Counted from the stretch's first letter, positions 1 through 64,000 are shown. The stretch: 64,000 nt of DNA from Bacilli bacterium (GCA_040396875.1 JBBAWZ010000001.1:174198-238197), one strand, 5' to 3'. The notes: a model not told the origin generated them from the sequence alone. Numbers and translations: made by a program.

Positions 1-1914
1 TTTTTCAACAATCCATTGATATCGAGAGGGTTCAATATTGAGTAGATTTAACAAACCTTCGATGTAACCTTTAACGTCATAAAAAGTGTACGGCATTGGC
101 GATAATGCGGAACGAGCACTTCGTTCACCAAAGACCACCAAACCTAATTGTAATGTTTGACCTTGGCGATGGGCAATTTGTGAAATTTCAAAGATTTTTC
201 CGGTTGCCACTTGTCTTGCCATATTGTATTGAACCACTTGAATCAGAGAACTGATCACATCGGTACGCACGTGTTTACGTTCTTCAGAAAGTGGATTTTT
301 GAGCATCAATGGATCGAGTGGTTGAAGCAAGTTAAATTGGTGAAGCCATTTGGATTCAACCAAAGTATAGTTCAGCGTTTCATCAATTCCTTGACTGGAC
401 AAGTAACGCTTCATGGATCGCACCTTGTCTTGTTTTTCATTTAATCCGCCAGCTTGAATATGTAATGGCATCGGATTGGTTTGAATACGATCAAATCCAA
501 CTAATCTAATCAATTCTTCTGCCAAATCTGCAACGCCTTGAATGTCTTGACGATGACGAGGGATGCTAGCAAGATAGCCTGTTCCTTCTTTGGAAGACGT
601 AATGTGAAATTGTTGAAGGGCTTGCATGATTTCTGTATCGGTAAAATTAGTATTCAATAATTGATTGATATCCTTGGCATGCCAGAGAATCTTCGCTTGT
701 AATGGTTTTAAACGATTCTTTGAAACCGTTTGATAAATCTTTTTAACTTGGGTTAAGGATTGGATTAGAGCGGTTGTGAATTGTAAAACTTTATCAAATT
801 GTGATAAATCAATGCCTTTTGCAAAACGAGTCGCAGCATCGGAAGGAAGATTTAATCGTAGTGAGGTTTTGCGGATACTAGCAGGATCAAAAGCTGCCGC
901 TTCAATGGCAATGTCAGTTGTTGAGGCGTCGACTGCGCAAACCTTTGCACCCATCACACCTGCTAAACACATGATTTGATGACCACTTTTAATCACAATA
1001 TCGCCTGGTTTTAATTCATAAGTCTTATCATCTAAAGCAACAAATCTTTCAGAAACATTGTCGGATAATGTTAATGAATGTGAAGGTAACTTCTTAAGAT
1101 CATACAAATGTAAAGGTTGACCGGTTAAGAGCATCACGTAATTACCAATATCAACAAGAAAAGAAATCGGGCGAATGCCGCTTCCCATTAAATATTGCTT
1201 CATCCAGTTTGGCGTGACAGTTTGCTTTACACCCTCTAATACTCGGATTGAAAATTGTGAAACTTGATTCGTTAGAATGTCCAATTGAAATGATGAGGAT
1301 AATAAACCAATTTCTGCTTTGACATTCTCTTTTTTAAGTGGGCGATTGAGCAAGGCAGATACTTCATAAGCAATGCCTTCTAAGGACCATAAGTCCGGGC
1401 GATTCGCAAGTAATTTCAAATCGATAATCGTATCGTTTAAGCCTAAATGATCAAGGATAAGATCATCACCAATCTTGGTGCTTGCATCAAGAACTTCAAT
1501 ACCTTCAATTTGATCTGGTCTTAAAAATTTATGATCCACACCTAATTCAAGTAAAGAACAAACCATGCCTTCGGAAGCGACACCTTTTATGGTTGAGGCT
1601 TGTATTGTGATTTTTGGTAAAACTGCACCCGGTAAAGCCACCAATACATATTGACCTTCTCGAATATTACTAGCGCCACAGACAATGGTTCTGACACCAT
1701 GATGTCCTGTGTCTATCATCACTTTTGATAAATGATCACTGCCTTCAATCATCGATCTAGATTTCACCAAACCCGTGGTAATGCCGGTGGCTTGGACAAG
1801 TCTTGAAACAGATTCAACTTCAATACCTGCTTGGTTTAATGCGTTGGCAAGTTGTTGAGGAGAAAGATTGTTTAAATCAACAAGTGTCGTCAACCATTGA
1901 TAAGAAAATTTCAT
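1..1914 (-). CDS. pheT: phenylalanine--tRNA ligase beta subunit (N-terminal ~638 codons; C-terminus runs off the left window edge)
   Basis: My reverse-strand translation from ATG at 1914 gives MKFSYQWLTTLVDLNNLSPQQLANALNQAGIEVESV...CGASNIREGQYVLVALPGAVLPKITIQASTIKGVASEGMV, a typical PheT N-terminus with tRNA-binding domain. It lies 14 nt downstream of pheS. It is absent from the ORF track because the frame is open at the edge. Confidence 0.9.
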   Translation of the reverse strand, partial: MKFSYQWLTTLVDLNNLSPQQLANALNQAGIEVESVSRLVQATGITTGLVKSRSMIEGSDHLSKVMIDTGHHGVRTIVCGASNIREGQYVLVALPGAVLPKITIQASTIKGVASEGMVCSLLELGVDHKFLRPDQIEGIEVLDASTKIGDDLILDHLGLNDTIIDLKLLANRPDLWSLEGIAYEVSALLNRPLKKENVKAEIGLLSSSFQLDILTNQVSQFSIRVLEGVKQTVTPNWMKQYLMGSGIRPISFLVDIGNYVMLLTGQPLHLYDLKKLPSHSLTLSDNVSERFVALDDKTYELKPGDIVIKSGHQIMCLAGVMGAKVCAVDASTTDIAIEAAAFDPASIRKTSLRLNLPSDAATRFAKGIDLSQFDKVLQFTTALIQSLTQVKKIYQTVSKNRLKPLQAKILWHAKDINQLLNTNFTDTEIMQALQQFHITSSKEGTGYLASIPRHRQDIQGVADLAEELIRLVGFDRIQTNPMPLHIQAGGLNEKQDKVRSMKRYLSSQGIDETLNYTLVESKWLHQFNLLQPLDPLMLKNPLSEERKHVRTDVISSLIQVVQYNMARQVATGKIFEISQIAHRQGQTLQLGLVVFGERSARSALSPMPYTFYDVKGYIEGLLNLLNIEPSRYQWIVEK

Positions 1915-1928
1915 GATGCTTGTCCTCC

Positions 1929-2960
1929 TTACTTTCGGTTAAATTGTTGAATAAAACGTAAATCGTTTTGGTAAAAACGGCGAATATCATCAATACCATA
2001 GCGAAGCATTGCAACACGTTCAATACCGATACCAAAAGCAAAGCCAGTCATCTTTTTGGCATCGTATCCATTCATCGATAACACTTTGGGGTGAACCATG
2101 CCACCACCTAAAATTTCAATCCAACCTGAGTGCTTACAAAGGTTGCAACCCTTACCACCACATTCAAAACAGCTCACGTCGATTTCGACACTTGGTTCAG
2201 TGAATGGAAAAAAACTTGGTCTTAAGCGAATTTCTCTTTTTTCACCAAACATTTTTTTGGCAAATGCTTGTAAGGTTTGTTTGAGATGTCCTAGGTTAAT
2301 GCCTTCGGCAACCACGAGTCCTTCGACTTGACCAAATTGATGGGAGTGTGTGGCATCATCTTCATCACGGCGATAGACTTTTCCAGGGCAAATGACTTGA
2401 ATTGGTTTACCAAGCGAAGCTTGCATCACTCTTGCTTGAACAGGCGAAGTATGCGTTCTTAACAAGGTATTTTCATCAAAATATAAAGAATCTTGCATCT
2501 CTCTAGCAGGGTGATCTTTAGGGATATTCAATAACTCAAAATTATAATGATCCGATTCAACTTCTGGGCCCTCAGCCACTTGATATCCCATACTTACAAA
2601 AATATCGGTGATCGTTTGTTCAATCAGATAAAAAGGATTAACCGAACCTTGATATGCCTCTGTAGCAGGTTGACTAATATCGATGACTTCTTCTTTCAAC
2701 TTGGCCTGCATCACCAAGGTTTCTAAAGCTTTTTGTTTGGTTTCTAAGGCTAACGTTAATTGATCACGGGCAGTATTAATCCATTGACCGACTTGTTTTT
2801 TCTTCTCAGCATCTAAATCTTTGAGCTGAGAAAAAATTCCCATCAATTCAGATTTTTTAGCAAGATATTGATTTTTTACTTCTTGTAATTGATTTAAATC
2901 TTGGGCAAGTTCAATTGCCTTTAAACCTTTTTCGAGAATAGATTGAATGTTGTCGATCAT
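1929..2960 (-). CDS. pheS: phenylalanine--tRNA ligase alpha subunit
   Basis: 343 aa with class II motifs (LRTHTSPVQ, FRPSFFPFTEPSVE, GFAFGIGIERVAMLRYGI). It forms a pheS-pheT pair preceded by a T-box leader. Confidence 0.95.
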   Translation of the reverse strand: MIDNIQSILEKGLKAIELAQDLNQLQEVKNQYLAKKSELMGIFSQLKDLDAEKKKQVGQWINTARDQLTLALETKQKALETLVMQAKLKEEVIDISQPATEAYQGSVNPFYLIEQTITDIFVSMGYQVAEGPEVESDHYNFELLNIPKDHPAREMQDSLYFDENTLLRTHTSPVQARVMQASLGKPIQVICPGKVYRRDEDDATHSHQFGQVEGLVVAEGINLGHLKQTLQAFAKKMFGEKREIRLRPSFFPFTEPSVEIDVSCFECGGKGCNLCKHSGWIEILGGGMVHPKVLSMNGYDAKKMTGFAFGIGIERVAMLRYGIDDIRRFYQNDLRFIQQFNRK

Positions 2961-3165
2961 GCATTGATCCTCCTAAATAAAAAAAGTCACCCGTAAGGAA
3001 CGACCGAAGCCGTGGTACCATCCTTGTTCGTATGACCGCACTTAATTCCATGTTAACGCCATCAACGGTTAAGTTTTGTTTGAAAGAGAATTTCAAGTCG
3101 TTTGAGTGGTTTCACTCTTCACTCATCCCTAAACGCGACTCTACTGAACTTTCCTTAACAAAATT
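2961..3165 (-). promoter_or_regulatory. T-box leader (Phe) with terminator/antiterminator, upstream of pheS
   Basis: The minus strand reads ...AACAAGGATGGTACCACGGCTTCGGTCGTTCCTTACGGGTGACTTTTTTTATTTAGGAGG. This is a T-box consensus-like GGTGGTACC element followed by a hairpin, a U-run and the SD. Stem I-like AGTAGAG/AGTGAA elements are present. The candidate specifier is UUC followed by A (CTCTTTCAAAC). An extended -10, TGATATACT, lies at 3174-3166. Confidence 0.8.
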
Positions 3166-3171
3166 AGTATA

Positions 3172-3921
3172 TCACGCAGCTGGTTTATATTGTGCACAAC
3201 GATAGGCAATGATGGCAAACGCAACTGCAACATTTAAAGAATCTATCTGTTTCATTGGAATGGTGACTTCACCATTTCCAAGGGCGGTAATGGTAGGACT
3301 CACGCCATGGGATTCATTGCCAACCACGATGATATTTTTTTCTTTAAAGCGATATTGGTCCAATGGAATCGCCTTTGATGATAAATTCGTAACAACAACA
3401 TGATATCCATCTTGTTGATATTGCTTGATGAGTTTTCCATCTGCATCATCTTCGAGTAATTGCAAACCAAACATTGCGCCTTGTGAAGATGCAATCACTT
3501 TGGGATGATATCGATTTGCGGTTTTAGGCGAGAAAATAACTGTAGATATGCCTAGACCTAAACTGGTTCTAAGGATAGTACCCACATTTCCTGGATCATT
3601 AATTTGATCTAAATACACCATGGTATTTCCAAGGGGTAGTTTAGATTTAACTTTTCGACAGAGACCAATGATGCCTTGAGGCGTTTTTTGATTGGAAAGA
3701 GCATTTAATACATGCGCTTCACAGATAAAGACTTTGACCTCAGAAGGAAATGGACGATCTGAAAGAAGATAAACAGATTCCAAGACGCCAGCTTTTAAGG
3801 CATGGTCTACGAGGTGTTGGCCTTCCACTAAAAAATGAGTGGGTTCAAAAGGACCATCTTGATCTTTTAAGAGTCTTAGTTTTTTAATGTGAGCATCTTG
3901 TAAACTTTTGAATGTATTCAT
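3172..3921 (-). CDS. TrmH/SpoU-family RNA 2'-O-methyltransferase (B. subtilis YsgA-like)
   Basis: 249 aa with SpoU-type C-terminal motifs (GNVGTILRT, VVGNESHGVS, LNVAVAFAI). Its position upstream of pheST matches ysgA in Bacillus. Confidence 0.85.
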   Translation of the reverse strand: MNTFKSLQDAHIKKLRLLKDQDGPFEPTHFLVEGQHLVDHALKAGVLESVYLLSDRPFPSEVKVFICEAHVLNALSNQKTPQGIIGLCRKVKSKLPLGNTMVYLDQINDPGNVGTILRTSLGLGISTVIFSPKTANRYHPKVIASSQGAMFGLQLLEDDADGKLIKQYQQDGYHVVVTNLSSKAIPLDQYRFKEKNIIVVGNESHGVSPTITALGNGEVTIPMKQIDSLNVAVAFAIIAYRCAQYKPAA

Positions 3922-4547
3922 TTGTATTGACCTTTTAAAATTTTAGCATGTTCTACCTGATATGGAGGATAGGCTTGATGAAGTGCATTATAAAAACTCT
4001 TAGAATGATCAAAGTGAATATCATGCATGAGTTCATGAACAATCACAGCGTCAATAATCGGCCATGCAAAATGAATCAATTTCATCGCGAAAGTTAGGGT
4101 TTTTGTTCTTCTTGAATTAGAACCAAGCCGTGTATGCATCAACCGAACGCGAATGCGATAAGGGGTTTTAATCCTTAAGCTTTTTTGCCAATGCTTCACG
4201 CGCCGTTCAAGGTCTTCGGTAAAGGTTGATTTTAAAGCATCAATATAAGGCGATGCAGTCAATGTTACATCGATTCGTTTAGTTTTGAAAAAATCTGACA
4301 AATCAAGATATCGATGCCATTCACCATAAACATACATCCCTTGCTCATTAAATGGTTTGGGAATCTTATTTACTTTTTCTAATAATTTTTTTCCATGGAG
4401 CATCACTTGCTTTTCAATAAAGTCTTCACCCGTTCTTTTTGGAACAGAAACATGAAAAGATTGATCTTTAAAACGAATAATCATCCTTTTTTTTGCACGA
4501 TAAAAAATCGTTACAGGATAGACAACGTCTTGGATTACAACCGTCAT
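3918..4547 (-). CDS. YgjP-like (DUF45/M48-type) zinc metallohydrolase
   Basis: 209 aa with a C-terminal HELMHDIHFDHS (HExxH) motif preceded by LGSNSRRTKTLTF, as in the YgjP family. ATGA overlap with the next gene. Confidence 0.75.
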   Translation of the reverse strand: MTVVIQDVVYPVTIFYRAKKRMIIRFKDQSFHVSVPKRTGEDFIEKQVMLHGKKLLEKVNKIPKPFNEQGMYVYGEWHRYLDLSDFFKTKRIDVTLTASPYIDALKSTFTEDLERRVKHWQKSLRIKTPYRIRVRLMHTRLGSNSRRTKTLTFAMKLIHFAWPIIDAVIVHELMHDIHFDHSKSFYNALHQAYPPYQVEHAKILKGQYK

Positions 4548-4549
4548 AG

Positions 4550-5644
4550 TTAAGCTTTAAATTTTGAGGCGTGTAACATCGCTAAAGTCTTTGCATTAAA
4601 TTGTATGAGGTATTTTTCAAGCAATTGCGTCGTCATTTCAACATCCTTTAGATGGACCATTGAAGTGTGAGAGTGGTAGTATCGGCAAGGAATCGATAAG
4701 GTCATGGCAACAACACCTGAAAATGCTTTGTGCATTTCACCAGCATCGGTACCACCAACAGGCATCACATCATAGGTGAATGGAATTTGATTTTCTTTTG
4801 CTACTTTTTCAACATCCGCGACTAAACCATGGTGAGCAATCACACTCGCGTCTAAGATGGATAAAGCCACACCTTGACCTAAGCGTGTATCCATTTTTGG
4901 ACTCCCTGGTAAATCATGAGAAAGCGTAACATCAATTGCAAAACCCAAGTCTGGTTTTGCTTTGTAAGTGGAGGTTTTGGCTCCTCTTAAACCGACTTCT
5001 TCTTGAACGGTAAAGGTAGCAATGATCGTTGCTTCAGTTTCAACATTTTTTAAGCGTTTCATTAACTCAATTAACACACCGCAACTGACTCGATCATCCC
5101 AGGCCTTGCCCATGACGATATCGGAATCATTCATGATCATCGCTTCGGTTTTAGGATTAATCATATCGCCGATGCGAATACCAATTGCTTCGACTTCTTT
5201 TTTTGAATTCAATCCTAAATCAAGATACATATCTTTAATTTCTAGAACTCGGTTTCTCACTTCTGCACTCATACCATGGGGTGGTTTTGCTCCAACTACA
5301 CCGTGGTAAACTTTACCCTCACGTGTTGTTAAAACCATCACTTGGGCAAGAAGGACATGGCCCCACCAGCCACCAACTGGCGTAAAACGAATCATACCCG
5401 AATCTTCAATTTGGGAAACCAAAAAACCAACTTCATCCATGTGTGCTGCAAGCATCACTGTCAAATTGGGATTTTTACCTTTTTTAATGGCAAGTAAAGA
5501 TCCTAATCCATCGTATTGAATGTCATCGACAAAAGGTTTGATTTGCTTTTCGATAAAATGGGCAACTTGATGTTCAAAACCAGAGATACCATTCAGCTCA
5601 GATAAGGATTTCAGTAAAGGCCACCAAGTTTTTTTCATGATCAT
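4550..5644 (-). CDS. M42-family aminopeptidase/endoglucanase-like peptidase (paralogue 1)
   Basis: 364 aa with AHMDEVGF, VQEEVGLRGA and GGTDAG motifs. It is a paralogue of 36139-37227. Confidence 0.85.
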   Translation of the reverse strand: MIMKKTWWPLLKSLSELNGISGFEHQVAHFIEKQIKPFVDDIQYDGLGSLLAIKKGKNPNLTVMLAAHMDEVGFLVSQIEDSGMIRFTPVGGWWGHVLLAQVMVLTTREGKVYHGVVGAKPPHGMSAEVRNRVLEIKDMYLDLGLNSKKEVEAIGIRIGDMINPKTEAMIMNDSDIVMGKAWDDRVSCGVLIELMKRLKNVETEATIIATFTVQEEVGLRGAKTSTYKAKPDLGFAIDVTLSHDLPGSPKMDTRLGQGVALSILDASVIAHHGLVADVEKVAKENQIPFTYDVMPVGGTDAGEMHKAFSGVVAMTLSIPCRYYHSHTSMVHLKDVEMTTQLLEKYLIQFNAKTLAMLHASKFKA

Positions 5645-5650
5645 GCTCCT

Positions 5651-6142
5651 TTAGTATGCATTTTGTTGTCTAGTATAGTTTACTCCAAGTTTTTTAAAAT
5701 ATGCTTCAACAACATCTTCCGATGTAAAACCTAATAACGGCATGAGATTTAAATAAGCTTGAAATGCATGTTCTAAATGTTTGACATGCCAATGTTTTGA
5801 TAATTCAGAAATATGTTGGAAAACAAGAATGGTTGCTTGGGTAAGTGAAATGGTAAGAGGTTGAATTTCATAGGTCATTTTTTGCGATTGAACTTCAATC
5901 CCTAATGATAATAAAAAGTGCAATCCATCAGCATATTCATCAAGAATAATTGGTTTTTCTGCACTTGGTTTTTTGGACCAAAACTTAAAGGTTTTGGTTT
6001 CATTAATCATTTCACCAACCTCTACAAGCAAGGCAAGGATGCGTTTGTCTCGAGTGTTTGTATAGGTTACTTGGTGTTGGGATTGAATATGGGCATCTAA
6101 TTTCGCTTGTTCGTTTACCAAGGGTTTAAGTTGTATGTTCAT
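5651..6142 (-). CDS. dimeric dUTPase-like (dUTPase_2 family) protein
   Basis: ALLVEVGEMINETKTFKFW...DEYADGLHFLLSLG resembles all-alpha dimeric dUTPases. I prefer the ATG at 6142 (ATGA overlap with the glgP stop) over the track start at 6163. Confidence 0.6.
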   Translation of the reverse strand: MNIQLKPLVNEQAKLDAHIQSQHQVTYTNTRDKRILALLVEVGEMINETKTFKFWSKKPSAEKPIILDEYADGLHFLLSLGIEVQSQKMTYEIQPLTISLTQATILVFQHISELSKHWHVKHLEHAFQAYLNLMPLLGFTSEDVVEAYFKKLGVNYTRQQNAY

Positions 6143-8544
6143 ATAATCTTTTTTAATCTCCAAATATCATCGACGTATTGTTGAATGGTTCGATCGGTTG
6201 AGAAAAACCCAGATCGAGCAATATTGATAATTGCCATTTTTTGCCATATTTTGGGTTGTTGATAAAGTTTAGAGATTGTTTCTTGAGCCGCAGCATAGGC
6301 ATCAAAATCTTTTAAGACAAAATATTCATCATTGCGATGCATGATTTCATCAAAGATTGGGCGGAAAGTTTCCAAGTTACCTTCAGACCAAGTACCATCA
6401 ATTAAAGAATCGATGATAGCCTTAAGATGAGGATAATTCGCATACATGTCCCAAGCTCGATACGTTCGATTTTGGTATAAGGCATTCACTTCATCTACTT
6501 TCATCCCAAAAATAACACAGTTTTCTTTGCCAACTAAATCAGCAATTTCAACATTGGCTCCATCTAACGTGCCTAGGGTAATAGCACCATTCATCATAAA
6601 TTTCATATTGCCAGTGCCTGACGCTTCTTTACCCGCAGTAGAGATTTGTTCTGAAATATCAGATGCAGGTATCATCTTTTCAGAAATTGACACACCATAA
6701 TTCTCTATAAAGATAACTTTTAAATAGGAATTAATCTCTGGATCTTGGTTAATAACTTTGGCAACAGAAAGAATCAATTCAATAATTTTTTTGGCGTAAA
6801 AATAACTCGGAGCAGCCTTTGCGCCAAATAAAAATGTTCTAGGTGCAATTCGATAGGACTTATCTTTTTTCATTCGTTGATAAAGATACATAATATGGAA
6901 AACATTCATTAATTGACGCTTATATGCATGAAGGCGTTTGATTTGGACATCAAAAATGGTTTGAACATTCAAGTCCAAGTTTTGATAGGTCTTTAGGAAT
7001 GCAGCAAGCTTCTTTTTATTATCTAGCTTAATATTTGCAAATTCGGTTTGAAGGTTGGCATCATCTTGGAATGCTAATAACTTTTCTAAATGCTGTGGTT
7101 TTGTTTTCCAACTTTCACCGATACGTTTGGTAATGGCGGTAGCCAAAGCAGGGTTACTGTACATCATCCAGCGACGATGGGTAATCCCATTCGTCTTATT
7201 GTTAAATCTTTCCGGATATAGTTGGAAGAAATCTTTAAATGTATCCGCTTTTAAAATATCAGTATGTAGTGCAGCTACACCATTGGTAGAAAAGGTTGAA
7301 TAAATCGCAAGATTGGCCATATAGATCATGCCATCTTTGATGATTGCCATATTCCGTCTAGCGTCATCTGTGAGGTGTTTTTGTGAAAATTCTAACTGAC
7401 TGCGACGATGAATTTCTTCAACAATCATAAAAATTCTTGGAAGTAATGGTTGCATATAATGAACAGGCCATTTTTCTAATGCTTCCGCCATCACCGTGTG
7501 ATTTGTATAAGCCATACATTTTGTCAATTGCTTCCATGCCGCATCCCAAGGTTGATTATATTCATCCATCATAATGCGCATGAATTCAGGAATGGCTAAA
7601 ATCGGATGCGTATCATTCAATTGAAATACAAAATAATCAGAGACGTCATCCACACGTTTAAATCGACGATAATGAGAGGCAATCACAGATTGTAACCCTG
7701 CCGAGACTAAGAAATAATGTTGTCTTAATCTTAAAATTTTTCCTTGTTCGGTAGAATCATCTGGATATAAGCCATGGGTAATTTCCTTGACGGTTTGCAG
7801 ATATTCTTTAAAACTTTGATTGCTAGGAATATTTTCTTCGGTTGGTTCTGCAGACCATAATCGAAGATTATTGGTGACATTATTACGGTAACCGACAACT
7901 GCCATGTCATAAGGTACAGCCCTAACATTCAATGCATTGACCGTACGAATGGCATATCCGCCATCAGGTCTTAAGTAGGTTTCTGCTTGGCCATAGAATT
8001 TGACGTCAACGGAATGTTTTAAGTTTTTTACTTCCCAAATATTTCCATTTTTTAACCAAATATCAGGAACTTCTATTTGTTTTCCATTCACAATTTTTTG
8101 TTTAAAAAAACCATAATCATAGCGAATCGTGTTGCCATGACCGGCATATCCTAATGAGGCGATGGAATCTAAAAAACAAGCAGCAAGTCGACCTAAACCA
8201 CCATTCCCTAAACCAGCATCCATTTCCATATCGATTAATTCTTGTAAGGAAAGTTTGAGATCTTTTAAACCACCTTCAACGATGTCGTAAATCCCTAAAT
8301 TTTGTAAATTGCTGAGCATTAATTTTCCGATGAGGAATTCCATGGAAAAGTAGATCAGTTGTCGGGGGTGCTTTTTATTATCGATTGTTCTTAAGTTTTT
8401 TAAATTTTCACCGGCGTAATCTCTGATCATATGACCAATAATTTCATATCTTTCGGTGATATGACTATCTTGAACGTTTCGACCAAACTTTGATTCTAAA
8501 CGCTCGAGAAAAATCTGTTTAAATTGTTCCTTGGTTTTAAACAT
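6139..8544 (-). CDS. glgP: glycogen/alpha-glucan phosphorylase
   Basis: 801 aa with the PLP-site motif EASGTGNMKFMMNGAITLGTLDGANVE. Length and N-terminal motifs are typical of GT35. Confidence 0.95.
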   Translation of the reverse strand: MFKTKEQFKQIFLERLESKFGRNVQDSHITERYEIIGHMIRDYAGENLKNLRTIDNKKHPRQLIYFSMEFLIGKLMLSNLQNLGIYDIVEGGLKDLKLSLQELIDMEMDAGLGNGGLGRLAACFLDSIASLGYAGHGNTIRYDYGFFKQKIVNGKQIEVPDIWLKNGNIWEVKNLKHSVDVKFYGQAETYLRPDGGYAIRTVNALNVRAVPYDMAVVGYRNNVTNNLRLWSAEPTEENIPSNQSFKEYLQTVKEITHGLYPDDSTEQGKILRLRQHYFLVSAGLQSVIASHYRRFKRVDDVSDYFVFQLNDTHPILAIPEFMRIMMDEYNQPWDAAWKQLTKCMAYTNHTVMAEALEKWPVHYMQPLLPRIFMIVEEIHRRSQLEFSQKHLTDDARRNMAIIKDGMIYMANLAIYSTFSTNGVAALHTDILKADTFKDFFQLYPERFNNKTNGITHRRWMMYSNPALATAITKRIGESWKTKPQHLEKLLAFQDDANLQTEFANIKLDNKKKLAAFLKTYQNLDLNVQTIFDVQIKRLHAYKRQLMNVFHIMYLYQRMKKDKSYRIAPRTFLFGAKAAPSYFYAKKIIELILSVAKVINQDPEINSYLKVIFIENYGVSISEKMIPASDISEQISTAGKEASGTGNMKFMMNGAITLGTLDGANVEIADLVGKENCVIFGMKVDEVNALYQNRTYRAWDMYANYPHLKAIIDSLIDGTWSEGNLETFRPIFDEIMHRNDEYFVLKDFDAYAAAQETISKLYQQPKIWQKMAIINIARSGFFSTDRTIQQYVDDIWRLKKII

Positions 8545-8561
8545 AATATTGAAGACTCCTT

Positions 8562-10427
8562 TTATTTGGCGATTGGATCGCTAATTTTTTTTAAAACGAT
8601 AGCAGCATATGAACCGATCGTAAGGGTTAATGTAGCAGGTCTTCCTTCTGGGCCTTGAACAGCTTTAGTCGTTAAGGGACTGCGATTAATTCGATGCCAT
8701 CCACTATAGATTTCGTTATCTGTGTTCAAGACTTCTTGGTAGGTTCCTGAATCAAAGACACCAATATCATAATTATTATAGTAATTACCTTTCATGTTAA
8801 AAACAATGATAATTGAAGAATTATTAAGTTTTCTTTCAAATGCATAAACATTATCATTGCGATTATCGACCATTAACCAGCGAAAGTGGACAGGATTATG
8901 CTCTTCAAAGTGCAAAGTGGGTTCTAGGCGATACAAGGCGTTTAGATCTTTGATTAATTGACGAATAGAGTCGTGTTTGGGGTATTGTGTAAAAAACCAA
9001 GGCAAGGATTTTTTTTCACTCCATTCATCAAAGGAAGCAAATTCATTACCCATAAACGTAAGTTTTTTGCCAGGATGCATCCATTGATACGTGTATAAAT
9101 TTCTCAATAATGCAAACTTCTCATCGTAACTTCCCCACATTTTGTTGATAATGGTTCCTTTACCATGGACAACTTCATCATGGGATAATGGCAACATAAA
9201 ATTATCTGAATAAAAATAATGCATCGAAAAGGTCAATTTATGATGATCATAATATTTATAAACGAAGTCGACACCATAATATTTTAAGGTGTCATTCATC
9301 CACCCCATGTCCCACTTGTAATCAAAACCTAATCCACCATGTTCAACGGGTTTAGTGACCCCGCTATAGGCCGTTGAGTCCTCGGCAATCGACATCACAC
9401 TGGGATGGTACTGATGAATAAAAAAGTTTAAATCTCGAATAAAAGCAATCCCGCCGCTATTTTCTCCTTGCTGTGGGTTGCCATCCCAGTAGACAATATT
9501 ACTCACTGCATCGATACGAATCCCATCAAGATGGAACATCGTTAAAAAATAATTAATGCTGCTAAATAACAAGCTTCTAACGACAGGTTTACCTAAATCA
9601 AATTGAGGCGAACCCCATTGGGAGTAAGTCCTGCGCGGGTCAAAGTATTCATACAATTTACTACCATCGAATTCATGAAGTCCAAATCCGTCACTAGCAA
9701 AATGGACAATGACAAAATCAAGAATGACGCCAATGTTTTGTTGATGACAAAGATCGACAAATTTCATTAAACCTTTTAATGATCCATAACGAGAATCAAC
9801 AGAATGAAAGCCTGTGGTTTGGTATCCCCATGATCCATCAAATGGATGTTGGGTTAATGGCATAATTTCGATGTGCGTAAAACCATGACTTTTAACATAG
9901 GGAATGAGTTGATCAGCCATCTCTTCATAACTAAAAAACTCTTTGTTATCAGGCTTCTTCCAACTTCCTAAATGCACTTCATAAATGGCCATGGGCCGAT
10001 CAAAATTACGATTCCTTTGCTTTAGATAAATTTCATCATTCCAAGCATTACCAGAATAGTCCGTGATCACACTCGCTGTTAAAGGCCTTACTTCTGATTC
10101 AAAGGCATATGGATCTGCTTTTTGGACATGAATGCCATAAACATTTTTAAACTTAAACTTATACTTATCACCTATCTTAGCATTGGATAGGAAGGCTTCG
10201 TAAATACCCCAATCATGAATTTTGACCATTGGGTTGGTGGTTTCATTCCATTGATTGAAGTCACCAACAACAAAAACTTCACTGGCATTAGGGGCATATA
10301 AACGAAAGACAAACCCGTTAACTTTGGAACCATTCACTAACCTCGTATCAGGGTGAACTCCAAAATATTGGTAAGCTTCAAAAGATCCGAAGTTAAAAAA
10401 ATGGTCAATTAATTCTTTTGCCTTCAT
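8562..10427 (-). CDS. glgB: 1,4-alpha-glucan branching enzyme
   Basis: GH13 motifs are present: DFVIVHFA, GIRIDAV, IAEDST, LPLSHDEVVHGKG. The ORF is open to 10544, which would overlap the divergent ackA start. I prefer the ATG at 10427 (MKAKELIDHFF...YQYFGVHP), so the start is uncertain. Confidence 0.9.
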   Translation of the reverse strand: MKAKELIDHFFNFGSFEAYQYFGVHPDTRLVNGSKVNGFVFRLYAPNASEVFVVGDFNQWNETTNPMVKIHDWGIYEAFLSNAKIGDKYKFKFKNVYGIHVQKADPYAFESEVRPLTASVITDYSGNAWNDEIYLKQRNRNFDRPMAIYEVHLGSWKKPDNKEFFSYEEMADQLIPYVKSHGFTHIEIMPLTQHPFDGSWGYQTTGFHSVDSRYGSLKGLMKFVDLCHQQNIGVILDFVIVHFASDGFGLHEFDGSKLYEYFDPRRTYSQWGSPQFDLGKPVVRSLLFSSINYFLTMFHLDGIRIDAVSNIVYWDGNPQQGENSGGIAFIRDLNFFIHQYHPSVMSIAEDSTAYSGVTKPVEHGGLGFDYKWDMGWMNDTLKYYGVDFVYKYYDHHKLTFSMHYFYSDNFMLPLSHDEVVHGKGTIINKMWGSYDEKFALLRNLYTYQWMHPGKKLTFMGNEFASFDEWSEKKSLPWFFTQYPKHDSIRQLIKDLNALYRLEPTLHFEEHNPVHFRWLMVDNRNDNVYAFERKLNNSSIIIVFNMKGNYYNNYDIGVFDSGTYQEVLNTDNEIYSGWHRINRSPLTTKAVQGPEGRPATLTLTIGSYAAIVLKKISDPIAK

Positions 10428-10434
10428 TACATTA

Positions 10435-10440
10435 ATTATA
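10435..10440 (-). promoter_or_regulatory. candidate -10 box (TATAAT) 7 nt upstream of the preferred glgB ATG (leaderless-type geometry)
   Basis: The minus strand reads CAGTATAATTAATGTAATGAAG. There is no SD between the -10 box and the ATG, and the -35 is weak. Confidence 0.35.
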
Positions 10441-10530
10441 CTGCTTTTCAACTTTTTAAATAAATCAATAAATGTGTTTCCATCTTGATAGAATTTTCGG
10501 TATAATTCCTTAGGAAAGAAGCAAGATTTC

Positions 10531-11721
10531 ATGAGTAAAATCATTGCCGTTAACGCAGGTAGCAGTAGTCTTAAATTTAAACTATATGATATGCCTTCTG
10601 AGACATTAATTTGTTCAGGTATGGCAGATCGTATTGGCCAAGTTCAAGGCAACTTTAGTTTGACCATCGGTCAAGAAAAAATGAGTATTGATACGCCTAT
10701 TCCAAATCATCAATCGGGTGTCACCCTGTTATTGAAGTATTTAATCGACAAAAAGGTCATTCAATCTTTTGATGAAATTAAAGGTGTGGGTCATCGGGTT
10801 GTTCAAGGTGGTAAATATTTTTTCAACAGCGTCATTATCACCCCTAAAGTGGTTGATAAAATCAAAGAGTTTATCCCCTTAGCTCCTTTACATAACGGAC
10901 CCAATTTAAGTGGTATCGATGCCTTTCAGGCTATTTTGCCTCATGTTAAGAATGTGGCTGTATTCGATACTGCCTTTCATCAAACCATGGCACCTCAAGA
11001 TTTTTTATTTCCCATTCCTTATGAACTTTATGAAAAACACGACTTAAGACGTTATGGTTTTCATGGCACATCTCATAAATATTTAATGCAACAAGTTCAC
11101 AAGCATGTCACGGCGATTAAAAATCCCAAAATTATTACTCTCCACCTTGGTTCTGGTGCATCCTTAGCTGCCATTAAAAACGGAAAAGTAGTTGCAACAT
11201 CCATGGGTTTAACACCCCTTGGTGGCATCATGATGGGAACCCGAACTGGTGATATCGATCCTAGTGTGCTTCATTTTGCAGCATTGAAAACGGGTCAAAG
11301 CCATGAAGCCATTTATGAATTGTTTAACAAAAAAAGTGGTTTGCTTGGTATGTCTAAATTATCTTCCGATTCTCGTGATTTAGAAGCTGCTCACTTGCAA
11401 GGCAATACTCAAGTTCAACTCGCTAACCAATTATTTGTTAGACGAATTGCCGATTTTATTGGTCAATATGTCGTTCGTTTAGGTGGCGTTGATGTTATCG
11501 TTTTTTCAGCAGGAATTGGAGAAAATTCTGGGTTTTATCGTCACTTAATTATTGAAGAAATTAAAGAGGCATTATCCATGGTGGAAGATGAAAAGCTCAA
11601 TATGTCCATTAGAGGAAAAGTTGCAGTTATTACCAAACCAGAAAGTCGAGTGATGGGTATGGTGATTCCGACGAATGAAGAATTAATGATTGTAAAGGAT
11701 ACCTATGAAATTATTAAATAA
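10531..11721 (+). CDS. ackA: acetate kinase
   Basis: 396 aa with N-terminal IIAVNAGSSSLKFKLY, plus GFHGTSH and IVFSAGIGENS. Confidence 0.95.
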   Translation: MSKIIAVNAGSSSLKFKLYDMPSETLICSGMADRIGQVQGNFSLTIGQEKMSIDTPIPNHQSGVTLLLKYLIDKKVIQSFDEIKGVGHRVVQGGKYFFNSVIITPKVVDKIKEFIPLAPLHNGPNLSGIDAFQAILPHVKNVAVFDTAFHQTMAPQDFLFPIPYELYEKHDLRRYGFHGTSHKYLMQQVHKHVTAIKNPKIITLHLGSGASLAAIKNGKVVATSMGLTPLGGIMMGTRTGDIDPSVLHFAALKTGQSHEAIYELFNKKSGLLGMSKLSSDSRDLEAAHLQGNTQVQLANQLFVRRIADFIGQYVVRLGGVDVIVFSAGIGENSGFYRHLIIEEIKEALSMVEDEKLNMSIRGKVAVITKPESRVMGMVIPTNEELMIVKDTYEIIK

Positions 11722-12688
11722 CAAAAAAACCAACACTAAACTGTATTTAGATATTTTAACCGCGATTAGAAAGTATCCAAAAATCGTTGTATTTCGTCAT
11801 GTAATACCGGATTTTGACGCCTTAGGAACGCAATGGGGTGTTGCCACTTGGATCAAGGACAATTTCCCGTTGAAGCAAGTTAAAGTTGTTGGTGAAGACC
11901 ATCCTTCTTTTACCCCTAGACTTTATCCAAAAATGCAAAAACTTTCAGATAAGTTCTTTGACAAAAAGACTTTATGTTTGGTGGTGGATACCGCGAATAT
12001 GGACCGCATTGATGATAAACGCTTTGATCGTGGAGCAATGATCATCAAAGTCGACCATCACCCAAATGTGAATCCATTTGGCGATATTTGTTTGGTTGAA
12101 ACTGAAACCTGCGCAGCCTCAGAATTGTGGATGAAAATGATTGAAACGTATGGAAAAAAATACAAATTAACTAAAAAAGCTGCCACCTACTTCTACTCTG
12201 GTATCGCTGGTGATTCAGGTCGATTTATGTATAAATCAACCACACCTCAAACCTTTGAAATCGCGAAAAAGTTATTAGAAACCGGTATCAATGCCCACGA
12301 TGATGTTTACCTCAAAATGTATGAAAAAACATTAGAAGACTTAAAAGTAACTGCCTATTTATTGAATCATTATCAAATTTCAAAACATGGTGTTGCATAT
12401 TATGTCTTAACCCACAAGGAACAAACCGATTTAGGAATGCTTGCCTCACAAGGTAAAGATAATGTGAATATGTTTAGTAACATCAAAGATGTTCACATTT
12501 GGTGTTCAATTTCTGAAGATATTAAAGATAACGTTTGGCGTGTTTCGATTCGCAGTAAAAAAGTTCAAATTAATCAAATTGCACAACAATACCAAGGCGG
12601 TGGACATGCCCAGGCAAGTGGTTGTAAATTAACCAGTCTAGATCAACTTCCACAATTTATTGCAGATTTAGATAATTTATTGAAGTAA
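11705..12688 (+). CDS. nrnA: DHH/DHHA1 phosphoesterase (NrnA-like oligoribonuclease/pAp phosphatase)
   Basis: 327 aa with RHVIPDFDALGT, VDHHPN and a C-terminal GGGHAQASG. Confidence 0.8.
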   Translation: MKLLNNKKTNTKLYLDILTAIRKYPKIVVFRHVIPDFDALGTQWGVATWIKDNFPLKQVKVVGEDHPSFTPRLYPKMQKLSDKFFDKKTLCLVVDTANMDRIDDKRFDRGAMIIKVDHHPNVNPFGDICLVETETCAASELWMKMIETYGKKYKLTKKAATYFYSGIAGDSGRFMYKSTTPQTFEIAKKLLETGINAHDDVYLKMYEKTLEDLKVTAYLLNHYQISKHGVAYYVLTHKEQTDLGMLASQGKDNVNMFSNIKDVHIWCSISEDIKDNVWRVSIRSKKVQINQIAQQYQGGGHAQASGCKLTSLDQLPQFIADLDNLLK

Positions 12689-12751
12689 TCGCACCTTTTC
12701 AATGACGCATCCATGCGTTTATGGTATGCTTTTACTAATGAGGAGAATCCC

Positions 12752-15700
12752 TTGTTCATCCCACTTCACATCACGAGTTCTTACTCCTTTTTATCAAGTG
12801 GTTTCACGATGGACCGCCTTATTTCGTCACTTAAAGAAAAACAATATTCTGTTGCTGGATTAGCTGATCACCAGGTCTTATTCGGTATTCCTGAATTTGC
12901 TACCTTAACCAAGAAAAATCAAATCGAATCGATTATCGGCATTGATATTGCCTACCAAAAAATGTTGGTCACTTTTTTTGCTAAAAATGAAGAAGGTTAT
13001 CGACTATTGATTCAACTTAGTCAATTAGCCCAACAAAAACAAATCGATACCTTTAAATTTCCTACCGGTAAGCAGGATGTGATTGCAGTTGTTTCAACCG
13101 ATCAAAGTGATATTTTTAAGGCACCTTTTTCAGAGATTGCACTCTATTTACAGTCCACCTTAAAGGGTCTTAAACAAGTGTATCTCGGTATTGAACATTA
13201 TCCTGATTCAGATCAATCCAAGCTTCAATCCATTCGCCAATTTGCGAAACAATTCACTTATCCAACCGTTGCTTTTCCTCATATCCTATATGGCAAACCA
13301 GGTGATGCGATCATCGTGGATATGTTAAAAGCCATTCAAACAAGCGAACCCTTACAAATCAAAGAAAAAAATGGTCGGAATTACTTACCTATTCAATCAG
13401 AGGTTGAAACTTTATATACCCCTGAAGAAATTCTTGAAACCGTTCAAATCAGTAATGCATGTAAATTTAACTTCTTTATTAAACGCGGCCAATTATTAAC
13501 CTTTGAACCCGGTAAAGATTCTCAAACTTTATTACGCGAAAAAGCGATTGAAGGTTTACAAAATAGACCAATTGATTTTACCCAAGTCATTTATTTAGAA
13601 AGACTAGACCAAGAATTAACGATGATTGAAAACCTAGGCTTTGCCGATTATTTTTTAATTGTTGCAGACTTCATTCAATTTGCTAAACAACAAAACATTC
13701 CTGTCGGTCCTGGTAGAGGATCTGCTCCAGGAAGTTTAGTCGCTTATGCATTAGGGATTACTGAAATTGATCCACTTCCACATCAATTATTATTTGAACG
13801 ATTTTTAAATCCTTCACGAAAAACGATGCCTGATATTGATACCGATTTTGCGGATAAAGATCGAGAAAAAATCATTGATTATTTGGCAAAAAAATATGGT
13901 TCAGATCGTGTCAGTCACATCATCACCTATCAAACCATTCAAGCGAAGCAAGCGATTCGAGACGTTGGCAGGATGTACAAATTTTCAAACACCTCCATTG
14001 AATTGTTATCCAAAGCTTTGGGTGATGGCAAATTAGACTTACGATCATCCTATAAAAAACTGCCAGCCTTTCAAAAATTATTTGATGAAGATTCTGAGTG
14101 TGCTGAAATTGTAAAACTTGCGCATAAAATTGAAGGATTTATTCGTCAACCAGGTATGCATGCGGCTGGCATTATTCTCAATCAATCACCGTTAATACAA
14201 AGTTTGCCGCTCATCATGCAAGGTGATAAAACCATCACCCAATATGAAATGAATCACTTAGAGGCACAAGGCTTTTTAAAAATTGATATTTTGGGTTTGA
14301 AGAATTTAAGCATTATTGAATCTTGCTTATCAATTCTTAATCGTCAAGGTATCCAAGTTCAATTAAGTCAAATTAACTTCGAAGATCCGCAAGTTTACTC
14401 ATTATTGAGAATGGGTTTAAACATGGGCATTTTCCAACTTGAATCGGATGGCATGAAACGAGCAATGAAAACGATTCAAGTCGATCGCTTTAGTGATTTG
14501 GTTAGTTTAATCGCTCTTTATCGACCCGGTCCGATGGATAACATTGAAAGTTATGCCAAGCGAAAACAAGGTTTAGAACCCATTACCTACTTAGATCAAC
14601 AATTAAAACCGATTCTAAATCCTACTTTTGGTATCATCATTTATCAAGAACAAATCATGCAAATAGCTCAAACAATGGCAGGTTTTTCACTTGCGAAAGC
14701 GGATGATTTCCGTCGTGCTATTTCTAAAAAAGATAATGAAGTCATGCTTAGTTTAAAGCAAGCATTTATTGACGGTGCAGTAGGCAAGGGTTACAAAGCT
14801 GATCATGCACTCAGTGTCTATAATCACATTCTTAAATTTGCAGATTACGGATTTAATAAATCCCATTCAGTTGCATATGCGACACTCACGTATCAAATGG
14901 CCTATTTAAAAACCCATTATCCGCATGCTTTTTATGCCGCTATTTTAAATGCTTCTGCCGGGACGTCAGACACAAAGTTATTAAACTATTTAGATGAACT
15001 AAGAATGTTGAAAATTAAATTAACCTCTCCCAATATCCAATCACCTTCAACCCAATTTATGATGGTTGAACAAAGATTAATTGCCCCTTTAACCATCATC
15101 AAAGGTATTCATCATGCTTTGGTTGAAAGCATCATGCTCGTTAGATCAAAAGGACCGTTTCAAGATTTATTTGATTGTGTGACACGTTTATACCCATTGA
15201 ATGTCACCTTAAATCAACATTTAGCACTGATCGATGCTGGGGCTTATGATGGTTTTGGACTTAATCGCTCGACCTTAAGGGCAAGTTTACCAAACGCAAT
15301 TAAAAATGCCGCAATTCAATCTACTTTTATTGATGAAGCAACGGGATTAATTCCTCCCTCATCTTTACCCAAAATGGCCTATGTTCAATCCACCGATTCT
15401 GCATTCGACAATTTAGAAAAAGAGTTAGATGTGACCGGTATGATTCTTTCTCAAAGTGTTCTTGGTCCCTATCGACTGGATAAACAAAATCCTCCAGTTG
15501 CAACTATTCAAGAGGCTAAGAAAACAAATCAAGTGGTCACCACAGGTGGTTTAATTCGCACCATCCGAGTTGTTAAAACCAAAGCTGGTCAAACCATGGC
15601 ATTTGTCACCATGTATGATGAAACCGATAAACTCGATTTAGTCCTATTCCCAAAACTATATGAAAAACTTGCAAGCAATATATCGAGAGGTCAACTGATT

Positions 15701-15775
15701 ATCGTTGTCGGTACCCTTGATCAAGAAAAACAAGATAGTTTTATCGTTGATCAATTAAGATCCATAAAATCATGA
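12752..15775 (+). CDS. dnaE: DNA polymerase III alpha subunit (DnaE type)
   Basis: PHP N-terminus (FIPLHITSSYSFL), PDIDTDF and a C-terminal OB fold. I prefer the TTG at 12752, 6 nt after GAGGAG. The track ATG at 12713 is the in-frame alternative. Confidence 0.9.
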   Translation: MFIPLHITSSYSFLSSGFTMDRLISSLKEKQYSVAGLADHQVLFGIPEFATLTKKNQIESIIGIDIAYQKMLVTFFAKNEEGYRLLIQLSQLAQQKQIDTFKFPTGKQDVIAVVSTDQSDIFKAPFSEIALYLQSTLKGLKQVYLGIEHYPDSDQSKLQSIRQFAKQFTYPTVAFPHILYGKPGDAIIVDMLKAIQTSEPLQIKEKNGRNYLPIQSEVETLYTPEEILETVQISNACKFNFFIKRGQLLTFEPGKDSQTLLREKAIEGLQNRPIDFTQVIYLERLDQELTMIENLGFADYFLIVADFIQFAKQQNIPVGPGRGSAPGSLVAYALGITEIDPLPHQLLFERFLNPSRKTMPDIDTDFADKDREKIIDYLAKKYGSDRVSHIITYQTIQAKQAIRDVGRMYKFSNTSIELLSKALGDGKLDLRSSYKKLPAFQKLFDEDSECAEIVKLAHKIEGFIRQPGMHAAGIILNQSPLIQSLPLIMQGDKTITQYEMNHLEAQGFLKIDILGLKNLSIIESCLSILNRQGIQVQLSQINFEDPQVYSLLRMGLNMGIFQLESDGMKRAMKTIQVDRFSDLVSLIALYRPGPMDNIESYAKRKQGLEPITYLDQQLKPILNPTFGIIIYQEQIMQIAQTMAGFSLAKADDFRRAISKKDNEVMLSLKQAFIDGAVGKGYKADHALSVYNHILKFADYGFNKSHSVAYATLTYQMAYLKTHYPHAFYAAILNASAGTSDTKLLNYLDELRMLKIKLTSPNIQSPSTQFMMVEQRLIAPLTIIKGIHHALVESIMLVRSKGPFQDLFDCVTRLYPLNVTLNQHLALIDAGAYDGFGLNRSTLRASLPNAIKNAAIQSTFIDEATGLIPPSSLPKMAYVQSTDSAFDNLEKELDVTGMILSQSVLGPYRLDKQNPPVATIQEAKKTNQVVTTGGLIRTIRVVKTKAGQTMAFVTMYDETDKLDLVLFPKLYEKLASNISRGQLIIVVGTLDQEKQDSFIVDQLRSIKS

Positions 15776-18324
15776 AAATACTAAAAATCATTGATGGTAA
15801 TGCTTTACTTTTTCGAGCGTATTTTGCATCAAGTTATGGCGGTGCCAGTTTAACAACGAGCACCGGTATTCCCACCAATGCGGTGTATGTATTTGCCAAT
15901 ATGTTACAAAAAATACTTTTTCCAGTTGATGAAAATGTTCATATTTTGGTTGCATTTGACACTGGCGAAAAAACCTTTAGACATCAAGAATTAGAGTCTT
16001 ATAAAGCCCACCGAAAACCAGTCCCTGAAGATCTTATTCCCCAATTTTCTATCGCCCGTTCTTTATTAAATGCTTTGAACTTATTTACCTTTGAGCAACA
16101 TGGCTTTGAAGGGGATGATGTGGCTGGAACTGCCGCCATTCTTGGTTTAAAAGCTGGCATGGAAGTTGAGATTTACACTTCTGATCGAGACTTTCTTCAA
16201 TTGGTTCAACCTCACCTTACCGTCAATTTAATTCGTAAAGGCGTCAGTGAAATGATTAAAATGACGCGAGAAAAAGTGATTGCTGATTACGGAATTACAC
16301 CTGAACAAGTTCCTGATTTTAAAGGTTTAGTTGGTGACGCCAGTGATAATCTTCCTGGTATACCCGGTATCGGAGAAAAGACCGCGATTAAGTTATTACA
16401 ACAGTTTTCAACTTTTGAAAAAGTTTTGGAGGGTGCCAAGACCTTAAAAGGTAAGACCGCTGAAAATTTATTGACGCATCAACAGTCTGGAATTATTTCC
16501 AAAAAACTTGCCATCATTCAAACCAATATGGCCTTACCTTTTGATTTAAGTCAAACGCTTTATCAAGGTTTAAATCAGGACCATTTTCAAAAGTTTGTGA
16601 CGGAGTATGAAATGAAATCGCTCCTAGGTCGTTTTCAAATGAAGGCTAATACCCTTGCACCAACCATCACTTTTGAACAAGTTAAATCCTTACCCGAACA
16701 AACGTATCAACAAATTAGTATTGTTCCAATCATCAAGGCAGGAAATTATTTCCAAGAATCTTTGATTGGATGGGTCGTTCAAAACCAAACACGTACCTTT
16801 GTCTTAAAACTTGAAGATAGTCTTGTTGATCCAATTTGGAAACGAATCATGCAAGACCCTACCATTGAAAAAATAGCTTTCGATTATAAAGAACTGCTTG
16901 TGTTATGCCATCGGTATCAAGTTTTGATTCGTGGACCATTTTTTGATTGTATGCTTGCCACCTATGCCTTGGATGAGACACCTTCTTTAAATCGCCAATC
17001 CGTGATGCAACAATCGGGGATTTCATTAAGTGAAGATTTGTTAGAACAATGCGCGCAAGTTGCCCAATCTTTAACAGCGATGAAAGTTCGATTGATGCAA
17101 AACTTAAAAGACAAACATCTAGAAAAAATTGTCTATGATATTGAATTTCCATTAATTCCAGTTCTAGCTGCTATGGAAATCGAAGGATTACCAATTGATG
17201 TTGATTATTTAAAAACGATGGAAAAAACGGTTGAGGAAAAGATTCAAGATCTCAAAGAACAAATATTCCGACACATTGGTCAAACATTTAATTTAGATAG
17301 TCCTAAGCAATTAAGTGAAATCCTTTTTACAACTTTACAATTACCCAATCCTAAAAAAGGTTCAACCAATGCTGATGTATTGAAGCAAATTGGTACGATG
17401 CACCCTTCGATTCCATTGATTCTTGATTACCGTAAATTTGCAAAATTACAATCAACCTATATTAAAGCCTTACCAGAAGTAAGTTATCCGGATGGTAAAC
17501 TCCATCCTATTTACCAACAGGCTCAAACCACCACAGGACGTTTATCATCCTTTGATCCCAATATTCAAAATATCGCGGTCAAAGATGAAGAAACCAAACT
17601 CATTCGAAAAGCTTTTTATTATCCTAATCAAGACTATGTCTTGCTTTCGTTTGACTATTCTCAAATAGAATTAAGAATTTTGGCTGAACTGGCGAATTGC
17701 CAATCCTTAATTGATGCATTTCATAAGCAAGAAGATATCCACACCTTGACCGCAAAACGCTTATTTGCTAACGGAAACGAGGTGACGTCATTGATGAGAA
17801 GACAAGCAAAGGCAGTCAATTTTGGCATTATCTATGGCATCTCTTCTTGGGGATTATCAGAACAACTAGGGGTCTCTCCTTCAGAAGCAAACCAATTGAT
17901 TGATGCGTTTTATGTTGCTTATCCCGAACTCAAGCAATACATGCAATCTTTGATCCTGTCCTTACAAGATCAAAAATACGTCTCTACGCTATTAGGTCGA
18001 CGTCGATATCTTCGTGATATTTCTGGTAGTAACTTTCAAGCTAGGGAATTTGCAAAACGTGCAGCGATGAATGCACCGATTCAAGGAACCGCGGCAGATT
18101 TATTAAAACTTGCCATGATTAAAGTCGATGGCGCGCTTAAAGAAAAAGGATTCAAAACAAAACTAATCCTAACGATTCATGACGAATTAATTTTTAAAAC
18201 ACCAAAAGATGAAATTGATAAAGTCATGCCGTTAATTCAAAACATTATGGAAACTGCATTACCTTTAAAAGTACCTTTAAAGGTCGATGGCCATTATGCC
18301 GATACTTGGTATGATTTAAAATAA
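15772..18324 (+). CDS. polA: DNA polymerase I
   Basis: 850 aa with a 5'-nuclease N-terminus (IDGNALLFRAYFA). Pol motifs: A = DYSQIELRILA, B = RRQAKAVNFGIIYG, C = IHDELIF. ATGA overlap with the dnaE stop. Confidence 0.95.
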   Translation: MKILKIIDGNALLFRAYFASSYGGASLTTSTGIPTNAVYVFANMLQKILFPVDENVHILVAFDTGEKTFRHQELESYKAHRKPVPEDLIPQFSIARSLLNALNLFTFEQHGFEGDDVAGTAAILGLKAGMEVEIYTSDRDFLQLVQPHLTVNLIRKGVSEMIKMTREKVIADYGITPEQVPDFKGLVGDASDNLPGIPGIGEKTAIKLLQQFSTFEKVLEGAKTLKGKTAENLLTHQQSGIISKKLAIIQTNMALPFDLSQTLYQGLNQDHFQKFVTEYEMKSLLGRFQMKANTLAPTITFEQVKSLPEQTYQQISIVPIIKAGNYFQESLIGWVVQNQTRTFVLKLEDSLVDPIWKRIMQDPTIEKIAFDYKELLVLCHRYQVLIRGPFFDCMLATYALDETPSLNRQSVMQQSGISLSEDLLEQCAQVAQSLTAMKVRLMQNLKDKHLEKIVYDIEFPLIPVLAAMEIEGLPIDVDYLKTMEKTVEEKIQDLKEQIFRHIGQTFNLDSPKQLSEILFTTLQLPNPKKGSTNADVLKQIGTMHPSIPLILDYRKFAKLQSTYIKALPEVSYPDGKLHPIYQQAQTTTGRLSSFDPNIQNIAVKDEETKLIRKAFYYPNQDYVLLSFDYSQIELRILAELANCQSLIDAFHKQEDIHTLTAKRLFANGNEVTSLMRRQAKAVNFGIIYGISSWGLSEQLGVSPSEANQLIDAFYVAYPELKQYMQSLILSLQDQKYVSTLLGRRRYLRDISGSNFQAREFAKRAAMNAPIQGTAADLLKLAMIKVDGALKEKGFKTKLILTIHDELIFKTPKDEIDKVMPLIQNIMETALPLKVPLKVDGHYADTWYDLK

Positions 18325-18328
18325 AACT

Positions 18329-19729
18329 ATGCCAGAACTACCCGAAGTTGAAACCATTGTTAAAACCTTAAGACCTTTAATGGTGAATAAGACGATCAAA
18401 GATATCGACATTTTTCATCCTCGCATGGTTAAACCTAGTGTCAATCAATTTAAAAAATCACTCCTTGGAAAGTCGATTCAATCGATTGAACGAATTGGAA
18501 AATTTATTGTATTCTTTTTCACTGATGAGGTCGTTGTTATCTCTCATTTACGGATGGAAGGTAAGTACATCGAAGCCAAGGACGCTTCCATTCGCCTCTC
18601 TCGATTTGCAAGATTGGTTTTTACCTTTGATGATGGGACTCGGATGATCTATGATGATATGAGAAAATTTGGGACATTTGAATTGGCGAATAAATCAACT
18701 TATTTAAGACACAATTCACTAAAAGGTCTAGGTAAAGAACCTTTAATTGCCCTAGATCCTAAACCAATTCATCAAGCATTTATTCGGGCTAATCGTCCTA
18801 TCAAGTCCTTGTTATTAGATCAGCGAATTTTATTAGGTATCGGCAATATTTATGCGGATGAAATTTTATTCGCTTCTAAAATCCATCCTTTAACGAATGG
18901 CCGTGAAATTTCTTTAGAGCAAACTTCATTCATTTTGAAACATGCTCAACGCATTCTAAACCAATCCATTGAAGATGGAGGCACACGAATTCGCACCTAT
19001 CAGTCAGGTCAAAAAATAGATGGCGAATTTATTACCAAAATTAAAGTCTATGGCAAAGATGGTCAGGCTTGTATTTTATGTCACCATCGTATCGATAAGA
19101 TTATGGTCGGAGGCCGTGGCACGCATTATTGCCCGCATTGTCAACATCATCCACAATTTCCATTCGTGATAGGGATCACTGGAGAAATTGCCACCGGGAA
19201 ATCCACCTTGATTCAAGAGGGTCAGCTTTTAGGCATTCCTTCCATCGAAGCAGATAAGTTGGTCCATGGCTTTTATCAAACAAGACAAGCCGTTCAATTG
19301 ATAAAAAAAATCTTCCCAGAAAGTATCGTCAATCACAAGATAGATCGAATCAAATTATTGAAAGCTATGGTTCAAGATCGTGGCCGTTATGAAAAATGGA
19401 TTAAAATTTTATTTCCGTTGATTAAGAAGTCTATTCATCAGCAATTATTAAAGAGCAAAGCGAAGGTCATCCTATTGGAAGTTCCATTATTATTTCAAGG
19501 TGAAATCGATGCTTTTACCGATGTCATTATCGGAGTTGAATCACCTAAAGCGATCCAAATAAAACGATTAAAAGAAAGAAACCCTGAAACAGCAGATGAC
19601 TTAATGGTACTCAATGAACGAAATCAATATCGTAATTATTTATCATTTGTTAATCACCGACTCATCAATGATGCCAATCTTCTTAACTGGAAAAAACTTA
19701 TCCAAAAAACTTTAAAACCTTATCTTTAA
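18329..19729 (+). CDS. fusion protein: formamidopyrimidine-DNA glycosylase (aa 1-~272) + dephospho-CoA kinase (aa ~279-466)
   Basis: N-terminus MPELPEVE, with the zinc finger CILC-x16-CPHC ending at aa 271. After HHPQFP comes FVIGITGEIATGKST, the CoaE P-loop N-terminus. There is no stop codon between the two parts. Confidence 0.85.
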   Translation: MPELPEVETIVKTLRPLMVNKTIKDIDIFHPRMVKPSVNQFKKSLLGKSIQSIERIGKFIVFFFTDEVVVISHLRMEGKYIEAKDASIRLSRFARLVFTFDDGTRMIYDDMRKFGTFELANKSTYLRHNSLKGLGKEPLIALDPKPIHQAFIRANRPIKSLLLDQRILLGIGNIYADEILFASKIHPLTNGREISLEQTSFILKHAQRILNQSIEDGGTRIRTYQSGQKIDGEFITKIKVYGKDGQACILCHHRIDKIMVGGRGTHYCPHCQHHPQFPFVIGITGEIATGKSTLIQEGQLLGIPSIEADKLVHGFYQTRQAVQLIKKIFPESIVNHKIDRIKLLKAMVQDRGRYEKWIKILFPLIKKSIHQQLLKSKAKVILLEVPLLFQGEIDAFTDVIIGVESPKAIQIKRLKERNPETADDLMVLNERNQYRNYLSFVNHRLINDANLLNWKKLIQKTLKPYL

Positions 19730-19737
19730 AAACAAGT

Positions 19738-20634
19738 CTAAAGAGGCATCATGGCAGGTAAATGAATCGGCTTGGTGATGATTTGAACAAGTTGTAACCA
19801 GTCTGTCATTAACATACGTTTGTCTTTATAACCTTTAAATAACCCTTCGAGTTGTAAGATGGGTACCGTACTTGTCACCATCGTAATCAACCCTTGCTTT
19901 TGTCGGGCAATAAACAATGGAATTAAGACATCAATTAACATATCTTCACTAATTGGTTGCGAACCTAATCCATCTAAAATAAGCACGGATAGTTTTTGAA
20001 GACGATCGAGTTCACGACTAAAACCATTAGCATCTAATTTTTTATTCGAAATTAATCTTGGTAATTGAAGATTGAAATCAAGCATGCCTACCGTGCCTAA
20101 TTCATTAAGTGCAAACCGATAAGCAAAAATACCTAAGGCAAAGGATTTACCAGATTGATGAGGACCAATAAGCGCTAGACCATCCGTGGTTTGTTTTTGC
20201 AATACTTTCATTAAATAGACATACAAAGCTTTTTGACCTTCACGTTGTTTCAATGATTCGAAAAGTTTAGAATCTTTCCAATCGGCATTAAAATCATCAT
20301 AAATTAAGAAGCGAGATACCTTTAATTGATCATCAAGCATTGGACAAGGGGCAAATTTACGTTCTAAAAATCCAACGGCGTTGCGTTGCATACTCACGAC
20401 ATAATGACCTTGAGGTTTTAAGCACTTACCAGCTAATTTACATTGTTGTACTTCTTGTTCATCAACTTCTAATTTAAGTAAAGTTGATAGATGCTGTTGG
20501 ATTTCTGATTCTTTAATCTTTAATGTTTCAATCGTTTTTTTCAACCATTTACTTTGCTTGACTTGGATGATGGCTTGTTTGATCGCATCTTCAAAATCAT
20601 CCTGAATTAGAGGTTTTGGATTAATCGGTTTCAT
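19738..20634 (-). CDS. dnaI: primosomal helicase loader DnaI
   Basis: 298 aa with Walker A GPHQSGKSF, Walker B VLILDGLG and an N-terminal Cys-containing region. It lies downstream of the dnaB-type gene with an ATGA overlap. Confidence 0.8.
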   Translation of the reverse strand: MKPINPKPLIQDDFEDAIKQAIIQVKQSKWLKKTIETLKIKESEIQQHLSTLLKLEVDEQEVQQCKLAGKCLKPQGHYVVSMQRNAVGFLERKFAPCPMLDDQLKVSRFLIYDDFNADWKDSKLFESLKQREGQKALYVYLMKVLQKQTTDGLALIGPHQSGKSFALGIFAYRFALNELGTVGMLDFNLQLPRLISNKKLDANGFSRELDRLQKLSVLILDGLGSQPISEDMLIDVLIPLFIARQKQGLITMVTSTVPILQLEGLFKGYKDKRMLMTDWLQLVQIITKPIHLPAMMPL

Positions 20635-21890
20635 TTTAAACCCTTCATCTTGTTTTCGAGTTGATCAAGTTCACCTTCATCAACGTTGTTCACTGGAATT
20701 TTAGTATCGCTATTTGCATTCGAAATAGTAGGTTCTAGGATTTCTTTTTTCATTGGAGCTTTCGATGGTCTTGGTTGACTTAATTGATAAAAATAATCCA
20801 TGGTATCGATGGCATGTTGAACGTTAGCTCGGGTTAAACTACCTGCTAATTTTTCAACATATCTTGAACTTAAAACATTATTTTGGGTGGTTAAGACATG
20901 GTGGATTAATGCATTAATCACACTGGTTGGTAAGGCATATTGATTTTGTAATCGCAGTAAGAGACTAAAGTCTGCAGGAGAGACTTCTGCACCTTGTTGT
21001 TTCATCATTAAAAAGTCTACAGGAGACATCATTTCCATTTGATTCATTAATTTTGCTTGGGTTGAAGTTTCTTGTAATTGAACCTTTTGTTGTTGCCTTT
21101 GTCGAATAAAGGAAGGTATACGTTTTTCTTGGCGGGCTGCTTGCATCACCTTATCCATGTTTAAACGGTGATTTAAATCTAGATTGGTTCCAACAATATC
21201 GGCAGCGGCAAGCTCATCTAATCCCGTTAAGGCTGCGATAGACACCATTTGTTTAATGTCTTCTGCATTGAGTTTTTTAACATCAATAGAAAATTGATGT
21301 TGTAATTGTTCTGCAAATTTTAATTGATCAAAAGGTTGTCTGATTTCTGCTAATGATTTTCCTTTAACATTTGAATGGGCTTGATTTAAAAATGCTGGAT
21401 GATTTAAATCTGGATGGAATACTTCTCCAAAACTAATTGAGACTTCCTTGGATTGTGGGTCAATAGCAGGTGTCATGTATTTGGCTTCAATTTTTTTGAG
21501 GTACAAATTATTCGTTCGTTGAATCAATAAACCCTTTAGAATAGGATCATCCATAAAGGCTTTTGGAGATTTAGGGGCGTAAAGAGAAAATGTAAATAGG
21601 TTCGTTTTTTCAAAGGTTTGGTGGTACGTTCTCAAAAGCCCAACCGCCTCTAATTGAGTTCTGGCAGATTGAAAGGTTTGTGGGGAAGTTTGAAAATATG
21701 ATAGAAAAGTTGAAAAAATAATTTGATTTCCCTCTAATAATTGATCTTGTTGCTTTAAGCCACCATATAATCCAAGAGCCTCTACACCAAGAAATGGGGC
21801 ATAAGCTTCAAATAAAAATTCTAGATCCAACGAAGATATCATTGATTCTGAGCGTATTTGAATAAAATCTTGACTCGTAATAATTTTCAT
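20631..21890 (-). CDS. dnaB: replication initiation/membrane attachment protein (Bacillus DnaB type, DnaD-like domains)
   Basis: 419 aa. The call rests on its position immediately upstream of dnaI and on length and composition consistent with Firmicute DnaB. It relies mainly on synteny. Confidence 0.65.
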   Translation of the reverse strand: MKIITSQDFIQIRSESMISSLDLEFLFEAYAPFLGVEALGLYGGLKQQDQLLEGNQIIFSTFLSYFQTSPQTFQSARTQLEAVGLLRTYHQTFEKTNLFTFSLYAPKSPKAFMDDPILKGLLIQRTNNLYLKKIEAKYMTPAIDPQSKEVSISFGEVFHPDLNHPAFLNQAHSNVKGKSLAEIRQPFDQLKFAEQLQHQFSIDVKKLNAEDIKQMVSIAALTGLDELAAADIVGTNLDLNHRLNMDKVMQAARQEKRIPSFIRQRQQQKVQLQETSTQAKLMNQMEMMSPVDFLMMKQQGAEVSPADFSLLLRLQNQYALPTSVINALIHHVLTTQNNVLSSRYVEKLAGSLTRANVQHAIDTMDYFYQLSQPRPSKAPMKKEILEPTISNANSDTKIPVNNVDEGELDQLENKMKGLK

Positions 21891-21894
21891 AGAA

Positions 21895-21914
21895 GGTTAT
21901 TATAAATTATAACC
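21895..21914 (-). promoter_or_regulatory. inverted repeat GGTTAT-N8-ATAACC containing two TATAAT boxes; proximal box ends 8 nt before the dnaB-type ATG
   Basis: The minus strand reads GGTTATAATTTATAATAACCTTCTATG. No SD is present. Confidence 0.35.
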
Positions 21915-22013
21915 GATTAAATTGAAAAGAAATGTAAGTTTATTTGCATCAAGGTTTCATTGCTTAAGTACCCCAATTTTGATAGCATTATGAATGAAAC
22001 GAGAATGTAGACA

Positions 22014-22826
22014 ATGACCCACTTAATGTTCGATGGTTATGGAGTAAAAGCGACGATTCCTCTTGGGGATAGTAACTTTATCAATCAAACGATTAATTTA
22101 GTGCTTTTTGATTTAAAAATTAAACCAATTTCACCAGCTTACTTATTACCCTATGACTATGGATTAATTCCGCTTGATGAGGGCTTATCAAGTTATATTT
22201 TTCTAGAAGGTGGTCATTTAACCATCCATACATTCCCGCTCAGAGGTTGTTATTTTGTTGACCTAAGCACCCAACATGATATTGATGCAGCCTTATTTCA
22301 TAAGGTTTTACAACGTTATTGGCCAAGTGCAAATCAGAAAAGTAGACTCTTCAGAGCTAATCGAAATGGTGTTAATCAATCAGAGCAATTCGATCCAAAA
22401 TCAGTTTTTGGTCCACACGTCATGGCAACAATACAATTGAAATCACCAATTAGTCTAGAAACAACAAACCGTTTTTTAGAAGGTTTAATTAAAGACATTG
22501 GCATGACTCCAATTACAAGAGCCTTTGGAATCTACAATCAATATAGCAACCCAACTTTTTTATCGAGTATCGTCATGATTGCTGAATCCCATTTATCGAT
22601 TCATTTGAACTTGAAAGAAAACGTGATGTACTTTGATATCTTCTCCTGCAAAATGTTTGATTATGCTAGTGTTCAAGGTTTACTTGGAAAAATGGGACAT
22701 GTAAAAAGTTGGCATGTCGTTGCACGCGGAGAAAAACACGATCCTAGATCAACGAAAAGACAAGCAAAAACATCCATGAGCGCAAAAGCAAAACAAGCTT
22801 TAAATTGGTGGAAAGAAACGAAATGA
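22014..22826 (+). CDS. tandem two-domain S-adenosylmethionine decarboxylase (SpeD/AdoMetDC class 1)-like pyruvoyl-enzyme homologue
   Basis: Domain 1 has LEGGHLTIHTFPLRGCYFVDLST, with the ES cleavage pair replaced by GG. Domain 2 has IAESHLSIHLNLKENVMYFDIFSC, with ES and Cys intact. Both align by eye to B. subtilis SpeD ([24 protein letters not shown]). Confidence 0.6.
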   Translation: MTHLMFDGYGVKATIPLGDSNFINQTINLVLFDLKIKPISPAYLLPYDYGLIPLDEGLSSYIFLEGGHLTIHTFPLRGCYFVDLSTQHDIDAALFHKVLQRYWPSANQKSRLFRANRNGVNQSEQFDPKSVFGPHVMATIQLKSPISLETTNRFLEGLIKDIGMTPITRAFGIYNQYSNPTFLSSIVMIAESHLSIHLNLKENVMYFDIFSCKMFDYASVQGLLGKMGHVKSWHVVARGEKHDPRSTKRQAKTSMSAKAKQALNWWKETK

Positions 22827-23785
22827 AAGCTTTAAATATTGGTGTCCTGACTTCTGGTGGTGATTCACCCGGAATGAACGCTGCCATTAGGGCAATCATT
22901 CGCGCAGGAATTAGCCACGGTCATCAAATGTATGCCATTTATAATGGCTATCGAGGATTGGTCTCGGGACAAATCGAAAAAGTTGATCGCTCTTTTGTTT
23001 CACAAATCATCAATAAAGGTGGAACGATTCTTCGTTCTGCACGTCTACCTGAATTTATCGATGCCAACATTCGTGAAGAAGGCGTTAAGCAACTTAAGAA
23101 ATTCGGTATTAATGCGTTGGTCGTCATTGGTGGAGATGGTACTTATCGTGGTGCAAAAGATTTATCAGATATGGGGATTAACTGTATTGGTTTACCAGGA
23201 ACGATTGATAATGATATTGCTTGCACCGATTACACCATTGGATTTGATACGTGTCTCAATACCATCGTTAATGCAGTCGATAAACTTCGAGATACAACCT
23301 TCTCCCATCAACGGTGTTCCATCATTGAAGTGATGGGTAATCGTGCAGGAGATCTAGCAATTTATGCTGGTTTAGCATGCGGCGCAGAATTAACGATTTC
23401 CGGTGATAATTTTATGCCTTTGCAAGAAATGATTGAACGCTTAAAGTTTCAAAAAGCAACCAGTAAAAACCACGCGATGGTCATTGTTTCTGAAAAACTA
23501 TTTGATCTTCAAGAATTGGCCCGTTTTATCCAACAAGAAACTGGTTTTGAAGTGAGAACAGAAGTTTTAGGGCGAATTCAACGAGGTGGTTCTCCGTCTG
23601 CTTTTGATCGCATTCTTGCCTCACGGATGGGCGAATACGCCGTGCAATGTTTAAATGAAGGGAAGACCAGTCGCTGTATTGGAGTCCGCGGCCAACAACT
23701 TGTGGATTTTGATATTTACGAAGCACTTGCCATGCAACGAGCAAAGCATTCTAGCATCGTAAACGTGATTGATCGGTTGAAATAA
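22823..23785 (+). CDS. pfkA: ATP-dependent 6-phosphofructokinase
   Basis: MKALNIGVLTSGGDSPGMNAAIR, GGDGTYRGA and GLPGTIDNDI. The ATG at 22823 forms an ATGA overlap with the upstream stop. The track start at 22805 is less likely. Confidence 0.95.
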   Translation: MKALNIGVLTSGGDSPGMNAAIRAIIRAGISHGHQMYAIYNGYRGLVSGQIEKVDRSFVSQIINKGGTILRSARLPEFIDANIREEGVKQLKKFGINALVVIGGDGTYRGAKDLSDMGINCIGLPGTIDNDIACTDYTIGFDTCLNTIVNAVDKLRDTTFSHQRCSIIEVMGNRAGDLAIYAGLACGAELTISGDNFMPLQEMIERLKFQKATSKNHAMVIVSEKLFDLQELARFIQQETGFEVRTEVLGRIQRGGSPSAFDRILASRMGEYAVQCLNEGKTSRCIGVRGQQLVDFDIYEALAMQRAKHSSIVNVIDRLK

Positions 23786-23786
23786 C

Positions 23787-25244
23787 ATGATGTATCGATT
23801 TGATAAAAAGACGAAAATTGTTGCCACGATTGGTCCTGCATCTGAAACGTATGAAAAACTTTTGGAGTTGGTAGATGCTGGGATGAATGTCATGCGGGTT
23901 AACTTTTCGCATGGTGATTATCCAACCCATCTTAAAAAATTTGAAATGGCGAAGCGATTGGAAAAAGAAAAAGGCATCTATATTCCTGTGATGCTAGATT
24001 CACGAGGTCCAGAAATTCGAGTAGGCATGTTTGAAAATGATTCAGCCTTAATTAAGCAAGATAGTATCGTTCGCGTAAGTATGAAACCTGTTTTAGGTAA
24101 TGCTTCAATCTTTTCCGTATCGTATGCAGATTTGTATGAAGATGTGAAAGTTGGCGATCAATTAAGAATTGATGATGGTAATTTAGCTTTATTAATAGTT
24201 GAAAAAGATCGCATACAACATCAACTTGTTTGTAAAGCTTTAAATACGCACACCATAAAAAATCGTAAGGGTTTAAATGCTCCATTTGCTCGATTATCGA
24301 TGCCGTTTATCTCTGCACAAGATGAGGCCGATTTTAAATTTGGTTGTGAACATGATGTGAATTATATTGCAGCAAGTTTTACGAGAAGGAAACAAGATGT
24401 CTTGGACATTCGAGCGATTTTAGAAAAATATGGTAAACCCAATATTCAAATTATTGCAAAAATTGAAAACCCAGAAGGGGTTAGTAATTTAGAAGAAATT
24501 CTTGAAGCCGCAGATGGCATCATGGTTGCACGTGGTGACTTAGGTGTTGAAATTGCCGCTGAGCAAGTTCCGATTGTTCAAAAAAGAATTGTATCGATGT
24601 GTCGCCGAGTTGGTAAACCAGTGATTACGGCAACGCAAATGTTAGATAGCATGGTCAACATGCCAAGACCAACACGAGCTGAAGTTTCTGACGTTGCTAA
24701 TGCCATTTTGGAAAGTAGTGATGCGGTCATGCTGTCAGCAGAATCTGCTAGCGGCAAATATCCCGTTGAATCCGTAAACATGCAAGCCAAGATTGCTCAA
24801 ACCATGGAAAAAGAATTGGATTATTTAAAAATGTCCAATCAAGCTTACGAAAGTAGCAAGAAGATTAACTCAGATGCAATCGCAAACTCAGTTGCCAACA
24901 CTGCCTTATTAATCAACGCTCAAGCCATCATTACATTTACAGAAACAGGTGGAGCTGCCCGTCGAATTTCTAAGGCTAGACCTTCTTGCCCGATTTTTGC
25001 AATCAGTGATCGACGTGAAACGGTTTTATCCTTAGGATTGGTTTGGGGTGTGTACGCTTTTTATGCAAAAACCCTTCCACAATTTATCGAGGATATGGAA
25101 GCATTTGCAATCTTAAAAGCTCGACAAATCGGATTAAAACCAGGGGCAAATATTCTCTTAACCGGTGGCGTTCCAACGGGTGTTGGTTCCACTAACTTTA
25201 TGAAAATATTAACCTTAAAGGACCTCAAAGAAGAATCCCTATGA
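23787..25244 (+). CDS. pyk: pyruvate kinase
   Basis: 485 aa with KIVATIGPAS, MRVNFSHG, IAKIENPEGV and MVARGDLGVEI. Confidence 0.95.
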   Translation: MMYRFDKKTKIVATIGPASETYEKLLELVDAGMNVMRVNFSHGDYPTHLKKFEMAKRLEKEKGIYIPVMLDSRGPEIRVGMFENDSALIKQDSIVRVSMKPVLGNASIFSVSYADLYEDVKVGDQLRIDDGNLALLIVEKDRIQHQLVCKALNTHTIKNRKGLNAPFARLSMPFISAQDEADFKFGCEHDVNYIAASFTRRKQDVLDIRAILEKYGKPNIQIIAKIENPEGVSNLEEILEAADGIMVARGDLGVEIAAEQVPIVQKRIVSMCRRVGKPVITATQMLDSMVNMPRPTRAEVSDVANAILESSDAVMLSAESASGKYPVESVNMQAKIAQTMEKELDYLKMSNQAYESSKKINSDAIANSVANTALLINAQAIITFTETGGAARRISKARPSCPIFAISDRRETVLSLGLVWGVYAFYAKTLPQFIEDMEAFAILKARQIGLKPGANILLTGGVPTGVGSTNFMKILTLKDLKEESL

Positions 25245-26077
25245 AATATGTGATTGCCCTTGATATTGGCGGAACCAATCTAAGAGCAGCTTTGGTTAAT
25301 GAAAGTTATCAAATCGTTCATTTAGTTGTTGAACCAACTCCTTTAAATGATGTTCAAGCATTTTTAAAGCAAATTAAAAAAAGTATTGATGCTCTATTAA
25401 AAAAGCAGCCTATTATTCATGCGATTGCATGCGGTGTTCCCGGTCGAGTTGATGTATTAGGTGGCATTGATATTTTGCCAAATATTGGGATTCGTCAAGT
25501 TCCACTTCAATCCTTTTTGGAAACCACCTATCGGTTACCAATCATCATTAAAAACGATGCAGTCATGGCTGCGGTTGCTGAAGGCAATTTAGGTTATGGA
25601 AAAGCTTTAGAATCAAGTTACTTTATCACCCTTTCAACCGGCATTGGCGCAGCATTTGTTGCTAATCACGATTTAAGACATTCTTCCGAAGAAGCTGGAC
25701 ATATGTTAGTGCGTTTAGGAAATGGATACGAAGAATTAGAAAAAGTGGCAAGTGGACAAGGCATTGTCAAATTAGCTGCATTTCACGGTGTTTCAGTTCC
25801 TGATGCAAAAACTTTTTTTGAACGTTACGGAAAAGGTGATGTCTTAATCAAACCTATTTTTAAAAGTTGGTTAGGATATGTCACGGACTTTTTAAAATGG
25901 GTAGATCATTACTATCAGCCTAAAGCTTTTATTCTCACCGGCGGTGTGATGAAATCAAAAGACTATTTTTGGAAAGACATACAAGCTGCCGTTCCTCATA
26001 TTCCCCTAGCCTTAGCCCAATTCGGTCAAGACGCTGGAATCATTGGGGCAGCGAATTTAGCTTTTTCCTTGAAATAA
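25241..26077 (+). CDS. ROK-family sugar kinase (probable glucokinase)
   Basis: 278 aa with N-terminal ALDIGGTNLRAALV and LSTGIGAAF. It is short and lacks the Cys-rich ROK zinc motif by eye. Confidence 0.75.
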   Translation: MKYVIALDIGGTNLRAALVNESYQIVHLVVEPTPLNDVQAFLKQIKKSIDALLKKQPIIHAIACGVPGRVDVLGGIDILPNIGIRQVPLQSFLETTYRLPIIIKNDAVMAAVAEGNLGYGKALESSYFITLSTGIGAAFVANHDLRHSSEEAGHMLVRLGNGYEELEKVASGQGIVKLAAFHGVSVPDAKTFFERYGKGDVLIKPIFKSWLGYVTDFLKWVDHYYQPKAFILTGGVMKSKDYFWKDIQAAVPHIPLALAQFGQDAGIIGAANLAFSLK

Positions 26078-26083
26078 TTGCAC
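26078..26083 (+). other. -35 element of the thrS promoter, directly abutting the stop of the ROK kinase gene
   Basis: The ROK kinase stop codon (TAA) ends at 26077 and TTGCAC starts at 26078. Confidence 0.4.
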
Positions 26084-26105
26084 TTCATTGAATTCGTTAT
26101 ATAAT
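26078..26105 (+). promoter_or_regulatory. sigma-A type promoter for thrS leader (TTGCAC-16-TATAAT)
   Basis: TTGCAC lies at 26078-26083 and TATAAT at 26100-26105. Confidence 0.6.
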
Positions 26106-26322
26106 TAAATCAGCGTTAAAGAAGCTTTGTGAAATGACATCGCGTATAGAGAGTTAAGAAGCGTTGGTGAAATCTTAACCGCATCCCATTCCGCATCACC
26201 ACTTCTATTAAAAGTAACGCACCGTTTGCTCGCGTTAAGAGCCATGAGTGTACATGCCCTATGCATGTAAATTAAGGTGGTACCACGCACGTGAAGCGTC
26301 CTTATGAATGGACGTTTTTTTA
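26106..26322 (+). promoter_or_regulatory. T-box leader (Thr) with terminator
   Basis: Stem I elements are present (AGAGAG, GGTGAAA). The candidate specifier is ACC followed by A at 26198-26201. The T-box sequence AAATTAAGGTGGTACCACGC lies at 26269-26288. It is followed by the hairpin GCGTCC..GGACGT, a T7 run, the SD AAAGGAG and the ATG at 26338. Confidence 0.85.
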
Positions 26323-26337
26323 TTTAAAGGAGAACTT

Positions 26338-28251
26338 ATGAACATTACCCTACCCGATGGCAAAACCATGAATCTAAAACCCGGCATGACCGGACTCGAT
26401 GTGGCAACGCAAATTTCACCATCCTTAGCAAAACGCGTCCTCGCTTACGCGTTGGATGGTCAACTCTTTGATTTATATTGGCCCATTCCTAAAGATGGTC
26501 AATTTAAGTTATTAACAGAAAAAGATCCAGAAACTTTAATGATGCTTCGTCATGATGCCTCACATTTATTGGCACAAGCGATCATCGCCTTATATCCAGG
26601 CACGAAATTCGGTGTTGGTCCTGCCATCGATGAAGGTTTTTATTATGATATGGACCTTTCACAACCCATCAGTGAAGAAGATTTCCCCAAAATAGAAACT
26701 AAAATGATTGAATTAGCAAAACAAGCTTTTCCAATTGTTAGAAAAGAAATTTCGAAAAAAGATGCTTTGATATTATTCAAAGATGATCCATATAAAACAG
26801 AGATGATTCAAGCTTTAACGGGAACGATTTCAATTTATACCCAAGGTGCATTTACGGATTTATGTTTAGGACCTCACTTTATCAATACGAGCTATAACCA
26901 AAACTTTAAACTATTAAACACGGCTGGTGCCTATTGGCGTGGAGACAGCAAAAACAAACAACTGACACGAATTTATGGCACAGCTTTTTTTAATAAAAAA
27001 GATTTAGATGCTTATGTGGTGATGCTAGAAGAAAGAAAAAAACGTGACCATCGAAAATTAGGTAAGGAACTTGGTTTATTCATGATTTCAGATTATGGTC
27101 CTGGTTTTCCTTTCTGGTTAAATAAAGGGATGATTTTAAGAAAAACCTTAGAAAATTTTTGGATTGATGTTCATCGGGCAGCAGGTTATCAACTCGTTCA
27201 AACGCCAACCATGCTATCGAAAGAATTATGGGAAACATCAGGTCATTGGTTTAATTACCGCGACAATATGTATGTTTCTGAAGTGGATGAAAAAGAATAT
27301 GCAATTAAGCCCATGAACTGTCCTGGGAGTATGTTGGTTTATAAGAATGAATTCTACTCCTATAAAGATTTACCCATTCGAATGGGGGAATTAGGAAACG
27401 TTCATCGCCATGAAGCGAGTGGTGCCTTATCAGGATTATTCCGTGTGCGTAATTTCACCCAAGATGACGCACATATTTACTGCACGCCCGAACAACTTGA
27501 AAGCGAAGTAAGAGAAATCGTAAAACTATTTGATTTCTTTTATAAGAAAGTATTCCATATCGATTATGATGTTTATCTTTCTACACGACCCGAAAATAAA
27601 TATATCGGTACACTTGAAACTTGGGCAAAATCAGAAAAAGCTCTTGGTGATGCACTCACTGGTATGGGGAAAACCTTTAAAATCAATCCAGGAGACGGAG
27701 CCTTTTATGGACCCAAACTTGATTTTAAGTTAAAGGACTCCGTCGGTCGTACTTGGCAATGTGGCACCGTTCAATTAGATATGAATAACCCTGAACGCTT
27801 TGATCTTACCTATGTTAATGAAAAGAATGAAAAAGTCAGACCTGTCATGCTTCATCGCGTGGTTTATGGTTCACTTGAACGATTCATCGGCATCTTAATT
27901 GAGCACTATGCGGGAGCCTTTCCAACATGGTTAGCGCCAGTCCAAATTAAAATCCTTCCTGTTAATCAAAGTTTCCATCTTGATTATAGTTACGCATTCA
28001 AGAAAGCAGCAGCTTCCTTAGGTTTACGTGCCGAGGTCGACGCAAGCAATGAAAAATTAGGTTATCGAATTCGTAATGCCCAAGTTGAAAAAGTACCTTA
28101 TTCAGTTGTCATTGGTGACAAAGAACGCGATGGTCATATGATTACGTATCGACCATATGGATCTGAAGAGCAAATTACAGTTTCCATGGAAAGCTTTTTA
28201 CAAAAAGTGCTCAAAGAAGTCACGGATATCACCAATTTAAGAATTGAATAA
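26338..28251 (+). CDS. thrS: threonine--tRNA ligase
   Basis: It begins MNITLPDGK (TGS domain) and has the class II motif HRHEASGALSGLFRVRNFTQDDAHIY. The ATG at 26338 is 6 nt after AAAGGAG. The track start at 26308 lies inside the leader terminator. Confidence 0.95.
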   Translation: MNITLPDGKTMNLKPGMTGLDVATQISPSLAKRVLAYALDGQLFDLYWPIPKDGQFKLLTEKDPETLMMLRHDASHLLAQAIIALYPGTKFGVGPAIDEGFYYDMDLSQPISEEDFPKIETKMIELAKQAFPIVRKEISKKDALILFKDDPYKTEMIQALTGTISIYTQGAFTDLCLGPHFINTSYNQNFKLLNTAGAYWRGDSKNKQLTRIYGTAFFNKKDLDAYVVMLEERKKRDHRKLGKELGLFMISDYGPGFPFWLNKGMILRKTLENFWIDVHRAAGYQLVQTPTMLSKELWETSGHWFNYRDNMYVSEVDEKEYAIKPMNCPGSMLVYKNEFYSYKDLPIRMGELGNVHRHEASGALSGLFRVRNFTQDDAHIYCTPEQLESEVREIVKLFDFFYKKVFHIDYDVYLSTRPENKYIGTLETWAKSEKALGDALTGMGKTFKINPGDGAFYGPKLDFKLKDSVGRTWQCGTVQLDMNNPERFDLTYVNEKNEKVRPVMLHRVVYGSLERFIGILIEHYAGAFPTWLAPVQIKILPVNQSFHLDYSYAFKKAAASLGLRAEVDASNEKLGYRIRNAQVEKVPYSVVIGDKERDGHMITYRPYGSEEQITVSMESFLQKVLKEVTDITNLRIE

Positions 28252-28279
28252 TTGACTTTTGTTTTAACTATGATATATT
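28252..28279 (+). promoter_or_regulatory. promoter for infC-rpmI-rplT (TTGACT-16-TGaTATATT)
   Basis: TTGACT lies at 28252-28257, immediately after the thrS stop. The extended -10 TGATATATT lies at 28271-28279. Confidence 0.6.
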
Positions 28280-28404
28280 TAGCGTTGTAAAAATAGAAAG
28301 TAGAGGCGTCCGCTTCTCACCTGATTCTGATTCAGAATGGGTCAATCGCTAGGAATTTAAACTTCTAAGATTGAATAATGGACGCTGCTCGCGTCCATTT
28401 TTAT
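28280..28404 (+). promoter_or_regulatory. L20-leader-like transcription attenuator upstream of infC
   Basis: A perfect 8-bp terminator hairpin, ATGGACGC-tgctc-GCGTCCAT, lies at 28378-28398 and is followed by TTTTTATTT. An upstream copy of GCGTCC at ~28306-28311 could pair with GGACGC as an antiterminator. The location matches the Firmicute infC operon leader. Confidence 0.6.
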
Positions 28405-28424
28405 TTAAAAGGAGTGTGATCTAT

Positions 28425-28976
28425 ATAGCTTACATGAACGCCCCCATTCGCCCTGAAAAGAAAAATAACGGTGATCTCATCAATAATCAAATCCGCTTTG
28501 CTCAAGTCCTTGTGATTGATCAAAACGGTAAACAACTTGGTGTGATGAATAGTTACCAAGCAAATCAACTCGCTGAACAAGCTGGCCTAGACTTAATGTG
28601 TGTTGCACCTGGCGCAAAACCGCCTGTCTGTAAGATTCTAGACTATGGTAAATATCGCTTCGAACAACAAAAGAAAGCGAAAGAAGCGAAAAAGAATCAA
28701 CACATCATCGATATTAAAGAAATTCAAATTAGTCCTCAAATCGGTGAACACGATTTACAAGTCAAAGTGAAAGCTGCCATCGGTTTCTTTCAAGAAGGTG
28801 ATAAGGTCAAACTTGTCCTTCGTTATAAAGGTAGACAAATGGCGCACCAAGACTTTGGGGTGGAAATGGTCAATAAATTTATCGAATCAGTTAAAGATGT
28901 ATCCATGGTTGAAAAAAGACCTGAACTTGAAGGAAAGTTACTCATTACAATCCTTGCAAGTACAGTTAAAAAGTAA
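28425..28976 (+). CDS. infC: translation initiation factor IF-3
   Basis: INNQIRFAQVLVIDQNGKQLGV...PPVCKILDYGKYRFEQQKK. The start is uncertain: the SD GGAG ends at 28414, in-frame ATA is at 28425 (10-nt spacing), and ATG is at 28434 (19-nt spacing). The track start at 28371 lies inside the attenuator. Confidence 0.9.
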   Translation: MAYMNAPIRPEKKNNGDLINNQIRFAQVLVIDQNGKQLGVMNSYQANQLAEQAGLDLMCVAPGAKPPVCKILDYGKYRFEQQKKAKEAKKNQHIIDIKEIQISPQIGEHDLQVKVKAAIGFFQEGDKVKLVLRYKGRQMAHQDFGVEMVNKFIESVKDVSMVEKRPELEGKLLITILASTVKK

Positions 28977-28991
28977 AGGAGCTATCAATGT

Positions 28992-29195
28992 ATGGCAAAA
29001 AAATATAAATTGAAATCAAAGCGAGCATTAATGAAGCGCGTGAGAATAACCAAAAGTGGAAAACTCATTCGTAAGTCTGCATACACTGGACACTTATCTC
29101 GCCACAAATCCTCAAAGCAAAAACGTCAAGCAAGAAAATCACGGCAAATCTCGGCTTCTGATTATAAACGAATCAAAGTCCTGTTAGGCCGCTAG
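28992..29195 (+). CDS. rpmI: 50S ribosomal protein L35
   Basis: 67 aa and basic (KSAYTGHLSRHKSSKQKRQARK). It sits between infC and rplT. Confidence 0.9.
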   Translation: MAKKYKLKSKRALMKRVRITKSGKLIRKSAYTGHLSRHKSSKQKRQARKSRQISASDYKRIKVLLGR

Positions 29196-29207
29196 GAGGA
29201 ATGAACC

Positions 29208-29564
29208 ATGAGAGTAAAAGGTGGAACCGTAAGTCGTGCTCGTCGTAAACGTGTTTTGAATCGTGCTGAAGGTTATTTCGGCGCAAGACACCGTCTTTTT
29301 AGAACCGCTAAACAAGCGGTCATGCGCGCCAGATTGTATGCTTATCGCGATCGTCGTACCATCAAACGTGACTTCCGTAAATTATGGATTAAACGTATCA
29401 ATGCAGCAGTCCGTACTTATGAATTATCCTATAGTCAATTCATGTTCGGTCTCAAACAAGCTGGTATTACGGTCAACCGTAAAATGCTTTCTGAGTTAGC
29501 GATTCATGATCAAGCAAGTTTCAAAACCCTCGTCGAAACTGCAAAGAAAAATCTAAAGGCTTAA
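29208..29564 (+). CDS. rplT: 50S ribosomal protein L20
   Basis: 118 aa, beginning [17 protein letters not shown]. Confidence 0.95.
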
Positions 29565-29574
29565 AAGAATTCAT

Positions 29575-29607
29575 CAAAAAAACTCGGTCATCCAACCGAG
29601 TTTTTTA
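29575..29607. terminator. bidirectional intrinsic terminator between rplT and the convergent ezrA-like gene
   Basis: AAAAAA-ACTCGGT-catcca-ACCGAGT-TTTTTT: a 7-bp GC-containing stem flanked by an A-run and a T-run. Confidence 0.7.
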
Positions 29608-31320
29608 TTTGCCTTGTTGAGGAACGATTAACTTCTTAAGTAAATTGGTGGCTTCTTGATTAGCTTTTTCAAATTTACCTTCAAAAAATGCTTGTTCTGC
29701 TAAAGCGATTATTTTTTGATTATCCGTGGTACGATGCCGATCTTTATTTGCAGTTAATAAGAGTTTTTCTGTTTCAAGTGCCAATTTAATCGTCGCATGA
29801 ATGCGTTGAACCAAAGCTTGACCTTCTTGTTTAACCAGCATTAAGTTTTGTTGGACAACATTCATATCAATCGGTAACAAACTTAATGCATCCACGATTT
29901 GTTTTAAATTTTGATAAAACGTCGTTAATTGATTGTCATATTGTTCGGTTAGAATTTGCATATTTAAGTCATCTAGTGCTTTTTCTGCATCTTTGAATTG
30001 TAAAAAATATTGGTTTACGGAAGCATATGCTTCTTGAGAATGGGTCTTTAAGGAAGCAAGATAACGGGTGAATTCGTCAAGTTTTCTTTCACCAATATCG
30101 GCCTCTTTTTTTAAAATATTGATCTTATCAACTTGAAGCGTATAGGGTTGCTTCGTACCTGCCAAGACGAGGGTATCTAAGCCTCTTTTGGTTAAATTTA
30201 GTCGAGAGATTAGTTCTTTAATGGATTCAACCTCTGAAAGACGTTGATGTTCAAGAACATAGATTTCCTTAATCTTAGGGAGACCAGAATTTAATTTGGA
30301 AAAACGGCGTTCTAAATTATTAACAGCGTCATAGGTTGATTCATAATCCTTATCAAAGGTAACTTTTGCTTCTTTTTCTTTTTCAAATAAAGGGTAAAAA
30401 CTTTCTAATTTTTCGCCAATTGAATTGAGTAAAACTTCCATGCCGTATATATCAAAGACGGTAATCCGTGTTTGCATTTTTTCAAGTTCATCTTTTGCCT
30501 TTGAAATCGTATCTTTAATCAATAAATGGTGTAAGGGATACCCTTGTTTTTGCATGGTATCTGACGTGTCCAATAAGGCTTTGATTTTTTCTGGAATGAC
30601 ACTCGCTAACAAAACACAAATTCTTGGTAACTCATTCATCAGACCTAAAATCTTTTTGATAGCCTTGGTCATTTTGGCGATCATTTGTTGAATGTCATCG
30701 TACTCGCCAGCATCCATTTTTTGGTCGATAAAATTAACTTGATCATCCACGTATTTAAATAAATTATTAAATTGAGTCTCCACCAAACTGAGCTGATTTA
30801 TTTTTCCAAAATATTCACTTCGAAGGTGACGAATGAGTTCTTTGACTTCTGCGATTAAAACCTTGGTGTCTTCTTCAGGTTTCATAATCATCGTCAACTC
30901 TTGCATTAACTTTTTAACAGCACTTTCAAACACATCCAAGGTGATGCGAGTTGGTTGATAGAGAGCATTAAAAGCTTTTCCTTCATTATCTTTTACATAT
31001 TGGGATAGTTTATGAAGTTGATCTTTGGCTTTGTTGTCCAATTCATTCTTGATCATATCGTAGGTTTTAGAAATGCCATCAAAATAGCTAAAATACTCAA
31101 GATTATGCTTAGAAATCTTTTCTAAACGTTGATAAATCGCTGCTGCCTGAACAAAAAAAAGCGCGTGAGTATCTTGATATCTTTTTTCTAATTCTTGAAA
31201 TGGTTTTTTAATAAATAACATATCGATGGATAGTTTCAATATAGCATATTCATTTAACTTGCGATGATTGACATCAATGCCACCTTTTTGTATAGTATGA
31301 AGGCATGTCAAAGCATGCAT
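29605..31320 (-). CDS. EzrA-like coiled-coil septation-ring regulator homologue (no N-terminal TM segment)
   Basis: About 540-571 aa, helical and rich in K/E/Q/L. The layout resembles EzrA (internal QGYPL, a C-terminal NKDRHR patch similar to GNRYR). The start is uncertain: 31320 (track) or 31221 (MLFIKKPFQ). Confidence 0.6.
   Translation of the reverse strand: MHALTCLHTIQKGGIDVNHRKLNEYAILKLSIDMLFIKKPFQELEKRYQDTHALFFVQAAAIYQRLEKISKHNLEYFSYFDGISKTYDMIKNELDNKAKDQLHKLSQYVKDNEGKAFNALYQPTRITLDVFESAVKKLMQELTMIMKPEEDTKVLIAEVKELIRHLRSEYFGKINQLSLVETQFNNLFKYVDDQVNFIDQKMDAGEYDDIQQMIAKMTKAIKKILGLMNELPRICVLLASVIPEKIKALLDTSDTMQKQGYPLHHLLIKDTISKAKDELEKMQTRITVFDIYGMEVLLNSIGEKLESFYPLFEKEKEAKVTFDKDYESTYDAVNNLERRFSKLNSGLPKIKEIYVLEHQRLSEVESIKELISRLNLTKRGLDTLVLAGTKQPYTLQVDKINILKKEADIGERKLDEFTRYLASLKTHSQEAYASVNQYFLQFKDAEKALDDLNMQILTEQYDNQLTTFYQNLKQIVDALSLLPIDMNVVQQNLMLVKQEGQALVQRIHATIKLALETEKLLLTANKDRHRTTDNQKIIALAEQAFFEGKFEKANQEATNLLKKLIVPQQGK
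31268..31296 (+). promoter_or_regulatory. promoter for rpsD (TTGACA-17-TATAGT, with TG at -15/-14)
   Basis: TTGACA lies at 31268-31273 and TGTATAGT at 31289-31296. It lies inside the 5' end of the longest ezrA-like ORF on the other strand. Confidence 0.6.
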
Positions 31321-31455
31321 ATACCGCTTGTCCGACCGCTAAGACCAATGGAACAAAGTAACCTGAGCTTAAAGGCGAAATGATTCTTAGCATCCGAAGC
31401 GTGGAGTGTGCACCTAGCTTTATGTCTGCAATAAAGAAAGGAGATTATATATCTC
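31303..31455 (+). promoter_or_regulatory. structured 5' leader of rpsD (candidate S4 autoregulatory leader)
   Basis: This ~150-nt segment is locally GC-rich (CCGCTTGTCCGACCGCTAAGACC..., GCATCCGAAGCGTGGAGTGTGC) within an AT-rich genome. It ends in the SD AAAGGAG. S4-binding rpsD leaders are known in Bacilli. I did not verify a fold. Confidence 0.4.
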
Positions 31456-32061
31456 ATGAGATTTAGAGGTTCAGATTGGAAACGTTCGCGTCGTTTAGGA
31501 TTTTCGACTTTAGAAACAGGTAAGGAATTAGCAAAACGTCCTTATGGTCCTGGTCAACACGGTCAAGGCCGCAAAAAGAAACCTTCAGAATACGGAAAAC
31601 AACTTTTAGAAAAACAAAAGTTACGATTCACCTACGGCGTCAATGAACGTCAATTCCGTCGTCTATTCTTGATCGCCTTAAAGTCTAAAGAAGTTACCGG
31701 TACGCGCTTTATGCAAATTCTTGAATCGCGTTTAGACAATCTTGTCTTCCGTTTAGGATTTGCAAAAACCCGTAAAGCTGCACGTCAATTGGTCAACCAT
31801 GGTCACATCACTGTCAATGGCGCTAAGATTGACATTCCAAGTTATCTCTGCGAAGTTAACAATGTGATTGCCGTTGCTGAAAAGAGCAAGAACTTAGTGG
31901 CAATCAAGGCTTCACTTGCAAGTAACGCTGGAACCCTAGCCTATGTCACCGTTGATAAAGAAAAATTATCGGGTGTCTTTGCTCGTTTCCCAGAAAGAAA
32001 AGAATTACCACAAGACATTAACGAAGCGCAAATCGTTGAATACTATAACCGTTTGTTGTAA
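31456..32061 (+). CDS. rpsD: 30S ribosomal protein S4
   Basis: 201 aa with WKRSRRLGFS and an S4 RNA-binding domain (LESRLDNLVFRLGFAKTRKAARQLVNHGHITVNG). Confidence 0.95.
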   Translation: MRFRGSDWKRSRRLGFSTLETGKELAKRPYGPGQHGQGRKKKPSEYGKQLLEKQKLRFTYGVNERQFRRLFLIALKSKEVTGTRFMQILESRLDNLVFRLGFAKTRKAARQLVNHGHITVNGAKIDIPSYLCEVNNVIAVAEKSKNLVAIKASLASNAGTLAYVTVDKEKLSGVFARFPERKELPQDINEAQIVEYYNRLL

Positions 32062-32084
32062 TCATTCAATCCTTCAAACAAATA

Positions 32085-32116
32085 AAAAGCTTGGTATTGA
32101 TTACCAAGCTTTTTTT
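32085..32116. terminator. intrinsic terminator between convergent rpsD and tyrS
   Basis: AAAAGCTTGGTA-ttgat-TACCAAGCTTTT forms a 12-bp stem followed by TTTT. Confidence 0.75.
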
Positions 32117-32119
32117 ATC

Positions 32120-33373
32120 TTAAGATTGGAGTTCGATCAACACGTAGAGCTTTTTGCCGCGGCGTAAGACGATATATTTTCCAAAGAGAGCTTGTTCCTT
32201 TTTTAGCATATAGGTAAGTTGATTCATCGTTTCTCCATTGATGCTGATCGACTGACCTTGAATAAATTCCCTTGCTTCTCTTTTGCTCGAAGCCAAATTG
32301 GATTGTATGAGCGAATCTTCCAACAAGGTGCCTTGCGATAATTTGACTTTTAATCCACCTAAAACCGATAAGAGTTGAGTTTCACTTAAAGATTTAAATT
32401 GCCCATTAAACAAAACCTCTGACATCATTTTGGCTTCATTTAGGGCAGCAAGACTATGCAAAGAAGTCACAACGGATTCTGCTAAGCGTTTTTGTGCAAT
32501 TCTTTGACCCAAAGCAGCTTGATGATCTTTTTCAATTTGAGCAATACTTGGTAAATCGAAGAATGAAAAAACTTTCAAGTATGCAATTGCATCGAGATCA
32601 GAGACATTATAAAAATATTGGTAAATGTTATAAGGTGAGGTAAGTGAAGGATCTAAAAACAAAGCACCATCCTCAGATTTACCAAATTTTTTACCATCGC
32701 TACGTGTAATTAATGGCGTGGTAAAGACACCAGCTTTGGCATCCATTCCACCAATTTTTCTGATAAGTTCAAGGCCGCTTGTTAAATTGCCCCATTGATC
32801 AGATCCACCAAATTGTAATCGGCATTGAAATTGTTGATATAAATGTAAAAAGTCAATCGATTGTAACATCATGTAAGAGAACTCTGTGTAGGATAATCCT
32901 GTTTCTAATCGATTGGCAACAACATCTTTTGCAAGCATATAATTGATGGGAAAGTATTTTCCATAATCTCGAAGATAATCAATCATCGAAAGTTTACCTA
33001 ACCAATCAAAATTATTCACAACGATTCCTTTTTTAGGGTCGGAAAAATCCAGGTATCTTTCAAGTTGCTTTTTAATCGCTTGGGTATTCGCCTCAATAGA
33101 CGCTGCGTTCAATAAATTACGTTCTTTACTTTTTCCAGAAGGATCCCCAATCATGCCAGTCGCGCCGCCGACAACAGCAATAATCCGGTGACCTGCACGT
33201 TGTAATCTCATTAGAATCGAAATTTGTACGAAATTTCCAAGGTGCATCGAAATAGCAGATGGATCAAATCCGCAGTAAATAGTGGTAGGTGTATTTAATA
33301 AGTTACTGACTTCTTCAAGATTTGAAACATCCTTGATCAGTCCGCGTTGTTGTAAATCATGAAAGATATTCAT
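32120..33373 (-). CDS. tyrS: tyrosine--tRNA ligase
   Basis: 417 aa with a HIGH-type motif (MHLGNF), a KMSKS-type motif (KFGKS) and a C-terminal S4-like domain. Confidence 0.95.
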   Translation of the reverse strand: MNIFHDLQQRGLIKDVSNLEEVSNLLNTPTTIYCGFDPSAISMHLGNFVQISILMRLQRAGHRIIAVVGGATGMIGDPSGKSKERNLLNAASIEANTQAIKKQLERYLDFSDPKKGIVVNNFDWLGKLSMIDYLRDYGKYFPINYMLAKDVVANRLETGLSYTEFSYMMLQSIDFLHLYQQFQCRLQFGGSDQWGNLTSGLELIRKIGGMDAKAGVFTTPLITRSDGKKFGKSEDGALFLDPSLTSPYNIYQYFYNVSDLDAIAYLKVFSFFDLPSIAQIEKDHQAALGQRIAQKRLAESVVTSLHSLAALNEAKMMSEVLFNGQFKSLSETQLLSVLGGLKVKLSQGTLLEDSLIQSNLASSKREAREFIQGQSISINGETMNQLTYMLKKEQALFGKYIVLRRGKKLYVLIELQS

Positions 33374-33375
33374 AT

Positions 33376-34374
33376 TTAAAATAAGGTGCTCGCCCGTTTG
33401 ACGAAAGTCGATTCAAACTCGAGGTTCTTCTCCTTTTGTTCATCAGTGAACAAACCAGACAACATCGTGACAGCTGTCGATCCTACTTCTTTCAAATCCA
33501 AATGTAAACTTGAAAGCTGTGGACGAATGATGGAAACATATTTCGTACCGATGATCGATAACACTTCAACATCTTGTGGCACTCTTAAGCCCGAATCAAT
33601 CGCCGCATTAATGACTGCGGCAGCAAGTGAATCTCGATAGGCTAAAAAGTAACCAGATTTCGTTGATTTAAAAATTTCCATAAAATCAGCATAGGTTTGA
33701 CGATAGGAATCTTCGATTGAGAAGACACCGTAATTTTTCCCAGCCTTGATATGCGCATCAATAAAGGATTTTTCAATTCTTTCTAACAGGCGTCCTGAGT
33801 GATGTAAATGTAAGAAATACATCTTCTTACTTCCCTTTTTGAAATATTGTTGAATCACTTCTTTGATCTTCTTTTCATAATCAAAGTTAATGGACGCTAA
33901 TCGATCACCCTTGACTTGGTTATTGATGACAACAAGGGGGATTTTATAACTGGCAAGTTTATTGATATCTTCATTATCCAATTCGTCATCAAAAATAATC
34001 GCACCATCCACGTGTGAAGTGATAACCTTTTCAACAACTTGTAAGGCGTCTTCTTTGGATTTATTGGTGACGAAGAGAGTTAATTGATATCCTCTTAACT
34101 TTGCTTCATCCGTCATCCCATTTAACATGTTCGCGATGTAAACATAGTTGGCACTGGGAATGACAATCCCAATATTCGTGGTCTTATTCGTCGCTAAGGC
34201 TTGAGCTAATCGCGAAGGTTTATAGCCTAATCTAGCTATGGTTTCTTCGACTTTTTTACGCGTCTTTTCTGTGACATTTGAATTATTATTTATCACGCGT
34301 GAAACGGTTGCAAGCGATACTCCACTTGCGACTGCAACTTCATAAATCGTCACTCGGTCTTTCATGTTGTTCAT
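33376..34374 (-). CDS. LacI/CcpA-family transcriptional regulator
   Basis: 332 aa with an N-terminal HTH (VTIYEVAVASGVSLATVSRVINN) and a periplasmic-binding-protein-like core. Its stop is 2 nt from the tyrS start. Confidence 0.85.
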   Translation of the reverse strand: MNNMKDRVTIYEVAVASGVSLATVSRVINNNSNVTEKTRKKVEETIARLGYKPSRLAQALATNKTTNIGIVIPSANYVYIANMLNGMTDEAKLRGYQLTLFVTNKSKEDALQVVEKVITSHVDGAIIFDDELDNEDINKLASYKIPLVVINNQVKGDRLASINFDYEKKIKEVIQQYFKKGSKKMYFLHLHHSGRLLERIEKSFIDAHIKAGKNYGVFSIEDSYRQTYADFMEIFKSTKSGYFLAYRDSLAAAVINAAIDSGLRVPQDVEVLSIIGTKYVSIIRPQLSSLHLDLKEVGSTAVTMLSGLFTDEQKEKNLEFESTFVKRASTLF

Positions 34375-34393
34375 AATGATGAACCCCCTATGC

Positions 34394-34435
34394 TGAAAAC
34401 ACTTTCATTATAAATGAAAATTTACATTAAAACAA
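34394..34435 (-). promoter_or_regulatory. promoter (TTGTTT-17-TATAAT) with overlapping cre/LacI-type operator TGAAAGTGTTTTCA
   Basis: The minus strand reads TTGTTTtaatgtaaattttcattTATAATGAAAGTGTTTTCAGCATAGGGGGttcatcattATG. The operator half-sites TGAAA/TTTCA lie at 34394-34407, abut the -10 (34407-34412) and cover the expected TSS. Confidence 0.45.
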
Positions 34436-34459
34436 ATAAAAATATGTAATTTTTTTACA

Positions 34460-35557
34460 TTACTTTGAGGAAAAAGGAACGTCTTTTAAGCGCGTGGAGG
34501 GAATAAGACCACGACCAACTTTAGCCTCTGGCTTACCATTTAACATCACCAAATCACCAGTAAAGTTTGTACGTAAAGTTACAAGATATAAACCAACGCC
34601 ATATAAATTAACCGGGGCTTTTTCTTTTTCAAACCAGGATATTTTTTCTGGATTAAAACCTGATGATACGATAATTTGTACATACGTAAAACCTTCTAAA
34701 TCTAAAGCTTTTCTTAATCCATGAATGAGCCATGGATTAACACCGTGTGGATCACCTTGCTTGAGAGGATTTTTTTCAAAGAATCGATCGATTAAACTAC
34801 TAGAGGTATCGACCCTAACTGCTTTTAAACGTTCTTTAAATCTTCTAGCTACTTTTAAACTGTCAGTAATAACATCGTTATTATAATCAACGAGTGCGGT
34901 AATTTTTTCTTGAGGAAATTGTTCTCCATAATATTCACAGGCTTTGACGATGTCACCCTTGCACATTTGAATGAGGGCATGTGGCATGGTTCCCATCCCT
35001 TTACCACCCCACCAAGCCGCTTGCGCATCCGTACTGACTCGATCAATCCCCATGATAAATGAGGCATAACCATCCCCACTTTGAGTATGGTAGTCATCTT
35101 GGCGATCGGCCATTGAAAAAACAGGTTTTCCATTAGCCGCTTTTAAAACGTCTTTTGTATTCGTTGCAACAGAGGAACGTCTTGAAAGGATGCCATCAAT
35201 CGTGGATTCAAGGAATCCAAAATCTTCATAAGCGCCGGTGATGCGAAGGACAGGTTCTTTACTTTGAACTTCATCTCCATCTTGTAACGCTTCAATTCGT
35301 AAGTTTTCAGGATGATGTGCAAACGTATGAATTAGAGCAATCACCTCATCCAAACCGCATACGATTAAATTGGGTTGCCATTGGAAAAATTGCATGGTGA
35401 CAATTTGTTTTGGCATGAAACGTTCAATAATTGCTCGCGTCTTTAAAAAGTAATTGGCCGTGTAGAAACCTTGGCGAATCGATTCTGGAAATTGAAACGT
35501 CCGATTCGTTAAGCGTGCAATTTTTTTTGTCTTCTTAAGCTCGATTTCATTGACCAT
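34460..35557 (-). CDS. nicotinate phosphoribosyltransferase-family protein (short, ~365 aa type)
   Basis: GMGTMPHALIQ, VRVDTSS and GVG motifs of type II PRTases are present. I prefer the ATG at 35557 (GGAAAGGA SD upstream) over the track start at 35581. Confidence 0.7.
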   Translation of the reverse strand: MVNEIELKKTKKIARLTNRTFQFPESIRQGFYTANYFLKTRAIIERFMPKQIVTMQFFQWQPNLIVCGLDEVIALIHTFAHHPENLRIEALQDGDEVQSKEPVLRITGAYEDFGFLESTIDGILSRRSSVATNTKDVLKAANGKPVFSMADRQDDYHTQSGDGYASFIMGIDRVSTDAQAAWWGGKGMGTMPHALIQMCKGDIVKACEYYGEQFPQEKITALVDYNNDVITDSLKVARRFKERLKAVRVDTSSSLIDRFFEKNPLKQGDPHGVNPWLIHGLRKALDLEGFTYVQIIVSSGFNPEKISWFEKEKAPVNLYGVGLYLVTLRTNFTGDLVMLNGKPEAKVGRGLIPSTRLKDVPFSSK

Positions 35558-36146
35558 AAAAATCCTTTCCAATCGGGGCATCTTCTGGAAGAATGAAAAC
35601 CCCTACTTGTGTCTCAGGTGCGATGCCTAAGGTTTTTTGTGAACAAAACATCCCTTGAGATTTTTCCTTCATCATCAATCCCTCTTCAATGACTTGACCA
35701 TCAAGTAACATTGCACCAGGACGGGCAATAACAATACGATGCTTAGGTTTAACTTTGGTGGAGTTGGTGACAACTTGAATGGATACCGCTCCAAGATTAA
35801 CTTGGCAAATCCATAATGTGTCTGCATCTGGGTGGGCTTCAACGTTTGTAATTTCGCCAATCATAAAACCTGATTGAAAGTTGGGTAACACAAAAGAAAC
35901 ACCTTTTTTAGACAAGTGTTGATTTAAGGTATCGATATTTTGTTTTGAAAGTCTACGAATAATCCCCGATGATAGCATCGGCAATATTTTCAAGGGTTGT
36001 TGAACATTCAAACCAATCAATTGATCAAGATGATAAATCATGACGATATTGTCTTTAAGGACGTGATGCGTTGGTTGTAAAGATGGATTCAAATAAATCG
36101 CAAGTTGGTCCCCTAAGGTTAGAGGTTGATAGACATAATTAACCAT
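35547..36146 (-). CDS. YtpR-like tRNA-binding-domain protein
   Basis: C-terminal tRNA_bind OB fold (GEITNVEAHPDADTLWICQVNLG...QVVTNSTKV). The N-terminus resembles YtpR. I prefer the ATG at 36146. Confidence 0.7.
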   Translation of the reverse strand: MVNYVYQPLTLGDQLAIYLNPSLQPTHHVLKDNIVMIYHLDQLIGLNVQQPLKILPMLSSGIIRRLSKQNIDTLNQHLSKKGVSFVLPNFQSGFMIGEITNVEAHPDADTLWICQVNLGAVSIQVVTNSTKVKPKHRIVIARPGAMLLDGQVIEEGLMMKEKSQGMFCSQKTLGIAPETQVGVFILPEDAPIGKDFYGQ

Positions 36147-37227
36147 GATGATCTTCTTTCGCAAGGCTTAGAATCAGTTTGGTATTAAGTTGATTGAGCA
36201 TTTCCAATAAAGTGATTTTGCTCGCTTCAAAATCACGGGTATCCAAAATCGTTTGTGATGAATGAATACTTCGGGCGACGATACAATGCGTTAACGTCAT
36301 AATACCGGATAAATTTTTATGAACAGCCCCAGCATCGGTTCCGCCAGGCGAGGAATAATATTGAAAAGGAGCTTTAGCGTTCTTTGCCATTTGTTCTTGC
36401 CACGCTAATAAGGTTGGTCTTGCAATCATGGAAGCATCAATATAACGCAACAATAATCCGCCACCTAATTGACCTTGTTCACTAGCGTCACCACTTGAGT
36501 CGCGAGCTGGAGAACAATCTAAGACTATCGCTAAATCTGGGGCAATCATGGTAGAACTTGTCGTCGCACCTCTTAATCCCACTTCTTCTTGAACGGAAGC
36601 GCCAACATATAAATCAAAGGGTAATGACTTATTTTTTAATTCATTTAAAATTACTAAACCCATCACTAAACTATATCGATTATCAAAGGCTTTTCCTAAA
36701 ATTCTTGTGCCACCTTGTAATACAGAAAATGGAGTCGCATAAGTAACCATGTCTCCAGGTTTTACACCAAGTTTTTGCGCTTCATTCTTATTGGTAAATC
36801 CAAAATCTACATATACACTTTCTACTGTTGGAATGCCTTGTTGCACATCTTTAAGTAAATGAGGTGGGGTGGTATCAACAGCGCCTAAAAATACCTTGCC
36901 TTCTCGCGTTGTTAAATGCATGCGTTGGGAGGTTAAGGTTAAAGGATTGATGCCACCGATTGGGACAATTTTAATCATCCCATTACTTTGTATATGACTG
37001 ACCATAAATCCAACTTCATCCATATGCCCAAGAATTAAAACTTTCTTGGCATTAGGGGTGGTACTTTTCTTAACGGCAAACACACTACCTAAATGATCCG
37101 TTTGTGTTTGATAACCTAGAGATTGATATGCTTTTAATAAAAAAGATGCTACTTGATTTTCTTGACCAGAAATTGCATTTAATTCAGATAAGATCTTGAA
37201 GTGTTCTAATTCAAATGAATTGAGCAT
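36139..37227 (-). CDS. M42-family peptidase (paralogue 2, YtoP-like)
   Basis: 362 aa with GHMDEVGF, VQEEVGLRGA and GGTDAGA. It is adjacent to ytpR as in Bacillus. Confidence 0.85.
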   Translation of the reverse strand: MLNSFELEHFKILSELNAISGQENQVASFLLKAYQSLGYQTQTDHLGSVFAVKKSTTPNAKKVLILGHMDEVGFMVSHIQSNGMIKIVPIGGINPLTLTSQRMHLTTREGKVFLGAVDTTPPHLLKDVQQGIPTVESVYVDFGFTNKNEAQKLGVKPGDMVTYATPFSVLQGGTRILGKAFDNRYSLVMGLVILNELKNKSLPFDLYVGASVQEEVGLRGATTSSTMIAPDLAIVLDCSPARDSSGDASEQGQLGGGLLLRYIDASMIARPTLLAWQEQMAKNAKAPFQYYSSPGGTDAGAVHKNLSGIMTLTHCIVARSIHSSQTILDTRDFEASKITLLEMLNQLNTKLILSLAKEDHHG

Positions 37228-37229
37228 GA

Positions 37230-37850
37230 TTACTCCTTTTGGGCAATGAGTCGATAAATCGGTTCAGAGGCCTTACGAAAAAAACTTTCATATTCAGTCA
37301 TAATATCTGTTGATTCAACGGCAACATAGGGTTGTTGAATCTGAACTATATTATAAGACATTTGATTTAGATTCCCTATCGAAAACATAAACAAATCTAA
37401 GTTATCCGTCTTCATGATTATTCTTCCATGGGGTTTAAGAATACGTGTGATTTTTTCTAAATTACCCATCGCGGTTAATCGGCGTTTGTGATGTCTTAAT
37501 TTAGGCCAAGGATCAGAAAAATTTAAATAGATTTCATCAAAAAATGAATCAGGAATGGCGAATGATGCTTTGGCGAAATCACCTAAGATAAGTTTGATAT
37601 TCAATGGTTTCGTCAGCAATACTTTTTTTAAAGCAAAAGCAACGACAGTGGTGACGCGTTCGATGCCATAAAAAAATGTTTGAGGTTGTTGTAAACTTTT
37701 ACCGGCAATAAAGTCACCCTTACCTGTGCCGATTTCTAATGCATAATGTTGAAATCCAGTTTTTAAATCAATTGGATCTTGGTCGGTTTGAATCAGTTCA
37801 GGATGCTCGGAAATAAGAGGTTTAGCCCAGGGCTTACTTTTTAGGCGCAT
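37230..37850 (-). CDS. trmB: tRNA (guanine46-N7)-methyltransferase
   Basis: 206 aa with EIGTGKGDF and LNFSDPWPKLRHHKRR. Confidence 0.9.
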   Translation of the reverse strand: MRLKSKPWAKPLISEHPELIQTDQDPIDLKTGFQHYALEIGTGKGDFIAGKSLQQPQTFFYGIERVTTVVAFALKKVLLTKPLNIKLILGDFAKASFAIPDSFFDEIYLNFSDPWPKLRHHKRRLTAMGNLEKITRILKPHGRIIMKTDNLDLFMFSIGNLNQMSYNIVQIQQPYVAVESTDIMTEYESFFRKASEPIYRLIAQKE

Positions 37851-39207
37851 GCAGTTGGCCTAAATCAAAAATCGCCCTGGCATAAATTGCCATGGAGTTG
37901 GTGTAGTCTTCAAGATCAATTTTTTCATCATTTTCGTGAATGAAATCTTCTTTGGTTGGAAATTTGCTACCGAATGCAACTGTGTTTTTAGCTTCTTTTG
38001 CATACGTTCCTCCGCCGATCGTAATAATAGGAGTGACTTTATCACCCGTTTCATCTTGATAGGCTTTTAATAAGGTTTGAATCATCGGTGTCTTGGGATC
38101 AAACACAAGCATCGGCGAAATTGATAATGTTTTAAATTGTAAAGGGGCTGGGGTTTGCAACTTCATCTTTTTTTCCACTTCTTCATACTTCACGGATTCA
38201 GGATAACGATAGTTTGCGACTAAAGAAAAATGATGACCGTCATATGAAATCAGTCCAATATTATTGGTGGTTTCTTTGAGTAATGGAGCTTTGGCATCAA
38301 TGCCTAAATTTTTACCTGTAAAGTCTTCATATTGCTTGGCGAGTGTGTTTAAAGGTTCTTGTGGGAACGCTTTAGCTAAAAAGGATAATAAAGCAGTGCC
38401 AGCATTTTTACCTAATTGAGGTAAGGAACCGTGGGCAGCTTTTCCATGAAAGGTAATGGTCGTTTTTGACCCATTCACTTTGATTTCATGAGGAAAACCA
38501 AATTGGTTTAAAGCGCGTTCTAATGAAAATAAAGTATCGACAACGGCAACGGCCTTATCAATCACAGAATTGGCAACGATGCCAGCCTTTATCGAATGAA
38601 TGCCACGAAGATGGACGTGACCCAATATTTCAAAGTTACTGATACCTTTTTCTCCATAGATCAAAGGGAAATTACCATCTGGTGTAAATCCTGCCACAGC
38701 ATAAGGTTTCTTTAATTGATGGAAATAATATTTCAAACATCCACTGCCTTTTTCTTCATTGCCACCAATAACAAGCTTGACTTGAAAACCTTGAATCAAT
38801 TTTTTATCTTTTAACATTTTAATTGCATAATACGATGCTAATGCGGGACCTTTGTCATCACTCGTTCCTCGACCATACATCCGATCATTTTCAATCACAG
38901 CGCCAAAAGGAGGGTGTTTCCAACCCTCGGCAACTGGTACCACATCGCTATGAGCGTATACCGCAATTTGTGGGCCAGTTCCATACGTAATTTCGGTGAC
39001 GTGACCATCGCAATAATCAACTTTAAATCCATCTTTTTCAGCAAGTTTTCCAATAAATTGTAACGCTTGATAAACCGTTTCTCCATAGGGTTTACCTTTG
39101 GTAATCGTACGTTCATCATGGATGGAAGGAATTTGAATCCATCGTTGCAATTGTTGAATCGCTTCTTGATGATAAGTCTTTAGAAATTGAGAAAATTGTG
39201 ATGCCAT
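37834..39207 (-). CDS. M20-family dipeptidase (PepV/Sapep-like)
   Basis: 457 aa with AHSDVVP, YGRGTSDDKGP and GGNEEKGS. Confidence 0.85.
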   Translation of the reverse strand: MASQFSQFLKTYHQEAIQQLQRWIQIPSIHDERTITKGKPYGETVYQALQFIGKLAEKDGFKVDYCDGHVTEITYGTGPQIAVYAHSDVVPVAEGWKHPPFGAVIENDRMYGRGTSDDKGPALASYYAIKMLKDKKLIQGFQVKLVIGGNEEKGSGCLKYYFHQLKKPYAVAGFTPDGNFPLIYGEKGISNFEILGHVHLRGIHSIKAGIVANSVIDKAVAVVDTLFSLERALNQFGFPHEIKVNGSKTTITFHGKAAHGSLPQLGKNAGTALLSFLAKAFPQEPLNTLAKQYEDFTGKNLGIDAKAPLLKETTNNIGLISYDGHHFSLVANYRYPESVKYEEVEKKMKLQTPAPLQFKTLSISPMLVFDPKTPMIQTLLKAYQDETGDKVTPIITIGGGTYAKEAKNTVAFGSKFPTKEDFIHENDEKIDLEDYTNSMAIYARAIFDLGQLHAPKK

Positions 39208-39219
39208 GTTTGCATCCTC

Positions 39220-39828
39220 CTAATCTTGTGTTAAAAAACGTCTAATCGAACGAACATTGAATAAGGTTATGTATAGAGCTGGAATCATCACTGCTGCAAG
39301 TAAGGCCTCTAACAATCCATTAAGACCCAAAATATACCAAATTAAATTAAAGAGATTACCAAAGGTTTCTATAAATGCTGCACTTTCAAAGATCCATAAC
39401 ATCGACAAAACCAAAACGGTATGAATCATCGTTGCCAGAAATGCTCCAATACTAATGGAGATCCATTGTAAAGGTCCTTTAAACGATTTGGCGAAGGTCA
39501 AAATAAAACCTGCACACAAACCAAAGATGATTCTAGGAAAAATAGAAATCATCGGATTAATAAAAAATAAATCCGTTGGTAATGGTGTAGGATTCGTTAA
39601 CACTACCAATAACGACACCACGCCAAATGTTAAACCAAACAAAGTTGCTGATCGTGTGGATAATAAAATGGCACCCAACAAGACAGGTAAATGAATGAGG
39701 GTAATCGATACGCCTGCGCCTATCGGCAAAAAACCTAACAAAGGAACAAATCCCATGATGGCAATCAAGGCAATAAACATGCTATGAATAGTAAGTTTTC
39801 TAATTTGGTTTCTTGCGTTTAATTGCAT
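39220..39828 (-). CDS. ECF-transporter S (substrate-capture) component, possibly pantothenate-specific
   Basis: A ~200-aa protein with 5-6 TM segments and a typical S-component N-terminus (RKLTIHSMFIALIAIMGFV). I prefer the ATG at 39828. The specificity is guessed only from adjacency to coaX. Confidence 0.6.
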   Translation of the reverse strand: MQLNARNQIRKLTIHSMFIALIAIMGFVPLLGFLPIGAGVSITLIHLPVLLGAILLSTRSATLFGLTFGVVSLLVVLTNPTPLPTDLFFINPMISIFPRIIFGLCAGFILTFAKSFKGPLQWISISIGAFLATMIHTVLVLSMLWIFESAAFIETFGNLFNLIWYILGLNGLLEALLAAVMIPALYITLFNVRSIRRFLTQD

Positions 39829-40556
39829 AATGCAATTCCTTTTAAAGATAAATGGGGATCGTGGATAACTTTCATCGTAAATAAGGGTAATAACCAATTA
39901 GCATAACCCCCTGTGATAATCACAGGTACATTTTTTAACCCTAGGCTTTTTAGACCTTGGTGAATTAAACCTTCAATCATATGAATGTGGCCTAGAATAA
40001 TACCACTCGATAATGCACTCACGGTATTTTTCCCAAACACTTCGGTAGGTTTCATCATTTGCATGGTTTTGATTAATGAAGCATTTTGATTCAGTGCTTT
40101 AAAGGATGTGAGAATGCCGGGCGCGATGGAAACACCTTCAAAACCATGATCGCGAATGGCCATGACTTTGGTAGCAGTACCCACATCAATGATAATCGCG
40201 TCTGCGTGATAATGCCGATCCGTTGCAATTGCATCCATTAATAAATCGACACCAAGCTCTTCAGGCTTTTGAATTCGGAGTTTGAAATTGGGGGCACTTA
40301 ATGTTGAAAGAAACGTTGGTTGAATCGTACTTAACTGAGCAATTGCTTTGACAATTAAATGCCGAAGTTGTGGCTGTACCGACGCAATCCTTATCGATTG
40401 AATTGTAAATTTTTGAAAGACAGGTGCTAACCATGTTTGATACGTTTTAATGGTCGGGATATTGGGGTGATCTACATAAGAATTGAGGACCAAAACACCT
40501 TGATCAAAAACGCCTAATTTAACGGAGGTATTGCCTAAATCGATTGCTAATAACAT
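39819..40556 (-). CDS. coaX: type III pantothenate kinase
   Basis: 245 aa with MLLAIDLGNTSVKLGVF, IIDVGTATK and ITGGYA. Confidence 0.9.
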   Translation of the reverse strand: MLLAIDLGNTSVKLGVFDQGVLVLNSYVDHPNIPTIKTYQTWLAPVFQKFTIQSIRIASVQPQLRHLIVKAIAQLSTIQPTFLSTLSAPNFKLRIQKPEELGVDLLMDAIATDRHYHADAIIIDVGTATKVMAIRDHGFEGVSIAPGILTSFKALNQNASLIKTMQMMKPTEVFGKNTVSALSSGIILGHIHMIEGLIHQGLKSLGLKNVPVIITGGYANWLLPLFTMKVIHDPHLSLKGIALCN

Positions 40557-40560
40557 AACA

Positions 40561-42966
40561 CTATCCTACTACAAAGTTCATCATTTTGCCCTGAATGTAG
40601 ATGACCTTTTTAATGTTTTTACCTTCGAGATGCTTTGTTACATTTTCATCCAGTTTTGCTAAGCGCTCAATCTCCATGTCGTTGGTTCCAACTGGAAAGG
40701 TTAACGTTGTTCGTAATTTTCCATTCACTGCAATCGGTAACTCAAAGGTTTGTTTTTGTAATTTTGATGCATCAAGTTTAGGCCAAGGATGATACGCAAG
40801 TTGATCCTTACATTTTAAAATCGACCATAATTCTTCACCTAAGTGTGGGGCAACGCAACTTAACATTTGAACAAAGCCTTTTAAAAATGGAACCGGTATT
40901 GCTTTCGCCTTATAAACATCATTGATAAAGATCATCATTTGTGAAATGGCGGTATTTAATTGAAGTGACTCAAAATCTTCGGTTACTTTTTTAATCAGGA
41001 AATGGTAACTATAGTCTAGGGTACCATCACTTTTTTCAACCCAACGATCAAGGTATTCTTGTTCACTAAAAAGTCGATAAACGCGATCTAAGAACCGTCT
41101 TGAACCCTCTAATCCTTGATTAGACCATGGTAAGGCGGCTTCTAAAGGACCCATAAACATTTCATATAACCGTAATGTATCTGCGCCATATTCTTCAATA
41201 ATGTCATCTGGATTGACAACATTCCCTCTTGATTTGGACATTTTTTCGCCATTCTCGCCAAGAATCATCCCTTGATGAAATAGCTTTTTGAAAGGTTCTT
41301 CTGTATGGACAATGCCAATATCAAATAAGAATTTATGATAAAAACGGGCATATAAAAGATGCAAGACGGCATGTTCAGCACCACCGATATAAAGATCGAC
41401 GGGTAACCAATGCTTGAGGAGTTTTTCATCGGCAATCACTTTATCATTCTTGGGATCTAAATAGCGAATATAGTACCAGCAACTTCCTGCCCATTGAGGC
41501 ATGGTATTCGTTTCTCTGATATAGGCTTTTCCATCCATCACCACATCTAACCAGTTAATCGCATTTGCCAAAGGAGACTCACCCGTTCCAGATGGTTTGA
41601 ATTCCTTTAAGTCTGGTAATAATAGAGGCAAATCATTTACTTTTAACGGAACGATACTGCCATCTTTTTTACTAAGCAAGACAGGAATCGGTTCACCCCA
41701 ATATCGTTGTCTAGAAAATAACCAATCACGAAGTTTATAGTTGGTTTTAAAACGACCTTTATTCAAGGTTATGAGTTTTTCGGTAATGACTTTTTTCGCG
41801 GGTTCAGTTAACAAACCATTGATTAAAGGCGAATGAATATGTTTACCATCTTCAACCATGGCTGCGTCTTGGACACCACCTTCCAATACTGAACGAATCG
41901 GAAGTTTATATTTTTTTGCAAATTCAAAATCTCTTTGGTCGTGTGCCGGTACCGCCATCACGGCACCAGTTCCGTAACCATATAGAACATAATCCGCAGT
42001 CCAAATGGGTAGGGCTTCACCATTAATTGGATTAATACCAAAGGCACCTGTAAAGACACCGGTTTTGTCTTTATTTAATTCGGTTCGATCTAGATCTGAC
42101 TTGTTTGCAGCCGCTTGGATATAGTCTTCAACTGCTGTTTTTTGTGAAGGTGTAGTAATCTTTTTTAGCAATGGATGTTCTGGAGCAAGGACCACGTAAG
42201 TCGCGCCATAAAGGGTATCCGCACGCGTTGTGTAAACCGTGAAGGACTCTTTCGATTGTTTCACATCAAAAATGATTTCAGTTCCAGTAGATTTTCCAAT
42301 CCAATTTTTTTGCATATCTCGCGTTGAGTTTGGCCAATCTAATTGGTCTAAACCTGAGAGTAATTTTTCGGCATATGCCGTAATTTTTAAAACCCATTGA
42401 CGCATCATACGTCTTTCAACAGGAAAGCCGCCTACTTCTGATTTACCATCCACAACTTCTTCATTGGCAAGAACTGTACCTAATGCAGGACAAAAATTAA
42501 CAGGTTTTTCGTCAATATAGGCTAAACCCTTTTCCAATAATTTAATAAAAATCCATTGTGTCCATTTGTAATATTGCGGATCAGTGGTAGAAATTTCTTT
42601 TGACCAATCATAACTAAAGCCCAATGCCTTAATTTGCTTTTTAATATTGGCAATGTTTTTTTCAGTAAAGCCCATAGGATGGTTGTTTGTTTTCAAAGCA
42701 TATTGCTCAGCGGGTAAACCAAACGCGTCCCAGCCCATTGGATGTAAAACATTAAAACCTTGCATCCGTTTCATTCTTGCCACAATATCAGTCGCCGTAT
42801 AACCTTCCGGGTGACCTACGTGTAGGCCTTGAGCAGAAGGATAAGGAAACATATCTAAAATGTAATATTTTGGTTTTGAAAAGTCATATACATTGGTATA
42901 AAAAACTTTTTGATTGTCCCAAAAAGCTTGCCATTTTGGTTCGATTGTCTTGTGATCAAATCCCAT
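40561..42966 (-). CDS. leuS: leucine--tRNA ligase
   Basis: 801 aa with the HIGH motif ([10 protein letters not shown]), KMSKS ([10 protein letters not shown]) and a CP1 editing domain. Confidence 0.95.
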
Positions 42967-43147
42967 AAAAACCTCCTAAAAAAACAAAAACGCCCTGGAA
43001 AGGACGCTTTTGCGTGGTACCACCTTTGTTTGCATAACATTATTATGCACGCTTGATAACTTTAACGGTGTTAGCGAAGGTTGCATTGATAGGTGAGAGG
43101 AAAGCGAAGCTTTCGTTAGTCTATCCAACCTTATCGTCATTTTACCA
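42967..43147 (-). promoter_or_regulatory. T-box leader (Leu), compact, with extended -10 promoter and terminator
   Basis: The minus strand has TGGTAAAAT (43147-43139), then CAAAGGTGGTACCACGC (T-box), then the hairpin GCGTCCT-ttcc-AGGGCGT, TTTTTGTTTTTTT and AGGAGG. The candidate specifier is CUC followed by A (CCTCTCACC). Confidence 0.75.
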
Positions 43148-43165
43148 TAATTAGGGTGAAAATCG

Positions 43166-43194
43166 TTGCAAATTTACGACACCAATGATAAGAT
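43166..43194 (+). promoter_or_regulatory. promoter for rpmB (TTGCAA-17-TGaTAAGAT)
   Basis: TTGCAA lies at 43166-43171 and TAAGAT at 43189-43194, preceded by TGA. The SD GGAGG is 9 nt before the ATG at 43222. Confidence 0.5.
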
Positions 43195-43221
43195 TACAAC
43201 GTTGTCTGGAGGAATCTAATT

Positions 43222-43416
43222 ATGGCAAGAGTATGTACTGTTTCCGGTCGAGGACCGATGAGTGGCAATGCCCGTTCACACAGCTTACGTGCAACACGTA
43301 GAACTTGGAATTTAAACTTACAAAAATATCAAATCACAGAAAATGGTATTACCAAAACTGTGAAGATGTCCGCCCGTGCTTATCGTACCTTGATGAAAAA
43401 TCAAGCTACCCGATAA
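43222..43416 (+). CDS. rpmB: 50S ribosomal protein L28
   Basis: 64 aa: MARVCTVSGRGPMSGNARSHSLRATRRTWNLNLQ. Confidence 0.9.
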   Translation: MARVCTVSGRGPMSGNARSHSLRATRRTWNLNLQKYQITENGITKTVKMSARAYRTLMKNQATR

Positions 43417-44068
43417 GCCATTCTATTTGGGTTAACAAAACCCAAAGCATCACATTCGCTAACGATAACCACTGCGTATAGGCCATCACAAAAAAGGTTG
43501 GTCGACGATACAGTGGTTTTTCATTTGTGCTCTCAACTTTTTCAAGTAAAGCCCAATCTTTTAATCGTGGATTCATAAGCAAGGATAATTGAAAAATCCC
43601 TTGAGCTAAGGTCGTCCATGGTAAGAACGTTTGAAATTGAGGATAAGGTGATGTAAATGTAACATAACTACCTAAGAATAAGATAGCAACGATACTGACG
43701 CCGTATAAGGTCACCATCCATATATACATTTCAATTTTCCTGGGCTCTAAGGTAAAAATACCCATCGTGGATATTAAAAAAATGATCATCAAAGCAAGGA
43801 GGACATAGGTAATCGGTAAGTTAGGATAAACAAACATGCTTTCCCAGTATGCAAATAAACAAACCAAAAAGAAAATAAACAACCCTTTAAGTGGTTGAAA
43901 GGTGTACATAGAAGCGATGGGTGTTTCATGAAGTTCAAATGGTAAATGATGATGGAATTGGTAAGGTGTTTTTTTGATCGCCTTAAATTGGGTCAATCCA
44001 AAAAATAGATATCCACTCAATAAGACAAAGATAAAAATCCAAAGCATCCAAAGCAATGCATCATTCAT
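43406..44068 (-). CDS. hypothetical polytopic membrane protein
   Basis: 220 aa with about six hydrophobic segments and no motif I recognise. It is co-directional with and overlaps rpe (44061-44068). Its 3' end overlaps the convergent rpmB by 11 nt. Confidence 0.55.
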   Translation of the reverse strand: MNDALLWMLWIFIFVLLSGYLFFGLTQFKAIKKTPYQFHHHLPFELHETPIASMYTFQPLKGLFIFFLVCLFAYWESMFVYPNLPITYVLLALMIIFLISTMGIFTLEPRKIEMYIWMVTLYGVSIVAILFLGSYVTFTSPYPQFQTFLPWTTLAQGIFQLSLLMNPRLKDWALLEKVESTNEKPLYRRPTFFVMAYTQWLSLANVMLWVLLTQIEWLIG

Positions 44069-44723
44069 GCTTCAGTTGTTTGATCGCCTTTGCAAGATTC
44101 GTGTGTTTAAATAAGTAACTCCCGGCAACAAGAACATCAGCGCCAGCCTCAATGCATGGTTTAGACGTTTCTAAATTAATCCCGCCGTCTACCTCAATGA
44201 GAGTTTTCAATGTTGCTTCATCAAGTTGGTGTCGAAGCCATTTTATTTTTTCAATCGCTGAAGGCAAGAAAGCTTGACCTCCAAATCCGGGCTCAACTGA
44301 CATCACCAAAATCAAATCAACCAAGCCTAATAAAGGTTTTAATACCTCAACTTTGGTTTGAGGTTTGATACTAATACCAGCCTTTACACCAAGACCATGT
44401 AACTGTTGAATCCATGATTGCATCATCTTTAAATCTTTAGCGGTTTCAAAATGGAAGGTAATGATGTTGGCCCCCGCTTTGGCGAAGGCTTCAAAATATG
44501 TTGCCGGGTTGCTAATCATCAAATGCACATCATGCACGATATTGGTTGTGGAAGTAAGCGCACTGACAACCGGTAAACCAAAAGAAATATTAGGAACAAA
44601 ATGGCCATCCATGACATCATAATGAAGATAGTCGGCTTTAGCATCTACCACTCGCTTTACTTCTGTCTCTAACTTTAAAAAATTGCTAGCAAGTAAAGAT
44701 GGGGCAATTAGGATTTTTCTCAT
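44061..44723 (-). CDS. rpe: ribulose-phosphate 3-epimerase
   Basis: 220 aa with HYDVMDGHFVPN, MSVEPGFGGQ and VDGGIN. Confidence 0.95.
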   Translation of the reverse strand: MRKILIAPSLLASNFLKLETEVKRVVDAKADYLHYDVMDGHFVPNISFGLPVVSALTSTTNIVHDVHLMISNPATYFEAFAKAGANIITFHFETAKDLKMMQSWIQQLHGLGVKAGISIKPQTKVEVLKPLLGLVDLILVMSVEPGFGGQAFLPSAIEKIKWLRHQLDEATLKTLIEVDGGINLETSKPCIEAGADVLVAGSYLFKHTNLAKAIKQLKHE

Positions 44724-44726
44724 CGA

Positions 44727-45578
44727 TTAGTACTCCTTTTGTTCGGGTAATTGATAAAGCATCTTTAAGTAATCTTGATAGATCTCTAATGGAATTTTAC
44801 CACTTTTGACGTCTTGAAGAATTTGGCATCCTGGTTCATGTTGATGGGTACAATTAAAGAACTTACATTTTGAAAACTGATGTTCAAATCCAGGATAAAC
44901 TTTTGCAAGTTCATTTTGCAACATTGGAAGTTCGAGTGAAGAAAATCCAGGAGTATCAGCCATAAAGCCACCAAGCCAAGGTAATAACACCACCTCTTTT
45001 GTTTGGTGTTTACCTCGTCCTAATGCTTCTGAATAACTACCAATTTGTCTAGAGAATAGAGGGTTTAGTGCATTGATAATGGTAGATTTTCCAACACCGG
45101 TTTGGCCGGCAAAGGCAATCACTTTATTGGGTCCTATTAAACTGGATAAGGCTTGTTGGTCAGGATGATGTTTATCAAAAAATAGGATTTTAAAACCATG
45201 TTGTTGAAGATACGTCCAGTCCTGTTGATGATGGGTGATGTTCCCTTGATCGATCTTGGTAATAATGTTGGTGATGTTTAAATTATAATACCGACCAAAA
45301 CTGATGAATTTTGCCAAAAGAAAAAATGAATATAGTGGTTCGACTAAACTTGTGACGATGATAAGGTCTGTAAGATTACTAACTCTCGGCCTTTTAATAA
45401 AAGTTTGACGAGGATGAATGCTGGTAATCATGCTGAGATTTACATCAAATTCAACATGGTCGCCTACAACTGGTTTGATTAATAATTTATCGGTTTTTCG
45501 AATATGACAAGAATAGATTTGCTCTTGATAATAGACAAGGTACTTCCCAAAATCTAAATTAACGATGGTCCCTGTCAT
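44727..45578 (-). CDS. rsgA: ribosome small-subunit-dependent GTPase A
   Basis: 283 aa with a circularly permuted GTPase (NKIDQ-like TKIDQ, AGQTGVGKSTIINAL) and the zinc knuckle CKFFNCTHQHEPGC. Confidence 0.9.
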   Translation of the reverse strand: MTGTIVNLDFGKYLVYYQEQIYSCHIRKTDKLLIKPVVGDHVEFDVNLSMITSIHPRQTFIKRPRVSNLTDLIIVTSLVEPLYSFFLLAKFISFGRYYNLNITNIITKIDQGNITHHQQDWTYLQQHGFKILFFDKHHPDQQALSSLIGPNKVIAFAGQTGVGKSTIINALNPLFSRQIGSYSEALGRGKHQTKEVVLLPWLGGFMADTPGFSSLELPMLQNELAKVYPGFEHQFSKCKFFNCTHQHEPGCQILQDVKSGKIPLEIYQDYLKMLYQLPEQKEY

Positions 45579-46465
45579 ACTTCATCTACTTTTAAACCTA
45601 ATAATTTTGCCCAGAAAGAACGTTTTGGAGTAATTAATTTAGGATGATCTAAACACTCTTTGATGTCTCTTTGAAATTCCAAAACCGAACGATAACGATC
45701 ATTTGGATTTTTTCTACAGGCTTTTAAAATGATTTTTTCAATCACCCTGGGAGTTGAAGGAATCCATTGTCTTGGAGAAGGAAATTTTTCTTTAATATGA
45801 CGCATTGCAACGGTAATTTGATTATTGCCTTCATACGGAACTTTGCCCGTAATCAATTCAAAAAAAGTAATGCCTAAGGAATAGATATCACTCTTGAATG
45901 TCGGTGATTGACCATTGGTTACTTCCGGTGGTAAATAATGGACGGAACCGATGATTACTTGGCTTTTCGTGACGCGACGAGAATTTTCAAAAAAGGCAAT
46001 ACCGAAATCGCCTAACTTAATGGTTTCATCCGGCGTTAAAAAAACATTGTCAGGTTTAATGTCGCGATGAATCACCAAGGAGTTATGAGCAAAGGCAACT
46101 GCATCACATAGTTGATACATCATTTCACAAGCTTGTTTGAATCCAAATCGTTTTTGTTCGTCTAACAAACCTCTAAGGGTTTTGCCTTTGATGAGTTCAG
46201 AGGCCATATAAGGTAAGTTTTGATGGTAACCAATATTAATGACTCGAACAATATTGGGATGATTTAAAGAAGCCGATGCTCGTGCTTCTCTTTCAAAGCG
46301 GGTAACATTATCTTTTGATTTAATCGCAGTTTCTTTGATGATTTTTAAGGCGATTTCTTTTCCGGTAATCAGATCTTCTGCTTGATATACGTAGGCAAAT
46401 CCACCTTCACCTATTTCTCTGATGACTCGATAGCGTTCATCAATAATATCGTTATCTTTAATCAT
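45575..46465 (-). CDS. Ser/Thr protein kinase, kinase domain only (PrkC-like without TM/PASTA)
   Basis: 296 aa with GEGGFAYVY, HRDIKPDN, DFGIA and SVHYLPPE. It ends ~25 aa after the kinase domain. Confidence 0.9.
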   Translation of the reverse strand: MIKDNDIIDERYRVIREIGEGGFAYVYQAEDLITGKEIALKIIKETAIKSKDNVTRFEREARASASLNHPNIVRVINIGYHQNLPYMASELIKGKTLRGLLDEQKRFGFKQACEMMYQLCDAVAFAHNSLVIHRDIKPDNVFLTPDETIKLGDFGIAFFENSRRVTKSQVIIGSVHYLPPEVTNGQSPTFKSDIYSLGITFFELITGKVPYEGNNQITVAMRHIKEKFPSPRQWIPSTPRVIEKIILKACRKNPNDRYRSVLEFQRDIKECLDHPKLITPKRSFWAKLLGLKVDEV

Positions 46466-47205
46466 CGTTCAGATTCCCAAATTGCCACAGCAATATTGTC
46501 ATTTCCGCCATTTGCATTGGCTAAGTTAATCAAAGAATCTACCTTTTGTTGAGGGGTATCTTTTGAACGAATAATACTGGATAATTCACCTTCCGTTAAA
46601 TTGTTATATAAGCCGTCGCTGCAAACCAAAATGGTTTGTCCGTGATAAGGGACGATTTTAACATCATATGACACGGAAGTATTAAGCCCTAAGGCATTGA
46701 GTAAAACATGACGCTGTGGGTGGTTGGCCTTTTGTGCTTCGGTTATTTTACCTTGGCGGTATAAGTATTCTACATATGTTTGATCTTCGGTAGCCTGCGT
46801 TAACGCACCATCTTCAAATAAGTACACTCTTGAATCACCGATATTTAGAATAATCAGATCTTTATTGACAATTAAAGCTATGACTAAGGTCGTACCCATT
46901 TCTTTTAATGAAGAACTTTTTTGGGCTTCTTGGTAAATAGAGCGGTTTGCTTGGACCACTTGTTGTCTCAACCAAAGCGTTGCAGTTTTAGACGTTAATA
47001 AACCAAAAGTATTTTTAAATCCTTTAATGAGGGATTGCATAGCCAGGCGACTTGCAAGATCACCGCGAGCGTGACCACCCATCCCATCCGCGACACCAAG
47101 CAAAATATCTTGATGACGGTTGACCATCGCCACCACTTGATCTTCATTGGTGGTTCTAACTTTACCAATGTCAGTTTTAAAAGCAAAACTACCGCGCTTC
47201 TTCAT
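46462..47205 (-). CDS. prpC: PP2C-family Ser/Thr phosphatase (PrpC/Stp)
   Basis: 247 aa with GVADGMGGH, LVCSDGL and GGNDNIA. Confidence 0.9.
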   Translation of the reverse strand: MKKRGSFAFKTDIGKVRTTNEDQVVAMVNRHQDILLGVADGMGGHARGDLASRLAMQSLIKGFKNTFGLLTSKTATLWLRQQVVQANRSIYQEAQKSSSLKEMGTTLVIALIVNKDLIILNIGDSRVYLFEDGALTQATEDQTYVEYLYRQGKITEAQKANHPQRHVLLNALGLNTSVSYDVKIVPYHGQTILVCSDGLYNNLTEGELSSIIRSKDTPQQKVDSLINLANANGGNDNIAVAIWESER

Positions 47206-48238
47206 GCTTATGCTTTGCCCTCAATTGACCACATGCAGCTTCAATATCATGACCAAATTCTTTACGAACGGTTGCATTGATTCCGAGTTCAATTAATTTT
47301 GACATAAACGCATTAACCGCTTGTGGATGGGGGCGACGATATTCATTTTCCATCACCGCATTATATGGAATTAAGTTGACATAACAAAACAGGTCTTTGA
47401 TTAATTCTGCAAGTTGAATCGCATGTTCGATTTGATCATTAATCCCTTCAATCAGGATGTATTCAAAGGTGATACGTCTACCTGAATTGGTTTGATAATC
47501 TTTAATCGCAGGAATGAGTTTTTCCAAGGGGAAAGCTTGGTTAATTTTCATCAAACGTGTACGAATTTCATTGGTAGGCGCGTGTAAAGAAACCGCTAGA
47601 TTAATTTGTAGTGGTTCATGTCCATATTGTTTGATCTTTTCTGGAAAACCAGAGGTTGAAACGGTAATATGACGTGCCCCAATCGCTAAAGCTTTATTGT
47701 GATTAGCAATGCGAATAAAGTTCATCACGTGATCATAGTTATCAAAGGGTTCACCCGTTCCCATCGCGACGATATGACTAACCCGTTCTTTTCGGCCTTC
47801 AGCATCCAAAAGATCATTCATCACAACGATTTGGGCAATCATTTCACCCGCGGTTAAATTACGTTGGCGCTTCAATAAACCTGAAGCGCAGAAAGAGCAA
47901 CCTATATTACAACCTACTTGGGTTGTTACACAAATCACATTGCCATAGTTATACCGCATCAGGACCGCTTCAATTAAGAAACCATCTTCTAATTTTAAAA
48001 GTAACTTAACGGTCCGGTCTAAGGAATCACGACGAACATGAATCGAAGGAAGTTGAAAGTGAAAATGCTTTTCGAGTGCTTGCCTTAATTCAAGACTTAA
48101 ATTCGACATCGATTGGAAATTACGGACCTTCTTTTGATAGATCCAATCATAAATCACACTTCCATAAAAAGCTTTTTGACCCCATGATTCTAGGGTATTT
48201 TCTAGTTGTACTAATGTTTGTCCAAAGATACTTTCCAT
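47189..48238 (-). CDS. rlmN: 23S rRNA/tRNA adenine-C2 methyltransferase RlmN (radical SAM)
   Basis: 349 aa with the CNIGCSFCASG cluster motif, GTGEP and a C-terminal ACGQL. Confidence 0.95.
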   Translation of the reverse strand: MESIFGQTLVQLENTLESWGQKAFYGSVIYDWIYQKKVRNFQSMSNLSLELRQALEKHFHFQLPSIHVRRDSLDRTVKLLLKLEDGFLIEAVLMRYNYGNVICVTTQVGCNIGCSFCASGLLKRQRNLTAGEMIAQIVVMNDLLDAEGRKERVSHIVAMGTGEPFDNYDHVMNFIRIANHNKALAIGARHITVSTSGFPEKIKQYGHEPLQINLAVSLHAPTNEIRTRLMKINQAFPLEKLIPAIKDYQTNSGRRITFEYILIEGINDQIEHAIQLAELIKDLFCYVNLIPYNAVMENEYRRPHPQAVNAFMSKLIELGINATVRKEFGHDIEAACGQLRAKHKHEEAR

Positions 48239-48239
48239 A

Positions 48240-49496
48240 TTATTTCTGCTTTCTCATTGCAGCGACATACAATGCTGTATTTAGTTTATCAAAAGGCAAA
48301 TACTGAAACTCTTGAATGAGCTTGAAAGCAGGATGTGCCGTCAAGAATTCTGCGATCAAATATTTTCCTTCTTTATGATTAAGTGTGTTGACGCCGTAGA
48401 AAAGCAATCCACCTTCTTCGACAAATTGACTTGCTTCATGGATTGCAGATTGCTGACTGGTAATCAAAGTATCAAGTTCTTCTTGTTGAAATTGGATGAA
48501 GAAATCTGGAAGAGAACGAATTAAATCAAATTTTGAACATTGGGGGACCACCATGACAACATCTTGTTGTTTTGATAAATGGGTTATTAAACCTTTGGGT
48601 TCTGCTTCATACAAAGAAATATTTTGAAGTTGAAACGCTTGTAAGGATTTTTGCATCGCTAATTTTCTTTCAACCGAGTTCGTCGCAATGTTAATTTTTA
48701 TTTGTTGCTCAGTATAAATGGGTAATTCTAAATACAAGGCCTGAGGTCTTGTTTCGACCAATAACATTTCACCTTTAACATTGTCAAAACTAAATTGTTT
48801 GACGATATCCGTGACTGCAAGTCGTTGTTGAAAAATTAAATTTTTAACATATGCTGGATGATTTTTTAAAGGTTCTTTTGCTTGATAAATGACAGTATCT
48901 TCAACGGGTGTTGTTATGAGGTCTGGATAGGTGGAAAGTAATTTCTCAGTGGTAATTCTTAAAGTATTGACACGGCATGCTTGCAATACCGGTTTATTAT
49001 TGGTGGATAAAATCTTAAGAGTGATTGGAAAACCAAAGTGTTTAATCCACATTTGAACTAACCAATCAGGCGTATTATATTTAATTGCTAAATATGGTAC
49101 TGAGTTTTCCTTTAAATTGGGGTCGATTAGATTTTTTCCTGGACCTGCTAAATTGATGATGGTTTCTATTCTACTTTCAGGGATTTGTTTTTCTTTGAGA
49201 AAGTCCTTTAAAAATGAAATCGTCAACTCATGTGGCATGCGTTTTACAAATACATTGTTGCCAATCGCCGTTTGAACAATATAACGATCTTCTAGTGCTA
49301 ATTCAGGAATAAATCGTTGGCTAAAGTGATCGAGTAAACGATGGTGATGTAATTCACAACTCGTTAACGAACGAATCAATCCTTGAGAAACGGATTTAGG
49401 AGCAGTGGCTAATCCAGACTTTAAAGCATCAGAAAATTGAATTTTCTCATTGATAATTTGATGTAGAATTTGACTCACTAAGATATATTCAATCAT
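48240..49496 (-). CDS. RsmB/Sun-like protein with NusB-like N-domain but apparently degenerate methyltransferase motifs
   Basis: 418 aa in the syntenic rsmB slot upstream of rlmN. By eye, motif I (CAAPGGK) is replaced by VETRPQA, motif IV DAPCSG becomes VVPQCSK, and motif VI TCS becomes NTL. Confidence 0.65.
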   Translation of the reverse strand: MIEYILVSQILHQIINEKIQFSDALKSGLATAPKSVSQGLIRSLTSCELHHHRLLDHFSQRFIPELALEDRYIVQTAIGNNVFVKRMPHELTISFLKDFLKEKQIPESRIETIINLAGPGKNLIDPNLKENSVPYLAIKYNTPDWLVQMWIKHFGFPITLKILSTNNKPVLQACRVNTLRITTEKLLSTYPDLITTPVEDTVIYQAKEPLKNHPAYVKNLIFQQRLAVTDIVKQFSFDNVKGEMLLVETRPQALYLELPIYTEQQIKINIATNSVERKLAMQKSLQAFQLQNISLYEAEPKGLITHLSKQQDVVMVVPQCSKFDLIRSLPDFFIQFQQEELDTLITSQQSAIHEASQFVEEGGLLFYGVNTLNHKEGKYLIAEFLTAHPAFKLIQEFQYLPFDKLNTALYVAAMRKQK

Positions 49497-49514
49497 GGGG
49501 ATTTACGTTGATGA

Positions 49515-50015
49515 TTAAGCAATTTTTTTCTTTTTGGTTTTTGAAGAGGTAACTTCCCGATTAAGTTTTTCTAATTCAGTTTCTTTACCGGCAAAAATAT
49601 TACCGTGGTAAATTTCAATATTCTTATCCGTTTCTTCTTCTTCAACTTCTTGCTCAATTGCAACTTCATTGGTTTCATTGACAAAAAGAGGATAATCCTT
49701 TTGAATAAAAGTGGAAACCGAATTCGGTTTTTGAAGAATAAATTCAAAGTGAATATGAATAGTGTTATCTTTTAGAGCCTTGATGAACATCGCGCGTAGT
49801 CCTTCTTGGACATGAGCTAACGTTTCGGGCATAGAAATTTTAATAAATGTATGCCAAGCATTTTGATCGACGCCAGCATGAAAGAGTAAGGTTTCATGGA
49901 CAGAAAAAAATAAACTATTTTCATCCATTTTAGTTAGTTGAACAATGGGTTTTTGTAGTTCGCGGCTCAGGGTCGCTACCACATATTTATCTAATCCAAA
50001 AATTTCGATATGCAT
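49515..50015 (-). CDS. hypothetical protein with acidic then Lys-rich tail
   Basis: 166 aa. The SD GAGGA is 6 nt upstream of the ATG. The N-terminal ~100 aa loosely resemble small DUF1904/tautomerase-like proteins by eye. The tail is EQEVEEEETD...SSKTKKKKIA. Confidence 0.5.
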   Translation of the reverse strand: MHIEIFGLDKYVVATLSRELQKPIVQLTKMDENSLFFSVHETLLFHAGVDQNAWHTFIKISMPETLAHVQEGLRAMFIKALKDNTIHIHFEFILQKPNSVSTFIQKDYPLFVNETNEVAIEQEVEEEETDKNIEIYHGNIFAGKETELEKLNREVTSSKTKKKKIA

Positions 50016-50058
50016 GCTTCATCCTCATCTTCCATATTTTAATCTAAAAATATAAAAA

Positions 50059-50083
50059 ATGATATGAAAAGCTCACATATCAT
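50059..50083 (-). terminator. weak AT-rich hairpin + U-run overlapping the priA stop (candidate attenuating terminator)
   Basis: The minus strand reads ATGATATG-tgagctttt-CATATCAT followed by TTTTTTATATTTTT. The 8-bp stem has a single G-C pair and the priA TGA sits in the loop. Confidence 0.3.
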
Positions 50084-52274
50084 ATGGATCGAGATTAAAT
50101 AAAATTTTCACCGTTTTCTTTGTTAAGAGTAATGGATAAATCGTTTCTAAAATTGGATGAAGCAATTGATACTTTTTATACTTCAATAAAATTCGTCTTC
50201 GATAGACGCCAGCATAGAATTCAGGGTATGGAATATTAGGGCCAATCACTTCTGCAACATTTTCTAATTGGGTTTTTAAAGATTGTTCTAATTCAAGGGC
50301 TACTTCATCAACTAAATTTTGATCTCTGCTCGTTAATTCAAATCTCGCTAAAAAAGTAAAGGGTGGGTACTGCCTTAGCTTTCTATCTTTCATCTCGCGT
50401 TCATAAAAAGATGGATAATCCTGTTTAGCTCCTAATTGAATGGCGTGATGGTTTGGCATCGTGGTTTGAATAATAGCTTCTCCTGGTTGAGTGCCTCTAC
50501 CAGTTCTTCCAACGACTTGGGCAATCAATTGAAAGGTTCTTTCCGTTGCTCGGTAGTGTGGGACATGCAAGCCTAAGTCTGCGAGCATCACACCGACTAA
50601 CGTGACATTCGGAAAATCATGGCCCTTGGCAACCATCTGCGTGCCCACCAAAATATCAATTTTTTTCTCTTGAAATTGTTTGAGTATGTTCGTAACATTT
50701 GACCGAACGCCGGTCATATCTGTATCGAGTCTAGCAATATTTGCTTCAGGGAATAAACGCTGTAATGAACTCACAACTTTTTCAGTGCCAAATCCTTCCT
50801 TCATCAATTGATGACCTTGGCAAGAAGGACACTGAGTTGGTAAGGTTTCAAGGTGGTCACAATAATGACATTTCAAACTATTGATTTGAGCATGATAGGC
50901 TAAAGGCACCTGACAAGATGGACATGTAAAACGATATTCACATTGACGGCAAACAATACTCTGAGCAAAACCTCGACGATTGATCAGAAGGATAACTTGT
51001 TCTTTTGTGCTCAAACGTTTCTTTATTCCATCCAATAAGCGTTGGGAAAAAATACTATCTTGATTGGAAAGATATTGAGTTTGGTTCATATCAACGATGT
51101 GTGTTGTCGGTGAGAATTGGTCAAAGATTCTTTTTGATAACATCAAGTGTTGATAAATACCTTTTTGGGCTCTTGCTCGCGATTCTAATGAGGGTGTCGC
51201 TGTTCCCATCACTAATAAACATTGATGAAATTGCCGACGCCATAAAGCAATTTCACGAGCATGATAATAGGGCGGTGTGTCTTGTTTATAAGTTTCAGAA
51301 TGTTCTTCATCTAATACAATCAAACCAATTTTTTCTAAAGGAGCAAAAATTGCAGATCGAGCACCAACGACCACCAACACTTCACCTCTTAAAATTCTTC
51401 GGTATTCATCAAATTTTTCTGCAGGTGTTAATCCTGAGTGTAGAATCGCTACTTTTTCTCCAAATCGTTGATGATAATAACTCATCATCACAGGTGTTAA
51501 AGCTATTTCGGGAACAATCATCAACACTGTCTGATTTTGTTTGATAACTTGTTCGGACAACGTCAGATAAACTTCGGTTTTTCCACTCCCCGTTACCCCT
51601 TCGAGTAAAAATATTTTTTGAGAACTTTGATGGATTTCCTTTAAAACTTGCTGTTGATCAATCGAAAGCGTTGGTTTAGTATCAACCTTAATTGGCTTAA
51701 AGTCAAAACGACGCTTTTCTATTTTTTCTAATCTTGCAAAACCTTCCTCAACAAAAAATTTTATTGCCGCCTTACTTTTAATTTCATGGGTCCTGACTTT
51801 ATTAAATCCTTTAACTAATGCCCACCAATTTCTTTGGTGTGCATTTAGCAATGTTACGTCAGGTTCTTTGATAAAGACTAGCCAATCCTCATAAGCAACT
51901 TTGGGACCACGTAGACTTTGCTTACTCGGGAACAAGGATGGTGGAAGCATCGCTTGAAGTAATCCTATTTTTGATGAAAATTGTTGGGTTGCTAATTCAT
52001 CAACTAAGGTCAATAGTTCAATAGAAAGTATAGGCTTTTCATCGAGAAGCTCTGTGACTTCTAAAATAGGATAAGGACTGGAAGCTTGGTAAGTTTTGAA
52101 ATCTTCAATTAGTTTGGATTCTGTCACATATCCAATTAAGGATTGCTGACGAAAAGGCACACGAACCCTAATGCCTTTTTGAGGTATGATGGGACCATGA
52201 TAAACGTAGGTAAAAGGACGATTTAGTTGTTGTAATTGATGCTCAATAAAGACCTCAAGTAGATAGGCCTTCAT
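50073..52274 (-). CDS. priA: primosomal replication-restart helicase PriA
   Basis: 733 aa with Walker A GVTGSGKTEVY, DEEH, and Cys4 zinc modules (CRQCEYRFTCPSC...CHYCDH...CPSC). Confidence 0.95.
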   Translation of the reverse strand: MKAYLLEVFIEHQLQQLNRPFTYVYHGPIIPQKGIRVRVPFRQQSLIGYVTESKLIEDFKTYQASSPYPILEVTELLDEKPILSIELLTLVDELATQQFSSKIGLLQAMLPPSLFPSKQSLRGPKVAYEDWLVFIKEPDVTLLNAHQRNWWALVKGFNKVRTHEIKSKAAIKFFVEEGFARLEKIEKRRFDFKPIKVDTKPTLSIDQQQVLKEIHQSSQKIFLLEGVTGSGKTEVYLTLSEQVIKQNQTVLMIVPEIALTPVMMSYYHQRFGEKVAILHSGLTPAEKFDEYRRILRGEVLVVVGARSAIFAPLEKIGLIVLDEEHSETYKQDTPPYYHAREIALWRRQFHQCLLVMGTATPSLESRARAQKGIYQHLMLSKRIFDQFSPTTHIVDMNQTQYLSNQDSIFSQRLLDGIKKRLSTKEQVILLINRRGFAQSIVCRQCEYRFTCPSCQVPLAYHAQINSLKCHYCDHLETLPTQCPSCQGHQLMKEGFGTEKVVSSLQRLFPEANIARLDTDMTGVRSNVTNILKQFQEKKIDILVGTQMVAKGHDFPNVTLVGVMLADLGLHVPHYRATERTFQLIAQVVGRTGRGTQPGEAIIQTTMPNHHAIQLGAKQDYPSFYEREMKDRKLRQYPPFTFLARFELTSRDQNLVDEVALELEQSLKTQLENVAEVIGPNIPYPEFYAGVYRRRILLKYKKYQLLHPILETIYPLLLTKKTVKILFNLDPYDM

Positions 52275-52852
52275 GATTGCATTGTTAACATTCTTTCTTT
52301 AATAATATCGATGATTTGTTGACTGGTTTTTTCGACATCATCATTGACAACCAAATATTGATAATCATGATGAAGATTCATTTCGCGTCTTGCTTTAGCA
52401 AGGCGTTCTTGAATAATCATTTCTGATTCAGTTTTACGTTTACGAATTCTCGCTTCGAGTGCTTCAAAAGAGGGTGGCATTAAAAAGATGGTTACCAATC
52501 CAGGTCCCGTTGCTTTTGCCATCACTTGCTTAGCCCCATTAATTTCGATTTCGAGTAAGACATTTTTTCCCGCTTGTCTTAACTTTTGAATTTCAGCTTT
52601 TGGAGTACCATAGCGATTACCAACAAACTCAGCCCACTCTAATAATTGATTTTCCTGAATGGCTTTTTGAAAAGTGGATTGATTCACAAAAAAATAATCT
52701 TTTCCGTCCACTTCTCCAGGTCTCATCGCGCGAGTTGTCATTGAAACTGAATAAATCAAATTCAGTGAAGGATCTTGCATAATTCTTTTACGAATTGTAC
52801 CTTTACCTACCCCAGATGGACCACTTAAAATAATTAATAAACCAGGCTTCAT
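52271..52852 (-). CDS. gmk: guanylate kinase
   Basis: 193 aa with LSGPSGVGKGT, TTRAMRPGEVDGKDYFF and EWAEFVGNRYGT. Confidence 0.95.
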   Translation of the reverse strand: MKPGLLIILSGPSGVGKGTIRKRIMQDPSLNLIYSVSMTTRAMRPGEVDGKDYFFVNQSTFQKAIQENQLLEWAEFVGNRYGTPKAEIQKLRQAGKNVLLEIEINGAKQVMAKATGPGLVTIFLMPPSFEALEARIRKRKTESEMIIQERLAKARREMNLHHDYQYLVVNDDVEKTSQQIIDIIKERMLTMQS

Positions 52853-52907
52853 AGATTATCAAAATTATCTTATGAATAACGCTAAAAGTCAATCAAACCT
52901 TCGCTTA

Positions 52908-52916
52908 TGATATACT
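52908..52916 (+). promoter_or_regulatory. extended -10 (TGATATACT) 6 nt upstream of the RqcH-like ATG (leaderless-type geometry)
   Basis: TTATGATATACTTTTTTCATG. There is no SD. Confidence 0.4.
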
Positions 52917-52922
52917 TTTTTC

Positions 52923-54206
52923 ATGATTGATAAGACTGATTCAATGGAGACTATTTGGTCTCAATTAACCAATCAAATTATTCAACATGTGTATAGCATT
53001 AAACCCTATTTTTGGGTTTTCACCATGCGTGCAAAGTCCAATGGTTTATTGATTCTTAATTTGCAAAACGAGCATCCAGTTTTTTCAATTCAAAACAAGA
53101 ATGATGCTGCATTATTTTCAAATTTTTCAGAACTTGGTCTGACAGACAAATTAAAGGGTTTTCAAATCGATAAAGTCAAGATTGCCGAGGATCAATCGGT
53201 AATCATGTCATTAACAAGTGAAAATCAAACGTTTTCATTGAAATTTCAATTAGCCCCTTATGCTCCAAGGTTCCAATTAATTCAATTTGATGAAATTTTG
53301 TATGACTCTATTTTAGGTTGGCAACCCAAAGATAAGATCAAATCAAAGCCTGCCATCTTAAGCGTGGACCACTCATTGGATATTGAATGGATCATTCGAT
53401 ATTCGTATTCAATGGATTATCTTCAAATCATTAAAAAAACTTTGATACGTAAGGTTAAGCGACAAGAGGCTTTAGAAAACGATCTTAAGACTCACGAAAG
53501 TTCGCTTGGTTACCAATCCATCGCCGAAGCGATTCAATCTCAACCCAACCAATCTTGGTTAACCTATGCTAATCCTTATCAACTTCCTCCCCCACACATA
53601 AACTTTAAGACGGATTTTTCGGGAATCGATGAATTGTTTGAACTTTATAAAAAAGCAAAAAAAGGTATCAAGCAAACCCAAATGCAAATGAAACTTAATC
53701 TAGCGTTTATAGAAACCCTTCATCCTTTTTCAAAGTTGGTACCGCCATTATCTGAAAAAGATTTGTCCCTCTTGAAATCTTTTCTTGAAAAAGAACATCT
53801 GTTAAGTGGAATAGAAAGTAAACCCACGGAAGTTCTTCATCATTCTCCATATTATGTTGAATATCACGGTGTTCGTTTCTCCTATGGTAAAAATGCAAAA
53901 CAAAACCATCAATTAACATTTTCAATTGCGAAAAAAAGTGATATCTTCATGCATATTGAAGGGAAACCTGGCAGTCACCTGATTATGCATCATTCCCAAT
54001 TTGATCATGACTTATTAATTAAAGGAGCTCAGCTCGTCTTGGCGTTAGCAAAACAAATCGCGGGAACAGTGACATATGCAAAAGTTGGTTCATTAAAGCA
54101 AACAAAAACATTAGGCCTTGTGTTGATCAAAGATTCAAAAACAATCAAAGCTAATGCTGATCCTGAATTTAGCAATAAACTCCTTGAAAATTCAAAGCGT
54201 TATTGA
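52923..54206 (+). CDS. shortened RqcH/NFACT-family (FbpA-like) ribosome quality-control protein homologue
   Basis: 427 aa with a C-terminal NFACT-R/DUF814 motif (DIFMHIEGKPGSHLIMHH, compared with B. subtilis DIWLHTKDIPGSHVVI). The N-terminal NFACT-N-like region is present and the middle coiled coil is much shorter than in the 570-aa Bacillus protein. Confidence 0.65.
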   Translation: MIDKTDSMETIWSQLTNQIIQHVYSIKPYFWVFTMRAKSNGLLILNLQNEHPVFSIQNKNDAALFSNFSELGLTDKLKGFQIDKVKIAEDQSVIMSLTSENQTFSLKFQLAPYAPRFQLIQFDEILYDSILGWQPKDKIKSKPAILSVDHSLDIEWIIRYSYSMDYLQIIKKTLIRKVKRQEALENDLKTHESSLGYQSIAEAIQSQPNQSWLTYANPYQLPPPHINFKTDFSGIDELFELYKKAKKGIKQTQMQMKLNLAFIETLHPFSKLVPPLSEKDLSLLKSFLEKEHLLSGIESKPTEVLHHSPYYVEYHGVRFSYGKNAKQNHQLTFSIAKKSDIFMHIEGKPGSHLIMHHSQFDHDLLIKGAQLVLALAKQIAGTVTYAKVGSLKQTKTLGLVLIKDSKTIKANADPEFSNKLLENSKRY

Positions 54207-54721
54207 TTGAGTTTATTTTTAAGAAAATCTTCGCCTTTTAGTGTTTCTTTGGTCGCTAATCCGGAAAATTTTTGTTGTCTCAATGCCTCATAAAGGACTA
54301 ACGCTACACAATTTGAAAGATTGAGACTTCTTGCGAGTATACTCATCGGAATTCGATAGAGGTTTTCTTGGTTAGATTTTAAAATTTGATCCGTCAAGCC
54401 ACTTGATTCGGAACCAAACAAAAAGTAATGATTCAAGGTGGAATCACTCACCGGCATGTCCGTATAAAGTTTAGTTCCATAACGTGTGATGCAATATAGT
54501 GTGGGATGTTGATTAGATTCCATAAAATGTTCAAAAGAATCATAGTAAACATAATCAAGATGTTCACGATAATCTAATCCAGTACGTTTGATCGTTTCGT
54601 CGTTTAACTTAAATGGTAAAGGGCCAATTATATGAAGTTTGGCTTCAATAGCCATAACTGTTCGCATGATATTGCCTGTATTCTGAGGAATTTCGGGGTG
54701 AAAAAGAACCACATGGTTCAT
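54200..54721 (-). CDS. trmL: SpoU-family tRNA (cytidine/uridine-2'-O)-methyltransferase TrmL-like
   Basis: 173 aa with VVLFHPEIPQNTGNIMRT, FGSESSGL and LNLSNCVALVLYEALRQ. Confidence 0.8.
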   Translation of the reverse strand: MNHVVLFHPEIPQNTGNIMRTVMAIEAKLHIIGPLPFKLNDETIKRTGLDYREHLDYVYYDSFEHFMESNQHPTLYCITRYGTKLYTDMPVSDSTLNHYFLFGSESSGLTDQILKSNQENLYRIPMSILARSLNLSNCVALVLYEALRQQKFSGLATKETLKGEDFLKNKLNQ

Positions 54722-54729
54722 AGACTTAA

Positions 54730-55260
54730 TTAACCTTCAAAATGTTCTTCGTATGATTTAATACTATGTTTAATAATTTCGATAGCCATTTGTTTGCCTT
54801 CAACTTGAGAAACAAATGTATCTTTACCTTCTAACATCTTATAAACCTGAAAGAAGTGACGCATTTCATTAAAAACGTGATCAGGAATATCCTTTAAATC
54901 CTTATAGGAACTAAAGACTGGATCGGATACTGAAATCGCAATAATTTTTTCATCAACCGTACCATTATCAATCATCTTAAAGACACCAATTGGATAGCAT
55001 TCTACAAGCGATAAGGGTTGGATGGATTCAGAACATAGTACAAGCACATCAAGTGGATCTAAATCGCCAGCATAAGTTTTAGGAATAAAACCATAATTTT
55101 GTGGATAGTGGGTAGATGTAAATAACACACGGTCAAGAATTAAAGCCCCGGTTTCTTTATCCAATTCATATTTGTTTTTGGACCCTTTTGAAATTTCAAT
55201 ACAAGCAAGAAATTTTTCTGGATTAATCCTTTTTTTTGAAACGTCATGCCATATATTCAT
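54730..55260 (-). CDS. ppa: family I inorganic pyrophosphatase
   Basis: 176 aa with EISKGSKNKYE, YPQNYGFIP and DGDPLDVLVL-like DLDPLDVLVL. Confidence 0.95.
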   Translation of the reverse strand: MNIWHDVSKKRINPEKFLACIEISKGSKNKYELDKETGALILDRVLFTSTHYPQNYGFIPKTYAGDLDPLDVLVLCSESIQPLSLVECYPIGVFKMIDNGTVDEKIIAISVSDPVFSSYKDLKDIPDHVFNEMRHFFQVYKMLEGKDTFVSQVEGKQMAIEIIKHSIKSYEEHFEG

Positions 55261-55313
55261 AGTTGACCTCTTCTAATTATTATAAACAGAACAAGGCTTT
55301 TTGTTGTCACTAA

Positions 55314-55322
55314 TGCTATAAT
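55314..55322 (+). promoter_or_regulatory. extended -10 (TGCTATAAT) 9 nt upstream of the lipoprotein ATG (leaderless-type geometry)
   Basis: AATGCTATAATTTTTAAAATATG. There is no SD. Confidence 0.45.
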
Positions 55323-55331
55323 TTTTAAAAT

Positions 55332-55826
55332 ATGAAGGCTAAATTAATCATTTTATTTACTGCAATTCTTATGATTACTTCATGTGTTTCGAATAATCAG
55401 GTTGTCGAGATTGCCAATAATCCAAACTTACCGAACACCCTTGAAAATAATGACTCCATGGATACATGGACGAATAGACTAGATGTTGAATCTTTAAGTG
55501 TTCTTCAAGCATCAAATGAATCCTTTATGTTATATCTAGGAAATCCGACTTGTAGTAGTTGCACTAGATTTCAACCTCAATTAAAGACATGGATTCTCGA
55601 AACGAGTGCAAAGGTTTATTATCTTGATACGCTCGAACAACTTCACCAATTAAGTACCATCCAAGAGCAATTTCCAAATTATTTCCCGGAAGGTTTTTCA
55701 ACACCAGTGCTATATGTCTTAAATGGCGAAGAAAGAATTCATCGCATTGGCCAATCAGAAGCATTTTTTTCATATCCGAGATTCAAAGCTTTAATGGCAA
55801 GTTACGTTTCCATTGCAGAATCGTAG
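55332..55826 (+). CDS. thioredoxin-fold lipoprotein (CxxC)
   Basis: The signal peptide with lipobox is MKAKLIILFTAILMITS|C. The CxxC site lies in GNPTCSSCTRFQP. Confidence 0.7.
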   Translation: MKAKLIILFTAILMITSCVSNNQVVEIANNPNLPNTLENNDSMDTWTNRLDVESLSVLQASNESFMLYLGNPTCSSCTRFQPQLKTWILETSAKVYYLDTLEQLHQLSTIQEQFPNYFPEGFSTPVLYVLNGEERIHRIGQSEAFFSYPRFKALMASYVSIAES

Positions 55827-55888
55827 AGTTCTTTAAACGATTCAACAGTTTTAGCTATTGATTTGGTCAAAATGATTTATAATTTAAT

Positions 55889-55907
55889 GTTTCCCACGTA
55901 ATGGGAA
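55889..55907 (+). other. 7-bp hairpin TTTCCCA-cgtaa-TGGGAAA abutting the SD of the next gene
   Basis: Seen directly in the sequence. The 3' arm overlaps the first A of AAGGAG. There is no U-run, so it is not a typical terminator. Confidence 0.3.
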
Positions 55908-55916
55908 AAGGAGCAA

Positions 55917-57563
55917 ATGAAGATGGCTTTTAAATTAAAATACCTTGGTCAAGAAGCGATATTTCAAGATAAAGTAGCACTTAAAAAGTTATTACCAGAT
56001 CAGCACCAATATTTGTGTGCCAAAGTAAACCATCGCATTCGTGATCTAAATTATGAAGTTTATTTTGATGCCAATATTGAGTTTTTGACGATTTTTGATC
56101 AAGACGCAGTGCGAACCTATGAAACGACACTTCGTTATTTACTGGCGATGGCCGTTTATCAACTTAACCCCAGTTATCGCTTTCGTTTTTCTTACCATAT
56201 TTCTAGGTCTATCTTTATGGAATTCAGTCAACCAAAAAAAATTGATCCTTCGTTTGTAGAAAAAATTAATCAAAAATTAACCCAGCTTGTTCAGGATAAT
56301 GTCAGTTTTGATCGTCTTATTGTTCCAAAAGAAGAAGCTATTCAATTATATGAAAAGTTAGGTTATACCGATAAGGTTGATATTTTAAAATATAGACCGG
56401 AAAAAACCGTTCACTTCTATCAAAGTGGTACGTACACAAACTATATGTTTGGTATGATGGCCATTTCTTCACGTTTAATTAAAGATTGGAAATTAATTTA
56501 TTACCCTCCAGGTATCATCATCCAATATCCTCGCTCGGAAATGAAAGGTAAAATTCCAGTCTTTGAAGATGCACCGATGTTCGGACAAACCTTAAAAGAA
56601 AGTCATGCTTGGTCGAAAATTACCCAAGCTGATACGGTTGCAAATATCAATCATTATGTCAGTGAAGACAAGGTTGTTGATTTTATCAATTTGTGTGAAG
56701 CAAAGCATGCACGGATGTTAGTAGAATTAGGTGAGGCCATTGAAAAAAGAAGGGATGAATTAAGATTGGTTTGTATTGCAGGGCCTTCTAGTTCTGGTAA
56801 AACCACGTTTGCAAACCGTTTAAGAATTGAACTGATGTCAAGAGGTTTTCAACCGATTCGTATTTCGATTGATGATTATTATTTACCAAAAAATGAGGCA
56901 CCAAAAGATAGCGATGGTAAACCTGATTTAGAAAACATTCACGCTTTAAATTTACCTTTATTCAATCAACATTTAGCTCAACTAATTAATGGGGAAACTG
57001 TGACATTACCTCAAAGTAAATTTGATGCTTCATTAGGGAAAGCTAAAACCTTAAAAATTCAAGAGGACACTCTCATCATTATTGAAGGAATACACGCCCT
57101 TAATGACGCTTTAACGTCTTTAGTGCCAAAAACCCAAAAATATAAAATCTATATTTCTCCACAATCACAAATTAATTATGACCACCACAACCCCATGTCT
57201 TTAACTGATCTTCGATTATTAAGACGAATGGTGAGAGATAAAAAATACCGTGGTTCTAGTGCCGAACAAACCATCGATATGTGGCCTTCCGTCCGTCGTG
57301 GTGAGTTTACTTGGATCTATAAAACACAGGAAGAGGCTGACTATGTTTTTAACTCCTTTCTACCTTATGAACTTTGTGTGATGAAACGGTATGCGATTCC
57401 CTTATTGTCTGCCATTCAAAAAGAATCCACTTATTTTCCAACCGCAGAACGATTGATGCGTATGCTTAAATATTTTGTCGATATGGAAGAAAAATGGATT
57501 CCTTCGAACTCTTTAATCCGTGAATTTATCGGCGGTTCTTGTTTTAGAGAAGTGGAAGATTAA
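55917..57563 (+). CDS. uridine-kinase-family P-loop kinase fused to an N-terminal TGS/ThrRS-SAD-like region
   Basis: 548 aa with Walker A AGPSSSGKTTFANRL in the C-terminal half and udk-like IIEGIHALN. The N-terminal ~250 aa resemble the ThrRS N-terminal region. The SD AAGGAG is 5 nt upstream. Confidence 0.7.
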   Translation: MKMAFKLKYLGQEAIFQDKVALKKLLPDQHQYLCAKVNHRIRDLNYEVYFDANIEFLTIFDQDAVRTYETTLRYLLAMAVYQLNPSYRFRFSYHISRSIFMEFSQPKKIDPSFVEKINQKLTQLVQDNVSFDRLIVPKEEAIQLYEKLGYTDKVDILKYRPEKTVHFYQSGTYTNYMFGMMAISSRLIKDWKLIYYPPGIIIQYPRSEMKGKIPVFEDAPMFGQTLKESHAWSKITQADTVANINHYVSEDKVVDFINLCEAKHARMLVELGEAIEKRRDELRLVCIAGPSSSGKTTFANRLRIELMSRGFQPIRISIDDYYLPKNEAPKDSDGKPDLENIHALNLPLFNQHLAQLINGETVTLPQSKFDASLGKAKTLKIQEDTLIIIEGIHALNDALTSLVPKTQKYKIYISPQSQINYDHHNPMSLTDLRLLRRMVRDKKYRGSSAEQTIDMWPSVRRGEFTWIYKTQEEADYVFNSFLPYELCVMKRYAIPLLSAIQKESTYFPTAERLMRMLKYFVDMEEKWIPSNSLIREFIGGSCFREVED

Positions 57564-58804
57564 GCTTCGAGATCTTCAATTGATTTAGGAATATCAATCG
57601 ATAAATTTTCACAACCTTTTTCTGTGATTAAAATGTTGTCTTCAATGCGGATACCAATACCTAATTCTTTAATATAAAGTCCAGGTTCAACCGTAATGAC
57701 ACATCCTGGTTCTAAAGGAATTTCGCGGCCAATTGGATCATGGGTATCTAATCCTAAATGATGGCCCACATTATGATAGTAAATAGAACCAATTTCTTCG
57801 GGCGTCTTGATGAGGCCTTCTTTGACTGCTGCTTCACTTAAAAACTTCATCACAGCTTGTTGAAGATCAACAATTTTTAATCCGGGTTTCGCCATTTGAA
57901 TAATCATTTGATTAGCCTTTAATACAATCCCATAGATTTGTTTTTGTAATGGATTAAACTTTCGATTTGCTGGATAGGTACGTGTGATATCACCACGATA
58001 TTGGCCATAAGTCGCTCCTAAATCACAAAGGACAAGGGCGCCATCGTTAATTTTATCTTTAGGGTTGGGATAGTGAAGGACAACTGCATTTTTACCACTG
58101 GCAATAATGGTTTCAAACGCTAAACCCATATTCTGATATTCTTTAATCGCATATTGAAAAAGGGCTTCGATTTGATGTTCGTATAATCCTGGCTTTAAGT
58201 GCTTTCGAATCGATTGTAGACCGTAAGATGTTCCTTTTATAGCTTGGCGAATGGCTTCAACTTCTTTGACGGATTTAATCATTCTTAACTTCGTAATTTG
58301 TGGGTAAATGTTTTCAATAATCAGTTGTGGTGATTGTAACTTTAATTCGTCTCCATAGCTTTCAGGGGTTTTTAATTTACCATCAAGAATAAGTTGTTTT
58401 TCTTTATCTAAATAAGCGTGGGTAATTTTTCCAAATCCGTTGGTATCGAGAAGCATTTCCTTTAATCTAGTATCAAACATGGAGAGCATAAAGACATCGT
58501 GAATGCCACTTAGTTTAGTTGCAGTATCCACATCTAATTTTTTTCCAACCCAACGCGTTTTCGTTTCATCAATTTCATCGATAAATAAGTAGGTTTTAAC
58601 GGTTGTCGGTGTTTTAATCATCACCAAAACACTATTTTCTTGCTCAATACCAGTTAGATAATAAAAGTTTTTATTGATTACAAATGGATAGGTCGCATCT
58701 GCAGAGGATTTTACCAACCCACCTGCAAACAAAATGATCATCGATTGCTCCATGACCTGAGCAAACAATTTTTCTCTTCTTAAGCTAAATTCTTTAGCAT
58801 CCAT
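57560..58804 (-). CDS. pepP: Xaa-Pro aminopeptidase (M24B)
   Basis: DLGATYGQYRGDITRT, HNVGHHLGLDTHD, VEPGLY and IRIED. The ATG at 58804 is 8 nt after GGAGG. The track start at 58855 overlaps the upstream gene. Confidence 0.9.
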   Translation of the reverse strand: MDAKEFSLRREKLFAQVMEQSMIILFAGGLVKSSADATYPFVINKNFYYLTGIEQENSVLVMIKTPTTVKTYLFIDEIDETKTRWVGKKLDVDTATKLSGIHDVFMLSMFDTRLKEMLLDTNGFGKITHAYLDKEKQLILDGKLKTPESYGDELKLQSPQLIIENIYPQITKLRMIKSVKEVEAIRQAIKGTSYGLQSIRKHLKPGLYEHQIEALFQYAIKEYQNMGLAFETIIASGKNAVVLHYPNPKDKINDGALVLCDLGATYGQYRGDITRTYPANRKFNPLQKQIYGIVLKANQMIIQMAKPGLKIVDLQQAVMKFLSEAAVKEGLIKTPEEIGSIYYHNVGHHLGLDTHDPIGREIPLEPGCVITVEPGLYIKELGIGIRIEDNILITEKGCENLSIDIPKSIEDLEA

Positions 58805-58808
58805 GAAT

Positions 58809-59564
58809 TTATTGCCTCCATGATTGAACCAATTGACGAATGGTGTCCATGTCAATTGTTTCTATCTTACCATTATCTATCAATTTAGGTAATTGTGAAT
58901 CCAAGGGTAGTTGGGCTAGTAAAGGTAACTGATACTTTTGCCAAATGGTTGGTCTGTTACTGGTGTGAAATAAAGGATGCTTCTTCTGACATTGATCACA
59001 GATAAAATAACTATAATTCTCAATAATCCCAAGAATAGGTTTGTTTACAATCTTCGCCATTTGAATACCTTTACCAACGATATCTTGAACGATATCTTGA
59101 GGCGTTGTTACCATGATAATGGTGTCGACATTCAAACTTTCAAGGACCGTCATGGATACATCGCCCGTTCCAGGTGGCAAATCGATGAAAAGGTAATCCA
59201 AATCACCCCAAATTACATCCACGTAAAATTGTCGAATCAAATCAAGTACCAGAGGAGACCGCCACACAATCGGATCATCCGATTGATCTAAAAGTAATTG
59301 GGAAGAAATAAGCCGAATACCTAAGGGGCTTGTAATCGGCAATATCAATCCATCCTGACCAACGACTTTCGATTGGATAGCGAAAAGTCGAGAAATGGTT
59401 GGACCAATAATGTCTGCGTCCAAGATACCTACTTTTTTTCCGATTCTAGTTAAATGTGTTGCGAGTAAAGCAGTAATGGTGCTTTTACCAACACCGCCTT
59501 TACTTGACATGATTGCAATCGTATTTTGAGCTTTACTTTGCTGGTTTAAACGATACACCTTCAT
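58809..59564 (-). CDS. Mrp/ApbC/NBP35-family P-loop ATPase (Fe-S cluster carrier type)
   Basis: 251 aa with the deviant Walker A SSKGGVGKST, DLPPGTGD and the CxxC motif (FICDQCQKKH). Confidence 0.85.
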   Translation of the reverse strand: MKVYRLNQQSKAQNTIAIMSSKGGVGKSTITALLATHLTRIGKKVGILDADIIGPTISRLFAIQSKVVGQDGLILPITSPLGIRLISSQLLLDQSDDPIVWRSPLVLDLIRQFYVDVIWGDLDYLFIDLPPGTGDVSMTVLESLNVDTIIMVTTPQDIVQDIVGKGIQMAKIVNKPILGIIENYSYFICDQCQKKHPLFHTSNRPTIWQKYQLPLLAQLPLDSQLPKLIDNGKIETIDMDTIRQLVQSWRQ

Positions 59565-59567
59565 AAA

Positions 59568-62500
59568 TTATGCGTTGAATGCGTATTCAATTTTTTCACC
59601 TTCTATTTCAAAAACAAAGTTTAATTCATAGGGTTCTTGACTTAAGGTAGTTAAAATACCACTTGGATTTGTAAACGGATTTGGTGTTGTCACCGTAATG
59701 ATTAAGGCCGAAAGACCATCAAAACCAGAATTCGTAACAATTCTAGCAGCATAAAATAATTGTCCAACTTTACTTAAATATATATTTGACCATCCTGCAT
59801 AGTTCGTAGCTGTAGGATAAGGCCCACCCGTCACATTCAATGAAATTCTAGAACCCATTTTGATAAGGGCAGCTTTCATAGCAGTGATATCAGATGAGTT
59901 GGGAGTTCCGCTAACACCTTTAATAGCAGATAAAAATTCAAGTGACCCTTCTAGACCTATCGCTTCGATTGGGTTCAATAGTTCAAAATCAGTATTGCCA
60001 TCTTGGTTCAAATCATAAAAATTTAATTGTTTAGATATATTATTGGCATCACCGAAAAATATGGCATTGGTATCTTCTACGATTGCATATTCGCCTTTAA
60101 AAATATCGGTGAAAAATCCTGCAGATAATTCTGAAACCATAAAAGCCCGATCTATGATAGTTTGCCCAGTAGCCACATAAGTCAATTCAATAAGCGAACG
60201 CATTTCACTACTATATTGATCTAGGCTAGATGCGTCTGATAAACTCGTAAAATTAGAAATAACCCCTATAAATTGGTCTAATCGTGAAGCCTCAAAAACT
60301 TCATCAAAATCCCCACTAAATATTTCTTCAACTCGAATTACCTTTAATTCTTTATCAGAGACTAAAGTGGTTAAGTAATCAAAATACTTACTTACACTTG
60401 CTGTATTTAAAAAGTTATAAAATGTTAAAGATCGTGTTTTAAAACTTCCGATTGTGGTTACATTAAATGGCGTCAATCCTGTATTGGTGGCATCTGGATT
60501 CAATATTTTAGTCGCATTATTTCCAAATATTTGCGAATTACTTAATAAATTTACCAATGGATATAGGGAACCTCCATCAGCTAAGAAATTACTGACATTG
60601 AAGCCACCACTTATCGATATATACTCTTCTGTGATTTGATCATAAAAGCTATTTAATAATCCATCAATAAGTCCAGAAGAAATGACGGTGCCAGGAAGAG
60701 TAGAATAATTCATAACGTTAATATCGGCTGATAAAAATTGAACCGGCGTTAATTCATAGGTTTCATTGTTTTCTGTATAGGTTCCAAAGTTGATGCTACT
60801 AAAAGCATCCTTAACCATTTTTTTAACAGCGTCTGCTGTCAGTGATGAATAATTTAAGACTGACATAATTCTTCCAATTGAACTAGGTGACAAAGATCCT
60901 GCATCTATACTTGAGGCATTACCTAAGTTAGGTAAAGCGACTTTTAGCTCCTTAAAAATTCTAAAGAATGCATTGATTTCTCCTACATTTTCGTCATCAA
61001 GCCAGTTATCGGTTAAGTGGGTCGAATTATTGGTTGGAAAAAGCGTTGCATAATTTAGAACTAATGCATCTGCTTTCGCATTCGCATTTCCATAAACAGC
61101 GTCTGCCAAGCGAGCTGCATCATAAGCCAGGCTTGCCATACCTGTATCCTTAAACATTTTTGCCATCATTTGCTCAAAGATTGTTAAATCATCAGCATCG
61201 GCAGTTGAAGGACCAGTTAAATTAAAGACTTGCGAATCATGTAAATCTCTTACTAAATTAGCCATATCATCAATTGCTTGGTCTGATAAATCTTTAATTG
61301 AACCATAAGCACGATTACCAACAACTTTCACATCCGAGAAAATAGATAAAATTGCTGAAATTTCAGCGTTATCGTAAGGCATATATTGATCGCCAACTGA
61401 AAGATTATTAGGATCATTTCTTGTTCCTCTATAACGGAAATTGGCAAGAGTAAAATCAACACCAACTGAAGAAAAATCCCCTCCTTCTAGCATATTAGAG
61501 AATAAATTTGGAATTGCAGGATAAACAATTGTGGAGTTATTCATACTTAATAGTAGGTTTTCTATTTTCGCTAACCCTACTGGTGTATCAATTAAATTTG
61601 ATAATGTATCAGAAGAGCCTGCTCCAGAAAAAGAAGCAAAATCTAAGTCTAAATCTTTAAAGGCTTCTAAAATGGAGATAATCTTTGAAATTTCTCCCGT
61701 GCTACCTTTCCAACTATCAGGATTAATTGAAACTGCAAAATTATTAGGAATTACACTTATATCATCTTGTAAATAGTTAAGTCGATTCGTGTTGCTTTCA
61801 CCATCAAAAACAAATGTATCAAGTGTGGAAGTGTTTATGATCATTCTTACCGTTTGTTCAAAAATTGTTAAGTTATTGTTTGCATATGAATTGCCAGTCT
61901 TAAATGAATTAAATACATAAGAATCGTGCATTTTATTCAATAAGTCATTAAATAAAACTGGATTGATTAGTTCTGAAGTAAAGGCAGTTCCACCAGTTAA
62001 ACCAATAGCATTGATATCTGAATAAATGTCTAAAATTTGGGAAATTTCTTGGCCCCTATCAATTTTACTTGACTCAACATTAAAGTAATTTGTATTTGCA
62101 TCGCTCATGGTTAAACCATTGATATTAAAGGAATCGGAATCAAAGATGTTACCAAATAAATTTCCAATGGAAGGAGCGACTAATGTTGAGTTGTTCATCG
62201 ATAATAATAAATTCTCTACTTTTGCTAGGCCCGGACCTGTACTCAATAAATCAGAAATCGCATCGCCACCAAAGTTAGCAAAATCGATATCAGTATCTTT
62301 AAAGGATTCAAGAATACCAATAATTTGATTAATTTCACCATTATTGCCAGTCCAATCATCGTCCGTTAAACCATTACCAAAATTATTATCTAGGTCGGCA
62401 ATATCATCTTGAAGTAACAGTAAGCGATTGGCATTGAGGGGTTCATCGTAAATAAAGGTATCAAGGGTTGAGGTATTTAAAATCATGCGAACCGTTTGTT

Positions 62501-64000
62501 CAAAAATGGTTAAATCATCTAGTAAATAACTATTTCCAGATTTAAATGAGTTGAAAACATTTGAGTCATGCATTTTATTAAGTAAAGCATCAAATAAAAC
62601 TGGGTCTATTAAATCAGCTGAAAATGCTGCTCCACCGGTGATACCAATACTATTGATATCCCAATAAATATCGAGGATTAAACTAATTTCTGTTGCTCGA
62701 TTGGCCTTGAGTGGTTCTTGATTAAAGAAATTCGTGTTCGCATCTGACATGGTTAATCCACCAATGTTAAATGCATCAGAACCAAACACATTTCCAAATA
62801 GATTTCCTATGGCAGGTGAAATAATGGTCGATTCATTCATCGATAATAAAAGATCTTCTACTTTTCCTAAGCCAATTTCCGTATTCAATAAATCACCAAT
62901 GGCGTCTCCGCCAAAGTTGGTAAAGTCAATACCAGTATTCACAAAAGCCACCATGATATCGACGAACCGTTGAATCTCGCCATCGATACCATCCCAATCA
63001 TCCGGTGTTTCAGTTCCAAAATTATTATCAAGTGAAGTCATATCTTGATAAAGGGCTGCTTCTCTTTGAACTTCTGTAAGACCATCATAAATAAACGTAT
63101 CAAGCGTGGCAGTAGTGAGCAAAAATTGATAGGCTTGTTCAAATACAGTTAAATCACCATTCAAACGCGAGCGACCTAATTTAAATGAATTAAATAAAGC
63201 GGCATCATGAAGAATGGTGAGTAAGTCACCCACCGTAAGGATTGTAGATTCATCAAAATTTGCAATATCAAATGCACCACCACCATCAAGTCCCATATCG
63301 CTAATCGTGTCTAATAAATCAGCTGTTGCTTGTATTTGTTGTGCTCGACCAGCTTGATTTAAATCTAAAAATACAAAAGTGTTGGTTTGCGATAAAGAAA
63401 GGGACCCAATGTCAAAATTTGAACCACCAAAGATCGAATCATAAACGTTATAAACTAGAACCCTTAATGAAGAAGCATTATTCAACGCTAGCAAAACATC
63501 GGAAATCGTTTCACCGCTTAATCCAGTTCCAGAGGTGAGGTCAGAAATGGATACATTTTGTAATTCTGAGATAAATCCGACAATGTTTTCTAATTCACCA
63601 CCCACAAATTCATATTGAATATCGCCATTTAAATCTAGAATGGGATCGCCATTACCATCAGTGATGACAGTTTTGATTCCAAACCAATTTGCTCGTGTTG
63701 AAACTTGATTACTAATCGCATAAAAATCTTCTGTTACGATGGTGAAATTATCTCCCGGATTGTCATCCCAAGTTGATTGATAAGGTGAAGGATCTTCAAA
63801 ATAACTTGCTAGATCTGCGATGCCTGTAAGTTGATCTAATAAAAAATCTGGAAAGACATAGTCTCCATTAGGTTTGATAAAGATTTGTGATGCAGCTAGG
63901 CCTTGTAAAAGTTCTTCAATCATCGATACATCTGAGTTTAAGAAATCTATATTCTCTAAGCCATCTGCAAAATTAGTTAACTGTTTTACTAAGTACATCA
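59568..64000 (-). CDS. very large acidic, Cys-free tandem-module protein of unknown function (N-terminus probably beyond the right window edge)
   Basis: An uninterrupted frame of 1476 codons to the window edge. Five to six modules of ~215 aa are present (see findings). I recognise no domain family. Confidence 0.8.
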   Translation of the reverse strand, partial: MYLVKQLTNFADGLENIDFLNSDVSMIEELLQGLAASQIFIKPNGDYVFPDFLLDQLTGIADLASYFEDPSPYQSTWDDNPGDNFTIVTEDFYAISNQVSTRANWFGIKTVITDGNGDPILDLNGDIQYEFVGGELENIVGFISELQNVSISDLTSGTGLSGETISDVLLALNNASSLRVLVYNVYDSIFGGSNFDIGSLSLSQTNTFVFLDLNQAGRAQQIQATADLLDTISDMGLDGGGAFDIANFDESTILTVGDLLTILHDAALFNSFKLGRSRLNGDLTVFEQAYQFLLTTATLDTFIYDGLTEVQREAALYQDMTSLDNNFGTETPDDWDGIDGEIQRFVDIMVAFVNTGIDFTNFGGDAIGDLLNTEIGLGKVEDLLLSMNESTIISPAIGNLFGNVFGSDAFNIGGLTMSDANTNFFNQEPLKANRATEISLILDIYWDINSIGITGGAAFSADLIDPVLFDALLNKMHDSNVFNSFKSGNSYLLDDLTIFEQTVRMILNTSTLDTFIYDEPLNANRLLLLQDDIADLDNNFGNGLTDDDWTGNNGEINQIIGILESFKDTDIDFANFGGDAISDLLSTGPGLAKVENLLLSMNNSTLVAPSIGNLFGNIFDSDSFNINGLTMSDANTNYFNVESSKIDRGQEISQILDIYSDINAIGLTGGTAFTSELINPVLFNDLLNKMHDSYVFNSFKTGNSYANNNLTIFEQTVRMIINTSTLDTFVFDGESNTNRLNYLQDDISVIPNNFAVSINPDSWKGSTGEISKIISILEAFKDLDLDFASFSGAGSSDTLSNLIDTPVGLAKIENLLLSMNNSTIVYPAIPNLFSNMLEGGDFSSVGVDFTLANFRYRGTRNDPNNLSVGDQYMPYDNAEISAILSIFSDVKVVGNRAYGSIKDLSDQAIDDMANLVRDLHDSQVFNLTGPSTADADDLTIFEQMMAKMFKDTGMASLAYDAARLADAVYGNANAKADALVLNYATLFPTNNSTHLTDNWLDDENVGEINAFFRIFKELKVALPNLGNASSIDAGSLSPSSIGRIMSVLNYSSLTADAVKKMVKDAFSSINFGTYTENNETYELTPVQFLSADINVMNYSTLPGTVISSGLIDGLLNSFYDQITEEYISISGGFNVSNFLADGGSLYPLVNLLSNSQIFGNNATKILNPDATNTGLTPFNVTTIGSFKTRSLTFYNFLNTASVSKYFDYLTTLVSDKELKVIRVEEIFSGDFDEVFEASRLDQFIGVISNFTSLSDASSLDQYSSEMRSLIELTYVATGQTIIDRAFMVSELSAGFFTDIFKGEYAIVEDTNAIFFGDANNISKQLNFYDLNQDGNTDFELLNPIEAIGLEGSLEFLSAIKGVSGTPNSSDITAMKAALIKMGSRISLNVTGGPYPTATNYAGWSNIYLSKVGQLFYAARIVTNSGFDGLSALIITVTTPNPFTNPSGILTTLSQEPYELNFVFEIEGEKIEYAFNA
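60010..63611 (-). repeat. coding tandem repeats, period ~620-710 nt (206-238 aa), 5-6 diverged copies
   Basis: Anchor motifs recur at regular spacing. GE[IL] occurs at aa 134/340/554/768/1006 (degenerate ~1240). LLLSMN-like occurs at aa 169/383/597/815/1044. LT[IV]FEQ occurs at aa 283/496/710/938. Confidence 0.8.

Follow-up and report, generated by a model that had tools for sequence, protein, structure and literature searches.

Ebh and Embp of staphylococci are anchored in the membrane by a hydrophobic segment, and Gli349 and Gli521 of Mycoplasma mobile are internally repeated, transmembrane-tethered surface proteins of several thousand residues in genome-reduced relatives of the Bacilli. 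Ebh and Embp are giant alpha-helical repeat rods on Gram-positive surfaces (PMC7587433) and have been assigned roles in the architecture or steric shielding of the envelope besides adhesion (PMC7587433, PMC4856396); giant surface proteins have a precedent as steric shields (PMC4856396). The giant protein described here resembles Ebh/Embp in being very large, acidic, predicted to consist of tandem all-helical rod modules, held in the membrane, and encoded in a Gram-positive lineage. However, Ebh/Embp are built of three-helix bundles (FIVAR-GA, or F- and FG-repeats), whereas the modules here comprise 214 aa with about 10 predicted helices and share no sequence or profile similarity with them; FIVAR/GA (F/FG) domains were absent from Pfam scans of the fragment, the full protein, and remote members. 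In addition, Ebh/Embp carry a C-terminal single helix and a YSIRK signal peptide, whereas the protein here has an N-terminal four-helix domain, no YSIRK signal, and no C-terminal hydrophobic anchor in its full length. Gli349/Gli521 are similar to it in size, internal repeats, and transmembrane tethering, but no search found a sequence relationship, the resemblance implies no gliding machinery, and the present host translates with the standard genetic code.

The gene lies at the end of the window (the whole 64,000-nt stretch of DNA that was analyzed). Translation confirmed the 1,476-codon stop-free frame reported in the first-pass annotation, which begins with ATG as its first complete codon and is still open where the window ends. 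That this ATG is not the true start, as had been cautioned, was settled through the full-length orthologue P0001 (2,403 aa, 98% identical): the first Met of the fragment is internal and pairs with M928, and the true N-terminus lies 927 codons upstream, with a GGAGG ribosome-binding site 6 nt upstream of its ATG. The window therefore holds the last 61% (C-terminal) of the protein, and the gene continues past the window end. The composition was as cysteine free and acidic as first read: the 1,476 residues include 0 Cys, 5 His, 8 Trp, 28 Arg, and 39 Lys, with D+E of 196 versus K+R of 67 (pI 4.05), and K+R make up 4.5% versus a genome background of 11.7%. At the Cys frequency of the other 49 open reading frames in the window (0.68%), the probability of finding none in 1,476 residues is 4e-5. 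Every freshwater orthologue examined also had 0 Cys in 2,403 aa, which agrees with the published observation that aerobic Firmicutes exclude cysteine from their exported proteins (PMC2823432). Because remote family members contain 5 to 28 Cys (approximately 0.3 to 1%), this exclusion is not family-wide.

About 29 full-length orthologues were recovered from independent freshwater assemblies (NCBI, JGI, ENA, and Logan) without frame breaks, and the identical 2,403-aa product was present on at least six contigs from different projects. No internal stops were found at six orthologous loci, conservation was even over the entire length of the full protein, and dN/dS ranged from 0.05 to 0.11 (0.05 at a dS of 0.24 against the orthologue in L005). 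The gene is single copy and appears to be vertically inherited in an uncultured freshwater Bacilli lineage. The named sources of the nearest relatives are exclusively "Bacilli bacterium" metagenome-assembled genomes, and the hosts appear to be free-living plankton of lakes and rivers.

The three recurring anchor motifs noticed in the translation were found within one residue of their claimed places: W.G..GEI starts at fragment aa 335, 549, and 763, LLLSMN[NE]ST at aa 383, 597, and 815, and [DN]LT[IV]FEQ at aa 282, 495, 709, and 937, with diverged copies legible near aa 134, 169, 1006, and 1044. The proposed tandem period of about 215 aa was reproduced by objective repeat tests. BLOSUM62 autocorrelation of the fragment peaked at a lag of 214 aa (+0.42 versus a background of -0.84 +/- 0.11) with a harmonic at 427 to 428, segment BLASTP within the fragment gave offsets of 213 to 216 and 427 to 432 aa (E-values down to 1e-56), and an HMM built from the three central modules picked up two further diverged copies. 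Tandem Repeats Finder reported no repeat in the DNA, because the period of 642 nt is above the 500-nt maximum of the program and the copies share only 65% of their letters. Because even the best module pair (M1/M2) shows 63% protein and 65% DNA identity with saturated synonymous sites, the data support an old duplication rather than an assembly artifact, in line with the initial reading. The features are listed in Table 1.

Table 1. Giant-gene segments and downstream genes in the window (nucleotides counted from the first letter of the window; residues numbered in the fragment unless stated otherwise)
Feature	Residues	Nucleotides	Strand	Basis
C-terminal 1,476 codons and stop of the 2,403-aa giant protein		59568..63998	(-)	Open frame; 98% identity to P0001
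Tail of the non-amplified, N-proximal part of the putative ectodomain, possibly a degenerate-module end	aa 1-83	63750..63998	(-)	Weak HMM and profile-profile matches, P0001 aa 916-967 and 786-971
Module M0, diverged, beta-hairpin-like insert	aa 84-281 (P0001 aa 1011-1207)	63156..63749	(-)	iE 6e-14 with HMM built without M0; aligned in A3
Module M1	aa 282-494	62517..63155	(-)	HMM iE 4e-98; 63% aa identity with M2; about 10 helices in AF2 model
Module M2	aa 495-708	61875..62516	(-)	HMM iE 1e-100
Module M3, insert of about 14 aa	aa 709-936	61191..61874	(-)	HMM iE 4e-91; 51% aa identity with M2
Module M4, diverged	aa 937-1144	60567..61190	(-)	iE 3e-5 with HMM built without M4; full-length alignment after iteration
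Freshwater-clade-specific C-terminal region	aa 1145-1476	59571..60566	(-)	AF2: mostly helical, short strands
Mrp/NUBPL-type P-loop ATPase (iron-sulfur cluster carrier family)		58809..59564	(-)	PF10609, E 6e-79
Xaa-Pro aminopeptidase (AMP_N + Peptidase_M24)		57560..58855	(-)	Conserved order downstream of the giant gene

A further degenerate copy had been suggested near aa 1240; here the profile-profile match was weak (hhalign with the module profile, E 0.004), and nt 59856-60425 may encode another degenerate module. The array probably spans the whole putative ectodomain with about 10 modules, 5 of them clear. The length classes of the orthologues were separated by exact gaps of 214 aa and 427 to 432 aa, corresponding to one or two modules. 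M2 was missing as an exact 214-aa gap (P0001 aa 1420-1633) from the 13 orthologues of 2,188 to 2,216 aa, and module copy number was uncorrelated with overall sequence identity. By these alignments, the array was shown to have grown and shrunk by whole modules among close relatives.

No family could be named from the sequence at first, and neither the fragment, the full protein, nor the modules matched Pfam, NCBIfam, PADLOC, or PDB sequences. PADLOC-DB also gave no match for P0001, P0087, or the neighboring CPBP and TraX proteins. An exhaustive profile search found the module in 170 clusters at 50% identity (E <= 1e-3); 120 of the clusters were found at E <= 1e-10. Most family clusters are 1,500 to 3,000 aa long with 3 to 11 module matches each. 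Membership was defined by (i) helices at approximately aa 20, 45, 135, and 185 with G36, G40, and P201, (ii) the DAYDxSxFAQxxFNWT and LPIA...N.DEV region, and (iii) at least two modules matching profile A3. The window fragment shows the third feature, and P0001 shows the first and second. By homology, the protein is not an orphan but one of a sizeable group of giant proteins, a family described by no curated database.

The N-terminus of the full protein consists of a conserved, weakly CvpA-like domain of about 210 aa with four predicted membrane helices, followed by a conserved helical membrane-proximal region of about 400 aa. Hydrophobic helices near aa 20, 45, 135, and 185 were found in nearly all full-length members. 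Conservation reaches furthest across the family in the membrane domain and aa 216-600, which contain the invariant residues G36, G40, P201, Y239, S242, and D261. No hydrophobic segment was found in the full protein beyond aa 632. The earlier statement that there is no transmembrane helix, lipobox, or sortase signal thus held for the fragment, where a search for LPXTG-like motifs ([LIV]P.[TSA][GANS]) found none and the C-terminus (...EGEKIEYAFNA) is hydrophilic, but failed for the full protein with respect to transmembrane helices. A lipobox is impossible because the 2,403-aa protein has no Cys. Because the conserved four-helix domain lies 927 codons upstream, the full protein is predicted to be membrane anchored. 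Of the earlier suggestion of a surface or secreted structural protein or adhesin, a surface location is therefore plausible in view of the predicted topology, whereas free secretion is not. The orientation was examined from loop charges. Loop 1 and loop 3 had net charges of +2.3 and +7.0 and were positive in all 19 diverse members, and the N-tail, loop 2, and the 190 residues past helix 4 were net negative. This pattern in 19/19 sequences suggests that the giant acidic part lies outside the cell. Helix 3 is a 40-residue hydrophobic stretch, and two membrane crossings by it, if true, would alter the topology.

The AlphaFold2 (AF2) model of fragment aa 277-1476 was almost wholly helical (mean pLDDT 82.6), with each module of about 214 aa predicted as all-helical with about 10 helices. 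In the full protein, aa 310-1200 were modeled at pLDDT 70 to 90 and the membrane domain at a low confidence of pLDDT 40 to 60. Foldseek searches, which had been proposed for the module, gave no significant structural match against PDB and BFVD. The top matches of both AF2 models were all generic helical solenoids of the ARM/HEAT type (CAND1, karyopherins, She4/UNC-45, and beta-catenin), which have stacked helical hairpins in common with the giant protein. However, these matches were nonsignificant (best E 0.012 and 0.028, probability <= 0.47, TM-score approximately 0.1 to 0.2), the matched proteins are cytoplasmic and eukaryotic without a 214-aa super-repeat, and Pfam scans found no ARM or HEAT match.

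The gene for the Mrp/NUBPL-type ATPase begins 3 nt past the stop of the giant gene, and the two are probably cotranscribed. This arrangement was kept in L001-L004, L020, L022, and L024, and the gene order around the giant gene was kept in six lineages. Genes for a CPBP-type membrane protease, a TraX-family membrane protein, and thioredoxin are divergent and adjoin the giant gene in six lineages. Conjecturally, their products are candidate processing or assembly partners; however, two distant family members lack the CPBP neighbor, and the conservation of gene order may reflect general synteny only.

Taken together, the most likely reading, of middling confidence, is an extracytoplasmic rod or coat that is anchored in the membrane and has a length depending on the number of modules. 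According to the positive-inside rule, both strongly basic loops would sit in the cytoplasm, helix 4 would serve as an uncleaved signal-anchor, and the acidic chain of about 2,190 residues would be exported via Sec and stay tethered to the membrane. Outside the cell, it would form an elongated helical-repeat rod, roughly tens of nanometers long as estimated from helix counts. Many copies could build a dense coat or spacer, negatively charged and free of thiols, with a thickness set by module number, and this coat would be a structural or protective envelope layer acting as a steric shield, cation buffer, or barrier to phages and grazers, not a variable adhesin.

An unlikely alternative is a cytoplasmic scaffold, in which the four-helix domain holds a giant ARM/HEAT-like solenoid on the inner membrane face to organize other proteins, for example division, membrane-shaping, or transport machinery, as a very large version of EzrA-type membrane-anchored helical-repeat proteins. 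ARM/HEAT-like solenoids are typically cytoplasmic, which was counted against export, and such solenoids were the sole, though nonsignificant, structural neighbors. Also counted against export were the absence of any recognized extracellular domain in Pfam scans of 18 remote members and the cytoplasm-like Cys content of remote members; no sorting signal was found, and cotranscription with housekeeping cytoplasmic genes is probable. The charge pattern, however, puts the two basic loops and the large domain on opposite sides of the membrane in every one of the 19 members, and a cytoplasmic location would leave unexplained why all freshwater orthologues lack Cys over about 2,400 residues when the genome has 0.68% Cys. 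The very low Lys and Arg content also counts against this alternative.

An adhesin, in which an exported rod presents the clade-specific C-terminal region to particles, algae, cells, or host surfaces and the modules are only a stalk, is somewhat less probable again. An anchor, a repeat stalk, and a distinct tip correspond to the architecture of fibrillar adhesins, module number varies as in stalks, and one remote member had a sub-threshold match to DUF637 ("possible hemagglutinin"). The last 330 aa are a freshwater-clade feature: among 147 remote representatives, phmmer detected them in only 5. This region had no match in PDB. On the other hand, dN/dS is low, there is no hypervariable tip, no known binding domain was detected in Pfam scans or PDB, the hosts appear to be free living, and the single-copy gene has kept its place among housekeeping genes across large evolutionary distances. 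The strong purifying selection and the conserved housekeeping gene order speak against an antigen-like adhesin.

It is improbable that the membrane domain is the working part, as a CvpA-type transport or membrane-homeostasis protein that the giant extension regulates or gates. The wide conservation of the membrane domain and aa 216-600 would agree with this, and CvpA (PF02674) likewise has a membrane domain of four helices in about 200 aa; in both, Gly-x-x-[RK]-Gly and a basic stretch come after helix 1, and helix 4 is preceded by a basic loop and then R-L-x-G. Colicin_V (PF02674) was also the commonest sub-threshold Pfam match, found in 7 of 19 diverse N-termini (best E 0.0052). However, none of the tested N-termini reached the gathering cutoff, P0001 gave no hit at E <= 1, and hhalign of A4 against E. 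coli CvpA (b2313), at the low sensitivity of a single-sequence template, covered only 30 columns of helix 1 and the RG motif (E 0.02, probability 2.4%). CvpA stands alone at about 160 to 200 aa and is itself without an established mechanism, whereas the domain here bears a 2,200-aa extension, and about 2,200 residues under strong purifying selection are too much for a regulatory appendage. Finally, a misassembled repeat or a decaying gene open by chance, for which nothing speaks except the unusual size and composition, was rejected as next to impossible, given the full-length orthologues, the same product on contigs of separate projects, the absence of internal stops, the dN/dS of 0.05, which excludes a pseudogene, and modules only 65% identical in DNA.

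Extending the extracytoplasmic coat reading, it is conceivable, though doubtful, that the family is the main protein envelope or exoskeleton of genome-reduced, sortase-poor Bacilli orders in which peptidoglycan and teichoic acids have been thinned or lost. Rooted in the membrane, a polyanionic brush of helices would then stand in for wall polymers in spacing, charge, and barrier function. Whole-module gains and losses would tune its thickness, and the neighboring CPBP protease, TraX, and thioredoxin would carry out its maturation. The wall-less cell of the initial reading is supported neither way: related uncultured orders hold both walled and wall-less lineages (PMC10868615), and no peptidoglycan genes were found in the window, which is a small part of a genome. 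The modules contained no repeated EF-hand/dockerin-like or RTX Ca-binding loops; a single EF-hand-like loop, confined to the freshwater clade, was present at P0001 aa 811-822.

The minus-strand frame at window positions 59568 to 63998 was open without interruption for 1,476 codons and ran to the window edge. Its product contained no Cys, 5 His, and 8 Trp, with 196 acidic (D+E) against 67 basic (K+R) residues and a pI of 4.05, which agrees with the acidic, Cys-free composition described in the first-pass annotation. The three recurring anchor motifs reported there were found within one residue of the same positions. Among 5.8 billion proteins searched, 39 relatives were found; about 29 were full length (1,963 to 2,430 aa), and the best, a 2,403-aa orthologue referred to as P0001, was 98% identical across the entire fragment. 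The first Met of the window frame pairs with M928 of P0001; thus, as had been cautioned, the first ATG in the window is not the N terminus, and the actual start is found 927 codons past the window edge, with GGAGG located 6 nt upstream of the start codon. At least six contigs, from NCBI and JGI projects, carry a gene for a product identical to P0001. No internal stops were present in the six orthologous loci examined. The dN/dS was 0.05 against the closest orthologue (dS of 0.24) and 0.06 to 0.11 against more distant ones, and the level of conservation was even over the whole protein length. The lack of frame disruptions in these independent loci, the low dN/dS, and the recurrence of an identical product exclude the pseudogene or assembly artifact that had been raised as a concern.

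The relatives came from metagenome-assembled genomes (MAGs) of Lake Mendota, Lake Tanganyika, La Plata, and U.S. rivers. The genomes of relatives appear small, the single contigs that carry related genes measuring 0.67 and 1.25 Mb. A LeuRS search aimed at placing the lineage gave, down to 65% identity, only unnamed sequences or "Bacilli bacterium" MAGs. The records were labeled only as "Bacillota," "Bacilli," or "Bacillales" bacterium, except for two lake MAGs (CAMCVC010000005.1 and CAMBSI010000014.1; loci L006 and L012) titled "Staphylococcus epidermidis," which, judged by content and habitat, are almost certainly taxonomic mislabels.

The repeat structure, previously read by eye, was recovered by objective methods. 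BLOSUM62 autocorrelation of the fragment peaked at lag 214, approximately 12 SD over background, with a harmonic at 427 to 428, and segment BLASTP on P0001 gave off-diagonal matches at offsets of 213 to 216 and 427 to 432 aa with E values down to 1e-56. Whole-fragment self-BLASTP returned the identity match alone, and Tandem Repeats Finder, which has a period limit of 500 nt, reported no relevant repeat in the window DNA. With the three central modules of every orthologue as its training set, a module HMM picked up two further diverged copies outside that set (iE of 6e-14 and 3e-5), and after one iteration five modules (M0 to M4) tiled P0001 aa 1011 to 2071, corresponding to fragment aa 84 to 1144. 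Because the closest pair, M1 and M2, shared 63% protein and 65% DNA identity with saturated synonymous sites, the amplification is old, as the first-pass annotation had proposed. In the rest of the ectodomain, the module profile gave weak profile-profile matches at P0001 aa 364 to 431 (E = 0.014), 586 to 689 (E = 0.008), 786 to 971 (E = 9e-4), and 2119 to 2308 (E = 0.004). The last of these covers a degenerate copy suspected earlier near fragment aa 1240, which was therefore matched, but only weakly. The module starts on P0001 implied by these matches together with the clear modules were 307, 551, 751, ~981, 1209, 1422, 1636, 1864, and 2112, with a spacing of 200 to 248 aa. This shared phase, rather than the single matches, which are unconvincing individually, suggests that about ten modules, mostly ancient, make up the whole ectodomain.

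Module number also varied among the orthologues. In the full-length alignment, 13 orthologues lacked exactly 214 aa, equivalent to P0001 aa 1420 to 1633, and five lacked 427 to 432 aa, giving length classes with five, four, or three clear modules. These classes did not track overall sequence identity: the three-module protein P0028 was 77 to 78% identical to the five-module proteins P0004 and P0005 but only 56 to 70% identical to other three-module forms. This pattern suggests that modules were probably gained or lost repeatedly, with gap placement within the repeats being ambiguous. The family is also a clear natural example of length adjusted by the gain and loss of whole modules.

When 1.84 billion representatives were searched exhaustively with HMMER, a module profile of 23 sequences (A3) matched 170 clusters at E ≤ 1e-3, of which 120 reached E ≤ 1e-10, so that the protein is not an orphan. 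Almost all clusters were 1,500 to 3,000 aa long (one was 4,489 aa), with 3 to 11 module matches per protein. Hydrophobic helices near aa 20, 45, 135, and 185 were present in nearly all full-length members. In single-sequence phmmer searches, the membrane domain (aa 1 to 215) was found in 117 of 147 remote representatives and the next 400 residues in 93, these being the most widely conserved parts of the family; the C-terminal 330 aa were found in just 5. An alignment of 19 diverse N termini showed invariant G36, G40, P201, Y239, S242, and D261 and conserved blocks including LWHxxFKxFIPKxxRKxxKxRL, PFTSxxN, DAYDxSxFAQxxFNWT, and LPIAxxxAxNxDEV. The N-terminal profile (A4), used in a word-index search, retrieved five fragments and no more.

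Curated resources did not name this family. Pfam gave no usable match for the fragment, P0001, 4 remote members, or 18 more, and the Pfam check proposed in the first-pass annotation thus found no curated family covering any of the proteins tested. NCBIfam and PADLOC likewise gave no usable match to the members tested, and neither the module profile, the C-terminal region, nor the N-terminal profile matched PDB sequences. A match of the fragment to PF09722 (E = 0.003, 27 residues) and matches to VTT_dom, DUF637, DUF7212, and DUF5332, each in single remote members, were judged to be due to chance or lineage specific. Cluster annotations for 19 remote representatives read only "hypothetical protein [Bacilli bacterium]," and literature searches turned up nothing specific on such giant proteins or on any freshwater wall-less Bacilli lineage.

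AlphaFold2 modeled fragment aa 277 to 1476 from a 28-orthologue alignment with a mean pLDDT of 82.6 as an almost purely helical structure, with about ten helices per module in a pattern repeated in each. The first 1,200 aa of P0001 were modeled at a pLDDT of 69 (40 to 60 in the membrane domain and 70 to 90 from aa 310, all helical). A Foldseek search of both models against 350,542 PDB chains gave no match at E ≤ 0.001, and one model searched against BFVD gave none at the same threshold; the structural comparison suggested earlier therefore yielded no significant relative in either database. The top PDB matches (CAND1, TRRAP, She4, karyopherins, and beta-catenin; E of 0.012 to 0.1, TM-score of 0.1 to 0.2) indicate only a generic helical-solenoid character of the predicted models. 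The giant protein belongs to a family that has no name yet but is of a generally known kind; the 170 clusters as a whole lack a name, domain model, or structural relative.

Across the 19 N-terminal sequences, the net charge was +2.3 in loop 1 and +7.0 in loop 3, being positive in all 19, compared with −1.2 in the N-tail, −3.2 in loop 2, and −18 in the 190 residues past helix 4. Under the positive-inside rule, basic loops are cytoplasmic. Loops 1 and 3 would accordingly lie in the cytoplasm, helix 4 would serve as a signal-anchor, and the giant acidic part would be extracytoplasmic, a predicted topology that depends on helix 3, a hydrophobic stretch of about 40 residues, crossing the membrane once. 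The N-terminal membrane helices point to an anchored protein and not to the free secreted form considered earlier, and such an anchor is consistent with sortase-free display of a surface protein. In Mycoplasma-related Bacilli orders, peptidoglycan, teichoic acids, and sortases have been lost repeatedly, and related uncultured orders are reported to comprise walled as well as wall-less lineages, some without sortases (PMC10868615).

A cytoplasmic membrane-tethered scaffold, which would be among the largest bacterial helical-solenoid scaffolds, has an outside chance; the Cys content argues against it. Cys makes up 0.68% of the other 49 window open reading frames (ORFs), and the chance of finding none is 4e-5 in 1,476 residues and 8e-8 in the full 2,403. 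All freshwater orthologues examined had no Cys; remote members had 5 to 28. Among exported proteins, 70% reportedly lack Cys in aerobic Firmicutes and 33% in anaerobic ones (Daniels et al., PMC2823432). As an argument rather than a test, an exposed location accounts better than a cytoplasmic one for a total Cys exclusion that is confined to the oxic-water clade. Outside the window, one EF-hand/dockerin-like loop (D-x-N-x-N-[DG]-x-[LF]-D-x-x-D) lies at positions 12431 to 12466 of the P0001-encoding locus (L001), corresponding to P0001 aa 811 to 822. It is conserved in the freshwater clade and absent from P0034 and remote members (shuffled sequences average 0.09 matches) and is possibly a Ca2+ site in the membrane-proximal ectodomain. 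Since the pattern scan gave one conserved loop and no array, a Ca-binding repeat protein was dropped as a candidate.

We propose that the protein is a membrane-rooted polyanionic helical rod that would be exported to the cell surface, where the rods may form a coat or spacer whose length is set by module number. We hold this reading with roughly even confidence; if it is correct, it bears on envelope building in Mycoplasma-related Bacilli orders. The first-pass annotation had left the choice between a surface structural protein and an adhesin. The predicted topology backs a surface location as such, and a structural role is favored over an adhesive or antigenic one by the strong, even purifying selection, the single-copy core status, and the absence of a recognizable binding domain. 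A stalked adhesin is unlikely. In function, staphylococcal Ebh and Embp, giant surface proteins with helical repeats (PMC7587433, PMC4856396), come closest, but their FIVAR/GA repeats, YSIRK signal, and C-terminal anchor are absent here. It is improbable that the protein has a CvpA-type membrane function, with the extension in a regulatory role. Colicin_V (CvpA) was the commonest subthreshold Pfam match of the N termini (7 of 19 members, best E of 0.005), and hhalign aligned helix 1 with its RG motif to the equivalent part of Escherichia coli CvpA, but only at E = 0.02, making a CvpA-like N-terminal domain a lead and not a membership. Motif and pattern scans and PADLOC found no features of LPXTG proteins, lipoproteins, RTX or EF-hand arrays, or defense proteins, and a defense-system reading was dropped after the PADLOC result.

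Next to the giant gene, an Mrp/NUBPL ATPase gene lies 3 nt downstream, followed by aminopeptidase P, and divergent genes for a CPBP (Rce1-like) membrane protease, a TraX-family protein, and thioredoxin (Trx) lie upstream, outside the window. This trio occurred in six lineages (loci L001, L020, L022, L023, L024, and L017; L017 shows CPBP alone, as the locus ends early). Genes of five remote members whose N-terminal regions are just ~20 to 35% identical (P0087, P0063, P0044, P0051, and P0062) share the order Trx <- TraX <- CPBP / giant -> (Impact_N) -> Mrp -> aminopeptidase P. Even where insertions occur, such as a methyltransferase between TraX and CPBP in L022, the CPBP gene still adjoins the giant gene. 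The more distant members P0136 and P0058 had a different context. The conserved order shows that the giant gene is a vertically inherited core gene; a functional link to CPBP, TraX, and Trx is possible but inseparable from general synteny. A 7.2-kb gene held at a dN/dS of ~0.05, whose gene order is the same in lake plankton and in remote "Bacilli bacterium" MAGs, represents an expensive commitment. A 548-aa protein at window positions 55917 to 57563 (+) has a uridine-kinase/PRK domain in its C-terminal half only (aa 285 to 480) and weak STAND/AAA hints; its counterparts of 546 to 549 aa occupy the corresponding place close to the giant gene in the remote loci L017 and L020.

Gene trio beside the giant gene and RNA leader candidates in the window
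Feature	Position	Strand	Remark
Thioredoxin, TraX-family membrane protein, and CPBP/Rce1-like protease genes	L001 7965-9919		Divergent, directly upstream of the giant gene
T-box leader	window 26107-26306	+	Upstream of thrS; 72 bits, E = 1e-13
T-box leader	window 2993-3167	-	Upstream of pheS; 53 bits
T-box leader	window 42997-43153	-	Upstream of leuS; 49 bits
L20 leader	window 28292-28412	+	Upstream of infC; 52 bits

The remainder of the window was housekeeping in content, encoding aminoacyl-tRNA synthetases, DnaE, PolA, glycolysis and glycogen enzymes, PriA, EzrA, and others. It held no tRNA genes, and ORFs at 19738 to 20634, 20631 to 21890, 43406 to 44068, 48240 to 49496, and 49515 to 50015 had no Pfam match at 1e-8. 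All four leaders scored below the Rfam gathering cutoffs of 93 and 58.7 bits, so that a default scan reports no RNA, and they look like shortened or diverged forms of standard Bacillota leaders. A PrkC-type Ser/Thr kinase of only 296 aa adjoins its PP2C phosphatase (45575 to 46465 and 46462 to 47205, both minus strand). The protein is a bare kinase domain; neither PASTA repeats nor a membrane segment was detected, a hint that peptidoglycan sensing may be absent in the lineage. Additionally, a single 466-aa ORF at 18329 to 19729 (+) joins a formamidopyrimidine-DNA glycosylase (Fapy_DNA_glyco and H2TH, aa 1 to 223) to dephospho-CoA kinase (CoaE; aa 280 to 425); the two genes, separate neighbors in Bacillus, appear to be fused here.
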